Source: Candidatus Hydrothermarchaeaceae archaeon
GTDB lineage: Archaea > Hydrothermarchaeota > Hydrothermarchaeia > Hydrothermarchaeales > Hydrothermarchaeaceae
DNA: 40,015 nt
Assembly: GCA_036446855.1 (NCBI GenBank)
Contig: JAZFTU010000153.1
Span: 1 to 40,015, forward strand
Direction: 5' to 3'
Part shown: in pieces, positions 1 through 40,015 of the stretch
Layout: each line of letters starts with the position of its first letter
Numbering within the stretch: position 1 is the stretch's first letter
Notes under the pieces: model-generated
Seen by the model: only the letters and a program-made list of their open reading frames with translations
Told to the model about the DNA's origin: nothing
Databases searched by the model: none
Made by a program: the position numbers and the translations under genes

Positions 1-871
1 GGGGGAGAAGACCAACGAGCAAATCGCTGCTGCAATGAAGATAACGCCAAGGAGGGTGCAGCAGTTATATCAGAAGTACAAGGCAACAGGCACTATTCCT
101 AAGCTAAATAAGAACCGGAGGCCCAAGACACATCTCACAGGAGATCAAAAGCAGATAATAGACGGAGCCCACCGTGAGGTCTATCTGGGGGCCAGGCTGC
201 TAAGGCACCATATCAGAAGACGCTGTGGGATGAACGTGCCCCAGAACAATATCCACGAATACCTCCTGGAGAAAGGATATTCGAAGCCCAATCCCAAGAA
301 GCAGAAGAAACGCAAGCGATGCAGATATGAGAGGAGGTACAGCCTGAGCCTTCTTCACGGTGACTGGTTTGAATGGAAGGGAAAGCACCTCTAGCGGCTT
401 TGAAGACGACGCATCCAGGAAAGATGCTTGCCCTCAGGGAGTTCAACGCTGCCAATGAGGAGAACACGCTGAAGGTGTTCAGGGAAACTTGAGGTGCTGG
501 TGGAAGGATGCAATGCCTACATAGCGGCGGTTACACACCGATAGAGGGACCCAGTTCTATGCTAACAAGCAGAACAAGAAAGGTACGAGCATGACCGAGT
601 TCCAGAAGTTAAAGGGATAAAACATATCCCGTCAAGGAGGAACAACCCGCAGACGAATGGCAAGTTTGAGAGATGGATAGAGGGGTACAAGAAGCACAGG
701 GATAAGTTCGAGTCAGACCTGGAATTCATGGACGGGTATAACGACAGGTTACATGGAGCCCTCAAGCTGGAGTGGGCAGAAACACCGAATGAAGCCGTTA
801 TTAGGAAGTTGAGACCAGAGACCCACCCAGGGCTGTTCTTTGAGAATGTTGCGATTGCAAAGGAGATGTGA
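1..871 (+). pseudogene. Degraded DDE (rve/integrase-core type) IS transposase. The 5' end runs off the window.
   Basis: The frame of ORF 35..394 is open from nt 2 (GEKTNEQIAAAMKITPRRVQQLYQKY, HTH-like) and stops at TAG 392-394. The rest is readable only by changing frame: EDDASRK, then MLALREFNAANEENTLKVFRET, then HTDRGTQFYANK (DDE Asp region), then NPQTNGKFERWIEGY (DDE Glu region), ending at TGA 869-871. There are at least four frame breaks or stops. Confidence 0.75.
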
Positions 872-936
872 TTATGGACTTTACTTTAGACCCACGAAAT
901 AATATTCGGACTCAACACACCGAAAATAGAGTCGAT

Positions 937-1143
937 TCATTCAGCGTTTATGTATTCGAGCCCTTTGGGTGTTATCGTCCAGTATACCTCAAAACCGTAA
1001 CTTAGGACTCTTACCTGGCCATTGATTTCTAGCTGCCTTAGATTGATACGTTCTTTGGGTTTGAACTCCCTGTCGAGTATTTTTGATTCTGGCGCAGCCT
1101 GGATAAGTCGCAATAGAGACTCCAGCTCATCAGTTGATGTCAT
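937..1143 (-). CDS. Small hypothetical protein, possibly winged-helix DNA-binding
   Basis: 68-aa ORF with GGAGGG 3 nt upstream of the ATG on the minus strand. The C-terminal pattern LRQLEINGQVRV...WTITPKGLEYI resembles a recognition helix plus wing. No family was recognised. Confidence 0.45.
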   Translation of the reverse strand: MTSTDELESLLRLIQAAPESKILDREFKPKERINLRQLEINGQVRVLSYGFEVYWTITPKGLEYINAE

Positions 1144-1313
1144 ATCCCTCCATTCTTAGAAAAATAATATTTTTCATTGTAGTACTAGGAGAGTTCACTA
1201 CTGGAAAAGATAAACCATCACTTATGATAGTTTATATATGAGAAAACTCAAATAGGAGGGTGGAGCTATCATGAATAAGACGTTTTCTTATTTTTTGGCT
1301 TTAAACAGAGGTA

Positions 1314-1613
1314 GTGATAAATATGGAATTTGAAGATAGAACAATTGCATGTTGCGACTGCAGCGAGGAGTTCGTGTTTTCTGCTGATGAACAGCAGTTC
1401 TACAGCGATAAAGGATTTGAAAACGACCCAAAAAGATGCAAGCCCTGCAGACAGAGAAAGAAAAACTCGGGAAGTTCGTCACGTGGCGGATTTGGACAAA
1501 GAGAGATGTTCACCGTGACCTGCGCAGATTGCGGCGAGGAGGCACAGGTGCCTTTCAAACCCTCTGGAGACAGACCGGTCTACTGCCGCGATTGTTACCA
1601 GAAGCATAGATAG
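1314..1613 (+). CDS. Zinc-ribbon protein with a CxxC-x17-CxxC domain
   Basis: N-terminal half: CCDC...FVFSADEQQFYSDKGF...PKRCKPC. C-terminal half: CADC-x17-CRDC. The track start at 1314 is GTG. ATG 1323 (MEFEDR), with GAGGT about 10 nt upstream, is the more likely start. Confidence 0.7.
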   Translation: MINMEFEDRTIACCDCSEEFVFSADEQQFYSDKGFENDPKRCKPCRQRKKNSGSSSRGGFGQREMFTVTCADCGEEAQVPFKPSGDRPVYCRDCYQKHR

Positions 1614-1764
1614 GTTGACGAAGAAAATACAGGCGTTGAATTCCGTCTTAAAAACTTGTTGGATGGAGTAGACGGCAGTGGAAACATCAGTTCAAAGTTT
1701 GTCAAGGTCGGCATAAACAAAGCAATAAACTATAGCATGTTAAGATTAAAGCGGAAGTAAAAAT

Positions 1765-1887
1765 ATGAGTTGCCCCAGATTTTGCCGGTGTAGAACTTAT
1801 AAACCAGGTAGAGGCGGTTCCCTCAGGCAAAACTGTCGTTTCTGGATAAAAGATACCAGTAGTTGTAAAGTAATAAAAACAGTATAA
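1765..1887 (+). CDS. Candidate 40-aa Cys-rich, highly basic small protein (below the ORF-track cutoff)
   Basis: My own translation is MSCPRFCRCRTYKPGRGGSLRQNCRFWIKDTSSCKVIKTV. It has 5 Cys, 10 Arg/Lys and 1 acidic residue. The stop at 1885-1887 lies immediately before a hairpin and T6 tract. No homology was recognised. Confidence 0.25.
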   Translation: MSCPRFCRCRTYKPGRGGSLRQNCRFWIKDTSSCKVIKTV

Positions 1888-1894
1888 TTAAATC

Positions 1895-1938
1895 CACTCA
1901 AAATCAAGCGTTACTGTTAGGTTGAGTGAATGTTTTTT
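1895..1938 (+). terminator. Hairpin plus oligo-T tract, candidate transcript end
   Basis: CACTCAA (1895-1901) pairs with TTGAGTG (1922-1928), followed by a T6 run at 1933-1938. An alternative outer stem is AAATCCAC (1890-1897) with GTGGATTT (1940-1947). Confidence 0.3.
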
Positions 1939-2047
1939 CGTGGATTTACCTTTAAACAGTTCGCTTTCGCGAACTGGAATTTGAGTTTTACCTGGGCACC
2001 GGATTCCCAAGAGTGATTGATTATCCCTAAATTCGCGAAGTTTCAAG

Positions 2048-2971
2048 CTAAAGCCCCCATCTCCAATAGGAGATTACAAAGAGAACAAAAAATACGAGCA
2101 CGAGGTTCATGTATGCAATAAAGTAAAACACCTTCTCAATCTGGCGTTTTGGCGGAGCAAGCTCTGCATCAAATGTTCCTACGACCTTCAGTTGTTCCAA
2201 CTTCCCCTCGTCGTGTGGTGCCTTTTTTAGGGCCCATGTGAGGTCCTCTCCTGCCAGATGTTTCATATGGACTCCACCTTTCCAATGTTTTTGTCTGCTT
2301 ACATCGTATACCTCCGCCCCATACGCAATATAAGAAGGCCTGTTCCCTTTTCCGTCAAATGATGAAAGGGTTACCGGGTCGTATACTCCCGTTTTAGGGC
2401 TCTCTGCTTTAGGTACTCTCTTCCTAAGCCTTGGCCCTACAAAAGTTATAATGAAAACTGCCGTAGATATCATGACCAGGTAGAGGCCAATCTTAAGGGA
2501 GAGTACAGTCCCCCAGGGACTTGTGTACAGTACATCAAATCTCCGTATCCTCGATATGGTAAGGAGTGTGCCGGTTATGCCCACAAGAATCATAGATGCC
2601 ATCCCGAGGGCCACCTCCCCTTTTGGAAGCCCCTTAGACGCATATCCTGGCTTCAAGATTATATGAACGTACAGGATTGTGCCAAACCAGATGAAGGCCG
2701 CTGCAATATGGATAAAACCTACAAAAAGCCTGACTGGCTTTTTTATCGGTCCGAGCACCCTGTAGCCACCTGAAGGGGGCCACATATAGCCTGAGGCCGC
2801 AAACTCAAGTCCGGTTGATGTAAGCGACCCTTTATCTGTGCCAAGGTGGCATATGTTGCAAGTCTGGTTGGTTTTCTTTGAAAATTCCGGGAGTGCAAAA
2901 GAAAATGCAGGAACCAGTTGCAAAACAAGAATCAAAATAAAAAACAGTGCTTTTTGTCTGCGTTGAAACAT
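2048..2971 (-). CDS. Membrane cytochrome-like protein: signal peptide, one CxxCH heme-c motif, His-containing TM helices, a cytochrome b5-like domain and a C-terminal TM anchor
   Basis: N-terminus has a hydrophobic leader (ALFFILILVLQLVPAFSFA) followed by CNICH. TM segment: FVGFIHIAAAFIWFGTILYVHIIL, plus two more hydrophobic helices. Soluble block: YDPVTLSSFDGKGNRPSYIAYGAEVYDVSRQKHWKGGVHMKHLAGEDLT, which has the cytochrome b5-like heme/steroid-binding pattern. Terminal TM: FYFIAYMNLVLVFFVLFVISYW. Confidence 0.7.
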   Translation of the reverse strand: MFQRRQKALFFILILVLQLVPAFSFALPEFSKKTNQTCNICHLGTDKGSLTSTGLEFAASGYMWPPSGGYRVLGPIKKPVRLFVGFIHIAAAFIWFGTILYVHIILKPGYASKGLPKGEVALGMASMILVGITGTLLTISRIRRFDVLYTSPWGTVLSLKIGLYLVMISTAVFIITFVGPRLRKRVPKAESPKTGVYDPVTLSSFDGKGNRPSYIAYGAEVYDVSRQKHWKGGVHMKHLAGEDLTWALKKAPHDEGKLEQLKVVGTFDAELAPPKRQIEKVFYFIAYMNLVLVFFVLFVISYWRWGL

Positions 2972-3266
2972 CCGTATAACCTCTACTTCACCCTATTATT
3001 TATTGAAGTACTATTTAAAATTAAATTTCTGATTTTTACGGCCGCGTATGAGTTGCAAGTATGCCCACAAAACGCCTCCCCGCCAAGCAGGTAAAACAGC
3101 AATCCTAACTATCCAAACCGACTTCCTTCAAAAACCTTTTGTGCCTTTCCTCTTTTTCCTTGAGCATTCGAAACTTCTCAATTAAGGAGAGTTTCTCAAA
3201 TTCTTCGATTTCCACAGATTCACCTTGTTTTATTTTTATAAAATATGGGATATAAAGGTTTCTATA

Positions 3267-4523
3267 TTATGTCCCCATCTCCCAGCTTGAGAGGTATTTT
3301 TTCTGCTCTTTAGTTAGTTTATCAATCTTAACGCCCATGCTCGAAAGTTTGAGCCTGGCAACTTCCTTGTCAATGCTTTCAGGTACCGGGTAGACCAGCG
3401 GTTTTAGCTTCTTTCCCTCTTTTTTGATGTACCTCGCACACAGGGCCTGGTTTGCAAATGACATGTCCATGACGGCTGCCGGATGGCCCTCTGCTGCGGC
3501 GAGGTTAATAAGGCGGCCCTCGCCAAGTAAAAATAGGCTCTTCCCGCTCTTGAGAACGTACTCTTCGACGCTGTCGCGGATTTTCCTCTTCTTGCTTGAT
3601 AGCCTTTCAAGTTCAGGGATGTCTATTTCTACATTGAAGTGTCCAGAGTTTGCTATTATCGCCCCGTCTTTCATAAGTTTCATGTGCTCACCGCGTATGA
3701 CATTCATGTTCCCTGTGACCGTGACAAATATATCGCCGATTTTAGCAGCGTCCGAAAGCGGCATCACGCGATAGCCATCCATCACTGCTTCTAGAGCCTT
3801 TAGCGGGTCAACTTCTGTCACTATCACGTTTGCACCCATCCCTGAAGCGCGCATGGCAAGGCCCCTCCCGCAAAATCCGTACCCGCCTACTACAAAATTA
3901 CTCCCTGCGATAAGGACGTTTGTTGCTCTGAGTATGCCGTCTATCGTGCTCTGTCCGGTCCCATAGCGGTTGTCAAAGAAGTGCTTTGTTGCGGCATCGT
4001 TTACTGCTATTACCGGATATTTTAATACGCCGTCCCGTTCCATGCTTTTAAAACGAATTACGCCTGTTGTAGTCTCCTCGGTTCCAGCCAAAACGTCGCC
4101 AAGAACCTCTTTTCTTTTAGAAAGGATGGTAGATACCAAATCCCCCCCATCGTCCATCGTTATGTTCGGCCTTTTGTCAAGTACTTTGTAGATGTGGTCA
4201 TAGTAGGTTTTTTTGTTCTCGCCCCTGACTGCGAAAACAGGTATTTTAAAATCTTTAACAAGGGATGCAGAAACGTCATCCTGCGTGGAAAGGGGGTTTG
4301 ATGCGCAGATGAAGACATCGGCCCCACCCGCTTTTAAGGTGTCAAGGAGGTTTGCAGTCTCGGAGGTAACGTGGAGGCATGCGGCAACTTTCGTGCCCTT
4401 TAGAGGCTTTTCCTTCTTGAATCTTTCCTTTATTAGATTTAATACTGGCATCTGCCTTGATGCCCACTCGATTCGGAGCTTTCCCCTATTTGCAAGCGTT
4501 ATGTCCTTTATGTCATAATCCAA
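3267..4523 (-). CDS. ahcY: S-adenosyl-L-homocysteine hydrolase
   Basis: 418 aa. N-terminus [26 protein letters not shown], motif HVTSETANL, and NAD-binding GGYGFCGRG. Full-length colinear resemblance to archaeal AhcY. Confidence 0.93.
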
Positions 4524-4586
4524 ACGGTATCACCGTAAAGGTCCATTAACAAAAGTAATATAAGTATATTATGCTGATAAAGTGGC

Positions 4587-5288
4587 ATGCTCTATGATGT
4601 CATTGGAAAGATATCCATTGTTTTGGGATTAATAACAGTGGGACTTATTTTCTTGACACTTTTTTTAGGGGCATTCCTTCTTAAGAAGAACAGATTTGTT
4701 TTTCCAAAGGTGATGCTCTTTACTATAGACACGCTTTATCTGCAACTAATGAAAATTGCGAAATTATTTGGGATGGGCCCCCATATCGTGGACCAGATAG
4801 GAATAGAAATTAGAAACCACCTGAACAATAAAAAATTCATGAATATTAAAGGAAAGGACAGGATTTTAGTTGTCCCCCAGTGCCTGAGGAGTGTAAAATG
4901 TCCGGCAAGGCTCGACTCGTCTGTTGGCATCGCCTGCAAAGATTGCGGCCTGTGCGTGATAAAGGAATTAAAGGCAGAAGCAGACCGGCTTGGATACGGG
5001 TTCTATATCGTCCCCGGCGGGCGTTTTGTTGAGAGGATAGTTAAAAAAATAAGACCTAGGGCCGCTCTCGGTGTCGCATGCTTCAAGGACTTGAACATGG
5101 GCATGCATGAACTTTCGAAAGCAAAGTGCCTGGTGGTTGGCGTGCCGCTCATAAAAGATGGGTGCGTCGAGACCAATGTCAACATAAATCAGCTTCTTTC
5201 ATTAATGAAGCTCGGCATTGAACAGGGGGCAGGAGATATCCAGAAAGGGTGCTCTCCCGAGCTAGGGCTTAAAGATGCTAAGAGCTGA
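4587..5288 (+). CDS. DUF116-family membrane-anchored Cys-rich protein
   Basis: N-terminal TM helix followed by LVVPQCLRSVKCPARLDSSVGIACKDCGLCVI and GVACFKDL. This conserved-Cys layout is what I recall for DUF116. Confidence 0.6.
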   Translation: MLYDVIGKISIVLGLITVGLIFLTLFLGAFLLKKNRFVFPKVMLFTIDTLYLQLMKIAKLFGMGPHIVDQIGIEIRNHLNNKKFMNIKGKDRILVVPQCLRSVKCPARLDSSVGIACKDCGLCVIKELKAEADRLGYGFYIVPGGRFVERIVKKIRPRAALGVACFKDLNMGMHELSKAKCLVVGVPLIKDGCVETNVNINQLLSLMKLGIEQGAGDIQKGCSPELGLKDAKS

Positions 5289-6180
5289 AAGTCTGGAGGT
5301 TCCAGACCTGCGTGAAGAGGTCACAGGCTTCAAACCTTTTACAGATTTTACCGACAGCCACATGCATATCGACCCATTAAATGGTGAGGGGATAGATGCG
5401 GTAAAAAAGTTTGAACATGCGGGGGGGCGCTTTCTATTTCTCGTATGCAAGATGGCCAAAGACTGGAATTTTAAATCCAATCAAGATGGATTGGAAAAAC
5501 TTTTTCATGCGACAATAAACCTCTCAAAAAAGATAAATGAACAAACAGGAGTCTCATCCTTTCCCGTGATTGGGGTGCATCCTGCAGAGTTCACAGGCAT
5601 GTGCGAGGAGAAAGGGATAGAAAAGGCCCTCAATATCGCAAAGGCGGGAATACGCCTAGCTGGAAAAATGATAGATGAGCAGATGGCAGTTGCAATCGGG
5701 GAAGTGGGAAGGCCGCATTTTGAGGTAACTTCCGAGATAATCGATGCCTCAAACGAGCTTATGGCATATGCATTTGAAGTTGCATCTGACGTGGATTGCG
5801 CCGTACAGCTTCATACCGAAAGCGTGGGAGAAGAGCAGCTGGAGGAATTTGGCATGCTTGCAAAATCAAATGGACTTGATTCAAAAAGGGTAATAAAACA
5901 CTATGCGCCTCCGCTGATTGTTGCGGCCGAGAAAGCAGGAATTTTTCCATCACTTGTTGCATCAGAAGAAAATATAAAGACCGGAATTCAGGAGGGCGCT
6001 AGATTCTTAATGGAGAGCGACTATATTGACGACCTCACAAGGCCCGGAGCCGTGACAGGGCCAAAGAGCGTCCCGAAGGTCAGCCTCCGGCTTGTTAGAG
6101 AGGGCTTTTTCATCGAAGAGGACCTAATTAAGATACATATCGAAAACGTGGAAGAGGCCTATGGGATTTCTCTGATTTAA
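5275..6180 (+). CDS. TatD-related metal-dependent hydrolase
   Basis: N-terminal DSHMHID (HxH metal motif), later His/Glu/Asp positions (GVHPAE, QLHTES), about 300 aa. Overlaps the upstream gene by 14 nt. Confidence 0.65.
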   Translation: MLRAESLEVPDLREEVTGFKPFTDFTDSHMHIDPLNGEGIDAVKKFEHAGGRFLFLVCKMAKDWNFKSNQDGLEKLFHATINLSKKINEQTGVSSFPVIGVHPAEFTGMCEEKGIEKALNIAKAGIRLAGKMIDEQMAVAIGEVGRPHFEVTSEIIDASNELMAYAFEVASDVDCAVQLHTESVGEEQLEEFGMLAKSNGLDSKRVIKHYAPPLIVAAEKAGIFPSLVASEENIKTGIQEGARFLMESDYIDDLTRPGAVTGPKSVPKVSLRLVREGFFIEEDLIKIHIENVEEAYGISLI

Positions 6181-6337
6181 TTTTCCACTGGAAACTTAAC
6201 TTCTCACTTTTCCTGTGCTCTAGCTCAACAAAGAAATATCAGCCCCCCTGTATTTCTACTGGACACTAAATATGTACAGACCCAACATCCGGAGTGGAAG
6301 TATACCCGGTATAGAAGAGGTTCATGGCAAATAGAAA

Positions 6338-8419
6338 ATGAGTTATATGCGGTTCAAAACAATGGATGTGATTGACATGGAAGCTTTGGCACAGGAGATT
6401 GACGTTGGCGATGCAGAGGCCCGTTTTGAAAAATTTTTCAGGATTTATTATAACAGGGAAATTCTCAAAATAGCAGAAGGGTATCCCGAATTAAGGAGCC
6501 TTAATGTTGACTTTCACGTACTCGAAAAATACGATATCTCGCTTGCTGACGGCCTTCTTGCCAGCCCGGATTTTATACTCCCCATGGCAGAGAAGGCCAT
6601 CAAAAATATTGACCTTCCGGTTGAACTCCCTTCTGTCAAATTAAACATACGATTTGAAAATCTGCCACCCTCCCAGAAGGTAATGGTAAGGGACCTTAGA
6701 AGCGAAGACGTTGGAAGATTTCTTGTTGTAGAGGGCATTGTGAGGAAGTCTACCGATGTTCGGCCAAAACTTATTACGGGTGCATTTGAATGCCAGCGCT
6801 GTGGCAGTATCATGTACGTTGAACAGGGTGGAAATAAGCTAAAAGACCCCTTCATGTGCGACAGTTGCGAAAAGAGGGGACCTTTCAAACTTTTGGTGCC
6901 AGAGTCGACCTTTATCGACTCCCAGAAAATATTGATACAGGAAACCCTCGAAGAGCTCAGAGGAGGGGAACACCCAAAGCAGCTCACAATTTACGTTGCG
7001 GATGATATGACCGGGAAGATTAATCCGGGAGACAGAATTGAGATAACAGGAACTTTAAGGGCAACGATGAAAACTGTGGGAAATTTGAAGTCGCGAGTCT
7101 TTGAGCTGCTTGTAGAGGCAAATTCACACCTCCCAGTTGAACTCGAGTTTGAAGAAGTCAAAATAACAGAGGAGGATGAAGATAAGATTTTAAATATGTC
7201 AAAAGACCCAGACATCTACAATAAAATCAGGGACAGTATTGCCCCCCATATCTATGGTTATAATGATATTAAGGAGGCAATCATGTATCAGCTGTTCTCT
7301 GCCCCGGAAATAAAGATGTTAGACGGTGGGAAAGTTAGGGGGGACAGCCATATTATCATCATGGGCGAGCCAGCAACAGGCAAAAGTGAGATTTTGCAGT
7401 ACGTCGCAAAGACACTGGCTCCTCGAGGTATATACACGAGCGGTGCGGGGACATCTGCTGCCGGGCTTACGGCAGCAGCAATAAAAGATGAATTTGGGGA
7501 CGGAGGATGGAGTCTTGAAGCAGGGGCCCTTGTGCTGGCCGACAAAGGCATCGCCTGTATAGACGAATTTGACAAGATGGAAGCGAAGGACAGGGGCGCA
7601 ATGCATGAGGCTATGGAGCAGCAGACTGTGAGTATTGCAAAGGCAGGAATGCTTGCAACTTTCAGCTCCAGGTGCTCAATCCTTGCTGCCGCAAATCCCA
7701 AGTATGGGAGATTCGACGATTATCGGCCGATATCAGAACAGATTAATTTATCACCTGCAATTCTATCAAGGTTCGATCTCATATTCTTTGTAAGAGATGA
7801 CCTTGAGGATACAAAAAAAGTCGCAAGACACATTCTCGACACGGTGGTTATGCCGGAGAAGGCATCGCCTGAAATAAGTCCTGAGGACTTAAGGAAATAC
7901 ATAGCCTATGCCCGGCAGCAGGTATTCCCTGTACTTTCAGATGAGGCACGGGAGAGAATCGAGCAGTTCTACGTGAGTATGCGCGAAAAGGCAAAGGAAG
8001 CCGAAGGCATGCCTATACCACTCACTGCAAGGCAGCTCTGGGCAATATTGAGGCTCGCTAGGGCCGCATCAAGAGTGAGGCTTTCGGATGAAACCACAAT
8101 TGAAGATGTAGAAAGGGCCATTCGACTTGTTGAGGTTTCGCTAAAGCAGGCAGGTTTTGACACCGAAGCTGGAAACTACGACATAGATAAAATAATGGTG
8201 GGTGTTACAAAATCACAAAGGGACAGGCTAACCCAGGTACTGGATATAATAAGAGAGCTAGAAAAGGAGGTAAAGGCCCCTGTGATGAAATCAGAGATTG
8301 TCGAGAGAGCGGGGAAAGAAGGGATCTCAGATAGCGAGGTAGAAAGTGCCCTGGAACGGTTAAAGCTGGATGGGCAAATTTACGACCCAAATCGCAACGA
8401 TAGGTATAAGATTGTTTAA
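6338..8419 (+). CDS. mcm: MCM replicative helicase
   Basis: C4 zinc finger CQRCG...CDSCEK, Walker A GEPATGKS, Walker B CIDEFDKM, arginine finger SRFDL, and a C-terminal winged-helix tail. The length of 693 aa shows no intein-sized insertion. Confidence 0.95.
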   Translation: MSYMRFKTMDVIDMEALAQEIDVGDAEARFEKFFRIYYNREILKIAEGYPELRSLNVDFHVLEKYDISLADGLLASPDFILPMAEKAIKNIDLPVELPSVKLNIRFENLPPSQKVMVRDLRSEDVGRFLVVEGIVRKSTDVRPKLITGAFECQRCGSIMYVEQGGNKLKDPFMCDSCEKRGPFKLLVPESTFIDSQKILIQETLEELRGGEHPKQLTIYVADDMTGKINPGDRIEITGTLRATMKTVGNLKSRVFELLVEANSHLPVELEFEEVKITEEDEDKILNMSKDPDIYNKIRDSIAPHIYGYNDIKEAIMYQLFSAPEIKMLDGGKVRGDSHIIIMGEPATGKSEILQYVAKTLAPRGIYTSGAGTSAAGLTAAAIKDEFGDGGWSLEAGALVLADKGIACIDEFDKMEAKDRGAMHEAMEQQTVSIAKAGMLATFSSRCSILAAANPKYGRFDDYRPISEQINLSPAILSRFDLIFFVRDDLEDTKKVARHILDTVVMPEKASPEISPEDLRKYIAYARQQVFPVLSDEARERIEQFYVSMREKAKEAEGMPIPLTARQLWAILRLARAASRVRLSDETTIEDVERAIRLVEVSLKQAGFDTEAGNYDIDKIMVGVTKSQRDRLTQVLDIIRELEKEVKAPVMKSEIVERAGKEGISDSEVESALERLKLDGQIYDPNRNDRYKIV

Positions 8420-8436
8420 GGAAGGTTAAATTTAAA

Positions 8437-9063
8437 ATGGCTTATAGGGACACTGCTTTGAAGGTCAGAATTAAGGACATAACATCTGGAAAGTTTAAAA
8501 AAGAAGGTTCGGAATGGGAGTCTTATCTCTTAACCCCCTTAAACGAAAAGGCCGCAAGAGTGAGGGTACTTGCAACGGTCGTGTCCAAATTTGTAAGCGA
8601 CAATGGGAAATACGCAAACATATCATTGGATGATGCCACTGACACGATAACGTCGCGGGCCTTTGACGATAGTGTGAAACTTATTGAAAGTACTAAGGAG
8701 GGAGACATTGTTGACGTGATAGGGAGGGTGAAGGAATATAAAGATGAAAAGTACATCAGTGCAGAATCGGTATCTCAGATAGTTGACCCAAACTGGGAGC
8801 TAGTAAGGAAACTCGAACTTGCCTTAAAGATTAAAGAGCTTGGGGGAGCTACTAGCTCAACAGGTGAAGAGGATAGTAGCAAAAATCCCAAATTGATTGT
8901 TATTCGCCATATAGAGGAATTTGACAATGGCGATGGCGTAAAATATGTAAGACTTTTAAATGAAACGGGATTTAATGACGAAAAGTTAGAGAAAATACTC
9001 ACAGAACTCATGGAGGAAGGGGATATCTACGAACCCAAAATAGGCAAATTTAAAAGGGTTTAA
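8437..9063 (+). CDS. OB-fold plus C-terminal winged-helix protein (RPA32/Stn1-like architecture)
   Basis: Starts 18 nt after the mcm stop, with AAGGAAGG upstream. OB signature: RVRVLATVVSKF...ISLDDATDTITSRAF...GDIVDVIGRVKEY. C-terminal wH-like block: VKYVRLLNETGFNDEKLEKILTELMEEGDIYEP. Confidence 0.6.
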   Translation: MAYRDTALKVRIKDITSGKFKKEGSEWESYLLTPLNEKAARVRVLATVVSKFVSDNGKYANISLDDATDTITSRAFDDSVKLIESTKEGDIVDVIGRVKEYKDEKYISAESVSQIVDPNWELVRKLELALKIKELGGATSSTGEEDSSKNPKLIVIRHIEEFDNGDGVKYVRLLNETGFNDEKLEKILTELMEEGDIYEPKIGKFKRV

Positions 9064-9080
9064 AATCAAATTGTCTTCAG

Positions 9081-9377
9081 ATGAAATTCTACGCAAAGGT
9101 CTACAGAGAAGGAAATGAGATACTTGTAGCATGCTGTGATGACGACTTACGCGGAAAGACTTTTGAGGAAGGTGAGTTAGTCCTTGATGTAAAGAAGTCT
9201 TTTTATTGTGGAGAGGTAGTGGAAGGTTCATATCTCTGCTCGCTCCTTGATAAGGCGACCGTTGCTAATATGGTGGGCACAAGGGTCATAAAACTTGCAG
9301 TTGATGCAGGGCTTATTGATGAAAAAAACATTTTGAAGGTTGATGGAGTGCCACATGCCCAAATGGTGAAAATGTAA
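9081..9377 (+). CDS. DUF424-family archaeal protein
   Basis: 98 aa. The pattern MKFYAKVYREGNEILVACCDDDLRGKTF...FYCGE...VANMVGTRVIKLAVDAGLI...VDGVPHAQM matches the DUF424 pattern as I recall it. Confidence 0.65.
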   Translation: MKFYAKVYREGNEILVACCDDDLRGKTFEEGELVLDVKKSFYCGEVVEGSYLCSLLDKATVANMVGTRVIKLAVDAGLIDEKNILKVDGVPHAQMVKM

Positions 9378-10417
9378 TGGTCAAGACGTTCTGCCACGTC
9401 TGTGGTAGGATTACCCCGGACTTGCATGAAAACAAATGCAGAATGTGCTTTATAAAAGGGAGATCATTTTTAAAGATTCCAAAACTCTCAGTAAGAGTCT
9501 GCAAGAGATGCTCCAACTCCTATAAAAAGGGCAGATGGCAAAAAACAAGAGGTAACCAAGAAGAATTGTTAAAAAATCTCAGCTATAATGCAATAAAAGA
9601 ATCTCTAATTGTTGAGATGGAAAATCCGCGGGTTGATATTTGGGTGGATGAACCGCAAAAGACCTCAAACAAGTCATATAGCGTAGAGTGCACCATTTCT
9701 GCCACTGGAAAAATCCTGGGTGAAAAATGTGAAGATGAAACGAAGGCCATCGTGAGAATAGCCTTGGAGATTTGCGTTGATTGCTCTAAAAAGGCTGGCG
9801 GATATTATGAAGCAGTTCTCCAATTAAGAGGAAACTTAAACGCAGAACTTCCTGGAGGAGACGAATTCATAAGCACCCTAAACCAAGACGCAAAAGCATC
9901 GTTAACTCGTGTGAATAGGCTAAAAGAGGGAATAGACCTTTACTTTGCATCAACCCAGACGTGTAGAAAGAGTGCAAAAAGGATTATAGAGAAATATGGG
10001 GGGATACTAAAGGAATCTGCTCATCTACAGGGGAAAAACAGAAGCGGAAAGACCATCTATAGAGTTTCCATGTCACTAAGGCTTCCGGATTTTAAGGAGG
10101 GGGATGTGATAACGTTTGATGGTAACACCTATCAGGTTCTGGGATTTGGCAGGGGGAAGGTCTTACTTTTTGACCTTGAAACCAGAAGGAAACTTTCCTT
10201 CCCATTTAAAGTGACTGCCCGGGCAGAAAAGCTAAAAGGAGAGGTTGTCGAGGGAATAATTTTGGAAGTAATCCCAGGGAGAGTACAGGTCATGGAATCA
10301 AAGAATTATGAAACCATTGAATTTTATTTAAACGTGCCTCTAAAGGCCAAAGATGAGGTTAGCGTCTTTAAAAATAACGGATTTTTTTTGATGAAGACCC
10401 GTGTGGAATCTCAATAA
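9377..10417 (+). CDS. NMD3-family protein (archaeal homologue of the 60S export adaptor)
   Basis: N-terminal Cys clusters: CHVCG...CRMC and VCKRC...(C). About 346 aa. The start overlaps the upstream stop by 1 nt (TAATG). Confidence 0.7.
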   Translation: MVKTFCHVCGRITPDLHENKCRMCFIKGRSFLKIPKLSVRVCKRCSNSYKKGRWQKTRGNQEELLKNLSYNAIKESLIVEMENPRVDIWVDEPQKTSNKSYSVECTISATGKILGEKCEDETKAIVRIALEICVDCSKKAGGYYEAVLQLRGNLNAELPGGDEFISTLNQDAKASLTRVNRLKEGIDLYFASTQTCRKSAKRIIEKYGGILKESAHLQGKNRSGKTIYRVSMSLRLPDFKEGDVITFDGNTYQVLGFGRGKVLLFDLETRRKLSFPFKVTARAEKLKGEVVEGIILEVIPGRVQVMESKNYETIEFYLNVPLKAKDEVSVFKNNGFFLMKTRVESQ

Positions 10418-10447
10418 ATTTTGAGGTAGTAACGTTTTTATTTTGTA

Positions 10448-12427
10448 ATGATTTATTATGAAGGTATGGCGATGAAGGAAGAGCCCAGAGTAGGCGTGTA
10501 CATATGTCACTGCGGCATCAATATTGCTGGTGTCATAGATGTTGAAGAGGTGGCTAAATATGCTAAAACTCTAAAAGGAGTAGCGTTAGTAAGAGCGGAT
10601 AAATACATGTGCTCTGACCCCGGGCAAGATGCGGTGAAAAAAGATATTTTAGAGCACAAGTTAAACCGAATAGTTGTCGCAGCCTGTTCTCCCCGTATGC
10701 ACGAGCCTACCTTCAGGAATGCATGTCAGGATGCAGGCCTTAATCCCTATTTATTTGACATGGCAAATATCAGAGAGCATGCCTCATGGGTGCATATGAA
10801 TGAACCTCAAAGGGCTACAGAGAAGGCAAAAGAACTCGTCAGGATGTCAGTTGCAAAGGCCAGGCTGCTTGAGCCCCTAAAAAACCCTAAAGTCAGTGTC
10901 TTAAAAAAGGCACTTATCATAGGCGGCGGGATTGCAGGAATTCAGGCGAGCCTTGACCTTGCAGACCAGGGTTTTAAGGTTTACCTTGTAGAGAAGAGGC
11001 CAAGTCTTGGTGGGGTTATGGCACAGCTTGACAAGACATTTCCCACAATGGATTGCTCGGCATGCATCTTAACTCCAAAGATGGTGGACGTTTCAAGACA
11101 CCCGAACATTGAGCTTCTGACATATTCTGAGGTAAAGAAGGTTGATGGTTACATAGGAAATTTCCAGGTGAAAGTGGAAAAAAAGGCCAGGTTTGTAAAT
11201 GCAGACACGTGCACAGGTTGTGGAGCATGCGTCCCTGCATGCCCTGTCGAGGTGCCAAGCGAATTCGACCTTGGACTGGGCATGAGAAAGGCGATATACG
11301 TCCCTTTCCCTCAAGCAGTGCCTTTAGTTTATACCATAGATGACCAAAATTGCGTGGGCTGCAGAATGTGTGACAACACTTGCGATAAGGATGCCATTGA
11401 ATTCGAACAAAAATCAAAAACTGTGACGCTTAATGTTGGAACGATAATTTTAGCAACTGGCTTTAAGGTCTTCGATGCCAAAAGAAAGGAAGAATATGGA
11501 TATGGGACCCATGCCAACGTGATTACCGGACTTGAATTTGAAAGACTCATAAACGCCTCTGGGCCAACCGGGGGAAAGCTTCTAAGGCCATCAGATGGTA
11601 AAGAACCCAGCAGCATTGGCTTTGTGCAGTGCGTTGGGTCTAGGGATGCTACCGTCGGAAATCCTTACTGCTCCAGAGTCTGCTGCATGTATGCAATAAA
11701 AAATGCGAGGCTTTACAAAGAAAAGCACCCAGATGCGGATATTTACATATTTTATATAGATATAAGGGCCTTTGGAAAAGGCTATGAGGAATTCTACCAG
11801 ACGGCACAGGAGGAGTATGGAGTAAAGTTCATACGGGGAAGGCCCGGTAAAATTGAAGAAGACCAAAAAACAGGAAATCTACTTGTTAAGGTGGAAGACT
11901 CGCTTATTGGAAAAAACCTTGAGTTAGAACTTGACCTAGTGGTGTTATCGGTTGGAATGGAGCCTTCGGAAGATTCTGATAAGCTTCAAAAGCTTTTGAG
12001 AATTAGTAAAAGTGCTGATGGGTTTTTCATGGAGGCACATCCAAAACTTAGGCCAGTCGATACGCTAACTGATGGACTATTCCTTGCTGGAACCGTGCAA
12101 GGCCCAAAAGATATTCCTGACACTGTGGTGCAGGGTAGCGCGGCAGCATCAAGGGCGGCCATCCCTATGGCCAAAGGTGAAGTAGAAGTAGAGCCAATAG
12201 TCGCAACTGTAGAAATCGACAGCTGCATAGGCTGCAGGATATGCGAGAGGATTTGCGACTTCGGTGCAATAGAGGTCATAGATAGAAAGGCAAAGGTAAA
12301 TGAGGTCCTTTGCAAGGGCTGTGGTGGATGTGCAGGCGGATGTCCTACGGGCTCCGTTCAGATAAGTCACTTCAATGACAAACAGATTATGGCAATGATA
12401 AGTGCCGCATTTCAAGAGGAAAAATGA
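10448..12427 (+). CDS. hdrA: Heterodisulfide reductase subunit A (FAD plus Fe-S flavoprotein)
   Basis: [17 protein letters not shown] fold [16 protein letters not shown], ferredoxin motifs [34 protein letters not shown] and [12 protein letters not shown], and CSRVCCMYA. The true start is possibly Met 7 or Met 9 (10466 or 10472). Confidence 0.93.
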
Positions 12428-12834
12428 CATTCGAACCAAAGATTCTGGGTTTTCTATGCAACTGGTGCGCCTATGCAGGTGCCGATATGGCAGGGACGAG
12501 CAGAATGCAATACCCCCCAAATATAAGGATTATCAGAGTCATGTGTACTGCAAGAATAGACCCTACTTTTATCCTAAAAGCGTTCTCTCTAGGAGCAGAT
12601 GGAGTATTAGTAGGGGGTTGTCATCTGGGGGATTGTCATTACGTTTCAGGAAATTACAGGGCCCAAAGCAGGGTAAGGCTTGTGCATGAGATACTGGAAG
12701 AATTGGGACTTGAAAAAGACAGGCTTAAACTTAAGTGGATATCTGCCTCAGAGGGCGAGAGATTTGCCAATACTATAAAGGATTTTACAAGCACCGTAAG
12801 AAAGATTGGGCCAAGCCCACTTAGGGGTTCCTAG
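12424..12834 (+). CDS. mvhD: MvhD-type iron-sulfur subunit (F420-non-reducing hydrogenase delta subunit family)
   Basis: [18 protein letters not shown]...[11 protein letters not shown]...[21 protein letters not shown] overlap with the hdrA stop. Confidence 0.9.
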
Positions 12835-12999
12835 AGTTCTTTAAATATTTTTCGTGTAGAGCAGGTACAAACCAGCCTTTCGTTCGTATTATCCTCCGCT
12901 TGAGAAAGTCTTCATCCGACCCTCTATCCCATTTCAATTTCTGCAGTCCTCCCATGAAATATAATATTGGCATTTAAGATATATAAATATTTCTATTCA

Positions 13000-13353
13000 C
13001 TACTGTGGCACTACGACTGCGAAGGCAACTGCCGTCTTCTTGCTGTGGGATAAACTGAGTTTTACACGGTATGAAGTCATGTCTTTATCGAGAAAATTAA
13101 CAAGGGGGAGACCTGATTTTTCGTTTAATATTTCAATTTGGTTAATATATACTTTTTCACCGGAACCATTAATGGCTTTTATAAGAGCTTCTTTCCCAGC
13201 GAACCTCACAGCAAAATGCCTCGCAGGTTTTGCTTTACTCATGCAGTAATTTATTTCTTTATCTGTAAAAATTTTTCTCATTAAGTTTTTATTGTTTGTT
13301 ATGCCGTCAAATCTTGAGATATCCTCACAATCTACACCTACTGAAAGGTCCAT
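13000..13353 (-). CDS. acpS: Holo-ACP synthase (AcpS-type 4'-phosphopantetheinyl transferase)
   Basis: 117 aa. Motifs GVDCEDISRF, FTDKEINYC, RFAGKEALIKA, EILNEKSGLP and LSLSHSKKTAVAFAVV are colinear with bacterial AcpS. Confidence 0.85.
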   Translation of the reverse strand: MDLSVGVDCEDISRFDGITNNKNLMRKIFTDKEINYCMSKAKPARHFAVRFAGKEALIKAINGSGEKVYINQIEILNEKSGLPLVNFLDKDMTSYRVKLSLSHSKKTAVAFAVVVPQ

Positions 13354-13375
13354 GAAATCAAATCCCTGCTACTTT

Positions 13376-14170
13376 CTATCTTATAATCGCCCTCGGCGGA
13401 TGATACCCTCCAGGGACAGTTGCGTTTGGGATGACAATAGACTTTCTTCCCATAAGGACGCCAGGGCTTGTGACCGAATTGCATCCGGTTTCTACAGAGT
13501 CGCCGAGGATGGCACCAAATTTCCTAAGCCCGGTTTTGTATATCTTCCCGTCTATCTTTAAGGCAATTTCAGAGCCAATTATTTTAAGATTTGCAAGTTT
13601 TGTCCCTGCGCCAAGATTGACATCACTACCTAGAATACTGTCACCTATATAGGCGAAGTGACCTGCTGTTACGCGGTTTATCATGACTGCGTTTTTCATC
13701 TCGGTGGCATGCCCCACAATACAACGGTCTCCGAGGAGGCACGAGCCCCGGATATATGCACCCTGTCGAACCTCGGTATTTCTGCCAATGATTGTCGGGC
13801 CCTTAATGAGCACCCCGGGCTCTACAACGCTTCCCTCGCCAATATAGATACGGTCATCGAAAATGGATGTGCCAGCAAATAATACTGAGGCCCCATCAAG
13901 CACTTTCCCATCCAAACTAACAGAAAATTCGCCTTTTGCAGGGCTGCCTAATTTAAGCTCAAATCCATCTGTGATAACCTCTCCTTTGAAAATCACCACG
14001 GTCTTTTGGAGCATGTCCCCCTTTTTTCGTATCTCGGCAACGTTTGGATTTATATTTTCATCGATATAGCTTCCAATATTTTTTAAAGTGTCCCAAACCA
14101 AACTTGCCCTATTAAAAAACGCTTTATGCTCAAATGTCTCCAGGTCAAAAAAATCGGGTGGTGCAAGCAT
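13376..14170 (-). CDS. Left-handed beta-helix (hexapeptide-repeat) acyl/acetyltransferase, GlmU C-terminal-like, with a unique ~100-aa N-terminal region
   Basis: Hexapeptide periodicity runs from IYIGEGSVVEPGVLIKGPTIIGRNTEV onward. HFAYIGDSILGSDVNLGAGTKLANL resembles the GlmU acetyltransferase core. No nucleotidyltransferase domain is present. Confidence 0.8.
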   Translation of the reverse strand: MLAPPDFFDLETFEHKAFFNRASLVWDTLKNIGSYIDENINPNVAEIRKKGDMLQKTVVIFKGEVITDGFELKLGSPAKGEFSVSLDGKVLDGASVLFAGTSIFDDRIYIGEGSVVEPGVLIKGPTIIGRNTEVRQGAYIRGSCLLGDRCIVGHATEMKNAVMINRVTAGHFAYIGDSILGSDVNLGAGTKLANLKIIGSEIALKIDGKIYKTGLRKFGAILGDSVETGCNSVTSPGVLMGRKSIVIPNATVPGGYHPPRAIIR

Positions 14171-14181
14171 TTTTTTTTAAC

Positions 14182-15927
14182 CTATTTTTCCAGTGTTGAA
14201 GTATCGCCCTCGGGAAGGCCAAGCTCTCTGGCCTTTAAAAGTCGTCTCATGATCTTTCCGCTTCGTGTCTTTGGGAGGGTATCTAAAAACTCGATTTCTC
14301 TTGGATATGCGGCACTTGAAAGTCTCTTTTTTACAAATTTTTGGATTTCATGCTTTAGTTCGTCTGATTGATTAAATCCTTCCTTTAGTGAAATAAAGGC
14401 CTTTATCACCTCCATTGCGATGGGGTCTGGCTTTCCGATGACTCCGGCCTCTGCTACGGCCGGATGCTCTATTAATGCGCTCTCAACCTCGAAGGGGCCG
14501 ACCAGGTGCCCTGCAGTATTTATCACATCGTCAGCACGGCCAACAAACCAGAAATATCCATCGTCGTCCATTTTTGCCTTATCTCCCGTAATATACCAAC
14601 CATTCTGAAAACGTGAATCATACATCTCCTCTTTGTCCCAGTAAGTCCGAAACATTGAGGGCCAACCGGGTTTTATTGCCAGGTGCCCCTCTTTTCCAGA
14701 TGGCAGCTCGTTATAGTTGTCATCTAAGATTGCCGGATGAATACCCGGAAATGGACGGCCCATGGACCCCGGCTTTACGTCCTGTACAGGATAGTTCGCA
14801 ATCAATATGCAGCCCGTCTCGGTCTGCCACCAATTATCATGAAATGGGAGCCCCATTATCTTTTTTCCCCAAACCACGGCCTCCGGGTTGAGTGGCTCAC
14901 CTACGCTGCACGGATGCCTAACACTGCTCAGGTCAAATTTCTTTGGGAGATCGTCTCCAAACCTCATGAGCATTCGTATGGCAGTTGGTGCGGTGTACCA
15001 GACCGTAACTTTGTACTTTTCTATTATTGAATACCATTTTTTTGGATTGAAATCTCCATCATAAATGACCTGTGTTACGCCATTGGACCAGGGGCCAAAA
15101 ATCCCATAGGACGTACCGGTGACCCATCCGGGGTCTGCGGTACACCAGTATATGTCTTCTGAAGTTAGGTCCAAAACGTATTTGGAAGTTGCATAGTGCC
15201 CAATTACTGCCGCATGGGCGTGGACAACCCCTTTAGGCTTTCCGGTAGTACCTGAGGTATAATGCATGATGGAGTAGTCTTCCCTTGAAGTCTTGACTAT
15301 TTCAAAATCATCCGGGGCCTTTTTCATTTCTTCCTCGTAACTTACCTCGTTATCCCCACGCTCAATTTTTTCCCCGCCCCTGTTTACGAGGATAATCCTT
15401 TCCAAATCTGGAAGGTCTTCAAATATTTCCTTAACTTTATTTTTTAGCTTTGGACTTGTTATAAAGACCTTTGCCTTGCTGTCGAGTAGTCTATCTTTTA
15501 CGGCATCAGGACCGAAGGCAGAAAAAAGTGGGCCTATTATTGCTCCTGTCTTAAGTGTTCCAAGAACACTGATATAAAGCTCCGGCACCTTCTCTAAAAA
15601 TACGAAAACACGGTCGCCTTTTTCAACGCCCAGATTTTTTAAGACATTGGCAAATCTATTGCTTGATTTTGACAGCTGTAAAAATGAATACGTTTCCTGG
15701 GCGCCTCCTCTTCCTTCCCAGAAGAAGGCTACCTTGTCCCTCCGATGGGTTTTCAAATGCCTGTCTACCACCTCATATGCAATATTAAGTTTTCCATCCC
15801 CCAGAAAGTCAAGCTCCTTTTCGATATCCCCCCATTTAAAGTCCCTGCACGCATTTTTGTAATCATCCATGTTGGGAATCTGTTTCATCGATTTACAATC
15901 TGGTTTTTTTATTGTTTCAAAGTTCAT
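14182..15927 (-). CDS. AMP-forming acyl ligase of the acetyl-CoA synthetase (ANL) family
   Basis: YTSGTTGKPKGV, YWCTADPGWVTGTSY, NWWQTETG, YITGDKAKMDDDGYFWFVGRADDVIN and LPKTRSGKIMRR. 581 aa. Confidence 0.9.
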   Translation of the reverse strand: MNFETIKKPDCKSMKQIPNMDDYKNACRDFKWGDIEKELDFLGDGKLNIAYEVVDRHLKTHRRDKVAFFWEGRGGAQETYSFLQLSKSSNRFANVLKNLGVEKGDRVFVFLEKVPELYISVLGTLKTGAIIGPLFSAFGPDAVKDRLLDSKAKVFITSPKLKNKVKEIFEDLPDLERIILVNRGGEKIERGDNEVSYEEEMKKAPDDFEIVKTSREDYSIMHYTSGTTGKPKGVVHAHAAVIGHYATSKYVLDLTSEDIYWCTADPGWVTGTSYGIFGPWSNGVTQVIYDGDFNPKKWYSIIEKYKVTVWYTAPTAIRMLMRFGDDLPKKFDLSSVRHPCSVGEPLNPEAVVWGKKIMGLPFHDNWWQTETGCILIANYPVQDVKPGSMGRPFPGIHPAILDDNYNELPSGKEGHLAIKPGWPSMFRTYWDKEEMYDSRFQNGWYITGDKAKMDDDGYFWFVGRADDVINTAGHLVGPFEVESALIEHPAVAEAGVIGKPDPIAMEVIKAFISLKEGFNQSDELKHEIQKFVKKRLSSAAYPREIEFLDTLPKTRSGKIMRRLLKARELGLPEGDTSTLEK

Positions 15928-15943
15928 ATGAAATCGCTCTAAT

Positions 15944-16183
15944 CTAAGGAGAGGTCATCTTCCTTTTTATCAAACTTACCAGATCGCCAACGGTCTCTAC
16001 TTCCATGGTTTCTTCATCGCCTAAATCTATCCCAAATTCCTCCTCTACCGCAGAATATATGGTAAACTTGTTTAATGAATCGGCATCGAGGTCATCGCCA
16101 AGACTTGCAGATTCCGAAACTTCGGACTTTGCGACGGCAAGCTCCTTTACTATTATTGCCTTGACTTTTTCAAAGACGGCCAT
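15944..16183 (-). CDS. Acyl carrier protein
   Basis: 79 aa. VKAIIVKELAVAKSEVSESASLGDDLDADSLNKFTIYSAVEEEFGI is colinear with bacterial AcpP and includes the DSL phosphopantetheine-attachment serine. GGGAGTGAG lies upstream of the ATG. Confidence 0.85.
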   Translation of the reverse strand: MAVFEKVKAIIVKELAVAKSEVSESASLGDDLDADSLNKFTIYSAVEEEFGIDLGDEETMEVETVGDLVSLIKRKMTSP

Positions 16184-16258
16184 GCTCTCACTCCCTTACA
16201 ACAGGTTGTATACCTTATCAGAATATAAGTACTTTAAGGACTCTCAATTCGTTTAAGC

Positions 16259-16951
16259 CTATAATAAGTACTCAAACAATCTTTTGTTGGATAGTAAGTG
16301 TTCTATTGCTTCCCTGCCACCTTTTCCCAAACTGGCTTTTGTAATGTGGTCACTTACGTCTCTTAATCCTTCTTCCGAAATAGATATTGAGTATCCGGCC
16401 ATTTGTAGCATTTCACGGTCACCTTCGCTGTCGCCTATTGCAGCTATCTCGCTTGCATCGATTTTCAGCATTTTTGCTGCCTTTAAAATCCCTTCACCCT
16501 TGTTTACGGTTGAGTCCTTTATATGGATTGCATATTTTGTATCGACAACGCTTACGTCGAATTTTGCTAGTATCCCCTTGACTTCTTCTACAGGAACGTC
16601 CCTGTATATCGCTATCTCAGTCACTCTCCGCTCAGAGCCCAAAATCTTTCGTACATTGAGAGTTTTATTAAGTGCATCAAAGGCACTATTCGCCTTTACT
16701 ATGTCGCCTGAGCAGAGAATCTCCCCCGTTTTAGGATATGTAACAATCCCGCCGTTTTCTGCAATTAATGGACCGCTTGTGCCTATGAAAAATGAAGCGG
16801 CCTCGGTAATGCACAGGACGTTTCCCGTTGCCAAAATTACAGGAATGTCCCTTTTCTCCAGCTCCCTAACCTTCTCAACTGCCCCCAGGTCCAGCTTCCT
16901 GTCAGCGTCAGTAAGTGTTCCATCTATGTCTATTGCAACTGCCTTTATCAT
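16259..16951 (-). CDS. HAD-IIB phosphatase (archaeal phosphoglycolate phosphatase-like)
   Basis: MIKAVAIDIDGTLTD (DxDGT motif), ATGN, and IGDSEGDREM (motif IV). I chose the start at the internal Met. The longer track ORF (to 17029) would overlap the divergent gene. Confidence 0.75.
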   Translation of the reverse strand: MIKAVAIDIDGTLTDADRKLDLGAVEKVRELEKRDIPVILATGNVLCITEAASFFIGTSGPLIAENGGIVTYPKTGEILCSGDIVKANSAFDALNKTLNVRKILGSERRVTEIAIYRDVPVEEVKGILAKFDVSVVDTKYAIHIKDSTVNKGEGILKAAKMLKIDASEIAAIGDSEGDREMLQMAGYSISISEEGLRDVSDHITKASLGKGGREAIEHLLSNKRLFEYLL

Positions 16952-17002
16952 ATATAAGAATTTCAAAACCCTTTTATAATTGTTGTTACGTATACTGGCT
17001 TT

Positions 17003-18349
17003 ATGGAAGGGATGGACTGTTCTAACCACGCTCAGGATATAAGGAAAATTGAAGAGGCGGTCCGCGGGAAATATGTGGACATTTTTGTCTCAGATAAAGA
17101 AAGCATCCTGAGGATTAAGGACGAAATAAAAAAACTTGTGGACGTAAGTGAAGATGCTATTGATTGTTATATCTATGAAAAGCTCAGCATTGGGAAACTG
17201 ACCCCCTTTTTGATGGACGACAATCTGGAGGAGGTTATGGTTATAGGGGGAAAACTTCCAATATATGTATACGACAGAAGTTCTGGAATGAAAGACTCGG
17301 GAGTTGTACTGGAAACTGAGGAAATAAAAGATGTGATAAAAAAAATAGCAAGGTACTCGGGTAGAATCGTGGATAGTTCTAATCCGCTTTTAGACGGCCG
17401 TCTTCCGGATGGAAGCAGGGCAAACGCAACATTTCCCGAGGTAACTCCAAGAGGGCCTACTTTAACCATCAGAAAGTTTGACCAAGAGTCCCTTAGCGTC
17501 GCCGACCTTATAAAACATGAGACCATGACCCCCACAGTTGCTGCATTTTTTTGGCTTGTTGTAGAGGGACTTGGGACTAAACCTGCAAATATACTAATCC
17601 TGGGGGGTACTGCAAGCGGCAAGACAACCACCCTAAATGCATTATCTTACTTCATACCTGCAAAGGAGAGGATTATCTCAATTGAAGACATCCTCGAAAT
17701 AAAAATAAAACATGACCACTGGATACCCATGGAGACCAAGCCCTCGGACCCAGGCAAGGATAATGAGGTTCGCATGGACGACCTCTTAAAAAATGCCCTG
17801 AGGATGCGCCCGGACAGGATTTTGGTAGGCGAGGTGCGGGCAAAGGAGGCCTTAACTCTATTTACTGCGATGAACACGGGTCACGACGGCTGCATGGCGA
17901 CGATTCATGCCAACTCTGCAAAGGAGGCCATAATAAGGCTCCAGACCCCCCCGATGAATATTCCGGAGGTTATGATTCCTGCCCTTGACCTGGTAATTGC
18001 CCAGCACAGGCAAATAGAGGAGGGTAGACTTGTGAGGCGAATATTTGAGGTAGCAGAGATAGGCGGGCGGGAAGGGGACACCATCCTTACAAATACACTT
18101 TTCAAATTTGACCCTTCAAAAAAACAGCTTGAAGTAAACCTGTTAAACGGGAGAATCATCCAGGAACTTTCTACACTTGCAAATCTCACAATAAAAGAGA
18201 TAGATGCCGAAATTGAAAAAAGAGAGGCCATTTTAGATACCATGGCAAAAAACAATGCAGAGAAAGATACAGTGCGTGAAGTAATTGACCTTTACTACAA
18301 GAACCCAGAGGATGCCATAGACTTTCTCTATGAGAAGGTTAAAGGCTAG
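17003..18349 (+). CDS. Type II/IV secretion-system family ATPase (VirB11/FlaI/PilB-like, COG0630-type)
   Basis: Walker A GGTASGKTTTLNAL, Asp box SIEDILE, Walker B-like RPDRILVGEVR, His box GHDGCMATIHANS. A TATA-like TTTTATAA lies about 25-30 nt upstream of the ATG. Confidence 0.85.
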   Translation: MEGMDCSNHAQDIRKIEEAVRGKYVDIFVSDKESILRIKDEIKKLVDVSEDAIDCYIYEKLSIGKLTPFLMDDNLEEVMVIGGKLPIYVYDRSSGMKDSGVVLETEEIKDVIKKIARYSGRIVDSSNPLLDGRLPDGSRANATFPEVTPRGPTLTIRKFDQESLSVADLIKHETMTPTVAAFFWLVVEGLGTKPANILILGGTASGKTTTLNALSYFIPAKERIISIEDILEIKIKHDHWIPMETKPSDPGKDNEVRMDDLLKNALRMRPDRILVGEVRAKEALTLFTAMNTGHDGCMATIHANSAKEAIIRLQTPPMNIPEVMIPALDLVIAQHRQIEEGRLVRRIFEVAEIGGREGDTILTNTLFKFDPSKKQLEVNLLNGRIIQELSTLANLTIKEIDAEIEKREAILDTMAKNNAEKDTVREVIDLYYKNPEDAIDFLYEKVKG

Positions 18350-18846
18350 TCAATCTTTATAACAATCTCTTTTTTAGTCACAGGCACCAGTTTTTTTAAT
18401 TCTAATTTCGTATCATCTTCCAATGTGAATTTATTAATTGAGGTATCCGGCGGTTTTCCGTTTATCTCGAAGATATAATAGCCCTCCTCGCCATCGACAG
18501 ACGTTACAAACTCTTTATCCCCAATGTTTTCTACCTTTACCCCAGAAATTTCCTTGAGCACATCAAGAACGCTCGTCCCCCTCTTTATATTTACATCAAA
18601 CACCTGCCCCAAAAAATCCAGGGAGTTGTATATTCTATCGGTTTTTGCCCTTATTACGTGTGTTCTCCCAAATTTTTGTCGTTCGACAAGGCCTGCTTTC
18701 TCTAATATATTAACGTGCCTTGCTGCGACCGGTACGGAGATTTTGACGTCCTTTGCAAGGCCTGTTATGTGCTTCTCTTCTCTTATTAGAGATTTTAGCA
18801 TCTCTCGTCTAGTCTTGCATCCCAATGCCTTAAACATATTACCCAT
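18346..18846 (-). CDS. ArsR-family HTH regulator fused to a C-terminal beta-grasp-like domain (DUF4430-like by pattern)
   Basis: wHTH: ALGCKTRREMLKSLIREEKHITGLAKDVKISVPVAARHVNILEKAGLVERQKFGRTHVI. There is no ELCVCDL-type metal-site cysteines. C-terminal ~90 aa: GTSVLDVLKEISGVKVENIGDKEFVTSVDGEEGYYIFEINGKPPDTSINKFTLEDDTKLEL. Confidence 0.8.
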   Translation of the reverse strand: MGNMFKALGCKTRREMLKSLIREEKHITGLAKDVKISVPVAARHVNILEKAGLVERQKFGRTHVIRAKTDRIYNSLDFLGQVFDVNIKRGTSVLDVLKEISGVKVENIGDKEFVTSVDGEEGYYIFEINGKPPDTSINKFTLEDDTKLELKKLVPVTKKEIVIKID

Positions 18847-18854
18847 TAGGGTAA
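18839..18854. promoter_or_regulatory. Perfect palindrome TTACCC-ATTA-GGGTAA spanning the ArsR-fusion start codon
   Basis: Read directly: ttaccc (18839-18844), atta, gggtaa (18849-18854). It sits between a TATA-like TTTAAATATTT (minus-strand reading) and the ATG at 18846. It is related to the palindrome at 20125-20142. Confidence 0.35.
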
Positions 18855-18863
18855 CATAAATAT

Positions 18864-19541
18864 TTAAAAGTAGCGGTAGAAATAACCCTGAGAAAATCCT
18901 ATCTCCACAATTATTGCGACGCCCAAAAGGATGCCAAAAATTCCTGCAAGAGTTCTGATTTTCATGTTAAGATTCTCAAAATTCTCTGTAGCAGCCAGGG
19001 GGAGCCCAATTGCAGTGCTTATAAGTAGCATTCCAAGAAGAGATCCTAATCCGAAGATTAGGATATAAAAAATGCCCTGTGTCACGGTATCCATAGTGGA
19101 CAGAACAATGAGCAAGAGTGCACCGCTTCCAGCAAGTCCGTGAATCATACCAACAACAAATGACTTGTGCACGTGACCGTGTGAATTTTGTGGGTTATGG
19201 GAATGGAGATGGCGGTGTTTAGCTCCGCTGTGTGTATGGCGATGCATATGAATCTTAGATAGTACTGAAAATCCTAAAAGTACCAAAACAACACCAATAA
19301 AAAGCTCCATGGAGAGGACAATTTTTTTAGGGATGGATATCTTAAAAATAAGCAGGAGCAAACCAACAAATAGTAGGGTTATTGCATGTCCCAATCCCCA
19401 AAAGACGCCAAGGAGGGAAGATTTACTAAAGTCCCTGTTTTCACTGACTATTGCAGACACGGCCACTACATGGTCTGCATCCAGGGCATGCTTAAGTCCC
19501 AGCATAAAACCTAAAAACAGTATGGTCCAACCTGCTTCCAT
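18864..19541 (-). CDS. NicO/NiCoT-type nickel/cobalt permease with a His-rich loop
   Basis: LGLKHALDADHVVAV (HxxDADH signature), His-rich loop HMHRHTHSGAKHRHLHSHNPQNSHGHVH, and six or more hydrophobic helices. The track ORF begins at a TTG (19592). ATG 19541 (MEAGWTILF) fits the TATA at 19571-19578. Confidence 0.8.
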   Translation of the reverse strand: MEAGWTILFLGFMLGLKHALDADHVVAVSAIVSENRDFSKSSLLGVFWGLGHAITLLFVGLLLLIFKISIPKKIVLSMELFIGVVLVLLGFSVLSKIHMHRHTHSGAKHRHLHSHNPQNSHGHVHKSFVVGMIHGLAGSGALLLIVLSTMDTVTQGIFYILIFGLGSLLGMLLISTAIGLPLAATENFENLNMKIRTLAGIFGILLGVAIIVEIGFSQGYFYRYF

Positions 19542-19562
19542 GGTAATACTTTTTTGAAAATA

Positions 19563-19588
19563 GTAACACCATAAATACTTTATGTTAC
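19563..19588. promoter_or_regulatory. Inverted repeat GTAACA-N14-TGTTAC bracketing the TATA-like box of the Ni/Co permease gene (candidate NikR-type operator)
   Basis: gtaaca (19563-19568) and tgttac (19583-19588). The spacer contains ATAAATAC (19571-19578), about 33 nt upstream of ATG 19541. Confidence 0.3.
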
Positions 19589-19663
19589 CCAAGGCTTTAC
19601 ACTTTAATTCTATTTTGCACTTTTATTCACTCAAAATCAATAGTTTAGATGCAAAGCTGTTAC

Positions 19664-20080
19664 CTAAAGTCCCTTCCCGGTAGAAGTCATTACCAATTTT
19701 CCATGTTTTACACCGCTTGAGGCAATCAAAGTATCTGCCAGGCTTCTCGTCTCATTTGCCTTTCCCCTGATTACAAGTACTTCAATGCAATTGTGCTCGT
19801 CGAGATGTACGTGCATGCTGGAAAGCACGTTCGCATGATGTGAATGTTGCAGTTCAATTAGCCGGTTTGAAACTCCCCTGGTATCATGGTCGTAAAGAAG
19901 GGTTAAAGAGCCTACAGAATCATCCTCTTCCCCCTCCCACTCCTGCTGTACAATAAAGTTTCTAATAACGTCTCGAATACCCTCAGACCTGCTTTTATAA
20001 CCCTTTTCCTTAAGGATTTTGTCGAATCGCATCAATAATTTAGGGGAGATTGTTGAGCTGAATCTTACTACTTTTTCCAT
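19664..20080 (-). CDS. nikR: Nickel-responsive regulator NikR (ribbon-helix-helix plus C-terminal metal-binding domain)
   Basis: RHH region: VVRFSSTISPKLLMRFDKILKEKGYKSRSEGIRDVIRNFI. C-terminal His/Cys metal-site region: HSHHANVLSSMHVHLDEHNCIEVLVIRG. The track start at 20092 is TTG. ATG 20080 lies 26 nt from TATA TATTTAAA (20103-20110), which is consistent with a leaderless mRNA. Confidence 0.9.
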   Translation of the reverse strand: MEKVVRFSSTISPKLLMRFDKILKEKGYKSRSEGIRDVIRNFIVQQEWEGEEDDSVGSLTLLYDHDTRGVSNRLIELQHSHHANVLSSMHVHLDEHNCIEVLVIRGKANETRSLADTLIASSGVKHGKLVMTSTGKGL

Positions 20081-20124
20081 ATTTTTATTCAAGGGGTATT
20101 ACTATTTAAATTTTTTTTAATACC

Positions 20125-20142
20125 GTTATCCAAATGGGTAAC
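20125..20142. promoter_or_regulatory. Palindrome GTTATCC-AAAT-GGGTAAC between the divergent nikR and cbtB/cob TATA boxes
   Basis: Read directly. 7+7 nt with one mismatch and the same 4-nt spacing as the palindrome at 18839-18854. The 10-mer GGGTAACATA occurs at 18849-18858 (+), 19581-19590 (-) and 20136-20145 (+). I did not see it elsewhere by eye. Confidence 0.35.
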
Positions 20143-20202
20143 ATATATTATCTATATGAATACATTTATAAAGACAATTTGTGTTGATATATCGGGATAC
20201 AA

Positions 20203-20376
20203 ATGTCAGAAGCAATATATGAACGATTTGGATTTAAGTTGGGTGTAAAACCCCAAATGTTGATAATATTTGCAATGATGGTTGCCGTACTGTGGGCTGT
20301 GTTTTTTTCTAGTACACCGGAGTTTCATGACAATTTTCATGTACTTCGACACTCCGCAGGTTTAGCCTGCCATTGA
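20203..20376 (+). CDS. cbtB: CbtB-like small cobalt-transport protein (57 aa, missed by the ORF track)
   Basis: My own translation is MSEAIYERFGFKLGVKPQMLIIFAMMVAVLWAVFFSSTPEFHDNFHVLRHSAGLACH. It has one TM helix and a C-terminal H-x3-H-x2-RH-x5-CH tail, like the HDxRHxxGFPCH end of CbtB. TATA TTTATAAA (20165-20172) lies about 31 nt upstream. Confidence 0.6.
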   Translation: MSEAIYERFGFKLGVKPQMLIIFAMMVAVLWAVFFSSTPEFHDNFHVLRHSAGLACH

Positions 20377-20445
20377 GTGGCATAAGCTGGCACAGACCAT
20401 CTATTTTCATTTTAATGCAGGTTGTTGAGTTAAGGATCCCAATTA

Positions 20446-20844
20446 ATGAAAACTGGTATTGTAATAGTAGGTCATGGAAGCCGGGTCCCGGAAAGCAGGG
20501 GCATTTATGAGGAAATAGCCGGGAAGGTGGGGACAAAGTCAGGCCTGGATGTTCGGGTCGGCTATATGAAGCACTGGCATCCCACTCTTGTAGAAACCAT
20601 AAGCGCCATGATAGAGGAAGGGATAAAAAAGATTGGCATCGTTCCGGTGTTCCTTCTTCCAGGTATGCACGTCATAGAGGACATACCTATCCTCCTGGGC
20701 ATCAAGAAAGGAAAAATTCCAGAGTTTGGTTATGAGAAAATCGATATCCCCGAAGACGTCGAAATTTTTTACGGCAGACACATTGGCGCAGATGACAAAC
20801 TTGCGGAAGTTGTTCTCGACCGCGTAAATGAGGTATTAAAATGA
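20446..20844 (+). CDS. cbiX: Small class II chelatase CbiX(S)/CfbA (sirohydrochlorin cobalto- or nickelo-chelatase)
   Basis: 132 aa. IVIVGHGSR and VPVFLLPGMHV carry the catalytic His residues of small CbiX. Confidence 0.9.
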   Translation: MKTGIVIVGHGSRVPESRGIYEEIAGKVGTKSGLDVRVGYMKHWHPTLVETISAMIEEGIKKIGIVPVFLLPGMHVIEDIPILLGIKKGKIPEFGYEKIDIPEDVEIFYGRHIGADDKLAEVVLDRVNEVLK

Positions 20845-21425
20845 ATGCAAAAGAAATCGAGGAGGAAAGCTTCAAAATAATAGAGGAGCAGATGAATTGC
20901 ACCTCCCCGGAAAAGGCAGTCATAAGAAGGATAATCCATGCCACCGCAGATTTCACCTATGCCGATAGGACCGTGTTCAAAAATGACGCCATTCGAAGGG
21001 GTATTGATGCAATAAAATCCAAAAATCCAATCATCACCGATGTCTCCATGGTCAAAGCAGGCATATCCAGGTATGATGGGGAGGTGAAATGCCTCATCAA
21101 CGAAAAAGAGGTTCACAAGCTTGCCGAAAATTCAAATGGTACACGGGCGGCCTCTGCATTTCACGTATTTAAGGGTGACCTAGAAAACGCTATTGTAGCG
21201 ATAGGTAATGCCCCATCTGCATTATTTGAACTTTGCGCTCTTATAGACGAAGGGATAAGACCATCTCTAATCGTTGCTGCACCGGTGGGATTTGTAGGCG
21301 CAAAGGAATCAAAGGAGAAAAGTTTAACGTACGATGTCCCATGCATTGCGGTGAGGGGGGAGAAGGGCGGAAGCAGCATTGCCGTTGCCATAATAAATGC
21401 CCTTATACTGTTATCCGAGGAGTAA
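20841..21425 (+). CDS. cbiC: Cobalt-precorrin-8 methylmutase
   Basis: RIIHATADF and AIGNAPSALFEL. ATGA overlap with cbiX. Confidence 0.9.
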   Translation: MNAKEIEEESFKIIEEQMNCTSPEKAVIRRIIHATADFTYADRTVFKNDAIRRGIDAIKSKNPIITDVSMVKAGISRYDGEVKCLINEKEVHKLAENSNGTRAASAFHVFKGDLENAIVAIGNAPSALFELCALIDEGIRPSLIVAAPVGFVGAKESKEKSLTYDVPCIAVRGEKGGSSIAVAIINALILLSEE

Positions 21426-21427
21426 GA

Positions 21428-22534
21428 ATGGAAAATTGCATACAAAAAAATGGAAAGATTCTGAGGCGAGGCTACACAACAGGTACATGTGCTGCTGCTG
21501 CTGCGAAAGCTGCCGTTAGCGCGCTCTTTTTTAAGGATATAGACGATGTCGAAATCACTTTGCCTGCCCAAGAAAAGGTCACCCTGAAGGTCGCAAATCG
21601 CAAGCTTGCAAAAGGTATGGCAAGGTGCTGCATAATAAAAGATGCCGGAGACGACCCGGACGTTACTCACAAAGCACAAGTATGCGCCTCGGCAAGAAAG
21701 ATAAAAGAAGGAGTAGAACTTAAGGGCGGAAGCGGCATCGGAATTGCAACAAAACCCGGCCTTCGGATAGGGGTTGGAGAACCTGCGATAAACCCTGTGC
21801 CAAGGAAGATGATTATACAAGGAATCCGGGAGGTTCTGCCAGATGGCAGGGGCGTGGAAGTCACTATCCATGTTCCTGAAGGAAAAGAACTTGCTAAGCG
21901 CACGATGAACGAGAAGCTGGGCATTGTGGGAGGAATTTCCATTTTAGGCACCACAGGCATTGTGGAGCCCAAATCCGAGAAAGCGTTCATGGACTCACTT
22001 GTACCGCAGATAGATATCGCTCTGGCAAAGGGCCATTTCGAAGTAGTTTTAACCCCGGGCAGGATTGGAGAGAAGAACGCGATGGCCAGAGGTATCCCTG
22101 AGGATGCGATTGTCCAGTCAGGTAATTTCATAGGGTTCATGCTTGAAAAGTGCGCTAGTAAGGGGGTGAAAAAAGTCCTGCTCTTCGGGCACCTGAGCAA
22201 AATTACCAAGGTTGCAGCAGGTTTCTTTGACACGCACAGTAAAGTTGCGGACTTTAGACTTGAAACCATAGCAACCCACGCCTCGTCGTCAGGTGCTTCC
22301 AAAAATGTTTTGGAGAGCATCATGAGCGCAAACACTGCAGAGCATGCGATGGAAATCTTAAGAGAAAACAAATTGCTAAAAGTCTTTGATTCCATCGCAA
22401 AAGAGGCAGGGATGAGGGCCAAAGGATACGTTGAAAACGGGATGGAGATAAGTGTGGCACTGATGTCACTCAATGGGGAGCCGGTGGGGAGATATAACCT
22501 GAAGGCGTGCAGATGGGGAAAATCTTTGTCGTAG
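21428..22534 (+). CDS. cbiD: Cobalt-precorrin-5B (C1)-methyltransferase
   Basis: The start was chosen at MENCIQKNGKILRRGYTTGTCAAAAAKAA, the CbiD N-terminal signature, 2 nt after the cbiC stop. The track ORF start at 21233 lies inside cbiC. Confidence 0.9.
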   Translation: MENCIQKNGKILRRGYTTGTCAAAAAKAAVSALFFKDIDDVEITLPAQEKVTLKVANRKLAKGMARCCIIKDAGDDPDVTHKAQVCASARKIKEGVELKGGSGIGIATKPGLRIGVGEPAINPVPRKMIIQGIREVLPDGRGVEVTIHVPEGKELAKRTMNEKLGIVGGISILGTTGIVEPKSEKAFMDSLVPQIDIALAKGHFEVVLTPGRIGEKNAMARGIPEDAIVQSGNFIGFMLEKCASKGVKKVLLFGHLSKITKVAAGFFDTHSKVADFRLETIATHASSSGASKNVLESIMSANTAEHAMEILRENKLLKVFDSIAKEAGMRAKGYVENGMEISVALMSLNGEPVGRYNLKACRWGKSLS

Positions 22535-23700
22535 GAGTGGGACCAGGTTCTGGGGAGTTTATGACCCCGGCTGCAAAAAGCGCAGTGGACGATGCAGATA
22601 TGCTACTTGGCGGCAAGGGCGCCCTATCCATGTTCCCAACTAAAAAACCAAAAAGGGCCATTGGCGCAGATATGGACGAAGCCATGGAGTTTATTAGAAC
22701 TAACCGGAACTACAATATTGCAGTTCTGACTTCAGGAGACCCGGGTTTTTACAGCATTCTGGATTTGCTCTTAAAAACTTTTCCAAAAAACGATATCGAA
22801 GTCATTCCCGGAATAAGCTCAATGCAGCTTTGCTTTGCGAGGATAAGGGAGGTCTGGCACGATGCAGAGTTTGTCAGCGTGCATGGAAGGAGCATAAATT
22901 CCCTATCTCCTATAATATCCTGGTCTAAAAAGCTCGTGATTTTGACCGACCATATCTCACCCCCAAATATGGTTGCAGATTTTCTCCTGAAGAAGAGGAT
23001 ACGCGGCAGAGCCCGGGTATGCGACAGCCTTTCCAAACCATCGGAAACGGTCACCGAATCCTCGCTAGAGGAGATTTCTCGCCAGAGATTCTCGGGAAAC
23101 TGCATTTTCGTCTTTCAGCCCGATGCACAGGCAACTCAAAAGAGGTGGGGTTACAGGACATCCGGTATTCCTGACGAACTGTTCGAAAAGGAAAGTTCTC
23201 CTATGACCAAAGAAGAGATAAGGGTGATTACTCTTTCAAAAGCGAGGATTGCAGATGACAGCATAATTTATGACATAGGGGCAGGAACCGGATCGATTTC
23301 CATAGAGGCCGGTCTACTTGCCAGCAAAGGGCAGGTTTTCTCTATTGAAAAACTCCCAGAGAGGGTGAGCATTATCAAAAGAAATATCCGAAATTTCGGG
23401 GTTCTCAACGTAGAGGTCGTAACAGGTGAGGCGCCAGAAGCTTTAGAAAACCTGCCAGAGGCAGACAGGATAATCATAGGCGGGAGCAGCGGGAGGATAA
23501 GGGAAATCCTGCAAAAATGCAGGGAAAAGCTGAGAGAGGGGGGGATAATCGTGATAAACGCGGTTACTAAAAATACCCTGGAGGTAGCAACTCTCGCTTT
23601 AAAAGAGCTTGAGCTTGGTTATGAGGTGATACAGGTCAGAATAAACCGTAAAGGGGAAACGAAATTAAATCCGATTTCTGTTATTTATACAAGGAGGTAA
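22513..23700 (+). CDS. cbiET: Fused CbiE/CbiT: cobalt-precorrin-7 C5-methyltransferase plus cobalt-precorrin-6B C15-methyltransferase (decarboxylating)
   Basis: N-terminal half: IFVVGVGPGSGEFMTPAA...LTSGDPGFYS (tetrapyrrole methylase). C-terminal half: MTKEEIRVITLSKARIADDSIIYDIGAGTGSISIEA (CbiT SAM fold). Confidence 0.88.
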   Translation: MGKIFVVGVGPGSGEFMTPAAKSAVDDADMLLGGKGALSMFPTKKPKRAIGADMDEAMEFIRTNRNYNIAVLTSGDPGFYSILDLLLKTFPKNDIEVIPGISSMQLCFARIREVWHDAEFVSVHGRSINSLSPIISWSKKLVILTDHISPPNMVADFLLKKRIRGRARVCDSLSKPSETVTESSLEEISRQRFSGNCIFVFQPDAQATQKRWGYRTSGIPDELFEKESSPMTKEEIRVITLSKARIADDSIIYDIGAGTGSISIEAGLLASKGQVFSIEKLPERVSIIKRNIRNFGVLNVEVVTGEAPEALENLPEADRIIIGGSSGRIREILQKCREKLREGGIIVINAVTKNTLEVATLALKELELGYEVIQVRINRKGETKLNPISVIYTRR

Positions 23701-23704
23701 GTGA

Positions 23705-24763
23705 ATGGGTATAGAAGAAACGGTAGCCCAAATAAGGACGTTGGATGAAGAGGCAAAAAGGCAGGCTAGGGAGAGACAGGATTTATTGACAAAGCCCCAG
23801 GGAAGCCTTGGAATGCTTGAAGAACTGTCCATCAAGATTGCAGGTATTAAAGGCACCGCAAAGCCAGAGCTGCGAAGGAAGGTCATCTTCACGATGGCAG
23901 GAGACCATGGAGTAGTGCAAGAAGGGGTGAGTGCCTTCCCCCAGGAAGTAACATCTCAGATGGTCTTCAATTTCATCGCAGGGGGCGCTGGAATAAACGT
24001 GCTGGCTAAGCATGTTGGCGCAGAGGTCATCGTCGTGGACATGGGGGTTGCTTACGATTTTACGCCCAGCTCGAAGCTAGTGGACAAAAAGATAGCAAAA
24101 GGCACGAAAAACATGGTAAAAGGTCCTGCAATGAACAGAGATGAAGCCATAAAGGCCATAGGGGCGGGAATAGATGTTTTTGAAGATGAATTCAAAAAGA
24201 GGTCCATTGATATCGTAGGTATAGGGGACATGGGGATAGGAAACACCACCGCCAGTAGTGCCATTGCAGCTGCCATCTCAGGTAAAGAGGTGAGGGAGAT
24301 AACGGGAAGAGGTACCGGGATAAATGGCCAGGTCTTCGAGAACAAGGTAAATGTCATCAAAAGGGCCTTGGAGATAAACAAGCCGTCTAGGAAGGACCCA
24401 ATCGAAATTCTAGCTAAAGTCGGAGGTTTTGAGATAGGGGGCCTTGCAGGGGTTTGCCTTGCTGCGGCAGCCAGGGGAGTCCCAATAGTCATTGACGGAT
24501 TCATCGCCACCGCAGGTGCTATGATAGCCGTAGAGATAGCACCCATAGTACGGGATTATATGATAGCGGCCCATAAATCGGTCGAAGCGGGACACGTTAC
24601 TATGCTGGAGCATCTTGGGCTTTCGCCCTTATTGGACTTTAACCTTCGCCTTGGAGAAGGCACCGGAGCTGCCCTAGGAATTTCTATCGCTGAAGCGAGT
24701 GTGCGCATCCTTAGCGAGATGGCCACCTTTGAAGAGGCGGGAGTGAGCGAAGGAGAGGACTAG
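23705..24763 (+). CDS. cobT: Nicotinate-nucleotide--dimethylbenzimidazole phosphoribosyltransferase
   Basis: LTKPQGSLGMLEELS, GDMGIGNTTASSA and LGEGTGAAL. AGGAGG upstream. Confidence 0.9.
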   Translation: MGIEETVAQIRTLDEEAKRQARERQDLLTKPQGSLGMLEELSIKIAGIKGTAKPELRRKVIFTMAGDHGVVQEGVSAFPQEVTSQMVFNFIAGGAGINVLAKHVGAEVIVVDMGVAYDFTPSSKLVDKKIAKGTKNMVKGPAMNRDEAIKAIGAGIDVFEDEFKKRSIDIVGIGDMGIGNTTASSAIAAAISGKEVREITGRGTGINGQVFENKVNVIKRALEINKPSRKDPIEILAKVGGFEIGGLAGVCLAAAARGVPIVIDGFIATAGAMIAVEIAPIVRDYMIAAHKSVEAGHVTMLEHLGLSPLLDFNLRLGEGTGAALGISIAEASVRILSEMATFEEAGVSEGED

Positions 24764-24774
24764 AGGAACTGGAT

Positions 24775-25482
24775 ATGGCACTGGGCAAACTTTACGGCAT
24801 AGGTCTCGGTCCGGGAGATCCAGAGCTCCTGACTCTGAAGGCAGAGGCAGCCATAAAAAGAGCAGACGTCATTTGTGCTCCGGTGTCAAAGACGGGAGAA
24901 AGGAGTAGGGCCCTTGAAATAGTTAGGCACCTAGTAGAGGACAAAGAGGTTATTACTCCCCACTTCCCTATGCTAAAAGACCCAGAGGTGTTACGCCCAT
25001 ACTGGGAAAAGGCGGCAGAAGAGATTTATGTTAGAATTAGCCAGGGTAAAAGAGTTGCTTTCGTGACAATAGGCGATCCCGGCTTTTATTCCACCTTTTC
25101 CTCGGTAAGGAAGGTCGTCAAGGAAAAGTATTCTCAGGTAGAAATTGAGACTATACCCGGGATAGCCTCCCCTATGGCCTGCTTTGCCGGGCTAAATCTC
25201 CCTATTGTGGACAGGGGAGAAAAGCTGGCGGTCATACCTGCAGAATACGGTATCGAAGGACTTAGTGAACTACGCAAAATCTTCAGTACCATAGTTCTCA
25301 TGAAGGTATCGAGGAGTTTTGAGAAGATAGCAGACAAACTCACAGAGCTCGGTCTTAAGAAAGATGCCATACTCGTCTCAAAGTGCGGGACCGATGGTTT
25401 CTTTTCGTCTTCCATGGATAAACTGCCGGATAAGAGGGTGGATTTTCCCTCCATGATTATAATAAAAGATAAGAGAAAATGA
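24775..25482 (+). CDS. cbiL: Cobalt-factor II (precorrin-2) C20-methyltransferase
   Basis: LYGIGLGPGDPELLTLKA and VTIGDPGFYST. Confidence 0.88.
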   Translation: MALGKLYGIGLGPGDPELLTLKAEAAIKRADVICAPVSKTGERSRALEIVRHLVEDKEVITPHFPMLKDPEVLRPYWEKAAEEIYVRISQGKRVAFVTIGDPGFYSTFSSVRKVVKEKYSQVEIETIPGIASPMACFAGLNLPIVDRGEKLAVIPAEYGIEGLSELRKIFSTIVLMKVSRSFEKIADKLTELGLKKDAILVSKCGTDGFFSSSMDKLPDKRVDFPSMIIIKDKRK

Positions 25483-26231
25483 CTGTATATTTTATAGGTG
25501 CAGGTCCTGGTGACCCTGAGCTCTTAACACTGAAAGCAAAGCGGATTATAGAAAAGGCAGATGTAATTGTATATGCCGGCTCTCTTATTAATCCTGAGAT
25601 TTTAGAGTTTGCGAAGAAATGTCCAGATCTCTACGACAGTTCTGCCATGGCCCTTGAAGAGATAGTCGAGGTGATAGGAAAGGCCGTGGAGAGAGATAAG
25701 ACAGTGGCCCGTCTTCACAGTGGAGACCCGGGCATATACGGGGCCACGGGAGAGCAAATCCGCCGTCTTGAAAAGGAGGGAGCCTCCTGTGAAATTGTAC
25801 CAGGGGTCAGCTCTTTTCTGGCAGCATCAGCCCTGCTGGGCAAAGAATATACAGTGCCGGGGGGCTCTCAGACTATTATTCTGACCCGACTAAAAGGCCG
25901 AACCCCGGTTCCAAAAAGAGAAAAACTGAGAGAGCTTGCCAAACACCGTGCAAGCATGTGTATCTTTTTGAGTGTACATATGATTGAGGAAGTAGTAAGA
26001 GAGCTGAAATACGGGTATTCTGATGACACGCCTGCGGCCATCGTTTACAGGAGTTCATGGAATGATGAAAAGGTACTTGTTACCACCATTGATGCCCTCC
26101 AAAAAAAGGTGAGGGAGATGGGAATTAAAAAGACTGCCCTGATACTTGTCGGAAGGTTTCTAGACCCGCAAGGAGGGAGGTCCAGACTCTATGATAAGGA
26201 ATTTAAGCACGGATACAGGGGGAAGCCATGA
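25479..26231 (+). CDS. cbiF: Cobalt-precorrin-4 C11-methyltransferase
   Basis: VYFIGAGPGDPELLTLKA, IVYAGSLI and LHSGDPGIYGA. ATGA overlap with cbiL. Confidence 0.9.
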   Translation: MTVYFIGAGPGDPELLTLKAKRIIEKADVIVYAGSLINPEILEFAKKCPDLYDSSAMALEEIVEVIGKAVERDKTVARLHSGDPGIYGATGEQIRRLEKEGASCEIVPGVSSFLAASALLGKEYTVPGGSQTIILTRLKGRTPVPKREKLRELAKHRASMCIFLSVHMIEEVVRELKYGYSDDTPAAIVYRSSWNDEKVLVTTIDALQKKVREMGIKKTALILVGRFLDPQGGRSRLYDKEFKHGYRGKP

Positions 26232-27232
26232 AGATAGCGATACTCTCGGTAACAGAGCACGGCAGGAAATTTTCAGAGACCATTTCGGCCGCTCTCCCCG
26301 AGCATGAAACCACCTTGTTTTCTGGCAAAAAATTAAAGGACACAGTTGCCAGTATTTTTAGCAGATACGATGCACTGGTCTTCGTCATGGCCCTTGGCAT
26401 AGTTGTAAGGGTTATTTCATCCCATATCAAAAGCAAAAAAACGGACCCCGCAGTTGTAGTTCTGGACGAGAAAGGGAATTATGCGATAAGCCTGCTTTCA
26501 GGGCATCTGGGCGGAGCAAATGCGCTGGCTACCCTGATTGGTGAAAGGATTGGTGCCACCCCCATCATCACGACCGCAACAGAAGTTCACAATAAACCTT
26601 CAGTGGAAGGTATCGCAGAGAGGCTCAACCTTTCAATAGAGAACTTTTTAGGTGCCAAAATGGTGAACTCTGCGATAGTAAATGACAAAAGCGTGGGCAT
26701 CGCCTCGGACATAAAATTCAATCTGGAGTTGCCGGAGAATGTGGCCTTCGTGGACATGAGCGAGTTGAACCCATGGGACTTTGATGCGCTTGTGCTAGTC
26801 ACTAGCAAGCTTCTGGAAGTAGGAATAGACATCCCCCACGTGTTCATGAGGCCCAAAAACCTTATAGCAGGAGTTGGTTCGAAAAAAGGCATCGGTAAGG
26901 AGAATGTCCTAAATGCGATAAACTGCGCGTTTAACCAGGCAGGACTCAGCCTCGGCAGCCTAAAAACCCTGGCCACCCCAGATTTTAAAGTAAAAGAAAA
27001 GGGCATTATCGAGGCGTCACAAGAGCTTGGCGTCCCCCTTACAAGCATAGATATGAAGGATATAAGGCAGGTGGAGGGTGACTTTGAGTCATCTGAATAT
27101 GTCCGTGAGAAGATTGGCGTTGGGGCCGTAAGCGAGCCCTGTGCCGTTTTAGGGGCCTTATCAAAAGCACATCTATTACAGAAAAAGATTAAGCTGAAAG
27201 GGGTTACAGTTGCTATCGCAGAGGAGGAGTAA
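26228..27232 (+). CDS. cbiG: Cobalt-precorrin-5A hydrolase
   Basis: 334 aa with a three-part CbiG layout: IAILSVTEHG..., central LLSGHLGGANALA, and C-terminal GVGSKKG...LATPDFKVKEKG. ATGA overlap with cbiF. Confidence 0.85.
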   Translation: MKIAILSVTEHGRKFSETISAALPEHETTLFSGKKLKDTVASIFSRYDALVFVMALGIVVRVISSHIKSKKTDPAVVVLDEKGNYAISLLSGHLGGANALATLIGERIGATPIITTATEVHNKPSVEGIAERLNLSIENFLGAKMVNSAIVNDKSVGIASDIKFNLELPENVAFVDMSELNPWDFDALVLVTSKLLEVGIDIPHVFMRPKNLIAGVGSKKGIGKENVLNAINCAFNQAGLSLGSLKTLATPDFKVKEKGIIEASQELGVPLTSIDMKDIRQVEGDFESSEYVREKIGVGAVSEPCAVLGALSKAHLLQKKIKLKGVTVAIAEEE

Positions 27233-27233
27233 G

Positions 27234-27968
27234 GTGCAGGGGAAAATTTTTTTAGTTGGCATAGGCCCTGGAAAAAGAGAGCATATGAGCCAAAAGGCCA
27301 TAGATGTGATTGAGAGAGCTGACGTCGTGGTCGGTTACAAGACCTATCTTACTCTTATAAAAGGGCTCACCGAAGGTAAGGAGATTATCTCCTCTGGTAT
27401 GAGGCACGAGGGGGAGAGGGCAAAGATGGCAGTGGATAAGGCGCTAAAAGGGAAAAAGGTCTCAATAATTAGCAGCGGCGACCCGGGCATATACGCGATG
27501 GCCAGCGTTGTCTTTGAATATATGAAGGGAGAGAATATTGACATAGACGTAGAAGTCGTGCCAGGGATAACCGCAGCAAGTGCTGCAGCGGCCCTCCTTG
27601 GCTCCCCCCTCGGCCACGACTTTGCAGTGATAAGCCTGAGCGATTTGCTCACACCCTGGGGGGTTATAGAGGAGAGGCTGGAGCTCGCAGCAAAAGGGAA
27701 TTTTGTGTTAGTTCTGTATAATCCAAAAAGCAAAAGCAGGAAGGAGCAGATCGGGAGAGCAGTTGAGATATTAAAAAAGTACAGGGATGGGACAACGCCA
27801 GTGGGAATTGTAAGGAATGCCATGCGAGAAGAAGAGAACTTGGAGATTAGCACCCTGGAAAATATGCTTGACTGCGAAATAGATATGCTCACCATAATAA
27901 TAGTCGGGAATTCTGAAACCTTTGTATATGGTGGCAAGATGACCACCCCGAGAGGATACAAACTGTGA
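27234..27968 (+). CDS. cbiH: Cobalt-factor III (precorrin-3B) C17-methyltransferase
   Basis: GTG start 27234 is preceded by GAGGAGGAG. IFLVGIGPGKREHMSQKA, VVGYKTY and ISSGDPGIYAMA. Confidence 0.88.
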   Translation: MQGKIFLVGIGPGKREHMSQKAIDVIERADVVVGYKTYLTLIKGLTEGKEIISSGMRHEGERAKMAVDKALKGKKVSIISSGDPGIYAMASVVFEYMKGENIDIDVEVVPGITAASAAAALLGSPLGHDFAVISLSDLLTPWGVIEERLELAAKGNFVLVLYNPKSKSRKEQIGRAVEILKKYRDGTTPVGIVRNAMREEENLEISTLENMLDCEIDMLTIIIVGNSETFVYGGKMTTPRGYKL

Positions 27969-28723
27969 TTTTGGTACTTTCTGGGACCAGAGATGGCAGA
28001 GGGATAGTCAGGTTTCTAAAAAATAATGGATTTACCGTGCTGGCAACGGCGGTCACTGACTACGGCTCAGAATTGAGCAAAGGTGCGGGCGCAGACTATG
28101 TCGCAAGCGGGGAGCTGGACGATAAAGAAATGGCAGGATTGATTAGACAGCACAATTGCACAGCCGTAATAGATGCCACCCACCCATTTGCAGCAGAAGC
28201 GAGTAAGAATGCCATGTCTGCATGCGAGGAGCTGGGCGTCGGCTACCTCAGATATGAGAGAGAACCTGCGGCTATCCCGAAAAATCCGCTTGTTCATCAT
28301 GTTGGAAATATTGAAGAAGCAGCAAAGGTGGCATCTCAATTGGGAAATGTTATATTTTATACTGCAGGAAGCAGAGGCCTTGAATTGTTTTTAAAACAGA
28401 TTAAAAGAAAAAGGGTCGTGGTAAGAGTTATCCCTGCTGAGGAAGTCATAAAAAAATGCTTGGTCCTTGGCATTAGTACAGGTGACATAATTGCCATGCA
28501 GGGACCTTTTAGCACCGAATTAAACAGGGCGATGATGGAGGAGTGCGGATCAGATGTGCTGGTCACAAAGGAGAGCGGCAAGGTTGGAGGAATTGAAGAG
28601 AAGGTCAGATCCGCCCTGTCTCTGAACATTGCAGTCGTCGTCATTGAGCGGCCAAAGTTAAATTATCCCTCGGTCGTAAACGAAGAAAAGGACGTTATTG
28701 AATGGATATCGAAAAGCTTGTAG
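27965..28723 (+). CDS. cbiJ: Cobalt-precorrin-6A reductase
   Basis: GTG start in a GTGA overlap with cbiH. ILVLSGTRDGR...IDATHPFA...LVTKESG. Confidence 0.85.
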   Translation: MILVLSGTRDGRGIVRFLKNNGFTVLATAVTDYGSELSKGAGADYVASGELDDKEMAGLIRQHNCTAVIDATHPFAAEASKNAMSACEELGVGYLRYEREPAAIPKNPLVHHVGNIEEAAKVASQLGNVIFYTAGSRGLELFLKQIKRKRVVVRVIPAEEVIKKCLVLGISTGDIIAMQGPFSTELNRAMMEECGSDVLVTKESGKVGGIEEKVRSALSLNIAVVVIERPKLNYPSVVNEEKDVIEWISKSL

Positions 28724-29763
28724 AGGTAAGAAGCTCTAAAAAGGTAGTCCACGGCGGGGACGTGTGGTCGCATGATGTAAAAATTGATTTCAGCTCCAAC
28801 GTAAGCCCGCTTGGACCTTCTGATAAAGCTATTAAGGCAATTTCAGAAAGTGTTGAAAAAATTTGCCACTACCCAGACATAAATGCGACTTCTCTGAGAG
28901 CCGCAATTTCCAATTATATCGGAGTAAAACAAGAGTGCATCATTCCAGGAAACGGGTCGACAGAGCTTATTAAAAACTTTTGCGAGTTATTCGTAAAAGG
29001 CGGAAATGTTGTAATCCCTGTGCCCACCTTCGCTGAATACGAGGTTTACTCTTCGTTGTATGGAGCTAATTTGCGATATGTATGCTGTGAAACAGAAAAA
29101 ATAATCGGTGCTATCGATGCAAATACATCGGCAGTATTTATCTGCAACCCTAACAATCCCACAGGCACCATTTACGAAGAAAACGAAATTTTAAGCGTTG
29201 TACAAGCGGCACTTGATGTATCCGCATTAGTATTCCTGGATGAGGCCTATATAGAATTTAGCGAAGAAAGAAGCCTTTGTAGAAGCGCCCTTAAATTCGA
29301 AAATCTCTTCGTCCTGCGCTCGCTTACAAAATTTTTTTCTCTATCTGGACTCAGAGTAGGATACGGCGTTGCAAACGATGCCCTCATAAACTACATGGAA
29401 AAAGTGAGAATCCCCTGGAATGTTAACACTGTGGCACAGGCAGCTGGAATCGAATCTGTAAAGGACAAACAATTTATTAAAATGTCAAAAGAGTTTATAG
29501 GAACGGAGCGAGACTTTCTTTTTTTGGAGCTTTCAAAATTTTTAAAGGTGAACCGGACCAATGCAAACTTTTTCTTGATAGATTTGGAGGGAAAAATAAA
29601 GGCCCCAAAGCTAAAGGAGATGCTTTTGGAAAAAGGGATTCTCATACGAGATTGCAGCGACTTTACGGGGCTTGATGATAATTTTATTAGGGTCTCTATC
29701 AGAAAGCGTTGGGAAAATGTCAAGCTTATAGATGAGCTGAAATCCATTGATGGTTTAAAATGA
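28702..29763 (+). CDS. cobD: L-threonine-O-3-phosphate decarboxylase (PLP enzyme, aminotransferase fold)
   Basis: HGGDVW near the N-terminus, DFSSNVSPLGP, NPNNPTG, and SLTKFFSLSGLRVGY (PLP lysine). Confidence 0.85.
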   Translation: MDIEKLVEVRSSKKVVHGGDVWSHDVKIDFSSNVSPLGPSDKAIKAISESVEKICHYPDINATSLRAAISNYIGVKQECIIPGNGSTELIKNFCELFVKGGNVVIPVPTFAEYEVYSSLYGANLRYVCCETEKIIGAIDANTSAVFICNPNNPTGTIYEENEILSVVQAALDVSALVFLDEAYIEFSEERSLCRSALKFENLFVLRSLTKFFSLSGLRVGYGVANDALINYMEKVRIPWNVNTVAQAAGIESVKDKQFIKMSKEFIGTERDFLFLELSKFLKVNRTNANFFLIDLEGKIKAPKLKEMLLEKGILIRDCSDFTGLDDNFIRVSIRKRWENVKLIDELKSIDGLK

Positions 29764-29778
29764 AAAATAAACGAGGCG

Positions 29779-30108
29779 ATGCCCGGCAAAGACTCGGAGG
29801 CCAACATGCCGGCTGACTGTAGAAAGGAATTTTGGGAAAAGGCTCCAAGTGACTGCAAGTATTATCCGTGTCATTTACCGGGGCACGACTGTACATTTTG
29901 CTTCTGCCCCTTTTACCCCTGTCTCGATGGCAAAACCGGGGGAAGATACGTGATAAGCAAAAAGACTGGAAAGGACGTTTGGAGCTGTAAAAAATGCGAT
30001 TGGATTCATAAAAAAGATGTTTCAGTAAGCGTTTTAAGTGAGCTAAAGAAAATTTCAAAAGAGGATAGAAAAAGCCTTTTAGAGATTAGATTGAGATTTA
30101 TAAAATAG
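29779..30108 (+). CDS. Stand-alone 'cysteine-rich small domain' protein
   Basis: DCKYYPCHLPGHDCTFCFCPFYPCLDGKTGG...WSCKKCDWIHK. This dense Cys/His pattern matches the archaeal Cys-rich small domain that I recall being fused to corrin methyltransferases. Confidence 0.65.
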   Translation: MPGKDSEANMPADCRKEFWEKAPSDCKYYPCHLPGHDCTFCFCPFYPCLDGKTGGRYVISKKTGKDVWSCKKCDWIHKKDVSVSVLSELKKISKEDRKSLLEIRLRFIK

Positions 30109-30264
30109 AATTATGACATAGAAGAAACATCGAAATAGTTATTTATACTTCTTGTTTCAATAGATGGCTCTAATGCACCTGAAGCAAGTAAAGTTCTGCT
30201 GGTTTGCGGGGGCAGGAGGGAAGCTTTGGATATTTAATTTTAAAAGAGTTAGTAATATGGGTTG

Positions 30265-30285
30265 TGAGGGGACTCCTGAGGGGAC
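30265..30285 (+). repeat. Tandem direct repeat TGAGGGGAC-TCC-TGAGGGGAC
   Basis: Read directly, two exact 9-mers with a 12-nt period, in the 239-nt gap that splits the cob cluster, 63 nt upstream of the receiver gene ATG. Confidence 0.6.
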
Positions 30286-30347
30286 AGGGTGCCTAACTAC
30301 ATACGTGGGTGGATAATTTTGGGGTTAGAAGGCTTTGAGGAGGAAAT

Positions 30348-30728
30348 ATGGGAAAAAAAATACTTGTAGTTGATGACGAACCAGATTTTCTTTTTATTTT
30401 GAATAATGTCTTAAAAAGAGCAGGATATAATGTCATTTCTGCAAAGAGCGGTAGAGAGTGCCTAAAAAAGGTGGTCAAGGAAAAGCCAGACCTTATTTTT
30501 CTGGACATCATGATGAATGATATGGATGGTTGGGAAGTTTGCAAAAAAATAAAGAAGGACTCCCCTCACATCCCCGTGTCCATGTGTTCGATTCTGCAAA
30601 GCAGTTATGAAATTGACAGGAGCTTTAACTACGCCGGTGCAGATGAGCACCTCAAAAAGCCCATCAATTTTAAAGAGGTTCTTCATACTGCTCAGACTTT
30701 GCAGCCAGAAAATGCCCCTGTAATCTAA
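30348..30728 (+). CDS. Stand-alone response-regulator receiver domain (CheY-like)
   Basis: ILVVDDEPD (acidic pair), LIFLDIMMNDMDG (phospho-acceptor Asp) and HLKKP (conserved Lys-Pro). Strong GAGGAGG upstream. No output domain. Confidence 0.88.
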   Translation: MGKKILVVDDEPDFLFILNNVLKRAGYNVISAKSGRECLKKVVKEKPDLIFLDIMMNDMDGWEVCKKIKKDSPHIPVSMCSILQSSYEIDRSFNYAGADEHLKKPINFKEVLHTAQTLQPENAPVI

Positions 30729-30761
30729 TTTTAAATACTTTAATGCCCTCTCTATAATATC

Positions 30762-32222
30762 ATGGCAAGCATAATGATTCAAGGCACCTCTTCCTATTCT
30801 GGAAAGTCCTTTTTGGTAATGTCACTTTGCAGGATATTTCGAGATAAAGGAGTAAAAGTTGCCCCCTTTAAATCCCAAAACACCTCGCTAAACTCCTTTG
30901 TAACAATCGACGGTAAGGAGATTTCAAGGGCGCAGGCCCTCCAGGCTTTTTCTGCAGGCATAGAGCCCTCGGTTGAAATGAACCCAATACTCATCAAGCC
31001 TTCAGGCGAAAGCAAATCGCAAATCGTTGCATTCGGAAAGCCGTACATGGACATTGACGCGGGGGATTACTACAAAGATTTTGCGTTAAATAAGGGGCTC
31101 AAGATAGTAAAAAAGGCATATAGGGCGCTTGAACGAAAGTACGAATTGATAATAATAGAGGGCGCCGGGAGCCCGGCGGAGATAAACCTTTACAGCCAGG
31201 ACATTGCAAATATGCGAATTGCAGATTTGGCAGATGCCCCGGTAATATTAGTAGCAGACATCGAAAGAGGGGGCGTTTTTGCAAGCATTTTCGGGACGCT
31301 TGCCCTCCTAAAGAAGGAGCATAAAAGGAGAGTTAAGGGCGTTGTGATAAATAAATTTCGGGGGGATATCAAGATACTTGAGCCAGGAATAGAAGAAATT
31401 GAAAAGCTCACAAAAAGAACTGTTTTAGGCGTCATTCCATATATTGAAGGCCTTAGATTACCAGAGGAGGACTCTGTTTCTCTTCAAGATTCCCAAAAAA
31501 ACCAGGGGATAAAAAAAATTGCAGTGATAAGACTCCCAAGAATCTCAAACTTTTCTGATTTTGACCCACTTTTAAATGATGGCATAGATGTTAGATATAT
31601 AAGTGAACCTGAAGAATTAAAATTCGCAGATGCCATCATAATTCCTGGCACCAAAAACACGATAGAGGACCTCAAATGGCTGAGGGACAGAGGTTTTGAA
31701 AAAAATATACGCTCCCTATATGGGACGGTGCCAATAATCGGCATATGCGGGGGCTATCAGATGCTCGGGAATGGTATAACCGATGAATCAGGAGATATTA
31801 GAGGGATGGGCCTTTTAGATGTTGAAACAAAATTCGAAGGATATCACAAAACCACCCGGCAGGTCAGGGGAAAAGTTACAGCAGTATCTGGTATGTTTGA
31901 GGGCATGAGGGGTTGTAAAGTCCGCGGGTATGAAATTCATATGGGGAAGACAGAACTTGGAAGACGTGCAACCCCTGTTTTTGAACTTGAAAATGTGAAG
32001 GAGGGGGCAATTGATGACAAAGGACTGGTATTTGGAACCTACCTCCACGGGATCTTTGACTCTCGGTCATTCAGGGAGGGTTTTTTAAGATTTTTAGGCG
32101 TAAATGCAAATGCTACTTCAAAGTTACAAAAAGAAATTTGGGATGAAAGCATTGATAGAGCAGCAGGTGTAGTCTCAACTTCAATTGACATTTCAAGACT
32201 TGAGGAAGGGCTAGATGTATGA
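30762..32222 (+). CDS. cbiP: Cobyric acid synthase
   Basis: IMIQGTSSYSGKS (P-loop), IIEGAGSPAEINL, and a GATase half with GICGGYQMLG and YLHG. Confidence 0.92.
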   Translation: MASIMIQGTSSYSGKSFLVMSLCRIFRDKGVKVAPFKSQNTSLNSFVTIDGKEISRAQALQAFSAGIEPSVEMNPILIKPSGESKSQIVAFGKPYMDIDAGDYYKDFALNKGLKIVKKAYRALERKYELIIIEGAGSPAEINLYSQDIANMRIADLADAPVILVADIERGGVFASIFGTLALLKKEHKRRVKGVVINKFRGDIKILEPGIEEIEKLTKRTVLGVIPYIEGLRLPEEDSVSLQDSQKNQGIKKIAVIRLPRISNFSDFDPLLNDGIDVRYISEPEELKFADAIIIPGTKNTIEDLKWLRDRGFEKNIRSLYGTVPIIGICGGYQMLGNGITDESGDIRGMGLLDVETKFEGYHKTTRQVRGKVTAVSGMFEGMRGCKVRGYEIHMGKTELGRRATPVFELENVKEGAIDDKGLVFGTYLHGIFDSRSFREGFLRFLGVNANATSKLQKEIWDESIDRAAGVVSTSIDISRLEEGLDV

Positions 32223-33135
32223 GCTCCTAACGGCACTTGGCCTCGCAGTTTTTATTGACAGAGCACTTGGAGAGCCGGAGGACAGGTATCACTCCACCGT
32301 TTGGATAGGCTGGTTTTGTAATCTCATAAAAAGTAGAATGAAAAACACCTATTTTCAAGGGATGATTTTACTCGTTCTAGTTACGGCAATCTCATCAGGA
32401 ATCGCATTACTTTTGATGCATCTTTCCAGGGGGCATGTCCTATCCCTGCTTTTAGGAGGGGTGATATTGAAAATGCAATTCAGCTGGAGGGGCCTCTCAG
32501 ATTATACACTCCCGGTTGGTTTGGCACTGGAGCAGGGAATAGAAAAGGCAAAGGCCTTGCTTCCGTATATCGTCGGTCGTGACACGCAGGGCCTTAACAG
32601 AGAGGAGATTTTATCTGCCACAATAGAATCAATTGGCGAAGGCACAAACGATAGTATAATAGCACCCCTCTTTTACTACCTCCTTTTCGGCTCGGTGTTT
32701 GGCCTTCCTGCAGGAATTTTTGCTGCCGTATTTTTCAGGTCTGTTAACACACTTGACTCTATGGTCGGGTATAAAAAGGAAGGCCTGGATAGACTTGGAT
32801 TTTTTTCTGCAAAATGCGACGATGTCTTAAATTTTTTTCCTGCGCGCCTTACCGCTCTTTTTACAATACTTTCATCGTTTATCCTCCGAAAGAATTTTAA
32901 AAACACTTTGAGGATATTTGTTCGAGATAGGAATAAGACAAAAAGCCCAAATTCAGGTCATGCGATGGCTGCTCTGGCAGGCGCTCTAGGAGTTCGACTT
33001 GAAAAACCCGGACATTACACCCTTGGAGAGCCACTAGGGAAGCTTCAGAGAAGAGACATAAATAGGGCAATTGGAATATCAAATCTCACAACGGTTCTAT
33101 TTTTATTTATGAGCGCCATAATCATGCTCAGATGA
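32215..33135 (+). CDS. cbiB: Adenosylcobinamide-phosphate synthase
   Basis: Multi-TM protein with SPNSGHAMAALAGALGVRLEKPG, characteristic of the CbiB/CobD family. Confidence 0.88.
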   Translation: MYELLTALGLAVFIDRALGEPEDRYHSTVWIGWFCNLIKSRMKNTYFQGMILLVLVTAISSGIALLLMHLSRGHVLSLLLGGVILKMQFSWRGLSDYTLPVGLALEQGIEKAKALLPYIVGRDTQGLNREEILSATIESIGEGTNDSIIAPLFYYLLFGSVFGLPAGIFAAVFFRSVNTLDSMVGYKKEGLDRLGFFSAKCDDVLNFFPARLTALFTILSSFILRKNFKNTLRIFVRDRNKTKSPNSGHAMAALAGALGVRLEKPGHYTLGEPLGKLQRRDINRAIGISNLTTVLFLFMSAIIMLR

Positions 33136-33620
33136 AGGAAAAAATCAGAGAAATTGCAGGTAGTGCAATAGTTGGATTTACTTATTCAAGGTCTCCAGCC
33201 TGGACCAAGAGCGCGACCGTTCTTGTGGCAGGAAGTGATGTAAAACTGGACGTGCCTTCGAAAAAAATCGCATCTTATCTTGAAAAGGGGGGCTTTCGCA
33301 CCAAAATCGTAGATAGGTATGAGTCTGGCATCGATATAAGAAGCCTAGCCATTTCAGCCTCCCTGGGATCTCTTGGAAAAAATGGCCTTGTAGTTACCCC
33401 AAAGTTTGGACCTAGGGCCAGATTTTCTGTCGTGCTTTCAGATGCACAAATAAGGCCAGACAAAAAAGATAAGTTTGATTATTGCAATGGATGCAATAAA
33501 TGTATAGAAAGCTGCCCCTGTGGTGCCATAACTGAAAAGTTCAATATGTCTGCATGTGCAGAGCTTAATAAAGATGAAAGGTGTCTTCGATGCATTGAGG
33601 CGTGCCCCGTTGGAAAGTGA
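33132..33620 (+). CDS. Mini QueG/RdhA-like 2x[4Fe-4S] protein
   Basis: ATGA overlap with cbiB. ASLGSLGKNGLVVTPKFGPRARFSVVLSDAQIRPD is followed by CNGCNKCIESCPCGAI and C-x8-CLRCIEACP. This is colinear with the core-plus-ferredoxin segment of epoxyqueuosine reductase and reductive dehalogenases, but the protein is only 162 aa. Confidence 0.7.
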   Translation: MKEKIREIAGSAIVGFTYSRSPAWTKSATVLVAGSDVKLDVPSKKIASYLEKGGFRTKIVDRYESGIDIRSLAISASLGSLGKNGLVVTPKFGPRARFSVVLSDAQIRPDKKDKFDYCNGCNKCIESCPCGAITEKFNMSACAELNKDERCLRCIEACPVGK

Positions 33621-33623
33621 GAT

Positions 33624-34616
33624 ATGAATATTTCAGGAGCTAGTATTAAAATAAAAAAAGAGGCGATAATAATAAGCCTTAGCTCGCCCTGGAAAGTGCT
33701 TAGCTCAGCCATTATTGGAGGGGGTTCAGATGAGATTAAGCATATCATAATTACAAGGAAAGGTCCCAAAAATAACTTAGGTAAGACCGCGGCCCTATAT
33801 GACCTAGGTAAAAATACTACAGGAACGATATCTTCTTCAGACCTGAAAAATGCAGCGTTCATAAGAAAAAAAAACGTTGGAGCAATCGCCCTAAAAGATG
33901 CGCTAATTCTATTGATAGATTCAAGCCTGACCCGCCCTGCAATGGTAAACGCCGTAAAGATTTCCGCCGAGGCCAGAGCAAAGGCTTTCACCGACTTGGA
34001 TGTGAGGGATAGAGATTCCTGTAGCATAATAATTGCAAGCTCTGGCAGAGGAAAGGCGATAAAATCCACAGGTGCTGAGGAGTCCTTAAACTTGCTCATT
34101 TCACAGGCCACAAGTGAGGCAGTTAAAAAGACTATGCAAACAGAGGAAGACGTCTATCCAAACAGACCCATGGTGAAACGGCTGAAAGAAAGAGGAATCT
34201 TTTTAGACGACCTTGTAAAATCTGCGCTCGAGTTATTTGTCCCCCACAAAGGGCTAAAAAGCAAAAAAAAGGCTAGTGGCATTATCAGAAAAATGCTCTT
34301 AAATGCGCTTCTAGATATAAATGTCTCCTCTCTAATAATTGCAGGACTTCGGCTGGAAGAAGATGGGAGTCTCAACTTAATACCGGGGCTTACCAGAAAG
34401 GAATTTAAAAAAGATGTAGTAAGCATCGTTGCTGATGAAATTTTGGGAATGGCCATAGCTGAATATATCGGCGGCACGCGGGCGAGATTTGAATATGTCA
34501 GGTATGACCGGAGAAAGCCCGGAATCCTAAAGAGGCTTGGGCCCTTTGAAGATGACGTGATCTGCGGCCTTATTTCAGGCGTATCATCTAAGATGTACAG
34601 TGAGGCAGTGGAATGA
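33624..34616 (+). CDS. cbiZ: CbiZ-family adenosylcobinamide amidohydrolase with a ~160-aa C-terminal extension (possibly CobZ/PgpA-like, i.e. a CbiS-type fusion)
   Basis: N-terminal half: WKVLSSAIIGGG...RPAMVNAVKISAEARAKAFTDLDV (CbiZ-like). C-terminal half: VVSIVADEILGMAIAEYIGG resembles the DE..G core of PgpA/CobZ-type phosphatases. The second assignment is tentative. Confidence 0.6.
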   Translation: MNISGASIKIKKEAIIISLSSPWKVLSSAIIGGGSDEIKHIIITRKGPKNNLGKTAALYDLGKNTTGTISSSDLKNAAFIRKKNVGAIALKDALILLIDSSLTRPAMVNAVKISAEARAKAFTDLDVRDRDSCSIIIASSGRGKAIKSTGAEESLNLLISQATSEAVKKTMQTEEDVYPNRPMVKRLKERGIFLDDLVKSALELFVPHKGLKSKKKASGIIRKMLLNALLDINVSSLIIAGLRLEEDGSLNLIPGLTRKEFKKDVVSIVADEILGMAIAEYIGGTRARFEYVRYDRRKPGILKRLGPFEDDVICGLISGVSSKMYSEAVE

Positions 34617-35329
34617 TTAGGGGGCTTAAAAGTGCACTGGGATTTCTAACGATATTACCCGTGGGAATGGACTTAGATACCAAAGTTGTTGCAAGAAGCG
34701 TCTGGCTGTTTCCACCCGTAGGGGTATTTATCGCGATTCTTTCGGCGATGGTTTATAAAGTTTTGATCTTGTATTTACCAAATTCCATTTCGGCGGCTTT
34801 TGCCCTCTTTGCGCTTCTCGTCCTGACAGGTTTTCACCACCTCGATGGACTCTTGGATTTCGGCGATGGGGTGATGTGCGTTGGAAATTTTGAAAGGAGG
34901 AGAAGAGCAATGTATGATGTCAATATCGGTGCCGGCGGATTTGCCATTGGATTTTTTGTCCTCTTAATAACTTTTGCAGCTCTTCTCGAAAATGACTCGA
35001 TAGTTAGAGGGCTCATTGTAGCCGAGGCCTCTGCAAAGTTTTCTATGGTACTTTTGGCATTTGCAGGAAAAGAGTCACATATGGGGATGGGCAGCGCATT
35101 TACTAATGCCGTGGACTTTAGACTTTTATTAATCACGCTTGTTTTTTACCTCCCGACTCTTGCCATCCTGCCCATGGAAAAAGGGATAGTTGTGTTTTTC
35201 GGAACGGTTGCTATCTCTCTTGTTATGACCATTATTTCCTCAAAACTTTTTGGAGGAGTTTCAGGGGACGTTTTTGGCGCAATGAACGAGATTACCCGGA
35301 TGGCCGTACTTGTGGTGCTGCTCCTATGA
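34613..35329 (+). CDS. cobS: Adenosylcobinamide-GDP ribazoletransferase (cobalamin synthase)
   Basis: LKSALGFLTILPV, HHLDGLLDFGDG, multi-TM. ATGA overlap upstream. Confidence 0.9.
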   Translation: MIRGLKSALGFLTILPVGMDLDTKVVARSVWLFPPVGVFIAILSAMVYKVLILYLPNSISAAFALFALLVLTGFHHLDGLLDFGDGVMCVGNFERRRRAMYDVNIGAGGFAIGFFVLLITFAALLENDSIVRGLIVAEASAKFSMVLLAFAGKESHMGMGSAFTNAVDFRLLLITLVFYLPTLAILPMEKGIVVFFGTVAISLVMTIISSKLFGGVSGDVFGAMNEITRMAVLVVLLL

Positions 35330-35922
35330 AACTTAGTGCTCTGATTATGGCAGGAGGGAAGGGGACGAGGCTTGGAGCAGGGGTAGAAAAGCCGCTTTTA
35401 GAGCTAAACGGCAAATTTTTAATAGATTATGTAATTCGGGCCGTAGAAAGGTCCGGGCACATAGGCCAGATATGGGGAGTGACCAGCCCTTACACAAAAA
35501 AGACTGAAGAATACTTAAAAAAAAAGAATCTCAAAGTGCTTCGAACGCCGGGAAAGGGATATGTGGAGGATTTGGTGCTTGCAATTAGCAGGCTGGACCT
35601 CGAAAAAACGCTGGTTGTCTCAGCGGACATTCCTCTTTTGACATCCCGAGACATAGACTGGGTAATCAGAAAATATCTAGTGCAGGGACTTTCTGCCCTT
35701 TCTGTTGTTTTGCCTCTTGACATTGTAGAAAAAAGTGGCGTTCGCCCAGATACCATCATAGAGGGGCATGTCCCCGCAGGAATTAATATTATTGACGGAA
35801 AAAATTTAAATGGTGACGAATTCAAACTTATAACAAAGAAATCAAAATTCGCAATAAATGTGAATACAATTGGAGACTTTAAACTTGCTCTAAGGAGGAT
35901 AAAATATGCCAGTAAGCAGTGA
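35326..35922 (+). CDS. cobY: Archaeal adenosylcobinamide-phosphate guanylyltransferase
   Basis: ALIMAGGKGTRLG nucleotidyltransferase motif, about 198 aa. Located after cobS with an ATGA overlap. Confidence 0.8.
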   Translation: MKLSALIMAGGKGTRLGAGVEKPLLELNGKFLIDYVIRAVERSGHIGQIWGVTSPYTKKTEEYLKKKNLKVLRTPGKGYVEDLVLAISRLDLEKTLVVSADIPLLTSRDIDWVIRKYLVQGLSALSVVLPLDIVEKSGVRPDTIIEGHVPAGINIIDGKNLNGDEFKLITKKSKFAINVNTIGDFKLALRRIKYASKQ

Positions 35923-36181
35923 ACTGTTAGAGATTCTTGCATGCCCAATAGACAAAAAAGATGTGGAATATAAAAAAGATGCCGACTTTTTGAATTGTAC
36001 AATTTGTGACATTAGATATCTTGCAGATAGAGTTAAGGGGGAGACCTGCCCCAAGTGCAGTGGGAAGATGGAAAAGATAAAGGGAGAAGTTTTAATCTGC
36101 AGCGAATGCAATAGATGGTACCCGATAATAGACGACATCCCGCACATGCTGCCTGATGAACTGAGGGAAGATTTGGCCTAA
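35906..36181 (+). CDS. Trm112-like zinc-ribbon protein with an inserted extra CxxC pair
   Basis: LLEILACPIDKKDV...CSECNRWYPIIDDIPHMLPDE is the Trm112/UPF0434 pattern. The insertion carries CTIC...CPKC. AAGGAGGA lies 8 nt upstream. Overlaps cobY by 17 nt. Confidence 0.7.
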   Translation: MPVSSELLEILACPIDKKDVEYKKDADFLNCTICDIRYLADRVKGETCPKCSGKMEKIKGEVLICSECNRWYPIIDDIPHMLPDELREDLA

Positions 36182-37365
36182 CTTTTCAATAGAAACTGCA
36201 TAAATTCCTCTCCTTTGAGAAGACCTGCACTACCGTTTTTTGCCGAAGATTCATCGAATTTAATGTTATCTCCCCTGCCCCCGTTTGGGGAATAAACCGC
36301 AAAGGGTACCGGGCCTTTGGCATGTGTTTTTGTCTTTACTGGCGTCATGTGGTCAGGGAGTACTGCTATTGTGAACTCCTCGCCACTGTCAAGCAGAGTG
36401 CCCAAAACCTTCTCGTCAAATTCCTCAATTGTTTTGATCTTCATCTCCAGGTCGCCGGCATGTGATGCCTCGTCAATGGACTCTACGTGCACATAGACAT
36501 AATCGAAATTTTTGAGGGCGCTAAGTGCGTATTTTGCCTTAGCTTTATAGTCGGTATCATAGTATCCAGTTGCGCCAGGCACCTCTATTACTCCCATTCC
36601 TGCATAGAGTCCTATTCCTTTTATGAGGTCCACTGCAGAAATTACAGCCCCGTTTATCCCGTATTTCTCCTTCATGGGAATTATTTTTGGCCTTTCGCCC
36701 TGTCCCCAGAGCCAAATCATATTTGCAGGGTTCTTACCTTCTTTCGCCCTCTTTTTGTTTACCGGATGGCTTTCTAGGATACCTTTTGAATCCAGTGTCA
36801 TCCTGTTTAGCATTTCTGCCACTTTATCGCCTTTGGGTTTTATCAGGTGCTTTTTTATCTCCTCGCCGGCAACGTCATGCGGGGGTGTGCAAATTAAATC
36901 TCTTTTTTGCTTTAGTATGAACAGGTGCCTGTAGCCAACGCCAGTATAGAACGTTCCTATATCAAATGCCTTCTCCATCTCCGCGATGAGTATTCCTGCT
37001 TCCTTGGTTGATATATGGTCTGCACAGTAATCGGCAATAAAGCCCTCCCTTTCGGTAATAAGGTTGCATCTGAATGCTAGTTCAGAGGGGCCCATCTCTA
37101 TTCCGATGCTTGCAGCCTCAAGTGGCCCTCTACCCGTATAGCACTCTTTTGGGTCATAGCCCATGATTGAAAGGTTCGCAATGTCTGAACCCGCTTTCAT
37201 GCCTTCAGGTATTGTGGCAAGGAGGCCGTTTTTTCCTCTTTTTGCTATCGTATCTAGGTTCGGCTTTCTTGCTACCTGCAAGGGGGTTTTTTTGGAGAGC
37301 CCCTCTATGGGATAATCTGCCATTCCATCGCCGATGACTACAACGTATTTCATTTTCATGGGCAT
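36178..37365 (-). CDS. apgM: 2,3-bisphosphoglycerate-independent phosphoglycerate mutase, archaeal type
   Basis: MPMKMKYVVVIGDGMADYP, VESIDEASHAGD and VLPDHMTPV. The start is uncertain. The track ORF starts at 37443 (ATGA overlap with hom) but adds an atypical 26-aa Arg-rich N-terminus that contains a hairpin (37392-37409). Confidence 0.88.
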   Translation of the reverse strand: MPMKMKYVVVIGDGMADYPIEGLSKKTPLQVARKPNLDTIAKRGKNGLLATIPEGMKAGSDIANLSIMGYDPKECYTGRGPLEAASIGIEMGPSELAFRCNLITEREGFIADYCADHISTKEAGILIAEMEKAFDIGTFYTGVGYRHLFILKQKRDLICTPPHDVAGEEIKKHLIKPKGDKVAEMLNRMTLDSKGILESHPVNKKRAKEGKNPANMIWLWGQGERPKIIPMKEKYGINGAVISAVDLIKGIGLYAGMGVIEVPGATGYYDTDYKAKAKYALSALKNFDYVYVHVESIDEASHAGDLEMKIKTIEEFDEKVLGTLLDSGEEFTIAVLPDHMTPVKTKTHAKGPVPFAVYSPNGGRGDNIKFDESSAKNGSAGLLKGEEFMQFLLKS

Positions 37366-37439
37366 TCTCGTCACTCGCTCCTCGAATGCAGTACTCCGCC
37401 TGCGGAGTAAGGATTCACTCGCAGGTAGGTTTTTGCATC

Positions 37440-38444
37440 TCATTGTGAATCCCAGATGCTTATTAAATCGGAGAGGATTGCACTATTTGTCTCTATCGCA
37501 CCTGCCCCCTTTCCAACGATGGTAATCTCACCTGCGACGTCAGTCTCAAATGTGGCCACGTTTAAAGTGCCTTCTACGTTTAGGGGGTGGTTTACCGGAA
37601 CTAAACGGGGAGAAACTTCAAGGCGATTGTCACTTACCTCCCCAATAAGCTTTACCACGTAGCCCCCATCTTTTGCGAGCTTTATGGCCTCAGGGGTGAC
37701 ATTTCTTATGCCCTGGATTTTTACATCCGCGTATGTAGCGTCTGTCCCCATAATGGCATTAGAAAGTATTACAAGCTTGCTTGCAGTATCGATGCCATCG
37801 ATATCGTATGCAGGGTCTGCTTCTGCAATTCCCAGCTCCTGCGCCTCCCTCAATACTATGTCAAAAGGACTCTCGTCTTTAAGCATTCGTGAAAGAATGT
37901 AATTTGTGGTTCCGTTTAGTATCCCCCGTATGGCAATTATTTCATCGCCAGATAGGCATCGACTTGCGAGATTTAAAACCGGCATTGCACCCCCGACGCT
38001 TGCCTCGAATCTGAATTGAACGTTGTGATTTTCTGATGCCTTCTTAAGCTTACTGAAGTTCAGCGCCAATGGCCCCTTATTGGAAGTTACTACGTGCTTT
38101 TTTATTTCCATTGCCTTGAGCATGTGCGAAAGGCCAGGTTCGCCAGTTTTTATATTGGAGACGGTAGCCTCAATGACAACATCTGCGTTTATCTTTTGAA
38201 TGGCCTCGATGCTGGACATCTTTGTTGCATCTGGATGGTTTATTAGCTTTCCACGTTTACTCATAGCGTCCAGGGCCTTTTTTAAATTCACGCCTTTCTC
38301 GTCTGACACAGTACCGGAAATATCTGATATCGATACAACTTTTATGTCAAGGCCGTATGCCTTTTTTAGCGCCACTCTCTTCCTCAGAAGAACCTTTGCA
38401 AATCCCTGGCCAATGTTCCCAAATCCCACAAGCTGTACTTTCAC
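37440..38444 (-). CDS. hom: Homoserine dehydrogenase
   Basis: [17 protein letters not shown] (Rossmann fold). The central catalytic domain is colinear with Hom. 334 aa. Confidence 0.88.
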
Positions 38445-38944
38445 ACGCTTGCCTCCAAACTCCTTATTATTGCAAGGTCCTTTTCCCCTGCTATCTCCAC
38501 GAGCCTTTTCATTGCCGCCTTTATCTTTGCATCACTTGATAATTCGATGTCCAGCCGTGCCGATGACTCTTTGTCAGGATGGGGCATTGCAAGAGCAACA
38601 TCAGCAACCATGACGCCCGGTATCTCATTCATTTTATCTACCGTGTCACGAAGGTCAGTATCAACGATATGCCCAATCAAGACAACGGTAATCTTTTCCT
38701 TTTTCTTTATCTCCCCTGCCTTTGATACCCATATGTCTTCTTCTTCCAGTTCTTTTATAATCCTGCCCAATTTTTCTTTGTTTTCCACTTCGATGGTTAC
38801 ACGTATCGGGACTCTGCCCCCTTTTATTGCATCCCTTTCATGGACTATGCTTATTATATTCCCACCAAATTTTGAGATGGGGCCGAGGGCTTTTACAAGC
38901 TGCCCTGGGATATCCTTTAGAACTATATCGAGGCCTATTTTCAT
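38441..38944 (-). CDS. ACT-domain protein (two ACT-like repeats), translationally coupled to hom
   Basis: 167 aa with two beta-alpha-beta-beta-alpha-beta-like halves ([28 protein letters not shown] and [27 protein letters not shown]). 4-nt overlap with hom. Confidence 0.7.
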
Positions 38945-39068
38945 ACCTTTTTATTCGTCCATGCTTGTTATTAAACGTTTTTGGATAGGGAGCTTTGAAA
39001 AAATATATCGAACATGTTCGGAGTAACTATGATATATCCTCTACCTCGATATATATCTAGGTGATATT

Positions 39069-39296
39069 ATGACTACAATTGACGTCAGAGGCTGGACGCC
39101 AGTAAAAAGGCATCCCGCTATCTTTGAGAAGTTCAACTCCCTAAAACCAGGCGAGTCCCTTACCCTGATAAACGACCACAACCCAGAGCCCCTTTTTTAT
39201 CAGATGAAGGCGACGCGTAGCGATTTCGATGCCGATGCCTATACCGTCAAAGAAGAGGCCCCGGATAAATGGGTAGCGAACTTTAAGAAGAAATGA
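39069..39296 (+). CDS. DUF2249-family small protein
   Basis: IDVRGWTPVKRHPAIFEKFNSLKPGESLTLINDHNPEPLFYQM matches the DUF2249 pattern as I recall it. AGGTGA upstream. Confidence 0.7.
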   Translation: MTTIDVRGWTPVKRHPAIFEKFNSLKPGESLTLINDHNPEPLFYQMKATRSDFDADAYTVKEEAPDKWVANFKKK

Positions 39297-39312
39297 ACAA
39301 GAAACTTACGTA

Positions 39313-39546
39313 ATGTTGCAGCATGAAACGGAAGAGGATGTAGCCTGCCCCACTTGCCAGGATAAGATGGAAATACGAAAAACCCAGCTTATGGGTCTGG
39401 ATGTAACCACCCTTGTGTGCGTGCGGTGTGGGGAGGTTATTTATGATTTCTCAGGAAAGGGCGAGAGTTGCAGGGATTCTTCTGCCTGTAGTGCCTGCCT
39501 GTGGAGAGAATTATCACACGGGGAGATGAGGAAAGGTAAGATTTGA
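39313..39546 (+). CDS. Hypothetical zinc-ribbon protein
   Basis: CPTC...CVRCG pair, then CSAC. Starts 16 nt after the DUF2249 gene. No family was recognised. Confidence 0.4.
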   Translation: MLQHETEEDVACPTCQDKMEIRKTQLMGLDVTTLVCVRCGEVIYDFSGKGESCRDSSACSACLWRELSHGEMRKGKI

Positions 39547-39658
39547 ACAAAATAGAGGTCAGGATGGATGCTATTTCAAACGTCGAAAATTTACCGCCGC
39601 AAGCTGCGAAGTTTCAGGTGTTTGGAGAAACAGAAGGCGGGTTACTCCCAGCACGCCA

Positions 39659-39715
39659 GTCGAAAAAAGCGGGTTTCAGTGGGATTTGATTCCACGATTC
39701 CCGCGACTTTTCGAC
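39659..39715. other. 57-nt three-tier extended hairpin (possible small RNA or recombination/attachment site)
   Basis: GTCGAAAA/TTTTCGAC (39659-66 with 39708-15), GCGGG/CCCGC (39669-73 with 39700-04) and GTGGG/TCCAC (39679-83 with 39691-95, one G-U pair), with a 7-nt loop ATTTGAT. Confidence 0.4.
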
Positions 39716-39791
39716 ACCACAAGGGGTTATTTTTTCTGGGGGAAACCCTAATAAGAAATGAGCTTCTCGAAAATAGAAGGAGTTGAATACC

Positions 39792-40015
39792 ATGCCCTAC
39801 AAGGCTGAACCAGGTGGGTCCGGGAAGAGCGATGCTAGACTCATCTCAAAGATTAGGGAAAAGATTGAAACCCTAGAAGACAAGTCTAAGAAAAAACTTG
39901 CAAAAAAGTATCTCGGTTTTATGGACCTTACGGATTTACATCCGGAGACTATAAAGAGCAGGATGATTGCTACTCTCCCTCTTTTGGAGAGTGTTAGTGA
40001 CCCTAAGGCAATAAC
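39792..40015 (+). CDS. Partial ORF running off the right edge. Possibly the N-terminus of a tyrosine-recombinase-like protein (weak).
   Basis: AAGGAG lies 11 nt upstream of ATG 39792. The ORF is open to the window end: MPYKAEPGGSGKSDARLISKIREKIETLEDKSKKKLAKKYLGFMDLTDLHPETIKSRMIATLPLLESV. The YL.F...L.P.TI..R pattern is reminiscent of integrase N-terminal SAM-like domains. Confidence 0.3.
   Translation, partial: MPYKAEPGGSGKSDARLISKIREKIETLEDKSKKKLAKKYLGFMDLTDLHPETIKSRMIATLPLLESVSDPKAI

What the first reader, a model, noticed from the sequence alone, without database searches (positions are those of the whole stretch)
13000..16183. Self-contained carrier-protein acylation cassette in an archaeon: ACP, AMP-forming ligase, LbH acyltransferase and AcpS
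What the sequence shows. Four minus-strand genes are separated by only 16, 11 and 22 nt. A promoter-like AT-rich region and a GGGAGTGAG ribosome-binding site lie only before the first gene. The gene products are:
- a canonical ACP with the DSL serine;
- an ANL-family adenylating ligase;
- a GlmU-like hexapeptide-repeat acyltransferase lacking any nucleotidyltransferase domain;
- an AcpS-type phosphopantetheinyl transferase.

Established knowledge. Most archaea lack ACP, AcpS and type II fatty-acid synthesis. Ligase-plus-carrier pairs (the DltA/DltC and AasS logic) load acids onto phosphopantetheine. LbH enzymes such as LpxA and LpxD take acyl groups from acyl-ACP.

Inference. I see no ketosynthase, reductase, dehydratase, condensation or thioesterase gene. 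The cassette therefore looks like a minimal activate-tether-transfer module that acylates an unknown acceptor, such as an amino sugar, lipid head group or small molecule. It does not look like a synthase.

This is my best candidate for an undescribed system in the window.
Basis: partly seen in the sequence, partly recalled or inferred. Interest (0 to 1): 0.75.

Follow-up and report, generated by a model that had tools for sequence, protein, structure and literature searches.

The report
Archaeal acetate, carrier-protein, amino-sugar acetylation operon
A rarely seen archaeal four-gene operon pairs an acyl carrier protein and its activating enzyme with an acetate-activating ligase and a GlmU-type acetyltransferase, so it most likely acetylates an amino-sugar phosphate rather than making lipids, and whether the carrier protein really carries the acetyl group is still untested.

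Summary
Four tightly spaced minus-strand genes encode an AcpP-like ACP, an ANL ligase, a stand-alone hexapeptide-repeat (LbH) transferase and an AcpS. The contig comes from a Hydrothermarchaeaceae archaeon, and no FAS, PKS or NRPS gene lies in its 40 kb.

The tools sharpen the interpretation.
- **Ligase:** it is a short AcsA-type acetyl-CoA synthetase, 56% identical to B. subtilis AcsA, with an intact acetate pocket.
- **LbH:** it is the acetyltransferase half of GlmU, with all seven recalled GlmU active-site residues invariant. Bacterial homologues often sit next to glmM and nagB. The acyl group is therefore probably acetyl and the acceptor probably glucosamine-1-phosphate.
- **Conservation:** the exact cassette recurs in at least five archaeal genomic contexts and one bacterial-looking contig, so the adjacency is not fortuitous.
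- **Counter-evidence:** most LbH homologues and many ligase homologues lack ACP and AcpS. The cassette LbHs also carry no clade-specific residue.

Whether the ligase loads holo-ACP or simply makes acetyl-CoA stays open. I found no paper describing the cassette. I rate it a new variant of known activate-tether-transfer logic, of moderate interest.

The parts
16184..16258 (-). Upstream spacer with a putative archaeal promoter (AAAGTACTTATATTC, a TATA-like element about 50 nt before the ATG) and the Shine-Dalgarno site GGGAGTGAG
   Evidence: Sequence read. The spacer is 63% A+T and has the best anti-SD duplex of the four genes, -7.0 kcal/mol. Promoter function is inferred, not tested. The upstream phosphoglycolate-phosphatase gene (16259-17029) is absent from all related loci, so it is not part of the unit.
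15944..16183 (-). Acyl carrier protein, 79 aa, AcpP-like, with the phosphopantetheine-attachment Ser in DADSL
   Evidence: PF00550 at 34.9 bits and NF002150 at 72.1 bits (cut-off 66). The best solved relatives are bacterial type II FAS ACPs, 2ehs, 6lvt and 1x3o. Orthologues at 63-89% identity were found. The three looked up all lie in the same cassette. The next hit looked up (P0141, 51%) is a bacterial FabH-linked ACP.
14182..15927 (-). AMP-forming ligase, 581 aa, short AcsA-type acetyl-CoA synthetase homologue. The acetate pocket is intact. The A8 motif reads GHL instead of G(H/E)R.
   Evidence: NF003313 'acetate--CoA ligase' equivalog at 916 bits (cut-off 729). It scores 708 bits against B. 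subtilis AcsA, 9g79, and is 56% identical to it. WVTG, SVGEP and NWWQTETG correspond to S. enterica Acs V310/T311, V386 and W414. Leu replaces Se R526 in this protein and in all 120 best homologues.
13376..14170 (-). Stand-alone left-handed beta-helix acetyltransferase, 264 aa. It is a homologue of the GlmU/ST0452 glucosamine-1-phosphate N-acetyltransferase domain, preceded by a short helical arm.
   Evidence: TIGR03992 model positions 246-393 only. Best solved relatives are ST0452 (2ggo, 5z09) and then GlmU. The AlphaFold model has mean pLDDT 85.9, and its best fold matches are ST0452 and GlmU. Invariant R141, E157, K159, H171, Y174, N185 and N194 map onto E. coli GlmU R333, E349, K351, H363, Y366, N377 and N386. 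Bacterial homologues are followed by glmM in 18 loci and have nagB nearby in 10.
13000..13353 (-). AcpS-type 4'-phosphopantetheinyl transferase, 117 aa
   Evidence: PF01648 at 62.3 bits and TIGR00556 at 75 bits (cut-off 45.35). Best solved relatives are bacterial AcpS, 3hyk and 1f80. The motifs GVDCEDI and RFAGKEALIKA are conserved in all cassette copies.
12835..12999 (.). Convergent intergenic region between AcpS and MvhD (65% A+T). It marks the presumed end of the transcription unit.
   Evidence: No terminator was tested.

Best explanation
The cassette is a self-sufficient acetyl-transfer module, and I propose four steps.
1. AcpS converts apo-ACP to holo-ACP using CoA. This is inferred from family membership.
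2. The ligase activates acetate with ATP to acetyl-AMP. This is strongly inferred from equivalog-level similarity and an intact acetate pocket.
3. The ligase passes the acetyl group to the phosphopantetheine thiol of the dedicated ACP encoded immediately upstream. This is inferred only from conserved synteny, and CoA may still be accepted.
4. The trimeric GlmU-type LbH enzyme transfers the acetyl group to the 2-amino group of glucosamine-1-phosphate, or a very similar amino-sugar phosphate, giving GlcNAc-1-P for UDP-GlcNAc and envelope glycan synthesis. The acceptor is inferred from active-site identity and from glmM/nagB neighbours of bacterial homologues. ACP as the donor is inferred.

The ligase-LbH pair appears to be the older bacterial core. 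ACP was added next and AcpS last, which made the module portable into archaea that otherwise lack ACP and AcpS.

My estimates for the components are:
- acetate as the acid: about 0.85
- an amino-sugar phosphate as the acceptor: about 0.6
- the ligase loading the ACP: about 0.45
- the LbH drawing from acetyl-ACP: about 0.35
For: **Conserved unit**
- The order ACP-ligase-LbH-AcpS recurs with tight spacing or overlaps in the window and in L006 (Hydrothermarchaeota).
- It recurs in L001-3, L087 and L088 (the lineage of archaeon BMS3Abin16/BMS3Bbin16), and in L089 up to its contig end. There the cassette lies beside HerA and, in L003, L087 and L088, the L11-L1-L10 operon. The downstream genes differ in each locus.
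- It also recurs in L092 (beside archaeal RPA), in L096 and L019 (beside RadB, S15P/S13e and TYW2), and in L091.
- Flanks differ even from the closest relative. The only conserved candidate partners of the ACP are therefore the ligase, the LbH and AcpS.

**Stepwise assembly**
- In a neighbour-joining tree the ACP-linked ligases form one clade.
- L094 (PIG-L, ACP, ligase, LbH, but no AcpS) branches next.
- Ligase-LbH pairs without ACP, and then solitary ligases, branch outside.

**Acetate as the acid**
- NF003313 scores 916 bits against a cut-off of 729.
- The ligase is 56% identical to B. subtilis AcsA.
- All four acetate-pocket positions of S. enterica Acs are kept.

**Acceptor**
- Seven GlmU acetyltransferase active-site residues are invariant.
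- Fold matches are ST0452 and GlmU.
- glmM (TIGR01455, 608 bits) lies immediately downstream in 16 of the 18 bacterial loci that carry it within four genes. nagB (TIGR00502) lies nearby in 10.
- The cassette LbHs branch next to the GlmM-linked clade.

**Background**
[quoted passage not shown] A module that needs holo-ACP would have to bring both.
- LbH enzymes that take acyl groups from acyl-ACP exist (LpxA, LpxD; established knowledge).
Against: - The ligase is by every sequence criterion an acetyl-CoA synthetase, and close homologues (67-69% identical) occur with no ACP nearby (L011, L017, L093, L095).
- No residue distinguishes the 8 cassette LbHs from 77 non-cassette homologues. This suggests the same donor as in bacterial homologues, most simply acetyl-CoA.
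- An HMM built from the cassette ACPs finds no ACP within 7 kb of any other LbH locus.
- L091 looks bacterial yet carries its own AcpS. The argument that AcpS was added because archaea lack it is therefore not clean.
- No amino-sugar gene (glmM, glmS, a uridylyltransferase) lies next to the archaeal cassettes.
- The trees are neighbour-joining trees on few sequences.
- No biochemical data exist.
Confidence: 0.4

Rival explanations
1. CoA route with a passenger carrier. The ligase is an ordinary acetyl-CoA synthetase. The LbH is an ordinary acetyl-CoA-dependent GlcN-1-P N-acetyltransferase, in effect a split GlmU. Together they channel scavenged acetate into UDP-GlcNAc synthesis. ACP and AcpS are co-transcribed but serve another client encoded elsewhere, or have a regulatory or accessory role.
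For: - The ligase passes the acetate--CoA ligase equivalog cut-off and resembles B. subtilis AcsA.
- Ligase-LbH pairs without ACP exist in Desulfobacteraceae (L011, L017).
- The LbH family mostly occurs without ACP.
- The cassette LbHs have no clade-specific residues.
- All GlmU active-site residues are kept.
Against: - ACP sits directly before the ligase, and AcpS directly after the LbH, in every archaeal copy despite unrelated flanks.
- No alternative ACP client is conserved nearby.
- ACP-linked ligases form one clade and share 19 substitutions, including two Lys at the mouth of the CoA site.
- The A8 Arg, whose mutation in M. thermautotrophicus Acs strongly impairs CoA use (PMC10455477), is Leu here. 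However, this is also true of the ACP-less relatives.
Confidence: 0.35
2. The ligase tethers some other acid (not acetate) to ACP, and the LbH acylates an unrelated acceptor such as a lipid head group or a small molecule.
For: - The ANL and LbH families are both functionally diverse.
- The A8 Arg-to-Leu change and the clade-specific substitutions show the ligase is not a textbook Acs.
- PIG-L and isochorismatase-family hydrolases recur near bacterial relatives.
Against: - The Trp that limits the Acs pocket to acetate, and the three other pocket residues, are conserved in the window ligase and in every ligase from the related loci. WVTG and WWQTETG are also kept in all 120 nearest homologues.
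- The LbH keeps the residues I recall as the two phosphate-binding residues and the catalytic His/Tyr/Asn set of GlmU.
- It is 55-59% identical to glmM-linked homologues.
Confidence: 0.12
3. A fragment of an imported bacterial fatty-acid, polyketide or lipid A locus. The remaining genes would lie elsewhere or have been lost.
For: - The ACP and AcpS are of the bacterial type II FAS kind.
- L092 has a FadD-like ligase and a thiolase within 9 kb.
Against: - No KS, KR, DH, ER, MCAT, C or TE domain occurs in the 40-kb window or in the flanks of the other archaeal cassettes.
- The cassette boundaries are the same four genes in all contexts.
- LpxA/LpxD models score far below cut-off (28-34 bits against 207-242).
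Confidence: 0.05

Closest known systems
GlmU C-terminal domain and Sulfolobus tokodaii ST0452 C-terminal domain (GlcN-1-P N-acetyltransferase, LbH fold)
   Same: - These are the best sequence and fold matches.
- Catalytic and substrate-binding residues (E. coli R333, E349, K351, H363, Y366, N377, N386) are invariant in the family.
- Bacterial homologues neighbour glmM and nagB.
   Different: - The window protein has no N-terminal sugar-1-phosphate nucleotidyltransferase domain, only a helical arm of about 55 residues followed by the beta-helix.
- It is encoded beside an ACP, so the acetyl donor may differ.
- Public annotation wrongly calls it 'glucose-1-phosphate thymidylyltransferase'.
Bacillus subtilis AcsA (short-form AMP-forming acetyl-CoA synthetase; PDB 9g79; PMC11910552)
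   Same: - 56% identity over the full length.
- Same length class, lacking the R191/R194 loop of long Acs.
- Same acetate pocket and the same catalytic Lys in PKTRSGK.
   Different: - The A8 motif reads GHL instead of GER.
- It is flanked by ACP and LbH genes rather than by the acuABC regulators.
DltA/DltC D-alanyl carrier system
   Same: An ANL adenylating enzyme is encoded next to a small dedicated phosphopantetheinyl carrier, onto which it loads a small acid for transfer to a cell-envelope acceptor (established knowledge).
   Different: - The acid is D-alanine, not acetate.
- Transfer is by the MBOAT DltB together with DltD, not by an LbH enzyme.
- No PPTase is encoded in the dlt operon.
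- There is no specific sequence relationship beyond the superfamilies.
LpxA/LpxD (acyl-ACP-dependent LbH acyltransferases of lipid A synthesis)
   Same: They are LbH trimers that take an acyl group from acyl-ACP and place it on a glucosamine-derived sugar. LpxD N-acylates the 2-amino group (established knowledge).
   Different: - They transfer long 3-hydroxyacyl chains to UDP-sugar acceptors.
- Similarity is weak: 25-34 bits against cut-offs of 207-242.
Acetate:SH-ACP ligases CitC and MadH (EC 6.2.1.22 and 6.2.1.35) and acyl-ACP synthetase AasS
   Same: Precedents for ATP-dependent acylation of a carrier-protein thiol with free acetate (CitC, MadH) or free fatty acid (AasS, an ANL enzyme). This rests on established knowledge.
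   Different: - CitC and MadH are not ANL enzymes. They act on a 2'-(5''-phosphoribosyl)-3'-dephospho-CoA prosthetic group, not on 4'-phosphopantetheine.
- AasS is FadD-like with a long-chain pocket.

Membership tests
Type II (AcpP-like) acyl carrier protein | PP-binding domain with the DSL serine, and a family HMM score above its cut-off | tested here: met
   PF00550 at 34.9 bits (cut-off 20.8) and NF002150 at 72.1 bits (cut-off 66). The DADSL motif is present in all copies. The strict equivalog TIGR00517 scores 65.0, below its 70.45 cut-off.
Type II (AcpP-like) acyl carrier protein | Actually phosphopantetheinylated, and serving FAS II enzymes | not testable with these tools
   No FAS II gene lies in the window. 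The rest of the genome was not available.
AcpS-type phosphopantetheinyl transferase | A single ACPS domain of about 120 aa with a family HMM score above its cut-off | tested here: met
   PF01648 at 62.3 bits (cut-off 25) and TIGR00556 at 75 bits (cut-off 45.35). The equivalog_domain TIGR00516 scores 57.7, just below its 59.8 cut-off. Best PDB hits are AcpS, 3hyk and 1f80.
AMP-forming acetate--CoA ligase (short AcsA type, NF003313) | Equivalog HMM score above the curated cut-off | tested here: met
   916.4 bits against a cut-off of 729.
AMP-forming acetate--CoA ligase (short AcsA type, NF003313) | Acetate-pocket residues (S. enterica V310, T311, V386, W414) and the catalytic A10 Lys | tested here: met
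   GWVTG, SVGEP, NWWQTETG and PKTRSGK are conserved.
AMP-forming acetate--CoA ligase (short AcsA type, NF003313) | The Arg residues important for CoA binding and the thioester step in Acs (Se R191, R526, R584; PMC10455477) | tested here: not met
   R191 lies in a loop that is absent here and also in B. subtilis AcsA. R526 is Leu (AcsA keeps Arg). R584 is Lys (as in AcsA).
AMP-forming acetate--CoA ligase (short AcsA type, NF003313) | CoA is the physiological thiol acceptor | not testable with these tools
   This needs enzyme assays with CoA against holo-ACP.
GlmU-type GlcN-1-P N-acetyltransferase domain | LbH fold with the GlmU active-site constellation | tested here: met
   Foldseek top hits are ST0452 and GlmU. 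R141, E157, K159, H171, Y174, N185 and N194 are invariant and align with GlmU R333, E349, K351, H363, Y366, N377 and N386 at an offset of 192. The GlmU residue roles come from my own knowledge of the GlmU structures.
Bifunctional GlmU (bacterial TIGR01173 or archaeal TIGR03992) | An N-terminal nucleotidyltransferase domain, and a whole-protein score above the cut-off | tested here: not met
   Only model positions 246-393 of TIGR03992 match (153.9 bits against a cut-off of 292.1). TIGR01173 scores 60.6 against 366.85.
Type II FAS, PKS or NRPS locus | Ketosynthase, reductase, dehydratase, malonyl transferase, condensation or thioesterase genes adjacent | tested here: not met
   None occurs among all window ORFs of at least 110 aa or in the flanks of L001, L087, L088 and L096.
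Carrier-protein 'activate-tether-transfer' module (DltA/DltC-like logic) | The ligase and the carrier are conserved as neighbours across lineages | tested here: met
   ACP lies directly upstream of the ligase in the window and in L001, L002, L003, L006, L019, L087, L088, L089, L091, L092, L094 and L096. ACP-linked ligases are monophyletic in a neighbour-joining tree.
Carrier-protein 'activate-tether-transfer' module (DltA/DltC-like logic) | The ligase loads the carrier, and the transferase unloads it | not testable with these tools
   No complex prediction or assay was available. The lack of cassette-specific residues in the LbH argues weakly against a specialised acyl-ACP site.

The most novel reading that the evidence does not exclude
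An Acs-type ANL enzyme acts as an acetate:holo-ACP ligase, and a GlmU-type LbH enzyme uses acetyl-ACP instead of acetyl-CoA to N-acetylate glucosamine-1-phosphate. Together they would form a CoA-independent acetyl-transfer route into cell-envelope precursors. The route would be packaged with its own ACP and AcpS, and would have moved between bacteria and archaea that otherwise have no ACP biology.
Probability: 0.3. Interest if true: 0.7.

Novelty: new variant of a known kind. Interest (0 to 1): 0.55.

Why it matters
ACP and AcpS are regarded as essentially absent from archaea, and that absence underpins the idea of ACP-independent archaeal fatty-acid synthesis. Here a conserved archaeal operon contains both, and it has no link to fatty-acid synthesis.

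If the ACP is the acetyl carrier, three things would follow:
- a new reaction for the acetyl-CoA synthetase family (acetate:ACP ligation);
- a new donor for GlmU-type acetyltransferases;
- a clean example of a pathway that carries its own cofactor-protein machinery across the domain boundary.

Even in the conservative reading, two points are useful for annotation and for reconstructing cell-envelope precursor synthesis in uncultured anaerobes:
- A large family has been mis-annotated as 'glucose-1-phosphate thymidylyltransferase'. It more likely consists of stand-alone GlcN-1-P acetyltransferases, in effect a split GlmU.
- A widespread Acs subclade has an Arg-to-Leu change in the A8 motif.

Tried and rejected
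- **Metagenome scan with the LbH protein.** Wider synteny had to come from exact-protein look-ups instead.
- **Lombard et al. 2012 (MBE, ACP in archaea).** The paper is not held. Only the review PMC3533463 could be read.
- **Literature searches for the cassette.** None found a description of this gene set. Searches for the GlmU and ST0452 residue papers found nothing, so those residue roles rest on my own knowledge. They are cross-checked only by their exact mapping onto invariant columns.
- **Bacterial donor of AcpS.** An exhaustive HMMER search gave 891 relatives at E of 1e-10 or better, with the best at 45-55% identity. None carries an organism name, so the donor is unresolved.
- **ACP homologue search.** The word index limited it to 25 candidates.
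- **Clade-specific residues in the cassette LbHs.** None were found.
- **Hidden ACP genes near bacterial LbH loci.** A custom HMM found none.
- **The upstream phosphoglycolate-phosphatase gene as a fifth member.** Rejected, because it is absent from every related locus.
- **Rfam, tRNA and tandem-repeat scans of the window.** Nothing was found.
- **Fortuitous adjacency.** Rejected because of conservation across unrelated flanks.
- **FAS, PKS or lipid A remnant.** Rejected for lack of any partner domain.

Full report
**1. What is in the sequence**

Four ORFs lie on the minus strand:
- ACP, 15944-16183, 79 aa
- ligase, 14182-15927, 581 aa
- LbH, 13376-14170, 264 aa
- AcpS, 13000-13353, 117 aa

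The gaps between them are 16, 11 and 22 nt. A 75-nt spacer (63% A+T) precedes the ACP gene. It holds a TATA-like element and GGGAGTGAG, which is the strongest anti-Shine-Dalgarno match of the four genes (-7.0 kcal/mol). AcpS has a moderate site (-5.7), and the other two have weak ones.

Downstream, the unit converges on mvhD. Upstream on the same strand lies an archaeal-type phosphoglycolate phosphatase (NF002245, 244 bits). That gene is absent from all related loci, so it is not part of the unit.

The contig belongs to 'MAG: Candidatus Hydrothermarchaeaceae archaeon'. The exact ACP is recorded from a contig of 40015 bp. The rest of the window is plainly archaeal: MCM, NMD3, an RPA-like OB protein, HdrA-MvhD, a nickel regulon and a long cbi cluster. 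No ketosynthase, reductase, dehydratase, condensation or thioesterase domain occurs in any window ORF of at least 110 aa.

**2. What the four proteins are**

*ACP.* It passes PF00550 and the NCBIfam subfamily model NF002150 (72.1 bits against a cut-off of 66). It falls just short of the AcpP equivalog TIGR00517. Its best solved relatives are bacterial type II FAS ACPs.

*AcpS.* It is a single-domain protein of the AcpS type (PF01648, TIGR00556).

*Ligase.* It is more specific than 'an ANL ligase'.
- It exceeds the curated cut-off of the equivalog NF003313 'acetate--CoA ligase' (916 bits against 729).
- Its best solved relative is B. subtilis AcsA (9g79; 708 bits, 56% identity).
- Aligned to S. 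enterica Acs, the four residues that shape the acetate pocket (V310, T311, V386, W414) are kept as GWVTG, SVGEP and NWWQTETG. So is the catalytic Lys of PKTRSGK.
- The acid is therefore almost certainly acetate.

One departure stands out. PMC10455477 describes three Arg residues as critical for CoA binding and the thioester step.
- R191 lies in a loop that is missing here, and is also missing in AcsA.
- R584 is Lys here, as in AcsA.
- R526 is Leu here (GHL), whereas AcsA has GER.

All 120 best database homologues (at least 67% identical) also read GHL. This defines a subclade, but it does not track the presence of ACP.

*LbH protein.* It matches the archaeal GlmU model only over its acetyltransferase half (TIGR03992 positions 246-393). 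Its best solved relatives are ST0452 of S. tokodaii and then GlmU. An AlphaFold model (mean pLDDT 85.9) shows a helical arm of about 55 residues followed by the beta-helix, and Foldseek returns ST0452 and GlmU first.

In a 58-sequence alignment, R141, E157, K159, H171, Y174, N185 and N194 are invariant. With the HMMER register (offset 192) they coincide with E. coli GlmU R333, E349, K351, H363, Y366, N377 and N386. From my own knowledge of the GlmU structures, these are the GlcN-1-P and catalytic residues. I could not retrieve the primary papers.

**3. How the genes are distributed**

*The LbH family.* It is very large (more than 7,000 hits, top hits all 260-290 aa) and overwhelmingly bacterial: Desulfobacterota, Nitrospirota, Actinomycetota, Clostridia and Planctomycetes. 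In 80 genome loci:
- only L006 (Hydrothermarchaeota) and L019 have all four genes;
- four have a complete ligase directly upstream, namely L006, L019, and L011 and L017 (Desulfobacteraceae);
- two more show its 3' end at a contig edge (L013, L015), and one has fragments (L024);
- the rest have no ligase, ACP or AcpS within 7 kb, apart from low-identity AcpS hits 3-6 kb downstream in L046 and L059.

Clustering of neighbours shows a phosphoglucosamine mutase gene within four genes downstream in 18 bacterial loci, immediately downstream in 16 of them. Glucosamine-6-phosphate deaminase lies nearby in 10. Both were confirmed against TIGR01455 (608 bits) and TIGR00502 (271 bits). That context, together with the active site, supports GlcN-1-P as the acceptor for the family.

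*The cassette.* Exact-protein look-ups found the complete cassette in these places:
- The lineage of archaeon BMS3Abin16/BMS3Bbin16 (L001-3, L087 and L088; L089 is cut within the LbH gene). There it sits beside HerA and, in L003, L087 and L088, the L11-L1-L10 operon. Downstream genes differ in each locus.
- L092, next to an archaeal RPA.
- L096, the same cassette type as L019, next to RadB, S15P/S13e and TYW2. It is therefore archaeal, despite the label of L019.
- L091, whose neighbours QueA and a bacterial-type Tgt suggest a bacterium.

L094 has PIG-L, ACP, ligase and LbH but no AcpS. L093 and L095 have the ligase without the LbH.

*Trees.* In a neighbour-joining tree of the ligases, the ACP-linked ones form one clade. 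L094 branches next, followed by the ACP-less ones. The cassette LbHs branch beside the GlmM-linked clade. The simplest history is ligase, then ligase plus LbH, then addition of ACP, then addition of AcpS, with transfer between domains. The trees are rough and the direction of transfer is unresolved.

**4. Mechanism**

The only partners conserved with the ACP across unrelated flanks are one adenylating ligase, one LbH transferase and AcpS. An ACP needs a loader and a consumer, and archaea normally have neither ACP nor AcpS (PMC3533463; bioRxiv 10.1101/2024.07.05.601840).

This favours the activate-tether-transfer reading: acetate goes to acetyl-AMP, then to acetyl-S-ACP, and then onto the amino group of GlcN-1-P.

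The following argue against it:
- The ligase is a textbook Acs by sequence.
- Ligase-LbH pairs work without a local ACP in Desulfobacteraceae, although bacteria have a housekeeping AcpP.
- Not one residue separates the 8 cassette LbHs from 77 others.
- No amino-sugar gene is adjacent in the archaeal loci.

The ACP-linked ligases do share 19 substitutions relative to four ACP-less ones. These include K162 and K164, at the place where long Acs carries its CoA-phosphate-binding loop. Because the clade is monophyletic, this may be phylogenetic signal only.

I therefore put the full ACP-dependent model at about 0.4. The 'ordinary acetyl-CoA route with a passenger ACP/AcpS' model stands at about 0.35, a non-acetate or non-amino-sugar version at about 0.12, and a FAS/PKS/lipid A remnant at about 0.05.

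**5. Comparison with known systems, and novelty**

In logic the cassette resembles DltA/DltC combined with LpxD. In membership its parts belong to AcpP-like ACPs, AcpS, short AcsA-type Acs (with one defining CoA-related Arg missing) and the GlmU acetyltransferase domain (without the nucleotidyltransferase half).

It is not a FAS, PKS, NRPS or Lpx locus. Acetate:carrier-thiol ligases are known (CitC, MadH), but they belong to another fold and act on another prosthetic group.

I found no paper describing this four-gene set. Public annotation names the parts separately and mislabels the LbH.

I rate it a new variant of a known kind, with interest 0.55. It is a clear and cheaply testable hypothesis about rare ACP biology in archaea, but there is no evidence yet that the chemistry differs from ordinary acetyl-CoA-dependent acetylation.

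Noticed in passing
window 14182-15927 (residues GHL, about 473-475) and proteins P0144-P0263: The A8-motif Arg of acetyl-CoA synthetases (S. enterica R526) is Leu in this ligase and in all 120 nearest homologues. These come mostly from Desulfobacterota and Nitrospirota, and the change holds whether or not an ACP gene is adjacent. B. subtilis AcsA keeps Arg. This looks like an uncharacterised Acs subclade.
   Followed up: partly
L021, L027, L031, L036, L038, L041, L042, L046, L048, L053, L056, L059, L061, L068, L069, L071, L080 (gene +1 or +2 after the LbH): In Actinomycetota, Clostridia and Planctomycetes MAGs the stand-alone LbH is directly followed by glmM, often with nagB nearby. This suggests a split GlmU, with the acetyltransferase encoded separately. 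Public records label the LbH 'glucose-1-phosphate thymidylyltransferase'.
   Followed up: partly
L004 8863-10244; L094 4505-5266; L017 4616-5161; L093 5430-5951: A PIG-L family deacetylase and an isochorismatase-family hydrolase recur immediately beside the ligase or LbH genes in bacterial loci. This hints at a wider deacetylation, acetate-recapture and re-acetylation neighbourhood.
   Followed up: no
L091 (JGI Ga0452210_000551) compared with L092 and L096: Closely related copies of the full cassette lie on a contig with QueA and a bacterial-type Tgt (L091), and on contigs with archaeal RPA, RadB, S15P/S13e and TYW2 (L092, L096). This implies inter-domain transfer. The domain of L091 was not verified beyond those two genes.
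   Followed up: partly
L004 7482-7991 and L024 940-1294: Short ORFs matching only pieces of the ligase sit directly upstream of the LbH. These are apparent decayed ligase genes in bacterial MAGs, or possibly assembly errors.
   Followed up: no
window 10448-12834: An HdrA-MvhD pair (heterodisulfide reductase A plus the methyl-viologen hydrogenase delta subunit) lies with no hydrogenase or HdrBC gene adjacent. It converges on the cassette.
   Followed up: no
window 20446-35922: A long, nearly uninterrupted anaerobic cobalamin biosynthesis and salvage cluster: CbiX, CbiC, CbiD, several TP_methylases, CobT-like DBI_PRT, CbiG, CbiJ, CobD-type aminotransferase, CobQ, CbiB, CbiZ-PgpA fusion, CobS and a MobA-like NTP transferase. 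The listed CbiD ORF (21233-22534) overlaps CbiC, and its domain starts at residue 77, so the true start is probably later.
   Followed up: no
window 18346-20092: A nickel-related group on the minus strand: NikR, a NicO/DsbD_2-type membrane transporter, and an ArsR-family regulator fused to DUF4430.
   Followed up: no
window 35-394 and 1314-1613: A basic 119-aa ORF with no Pfam hit lies at the contig start and might be a transposase or HTH fragment. A 99-aa protein with repeated CxxC motifs lies in an otherwise ORF-poor 1.6-kb stretch. Nothing was found there by Rfam, tRNA or tandem-repeat scans.
   Followed up: partly

Follow-up and report, generated by a model that had tools for sequence, protein, structure and literature searches.

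Organization of the operon

The window, a stretch of 40,015 nucleotides from a Candidatus Hydrothermarchaeaceae archaeon (contig JAZFTU010000153.1), encodes a near-complete de novo B12 pathway. Its + strand carries a conserved operon that includes cobQ/cbiP, the gene of cobyric acid synthase (30762..32222; NF001989, E 7.5e-181, and synteny), and cbiB, which encodes adenosylcobinamide-phosphate synthase (32215..33135; PF03186, E 1.1e-79; NF002281 above cut-off). Overlapping the end of cbiB on the same strand lies the open reading frame of interest, here labeled X (33132..33620, stop codon included), which encodes a protein of 162 aa. Its ATG is located inside an ATGA that it shares with the cbiB stop codon, and its TGA ends at 33620, 3 nt before the next gene begins at 33624. 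The initial annotation had described the same gene, the same overlap and the same spacing to a cbiZ-like gene, and all of these agree with our coordinates. The downstream gene (33624..34616, +) encodes a CbiS-like fusion of CbiZ-like and CobZ parts, in which residues 186-326 match CobZ (TIGR03161, E 9e-43). Its match to CbiS (NF038002, E 6e-38) lies under the cut-off, Pfam CbiZ covers the C-terminal part only, and relatives have only a 150-aa CobZ at this position. The operon continues on the + strand with cobS (cobamide synthase; 34613..35329; TIGR00317, E 9e-53) and cobY (adenosylcobinamide-phosphate guanylyltransferase; 35326..35922; TIGR00454 and NF045495).

Based on its reading frame, homology, fold and conserved family, X was assigned as a minimal class-III-type (RdhA/QueG-like) Fe-S protein with two domains. 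The N-terminal alpha/beta domain (residues 1-112; 33132..33467, +), supported by AF2, Foldseek and alignments, holds D61, E64, R70, a GxxGKNGL-x2-TPxFGPRxR block and R97. Its predicted fold is the nitroreductase-like one with which RdhA, QueG and CblC bind base-off cobalamin. The C-terminal 2x[4Fe-4S] ferredoxin-type domain (residues 113-162; 33468..33617, +) is marked by Pfam Fer4-family matches and invariant cysteines. These are arranged as C118-x2-C121-x2-C124-x3-C128-P, then C142, then C151-x2-C154-x3-C158-P, and the protein stops four residues past the last of them. This corresponds to the scheme by which RdhA and QueG hold two [4Fe-4S] clusters (CX2CX2CX3CP...C...CX2CX3CP), and the eight cysteines and both prolines are invariant in all 30 family members. 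The motifs quoted in the initial annotation, SLGSLGKNGLVVTPKFGPRARF, CNGCNKCIESCP and C142-x8-CLRCIEACP, were all located in X.

Relationship to QueG, RdhA and CblC

In profile searches, X matched the NCBIfam models RDH (TIGR02486; E 3.6e-13, residues 18-138) and QueG (TIGR00276; E 2.7e-11, residues 66-141). The best match in a sequence search of the PDB was PceA 8q4h (E 1.5e-16, residues 21-136), aligned across the second half of the corrinoid-binding core and cluster 1, with further matches to PceA 4uqu (1.9e-9), QueG (~6e-8) and NpRdhA (~1.5e-6); the family profile reached E 1.7e-18 against the PDB. A comparison of the X family with E. coli QueG by hhalign gave a probability of 98.8-99.2% (E 1e-16 to 5e-19) over residues 1-162. 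The resemblance to RdhA and QueG, initially proposed by eye, is thus statistically sound and reaches past the Fe-S motifs. Structure prediction led in the same direction: pLDDT values were 80-97 across residues 1-115, and the N-domain was confident in both of two independent AF2 models. Two Foldseek searches yielded 32 and 54 matches at E<=1e-3, and the best 50 matches listed per search were RdhA, QueG or CblC throughout, which are base-off cobalamin binders. A nitroreductase-like core N-terminal to the ferredoxin domain, as found in RdhA and QueG, is therefore present in X in a structure that is predicted, not solved. Sequence, profile and predicted fold thus agree that X is truly related to QueG and RdhA, in minimal form.

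Two simpler explanations of the gene were ruled out. A generic ferredoxin joined to an unrelated N-domain does not account for X, because its similarity to RdhA and QueG in sequence, profile and fold runs through that domain; X also differs from dicluster bacterial-type ferredoxins (~55 residues) in that residues 1-112 form a separate, conserved and confidently predicted domain. Nor is X the remnant of a decaying RdhA or QueG gene, since many lineages keep the 160-210-aa form (27-91% identity) and its cluster ligands do not vary.

QueG (B. subtilis 5D08, S. thermophilus 5D6S) shares with X an N-terminal alpha/beta cobalamin-binding fold followed by 2x[4Fe-4S], with a query-normalised Foldseek TM of 0.60-0.65 and a common eight-Cys scheme, and the cluster spacing of X equals that of QueG minus the Fd-insert (PMC5175355). 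X is much smaller (162 aa compared with ~380 aa) and lacks the Cbl-insert, the Fd-insert, the DYH motif (Tyr/His) and the HEAT-like tRNA-binding domain. It falls outside QueG proper, scoring 43 bits against a TIGR00276 cut-off of 200 and showing no match to PF08331 (DUF1730). Unlike QueG, it is encoded in an archaeal B12 loop-assembly operon, and to our knowledge archaea do not synthesize queuosine.

RdhA proteins (PceA 8Q4H and 4UQU, NpRdhA 4RAS) have the GPRxR motif in common with X and match its predicted fold with a probability of 1.0. X has no TAT signal (its N-terminus, MKEKIREIAG, contains no twin-arginine motif), no C-terminal unit and no aligned equivalent of Tyr246. It likewise falls outside RdhA proper, which we took to comprise full-length catalytic subunits of ~450-500 aa, with 50 bits against a TIGR02486 cut-off of 160 and no match to PF13486. 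Among the ORFs adjoining X, we found no rdhB-like gene and no small membrane-anchor gene. The initial description of X as lacking both terminal regions of these enzymes needs to be refined. The C-terminal domain is indeed absent, and so are ~250 N-terminal residues compared with RdhA, but against QueG there is no truncation at the N-terminus: the first helix and strand of QueG are apparently retained in a stretch of the alignment that has low confidence.

The third structural relative is CblC/MMACHC, the human B12-processing enzyme, which shares the nitroreductase-like fold (Foldseek E 1e-4 to 4e-4), whereas its sequence similarity to X is undetectable. CblC binds cobalamin base-off and handles the free cofactor without using it for substrate catalysis; it has no Fe-S domain and relies on flavin or glutathione. 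As an analogy, it is the functionally nearest one for a protein acting on corrinoids themselves. X could mediate a CblC-like processing step for salvaged corrinoids. Foreign upper ligands (cyano or alkyl) on cobinamide or cobamides taken up by the cell would be removed reductively, Fe-S clusters standing in for the CblC flavin, and CbiZ, CbiB, CobY and CobS would then rebuild these corrinoids. Beyond the fold similarity, a CbiZ-type salvage domain is encoded in the operons of the window and of locus L154, and a BtuF-like binding protein and an ABC transporter are encoded near the latter. We nevertheless give this idea little credence: the CbiZ domain is absent from most X-containing operons, the window encodes the near-complete de novo route described above, and the mechanism overlaps with the corrinoid docking and cobalt reduction that we favor below.

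A further set of proteins, RACo, RamA, PduS, CobR and FldA, performs the same job as we propose for X, namely the delivery of low-potential electrons to Co(II) corrinoids. RamA and PduS each carry two [4Fe-4S] clusters. The folds of the ASKHA ATPases RACo and RamA and of the flavoproteins PduS and CobR are unrelated to that of X, which contains neither an ATPase nor a flavin domain, and the RamA profile gave weak matches to the ferredoxin part of X only.

Putative corrinoid-facing residues

The N-domain of X comprises ~110 residues, compared with ~190 in QueG, and is as conserved as the Fe-S domain. The catalytic Asp134 and the lower-face Arg141 of QueG in B. subtilis numbering (D139 and R146 in E. 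coli QueG) align with D61 and R70 of X, respectively. Position 70 is Arg or Lys in 27 of the 30 members, and D61 is kept in 10, all within the subclade of the window. PceA Arg305 has its counterpart in R97, a position with Arg in 27 members, and 22 members have E, D or N at position 64. In QueG, Arg141 sits 4 A beneath the corrin, and the clusters, at -575 and -510 mV, have potentials fit for reducing cob(II) to cob(I) (PMC5175355).

Other parts of the site are missing. The QueG pocket is built from three regions (PMC4646009), two of which are absent from X, so that a partner or a dimer may be needed for corrinoid binding. In our alignments, X also has no counterpart of the class-III tyrosine above the corrin (Tyr101 in S. 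thermophilus QueG, Tyr246 in PceA). The QueG DYH motif aligns with S35-D36-V37-K38, and across the family the Tyr position is occupied by V, G, S, E or A, or by Phe in the long forms, with no invariant Tyr or His.

In the long-form members (203-209 aa), position 64 is Asn and an additional loop, GV(R/K)YPxW...RQFID, is conserved. We considered whether the YPxW loop supplies the RdhA/QueG catalytic tyrosine and did not establish this, as the alignments place the QueG Tyr on the Phe further downstream. The long-form loop and Asn64 are reminiscent of RdhA active sites, and together with the alignment of R97 they would fit X being a true catalytic class-III reductase, which would use a cobamide as its cofactor and reduce a small non-corrinoid substrate for loop assembly, for example a lower-ligand or linker precursor. 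Several features make such an activity highly improbable. The short form in the window lacks the long-form loop altogether, V, G, S and F are among the residues found where QueG has its Tyr, and the substrate-binding domain is absent. In addition, we know of no reductive step that is missing from loop assembly.

The same losses bear on whether X binds a corrinoid at all. A dedicated low-potential ferredoxin, whose N-domain persists as a vestigial scaffold or docking surface and which donates electrons to, say, an adenosyltransferase or the PF04071 Cys-rich protein, would need neither the catalytic tyrosine nor the pocket-forming inserts. In NpRdhA, a duplicated domain is non-binding, and this vestigial N-domain also matches the profile weakly. 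Pfam thresholds are reached only by the Fe-S part of X, with Fer4 matches limited to residues 110-161. The best-conserved N-domain block, GxxGKN..., may contact cluster I (PMC4646009) and may serve the packing of the Fe-S domain instead of the corrin. We still regard a plain ferredoxin as unlikely, given that the N-domain is no less conserved than the Fe-S domain and that both the lower-face Arg and the PceA-Arg305 position are kept in 27 of 30 members. Moreover, a simple donor would not require the tight coupling to CbiB or the fusion to CobY described below, and neither enzyme performs redox chemistry.

Distribution, gene context and proposed role

The X family is restricted to Hydrothermarchaeota, where a single clade unites the cob-linked genes with their paralogs, apart from QueG, RdhA-like proteins and other archaeal homologs. 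Of 30 cbiB-positive genomes from the same order, 14 carry X directly 3' of cbiB, and this placement is also seen in all seven metagenomic representatives with enough contig; the two genes usually overlap. The other 16 genomes lack X in an otherwise identical operon, and none of 90 cbiB-positive archaeal genomes that we sampled beyond this order has it. With about half of the related operons doing without it, X is an accessory component. One metagenomic protein (P0041) is a CobY::X fusion, encoded in the operon cobD-cbiB-cobT-cbiS-cobS-cobY::X. No cob linkage was found for bacterial mini and tandem relatives (Lentisphaerota, Kiritimatiellia, Syntrophales and others).

The link to cob genes anticipated by the initial annotation is thus strongly conserved, through the adjacency to cbiB and the single fusion, but this conservation does not extend to cbiZ. 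Relatives have a stand-alone CobZ, CobT or CobS after X, which leaves the suggested part in cobinamide remodelling without support. Service to adenosylation, the other suggestion, gains nothing from co-occurrence with CobA, which is present in 6 of 15 X-carrying genomes compared with 10 of 16 genomes without X. Counted by genus (three X+CobA-, three X+CobA+, seven X-CobA+ and four X-CobA-), there is no signal of co-occurrence or anti-correlation, and we rejected the CobA adenosyltransferase as a partner. A PduO-type enzyme was found in none of the genomes surveyed, whether X-carrying or X-less.

The position of X between two integral-membrane enzymes, the fusion to CobY, the predicted open, roofless corrin face and the accessory distribution are all consistent with a corrinoid carrier, chaperone or sensor. 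Such a protein would bridge the soluble steps and membrane-bound CbiB and CobS by retaining base-off intermediates, with clusters that are structural or report on redox state. This role seems quite improbable to us in view of the eight invariant ligands, whose arrangement is the one that wires electrons to cobalt in RdhA and QueG (PMC4646009). The fold offers no precedent either: a redox-less carrier built on it is not known to us.

We instead favor, with a probability of roughly 0.4, an accessory role for X in loop assembly or salvage, in which the protein would dock incomplete corrinoids in their base-off state and hand low-potential electrons to the cobalt. Binding of base-off corrinoids is suggested indirectly by the predicted fold, the alignment of R70 with QueG Arg141 and the cob operon context. 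X would represent the stripped-down redox core of class-III cobalamin enzymes, a nitroreductase-like domain of ~110 residues packed on a two-[4Fe-4S] ferredoxin domain, without substrate-binding inserts, catalytic Tyr or C-terminal domain. Through translational coupling it would be made together with CbiB, and its putative partners would be the membrane-associated nucleotide-loop enzymes CbiB, CobY and CobS. The N-domain would dock cobyric acid, cobinamide, cobinamide-phosphate or cobinamide-GDP, with the conserved Arg70 under the ring; having no lower base, these corrinoids are naturally base-off. The two low-potential clusters would then pass ferredoxin electrons to cobalt, presumably taking Co(III)/Co(II) towards Co(I), and the open upper face could leave the cobalt, once reduced, exposed to upper-ligand chemistry or ready to be passed on to the next enzyme. 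A more specific proposal, which we regard as doubtful, is that the clade consists of stand-alone corrinoid reductases. These would hold a pathway intermediate in the RdhA/QueG cofactor site, supply Co(I)/Co(II) corrinoid to the CbiB/CobY/CobS line and fill the cobalt-reduction step of anaerobic and archaeal B12 synthesis in these archaea, perhaps with the PF04071 Cys-rich protein in lineages that encode AdoCbl-dependent NrdJ but neither CobA nor PduO.

The electron source for cobalt reduction in anaerobic and archaeal B12 intermediates has never been tied to a dedicated protein, and CbiB and CobS are poorly characterised membrane proteins of the nucleotide loop. X is small, soluble and coupled to the operon, with the cofactor wiring that QueG and RdhA use for cob(I), and is therefore a concrete candidate, open to expression and assays. 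It is an undescribed candidate for reducing or handling B12 intermediates: we found no paper describing it, and a literature search on cob operons and on Hydrothermarchaeota turned up no relevant account of a gene resembling those of QueG or RdhA. X is the most compact form of the class-III B12 enzyme core known so far. It can inform ideas on how RdhA and QueG arose through added inserts and domains, and provides a minimal scaffold for the study of electron transfer from Fe-S clusters to cobalt. Public records name it "epoxyqueuosine reductase" or "4Fe-4S protein"; the former label is a mis-assignment and needs correcting.

Most X paralogs occur in non-cob contexts, next to HdrD-like, URO-D, CMD, rhodanese, TusA or ThiS genes. 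A general tie to RACo, the corrinoid reductive activator, was considered and dropped, as the adjacency occurs in a single genome, where one paralog is translationally coupled to the RACo gene.

Gene and operon context

The 162-aa minimal RdhA/QueG-like Fe-S protein, here termed X, is encoded at 33132–33620 on the forward strand. Its ATG shares the stop codon of cbiB (32215–33135; PF03186, E 1e-79) in an ATGA overlap, and its stop lies 3 nt before the next ATG (33624), which opens a gene (33624–34616) whose 330-aa product combines a CobZ phosphatase (E 9e-43) in one half with a partial CbiZ-like sequence in the other. Family profiles confirmed CobS and CobY in the flanking region, and matched CobQ, a receiver domain, a Cys-rich PF04071 protein and CobD upstream. 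The reading frame, overlap, spacing and neighboring genes described in the initial annotation were all confirmed, and every sequence motif that it quoted was found in X.

The joining of CobZ to a CbiZ-like N-terminal domain (CbiS-like) occurs elsewhere only in the metagenomic locus L154, and relatives encode CobZ as a stand-alone protein of 150 aa. The CbiZ model leaves the first ~93 residues of the window protein unmatched, so its amidohydrolase half may be degenerate. A Trm112-like zinc-ribbon gene (window 35906–36181; loci L013–L033 and L119–L129; 65–82% identity within the order) is the last gene of the cobS-cobY operon in nearly all genomes of the order, and its placement is therefore conserved, not incidental. 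The gene for a stand-alone receiver domain (30348–30728), located upstream of cobQ, is found again within the genus, with two tandem copies in genome G001, and also near cob genes in family f2. In nearly all operons of the order, the PF04071 gene (29779–30108) sits between cobD and cobQ, just before the latter. The class II (AdoCbl-dependent) RNR NrdJ was found in 22 of 26 searched genomes of the order, and its gene is mostly paired with cobA, which lies beside nrdJ in ten sister genomes. In genomes G000 and G007, which contain neither CobA nor PduO, a second PF04071 gene takes the place of cobA beside nrdJ. In both G000 (contig C132, locus L156, 1054–3463) and G007, this 'zf-like' Cys-rich gene overlaps the nrdJ end, as does a PF04071 gene at one of the two NrdJ loci of G015. 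This position, together with the one in the cob operon, hints that PF04071 proteins handle corrinoids or have a role related to adenosylation.

Homology and domain anatomy

Pfam detected Fer4-type motifs alone in X (residues 110–161). The NCBIfam RDH model (residues 18–138, E 3.6e-13) and QueG model (residues 66–141, E 2.7e-11) also matched, both far under their curated cut-offs. A PDB sequence search returned Desulfitobacterium PceA first (8Q4H, E 1.5e-16; X residues 21–136 paired with 276–390), followed by S. multivorans PceA, two QueG structures and NpRdhA, and values improved with the X family profile. With hhalign, a 30-member X family aligned over the whole protein with an E. coli QueG alignment (probability 98.8–99.2%). 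Two AlphaFold models, one from 8 and one from 15 sequences, predict the N-domain confidently (pLDDT 80–97, residues 1–115) and the cluster domain less so, in keeping with the absence of the metals. Foldseek searches of the PDB with these models gave 32 and 54 matches at E<=1e-3; among the 50 matches listed per search, all were RdhA, QueG or human CblC/MMACHC, to our knowledge the three proteins in which this fold is known to bind base-off cobalamin. The proposed kinship with QueG and RdhA is thus borne out by sequence, profile and predicted-fold matches that reach past the Fe-S motifs, and since these matches cover the N-domain, the alternative of a generic ferredoxin attached to an unrelated N-domain was ruled out. 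That X is a plain dedicated ferredoxin, a reading with which the Pfam result would agree, appears unlikely; a CblC-like deligase for salvage, to which the MMACHC matches might point, is very improbable.

Compared with QueG, X lacks the Cbl-insert, the Fd-insert and the C-terminal HEAT-like tRNA domain (hhalign), three pieces described by Dowling et al (PMC5175355) as the RNA-binding part itself and the platform that carries it. Its N-terminal helix and strand align at low confidence with QueG residues 10–34, which suggests that X is a minimal core, and not a QueG shortened at its N-terminus. RdhA, by contrast, has about 250 N-terminal residues that X lacks. The earlier description of missing N- and C-terminal regions therefore holds for the C-terminus (the QueG tRNA domain) and for the N-terminus relative to RdhA, but not for the N-terminus relative to QueG.

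In profile alignments, R70 occupies the position of Arg141 in B. subtilis QueG, a residue 4 A under the corrin that closes off the lower axial site (PMC5175355); 27 of 30 family members have Arg or Lys here. R97 corresponds to PceA Arg305 (Arg in 27/30), and position 64, by extrapolation, to PceA Asn272 (E/D/N in 22/30), while D61, at the position of the catalytic QueG Asp134, is conserved solely in the window's subclade. The QueG DYH motif, which carries the conserved Tyr of RdhA/QueG-type enzymes, maps to S35-D36-V37-K38, and no conserved Tyr or His was found there in the 30-member alignment. Longer members (203–209 aa) have an additional GV(R/K)YPxW...RQFID loop after strand 2, at most a putative counterpart of the catalytic loop. 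A true reductase acting on a small substrate, for which the extra loop of the longer members and the R97 position might speak, seems quite improbable. Public records name these proteins "epoxyqueuosine reductase" or "4Fe-4S binding protein"; X falls under the curated thresholds of both QueG and RdhA and lacks the defining domains of each, so that neither name is warranted. Our literature search found no paper describing X.

Distribution and operon linkage

A word-based homolog search with X yielded only seven close relatives, all of 162–167 aa, and an exhaustive profile search yielded ~1000 at E<1e-10, only five of them at E<1e-30. Among 301 archaeal genomes (cbiB in 120), an X-like gene adjoins cbiB only in the window's order, where this applies to 14 of 30 cbiB-positive genomes and 4 of 10 families. 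All seven metagenomic representatives with sufficient flanking DNA likewise contain cbiB-X, mostly with overlapping stop and start codons, followed by cobZ, cobT or cobS-cobY. The linkage to cob genes thus extends beyond the window. One operon, cobD-cbiB-cobT-cbiS-cobS, is closed by a natural CobY::X fusion (P0041, 399 aa; L154 6001–7200), and a related operon encodes a natural CobQ::CbiB fusion (743 aa; L148 1844–4075). In a maximum-likelihood tree, cob-linked X genes and their paralogs form one clade (support 90/84), placed in Hydrothermarchaeota by named records and apart from QueG, RdhA-like proteins and other archaeal homologs of 230–340 aa. No cob linkage was found among bacterial relatives.

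X is accessory, since the same operons occur within the order without it: in G003, G006, G007 and G015, cbiB is directly followed by cobZ or cobS. Archaeal cobT takes the X position in G011 and G019, of the same order, and in G255, an archaeon outside it. A CobA-type adenosyltransferase occurs in 6 of the 15 genomes with X and in 10 of the 16 without it; X is not strictly a partner of CobA. The PduO type was found in none of either set.

Proposed function and paralogs

Two points are solid: X is a genuine and conserved protein that represents a minimal, hitherto undescribed form within the RdhA/QueG structural superfamily, and its function is tied to CbiB and to the assembly of the nucleotide loop. 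In the only use of this domain pair known to us, a base-off corrinoid is positioned against a wire of two clusters, which reduces its cobalt to Co(I). No lower base is present in the intermediates that CbiB, CobY and CobS handle, and X has no roof over its predicted corrin site. From these features, we infer with a probability of about 0.4 that X would dock these loop-assembly intermediates, or salvaged ones, and reduce their cobalt. A carrier or sensor, with which a roofless site might also agree, is improbable.

Most X paralogs lie in an HdrD-like/URO-D/CMD cluster or have rhodanese and ThiS genes nearby. In f2, this conserved cluster (L016, L134–L137, L163) comprises HdrD-like (CCG), CMD, URO-D/MtaA-like, CMD and X' genes and adjoins DsrE/TusA genes. 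Another f2 paralog (G024; L018 5756–8990) is translationally coupled downstream of the corrinoid activator RACo and upstream of an FmdE-like gene, a suggestive link seen once only. In Kiritimatiellia and Lentisphaeria MAGs, with no cob genes nearby, many proteins of 470–800 aa (P0011–P0047; L036, L041, L048, L049) consist of two to four tandem mini RdhA/QueG-like modules, each a core plus dicluster.
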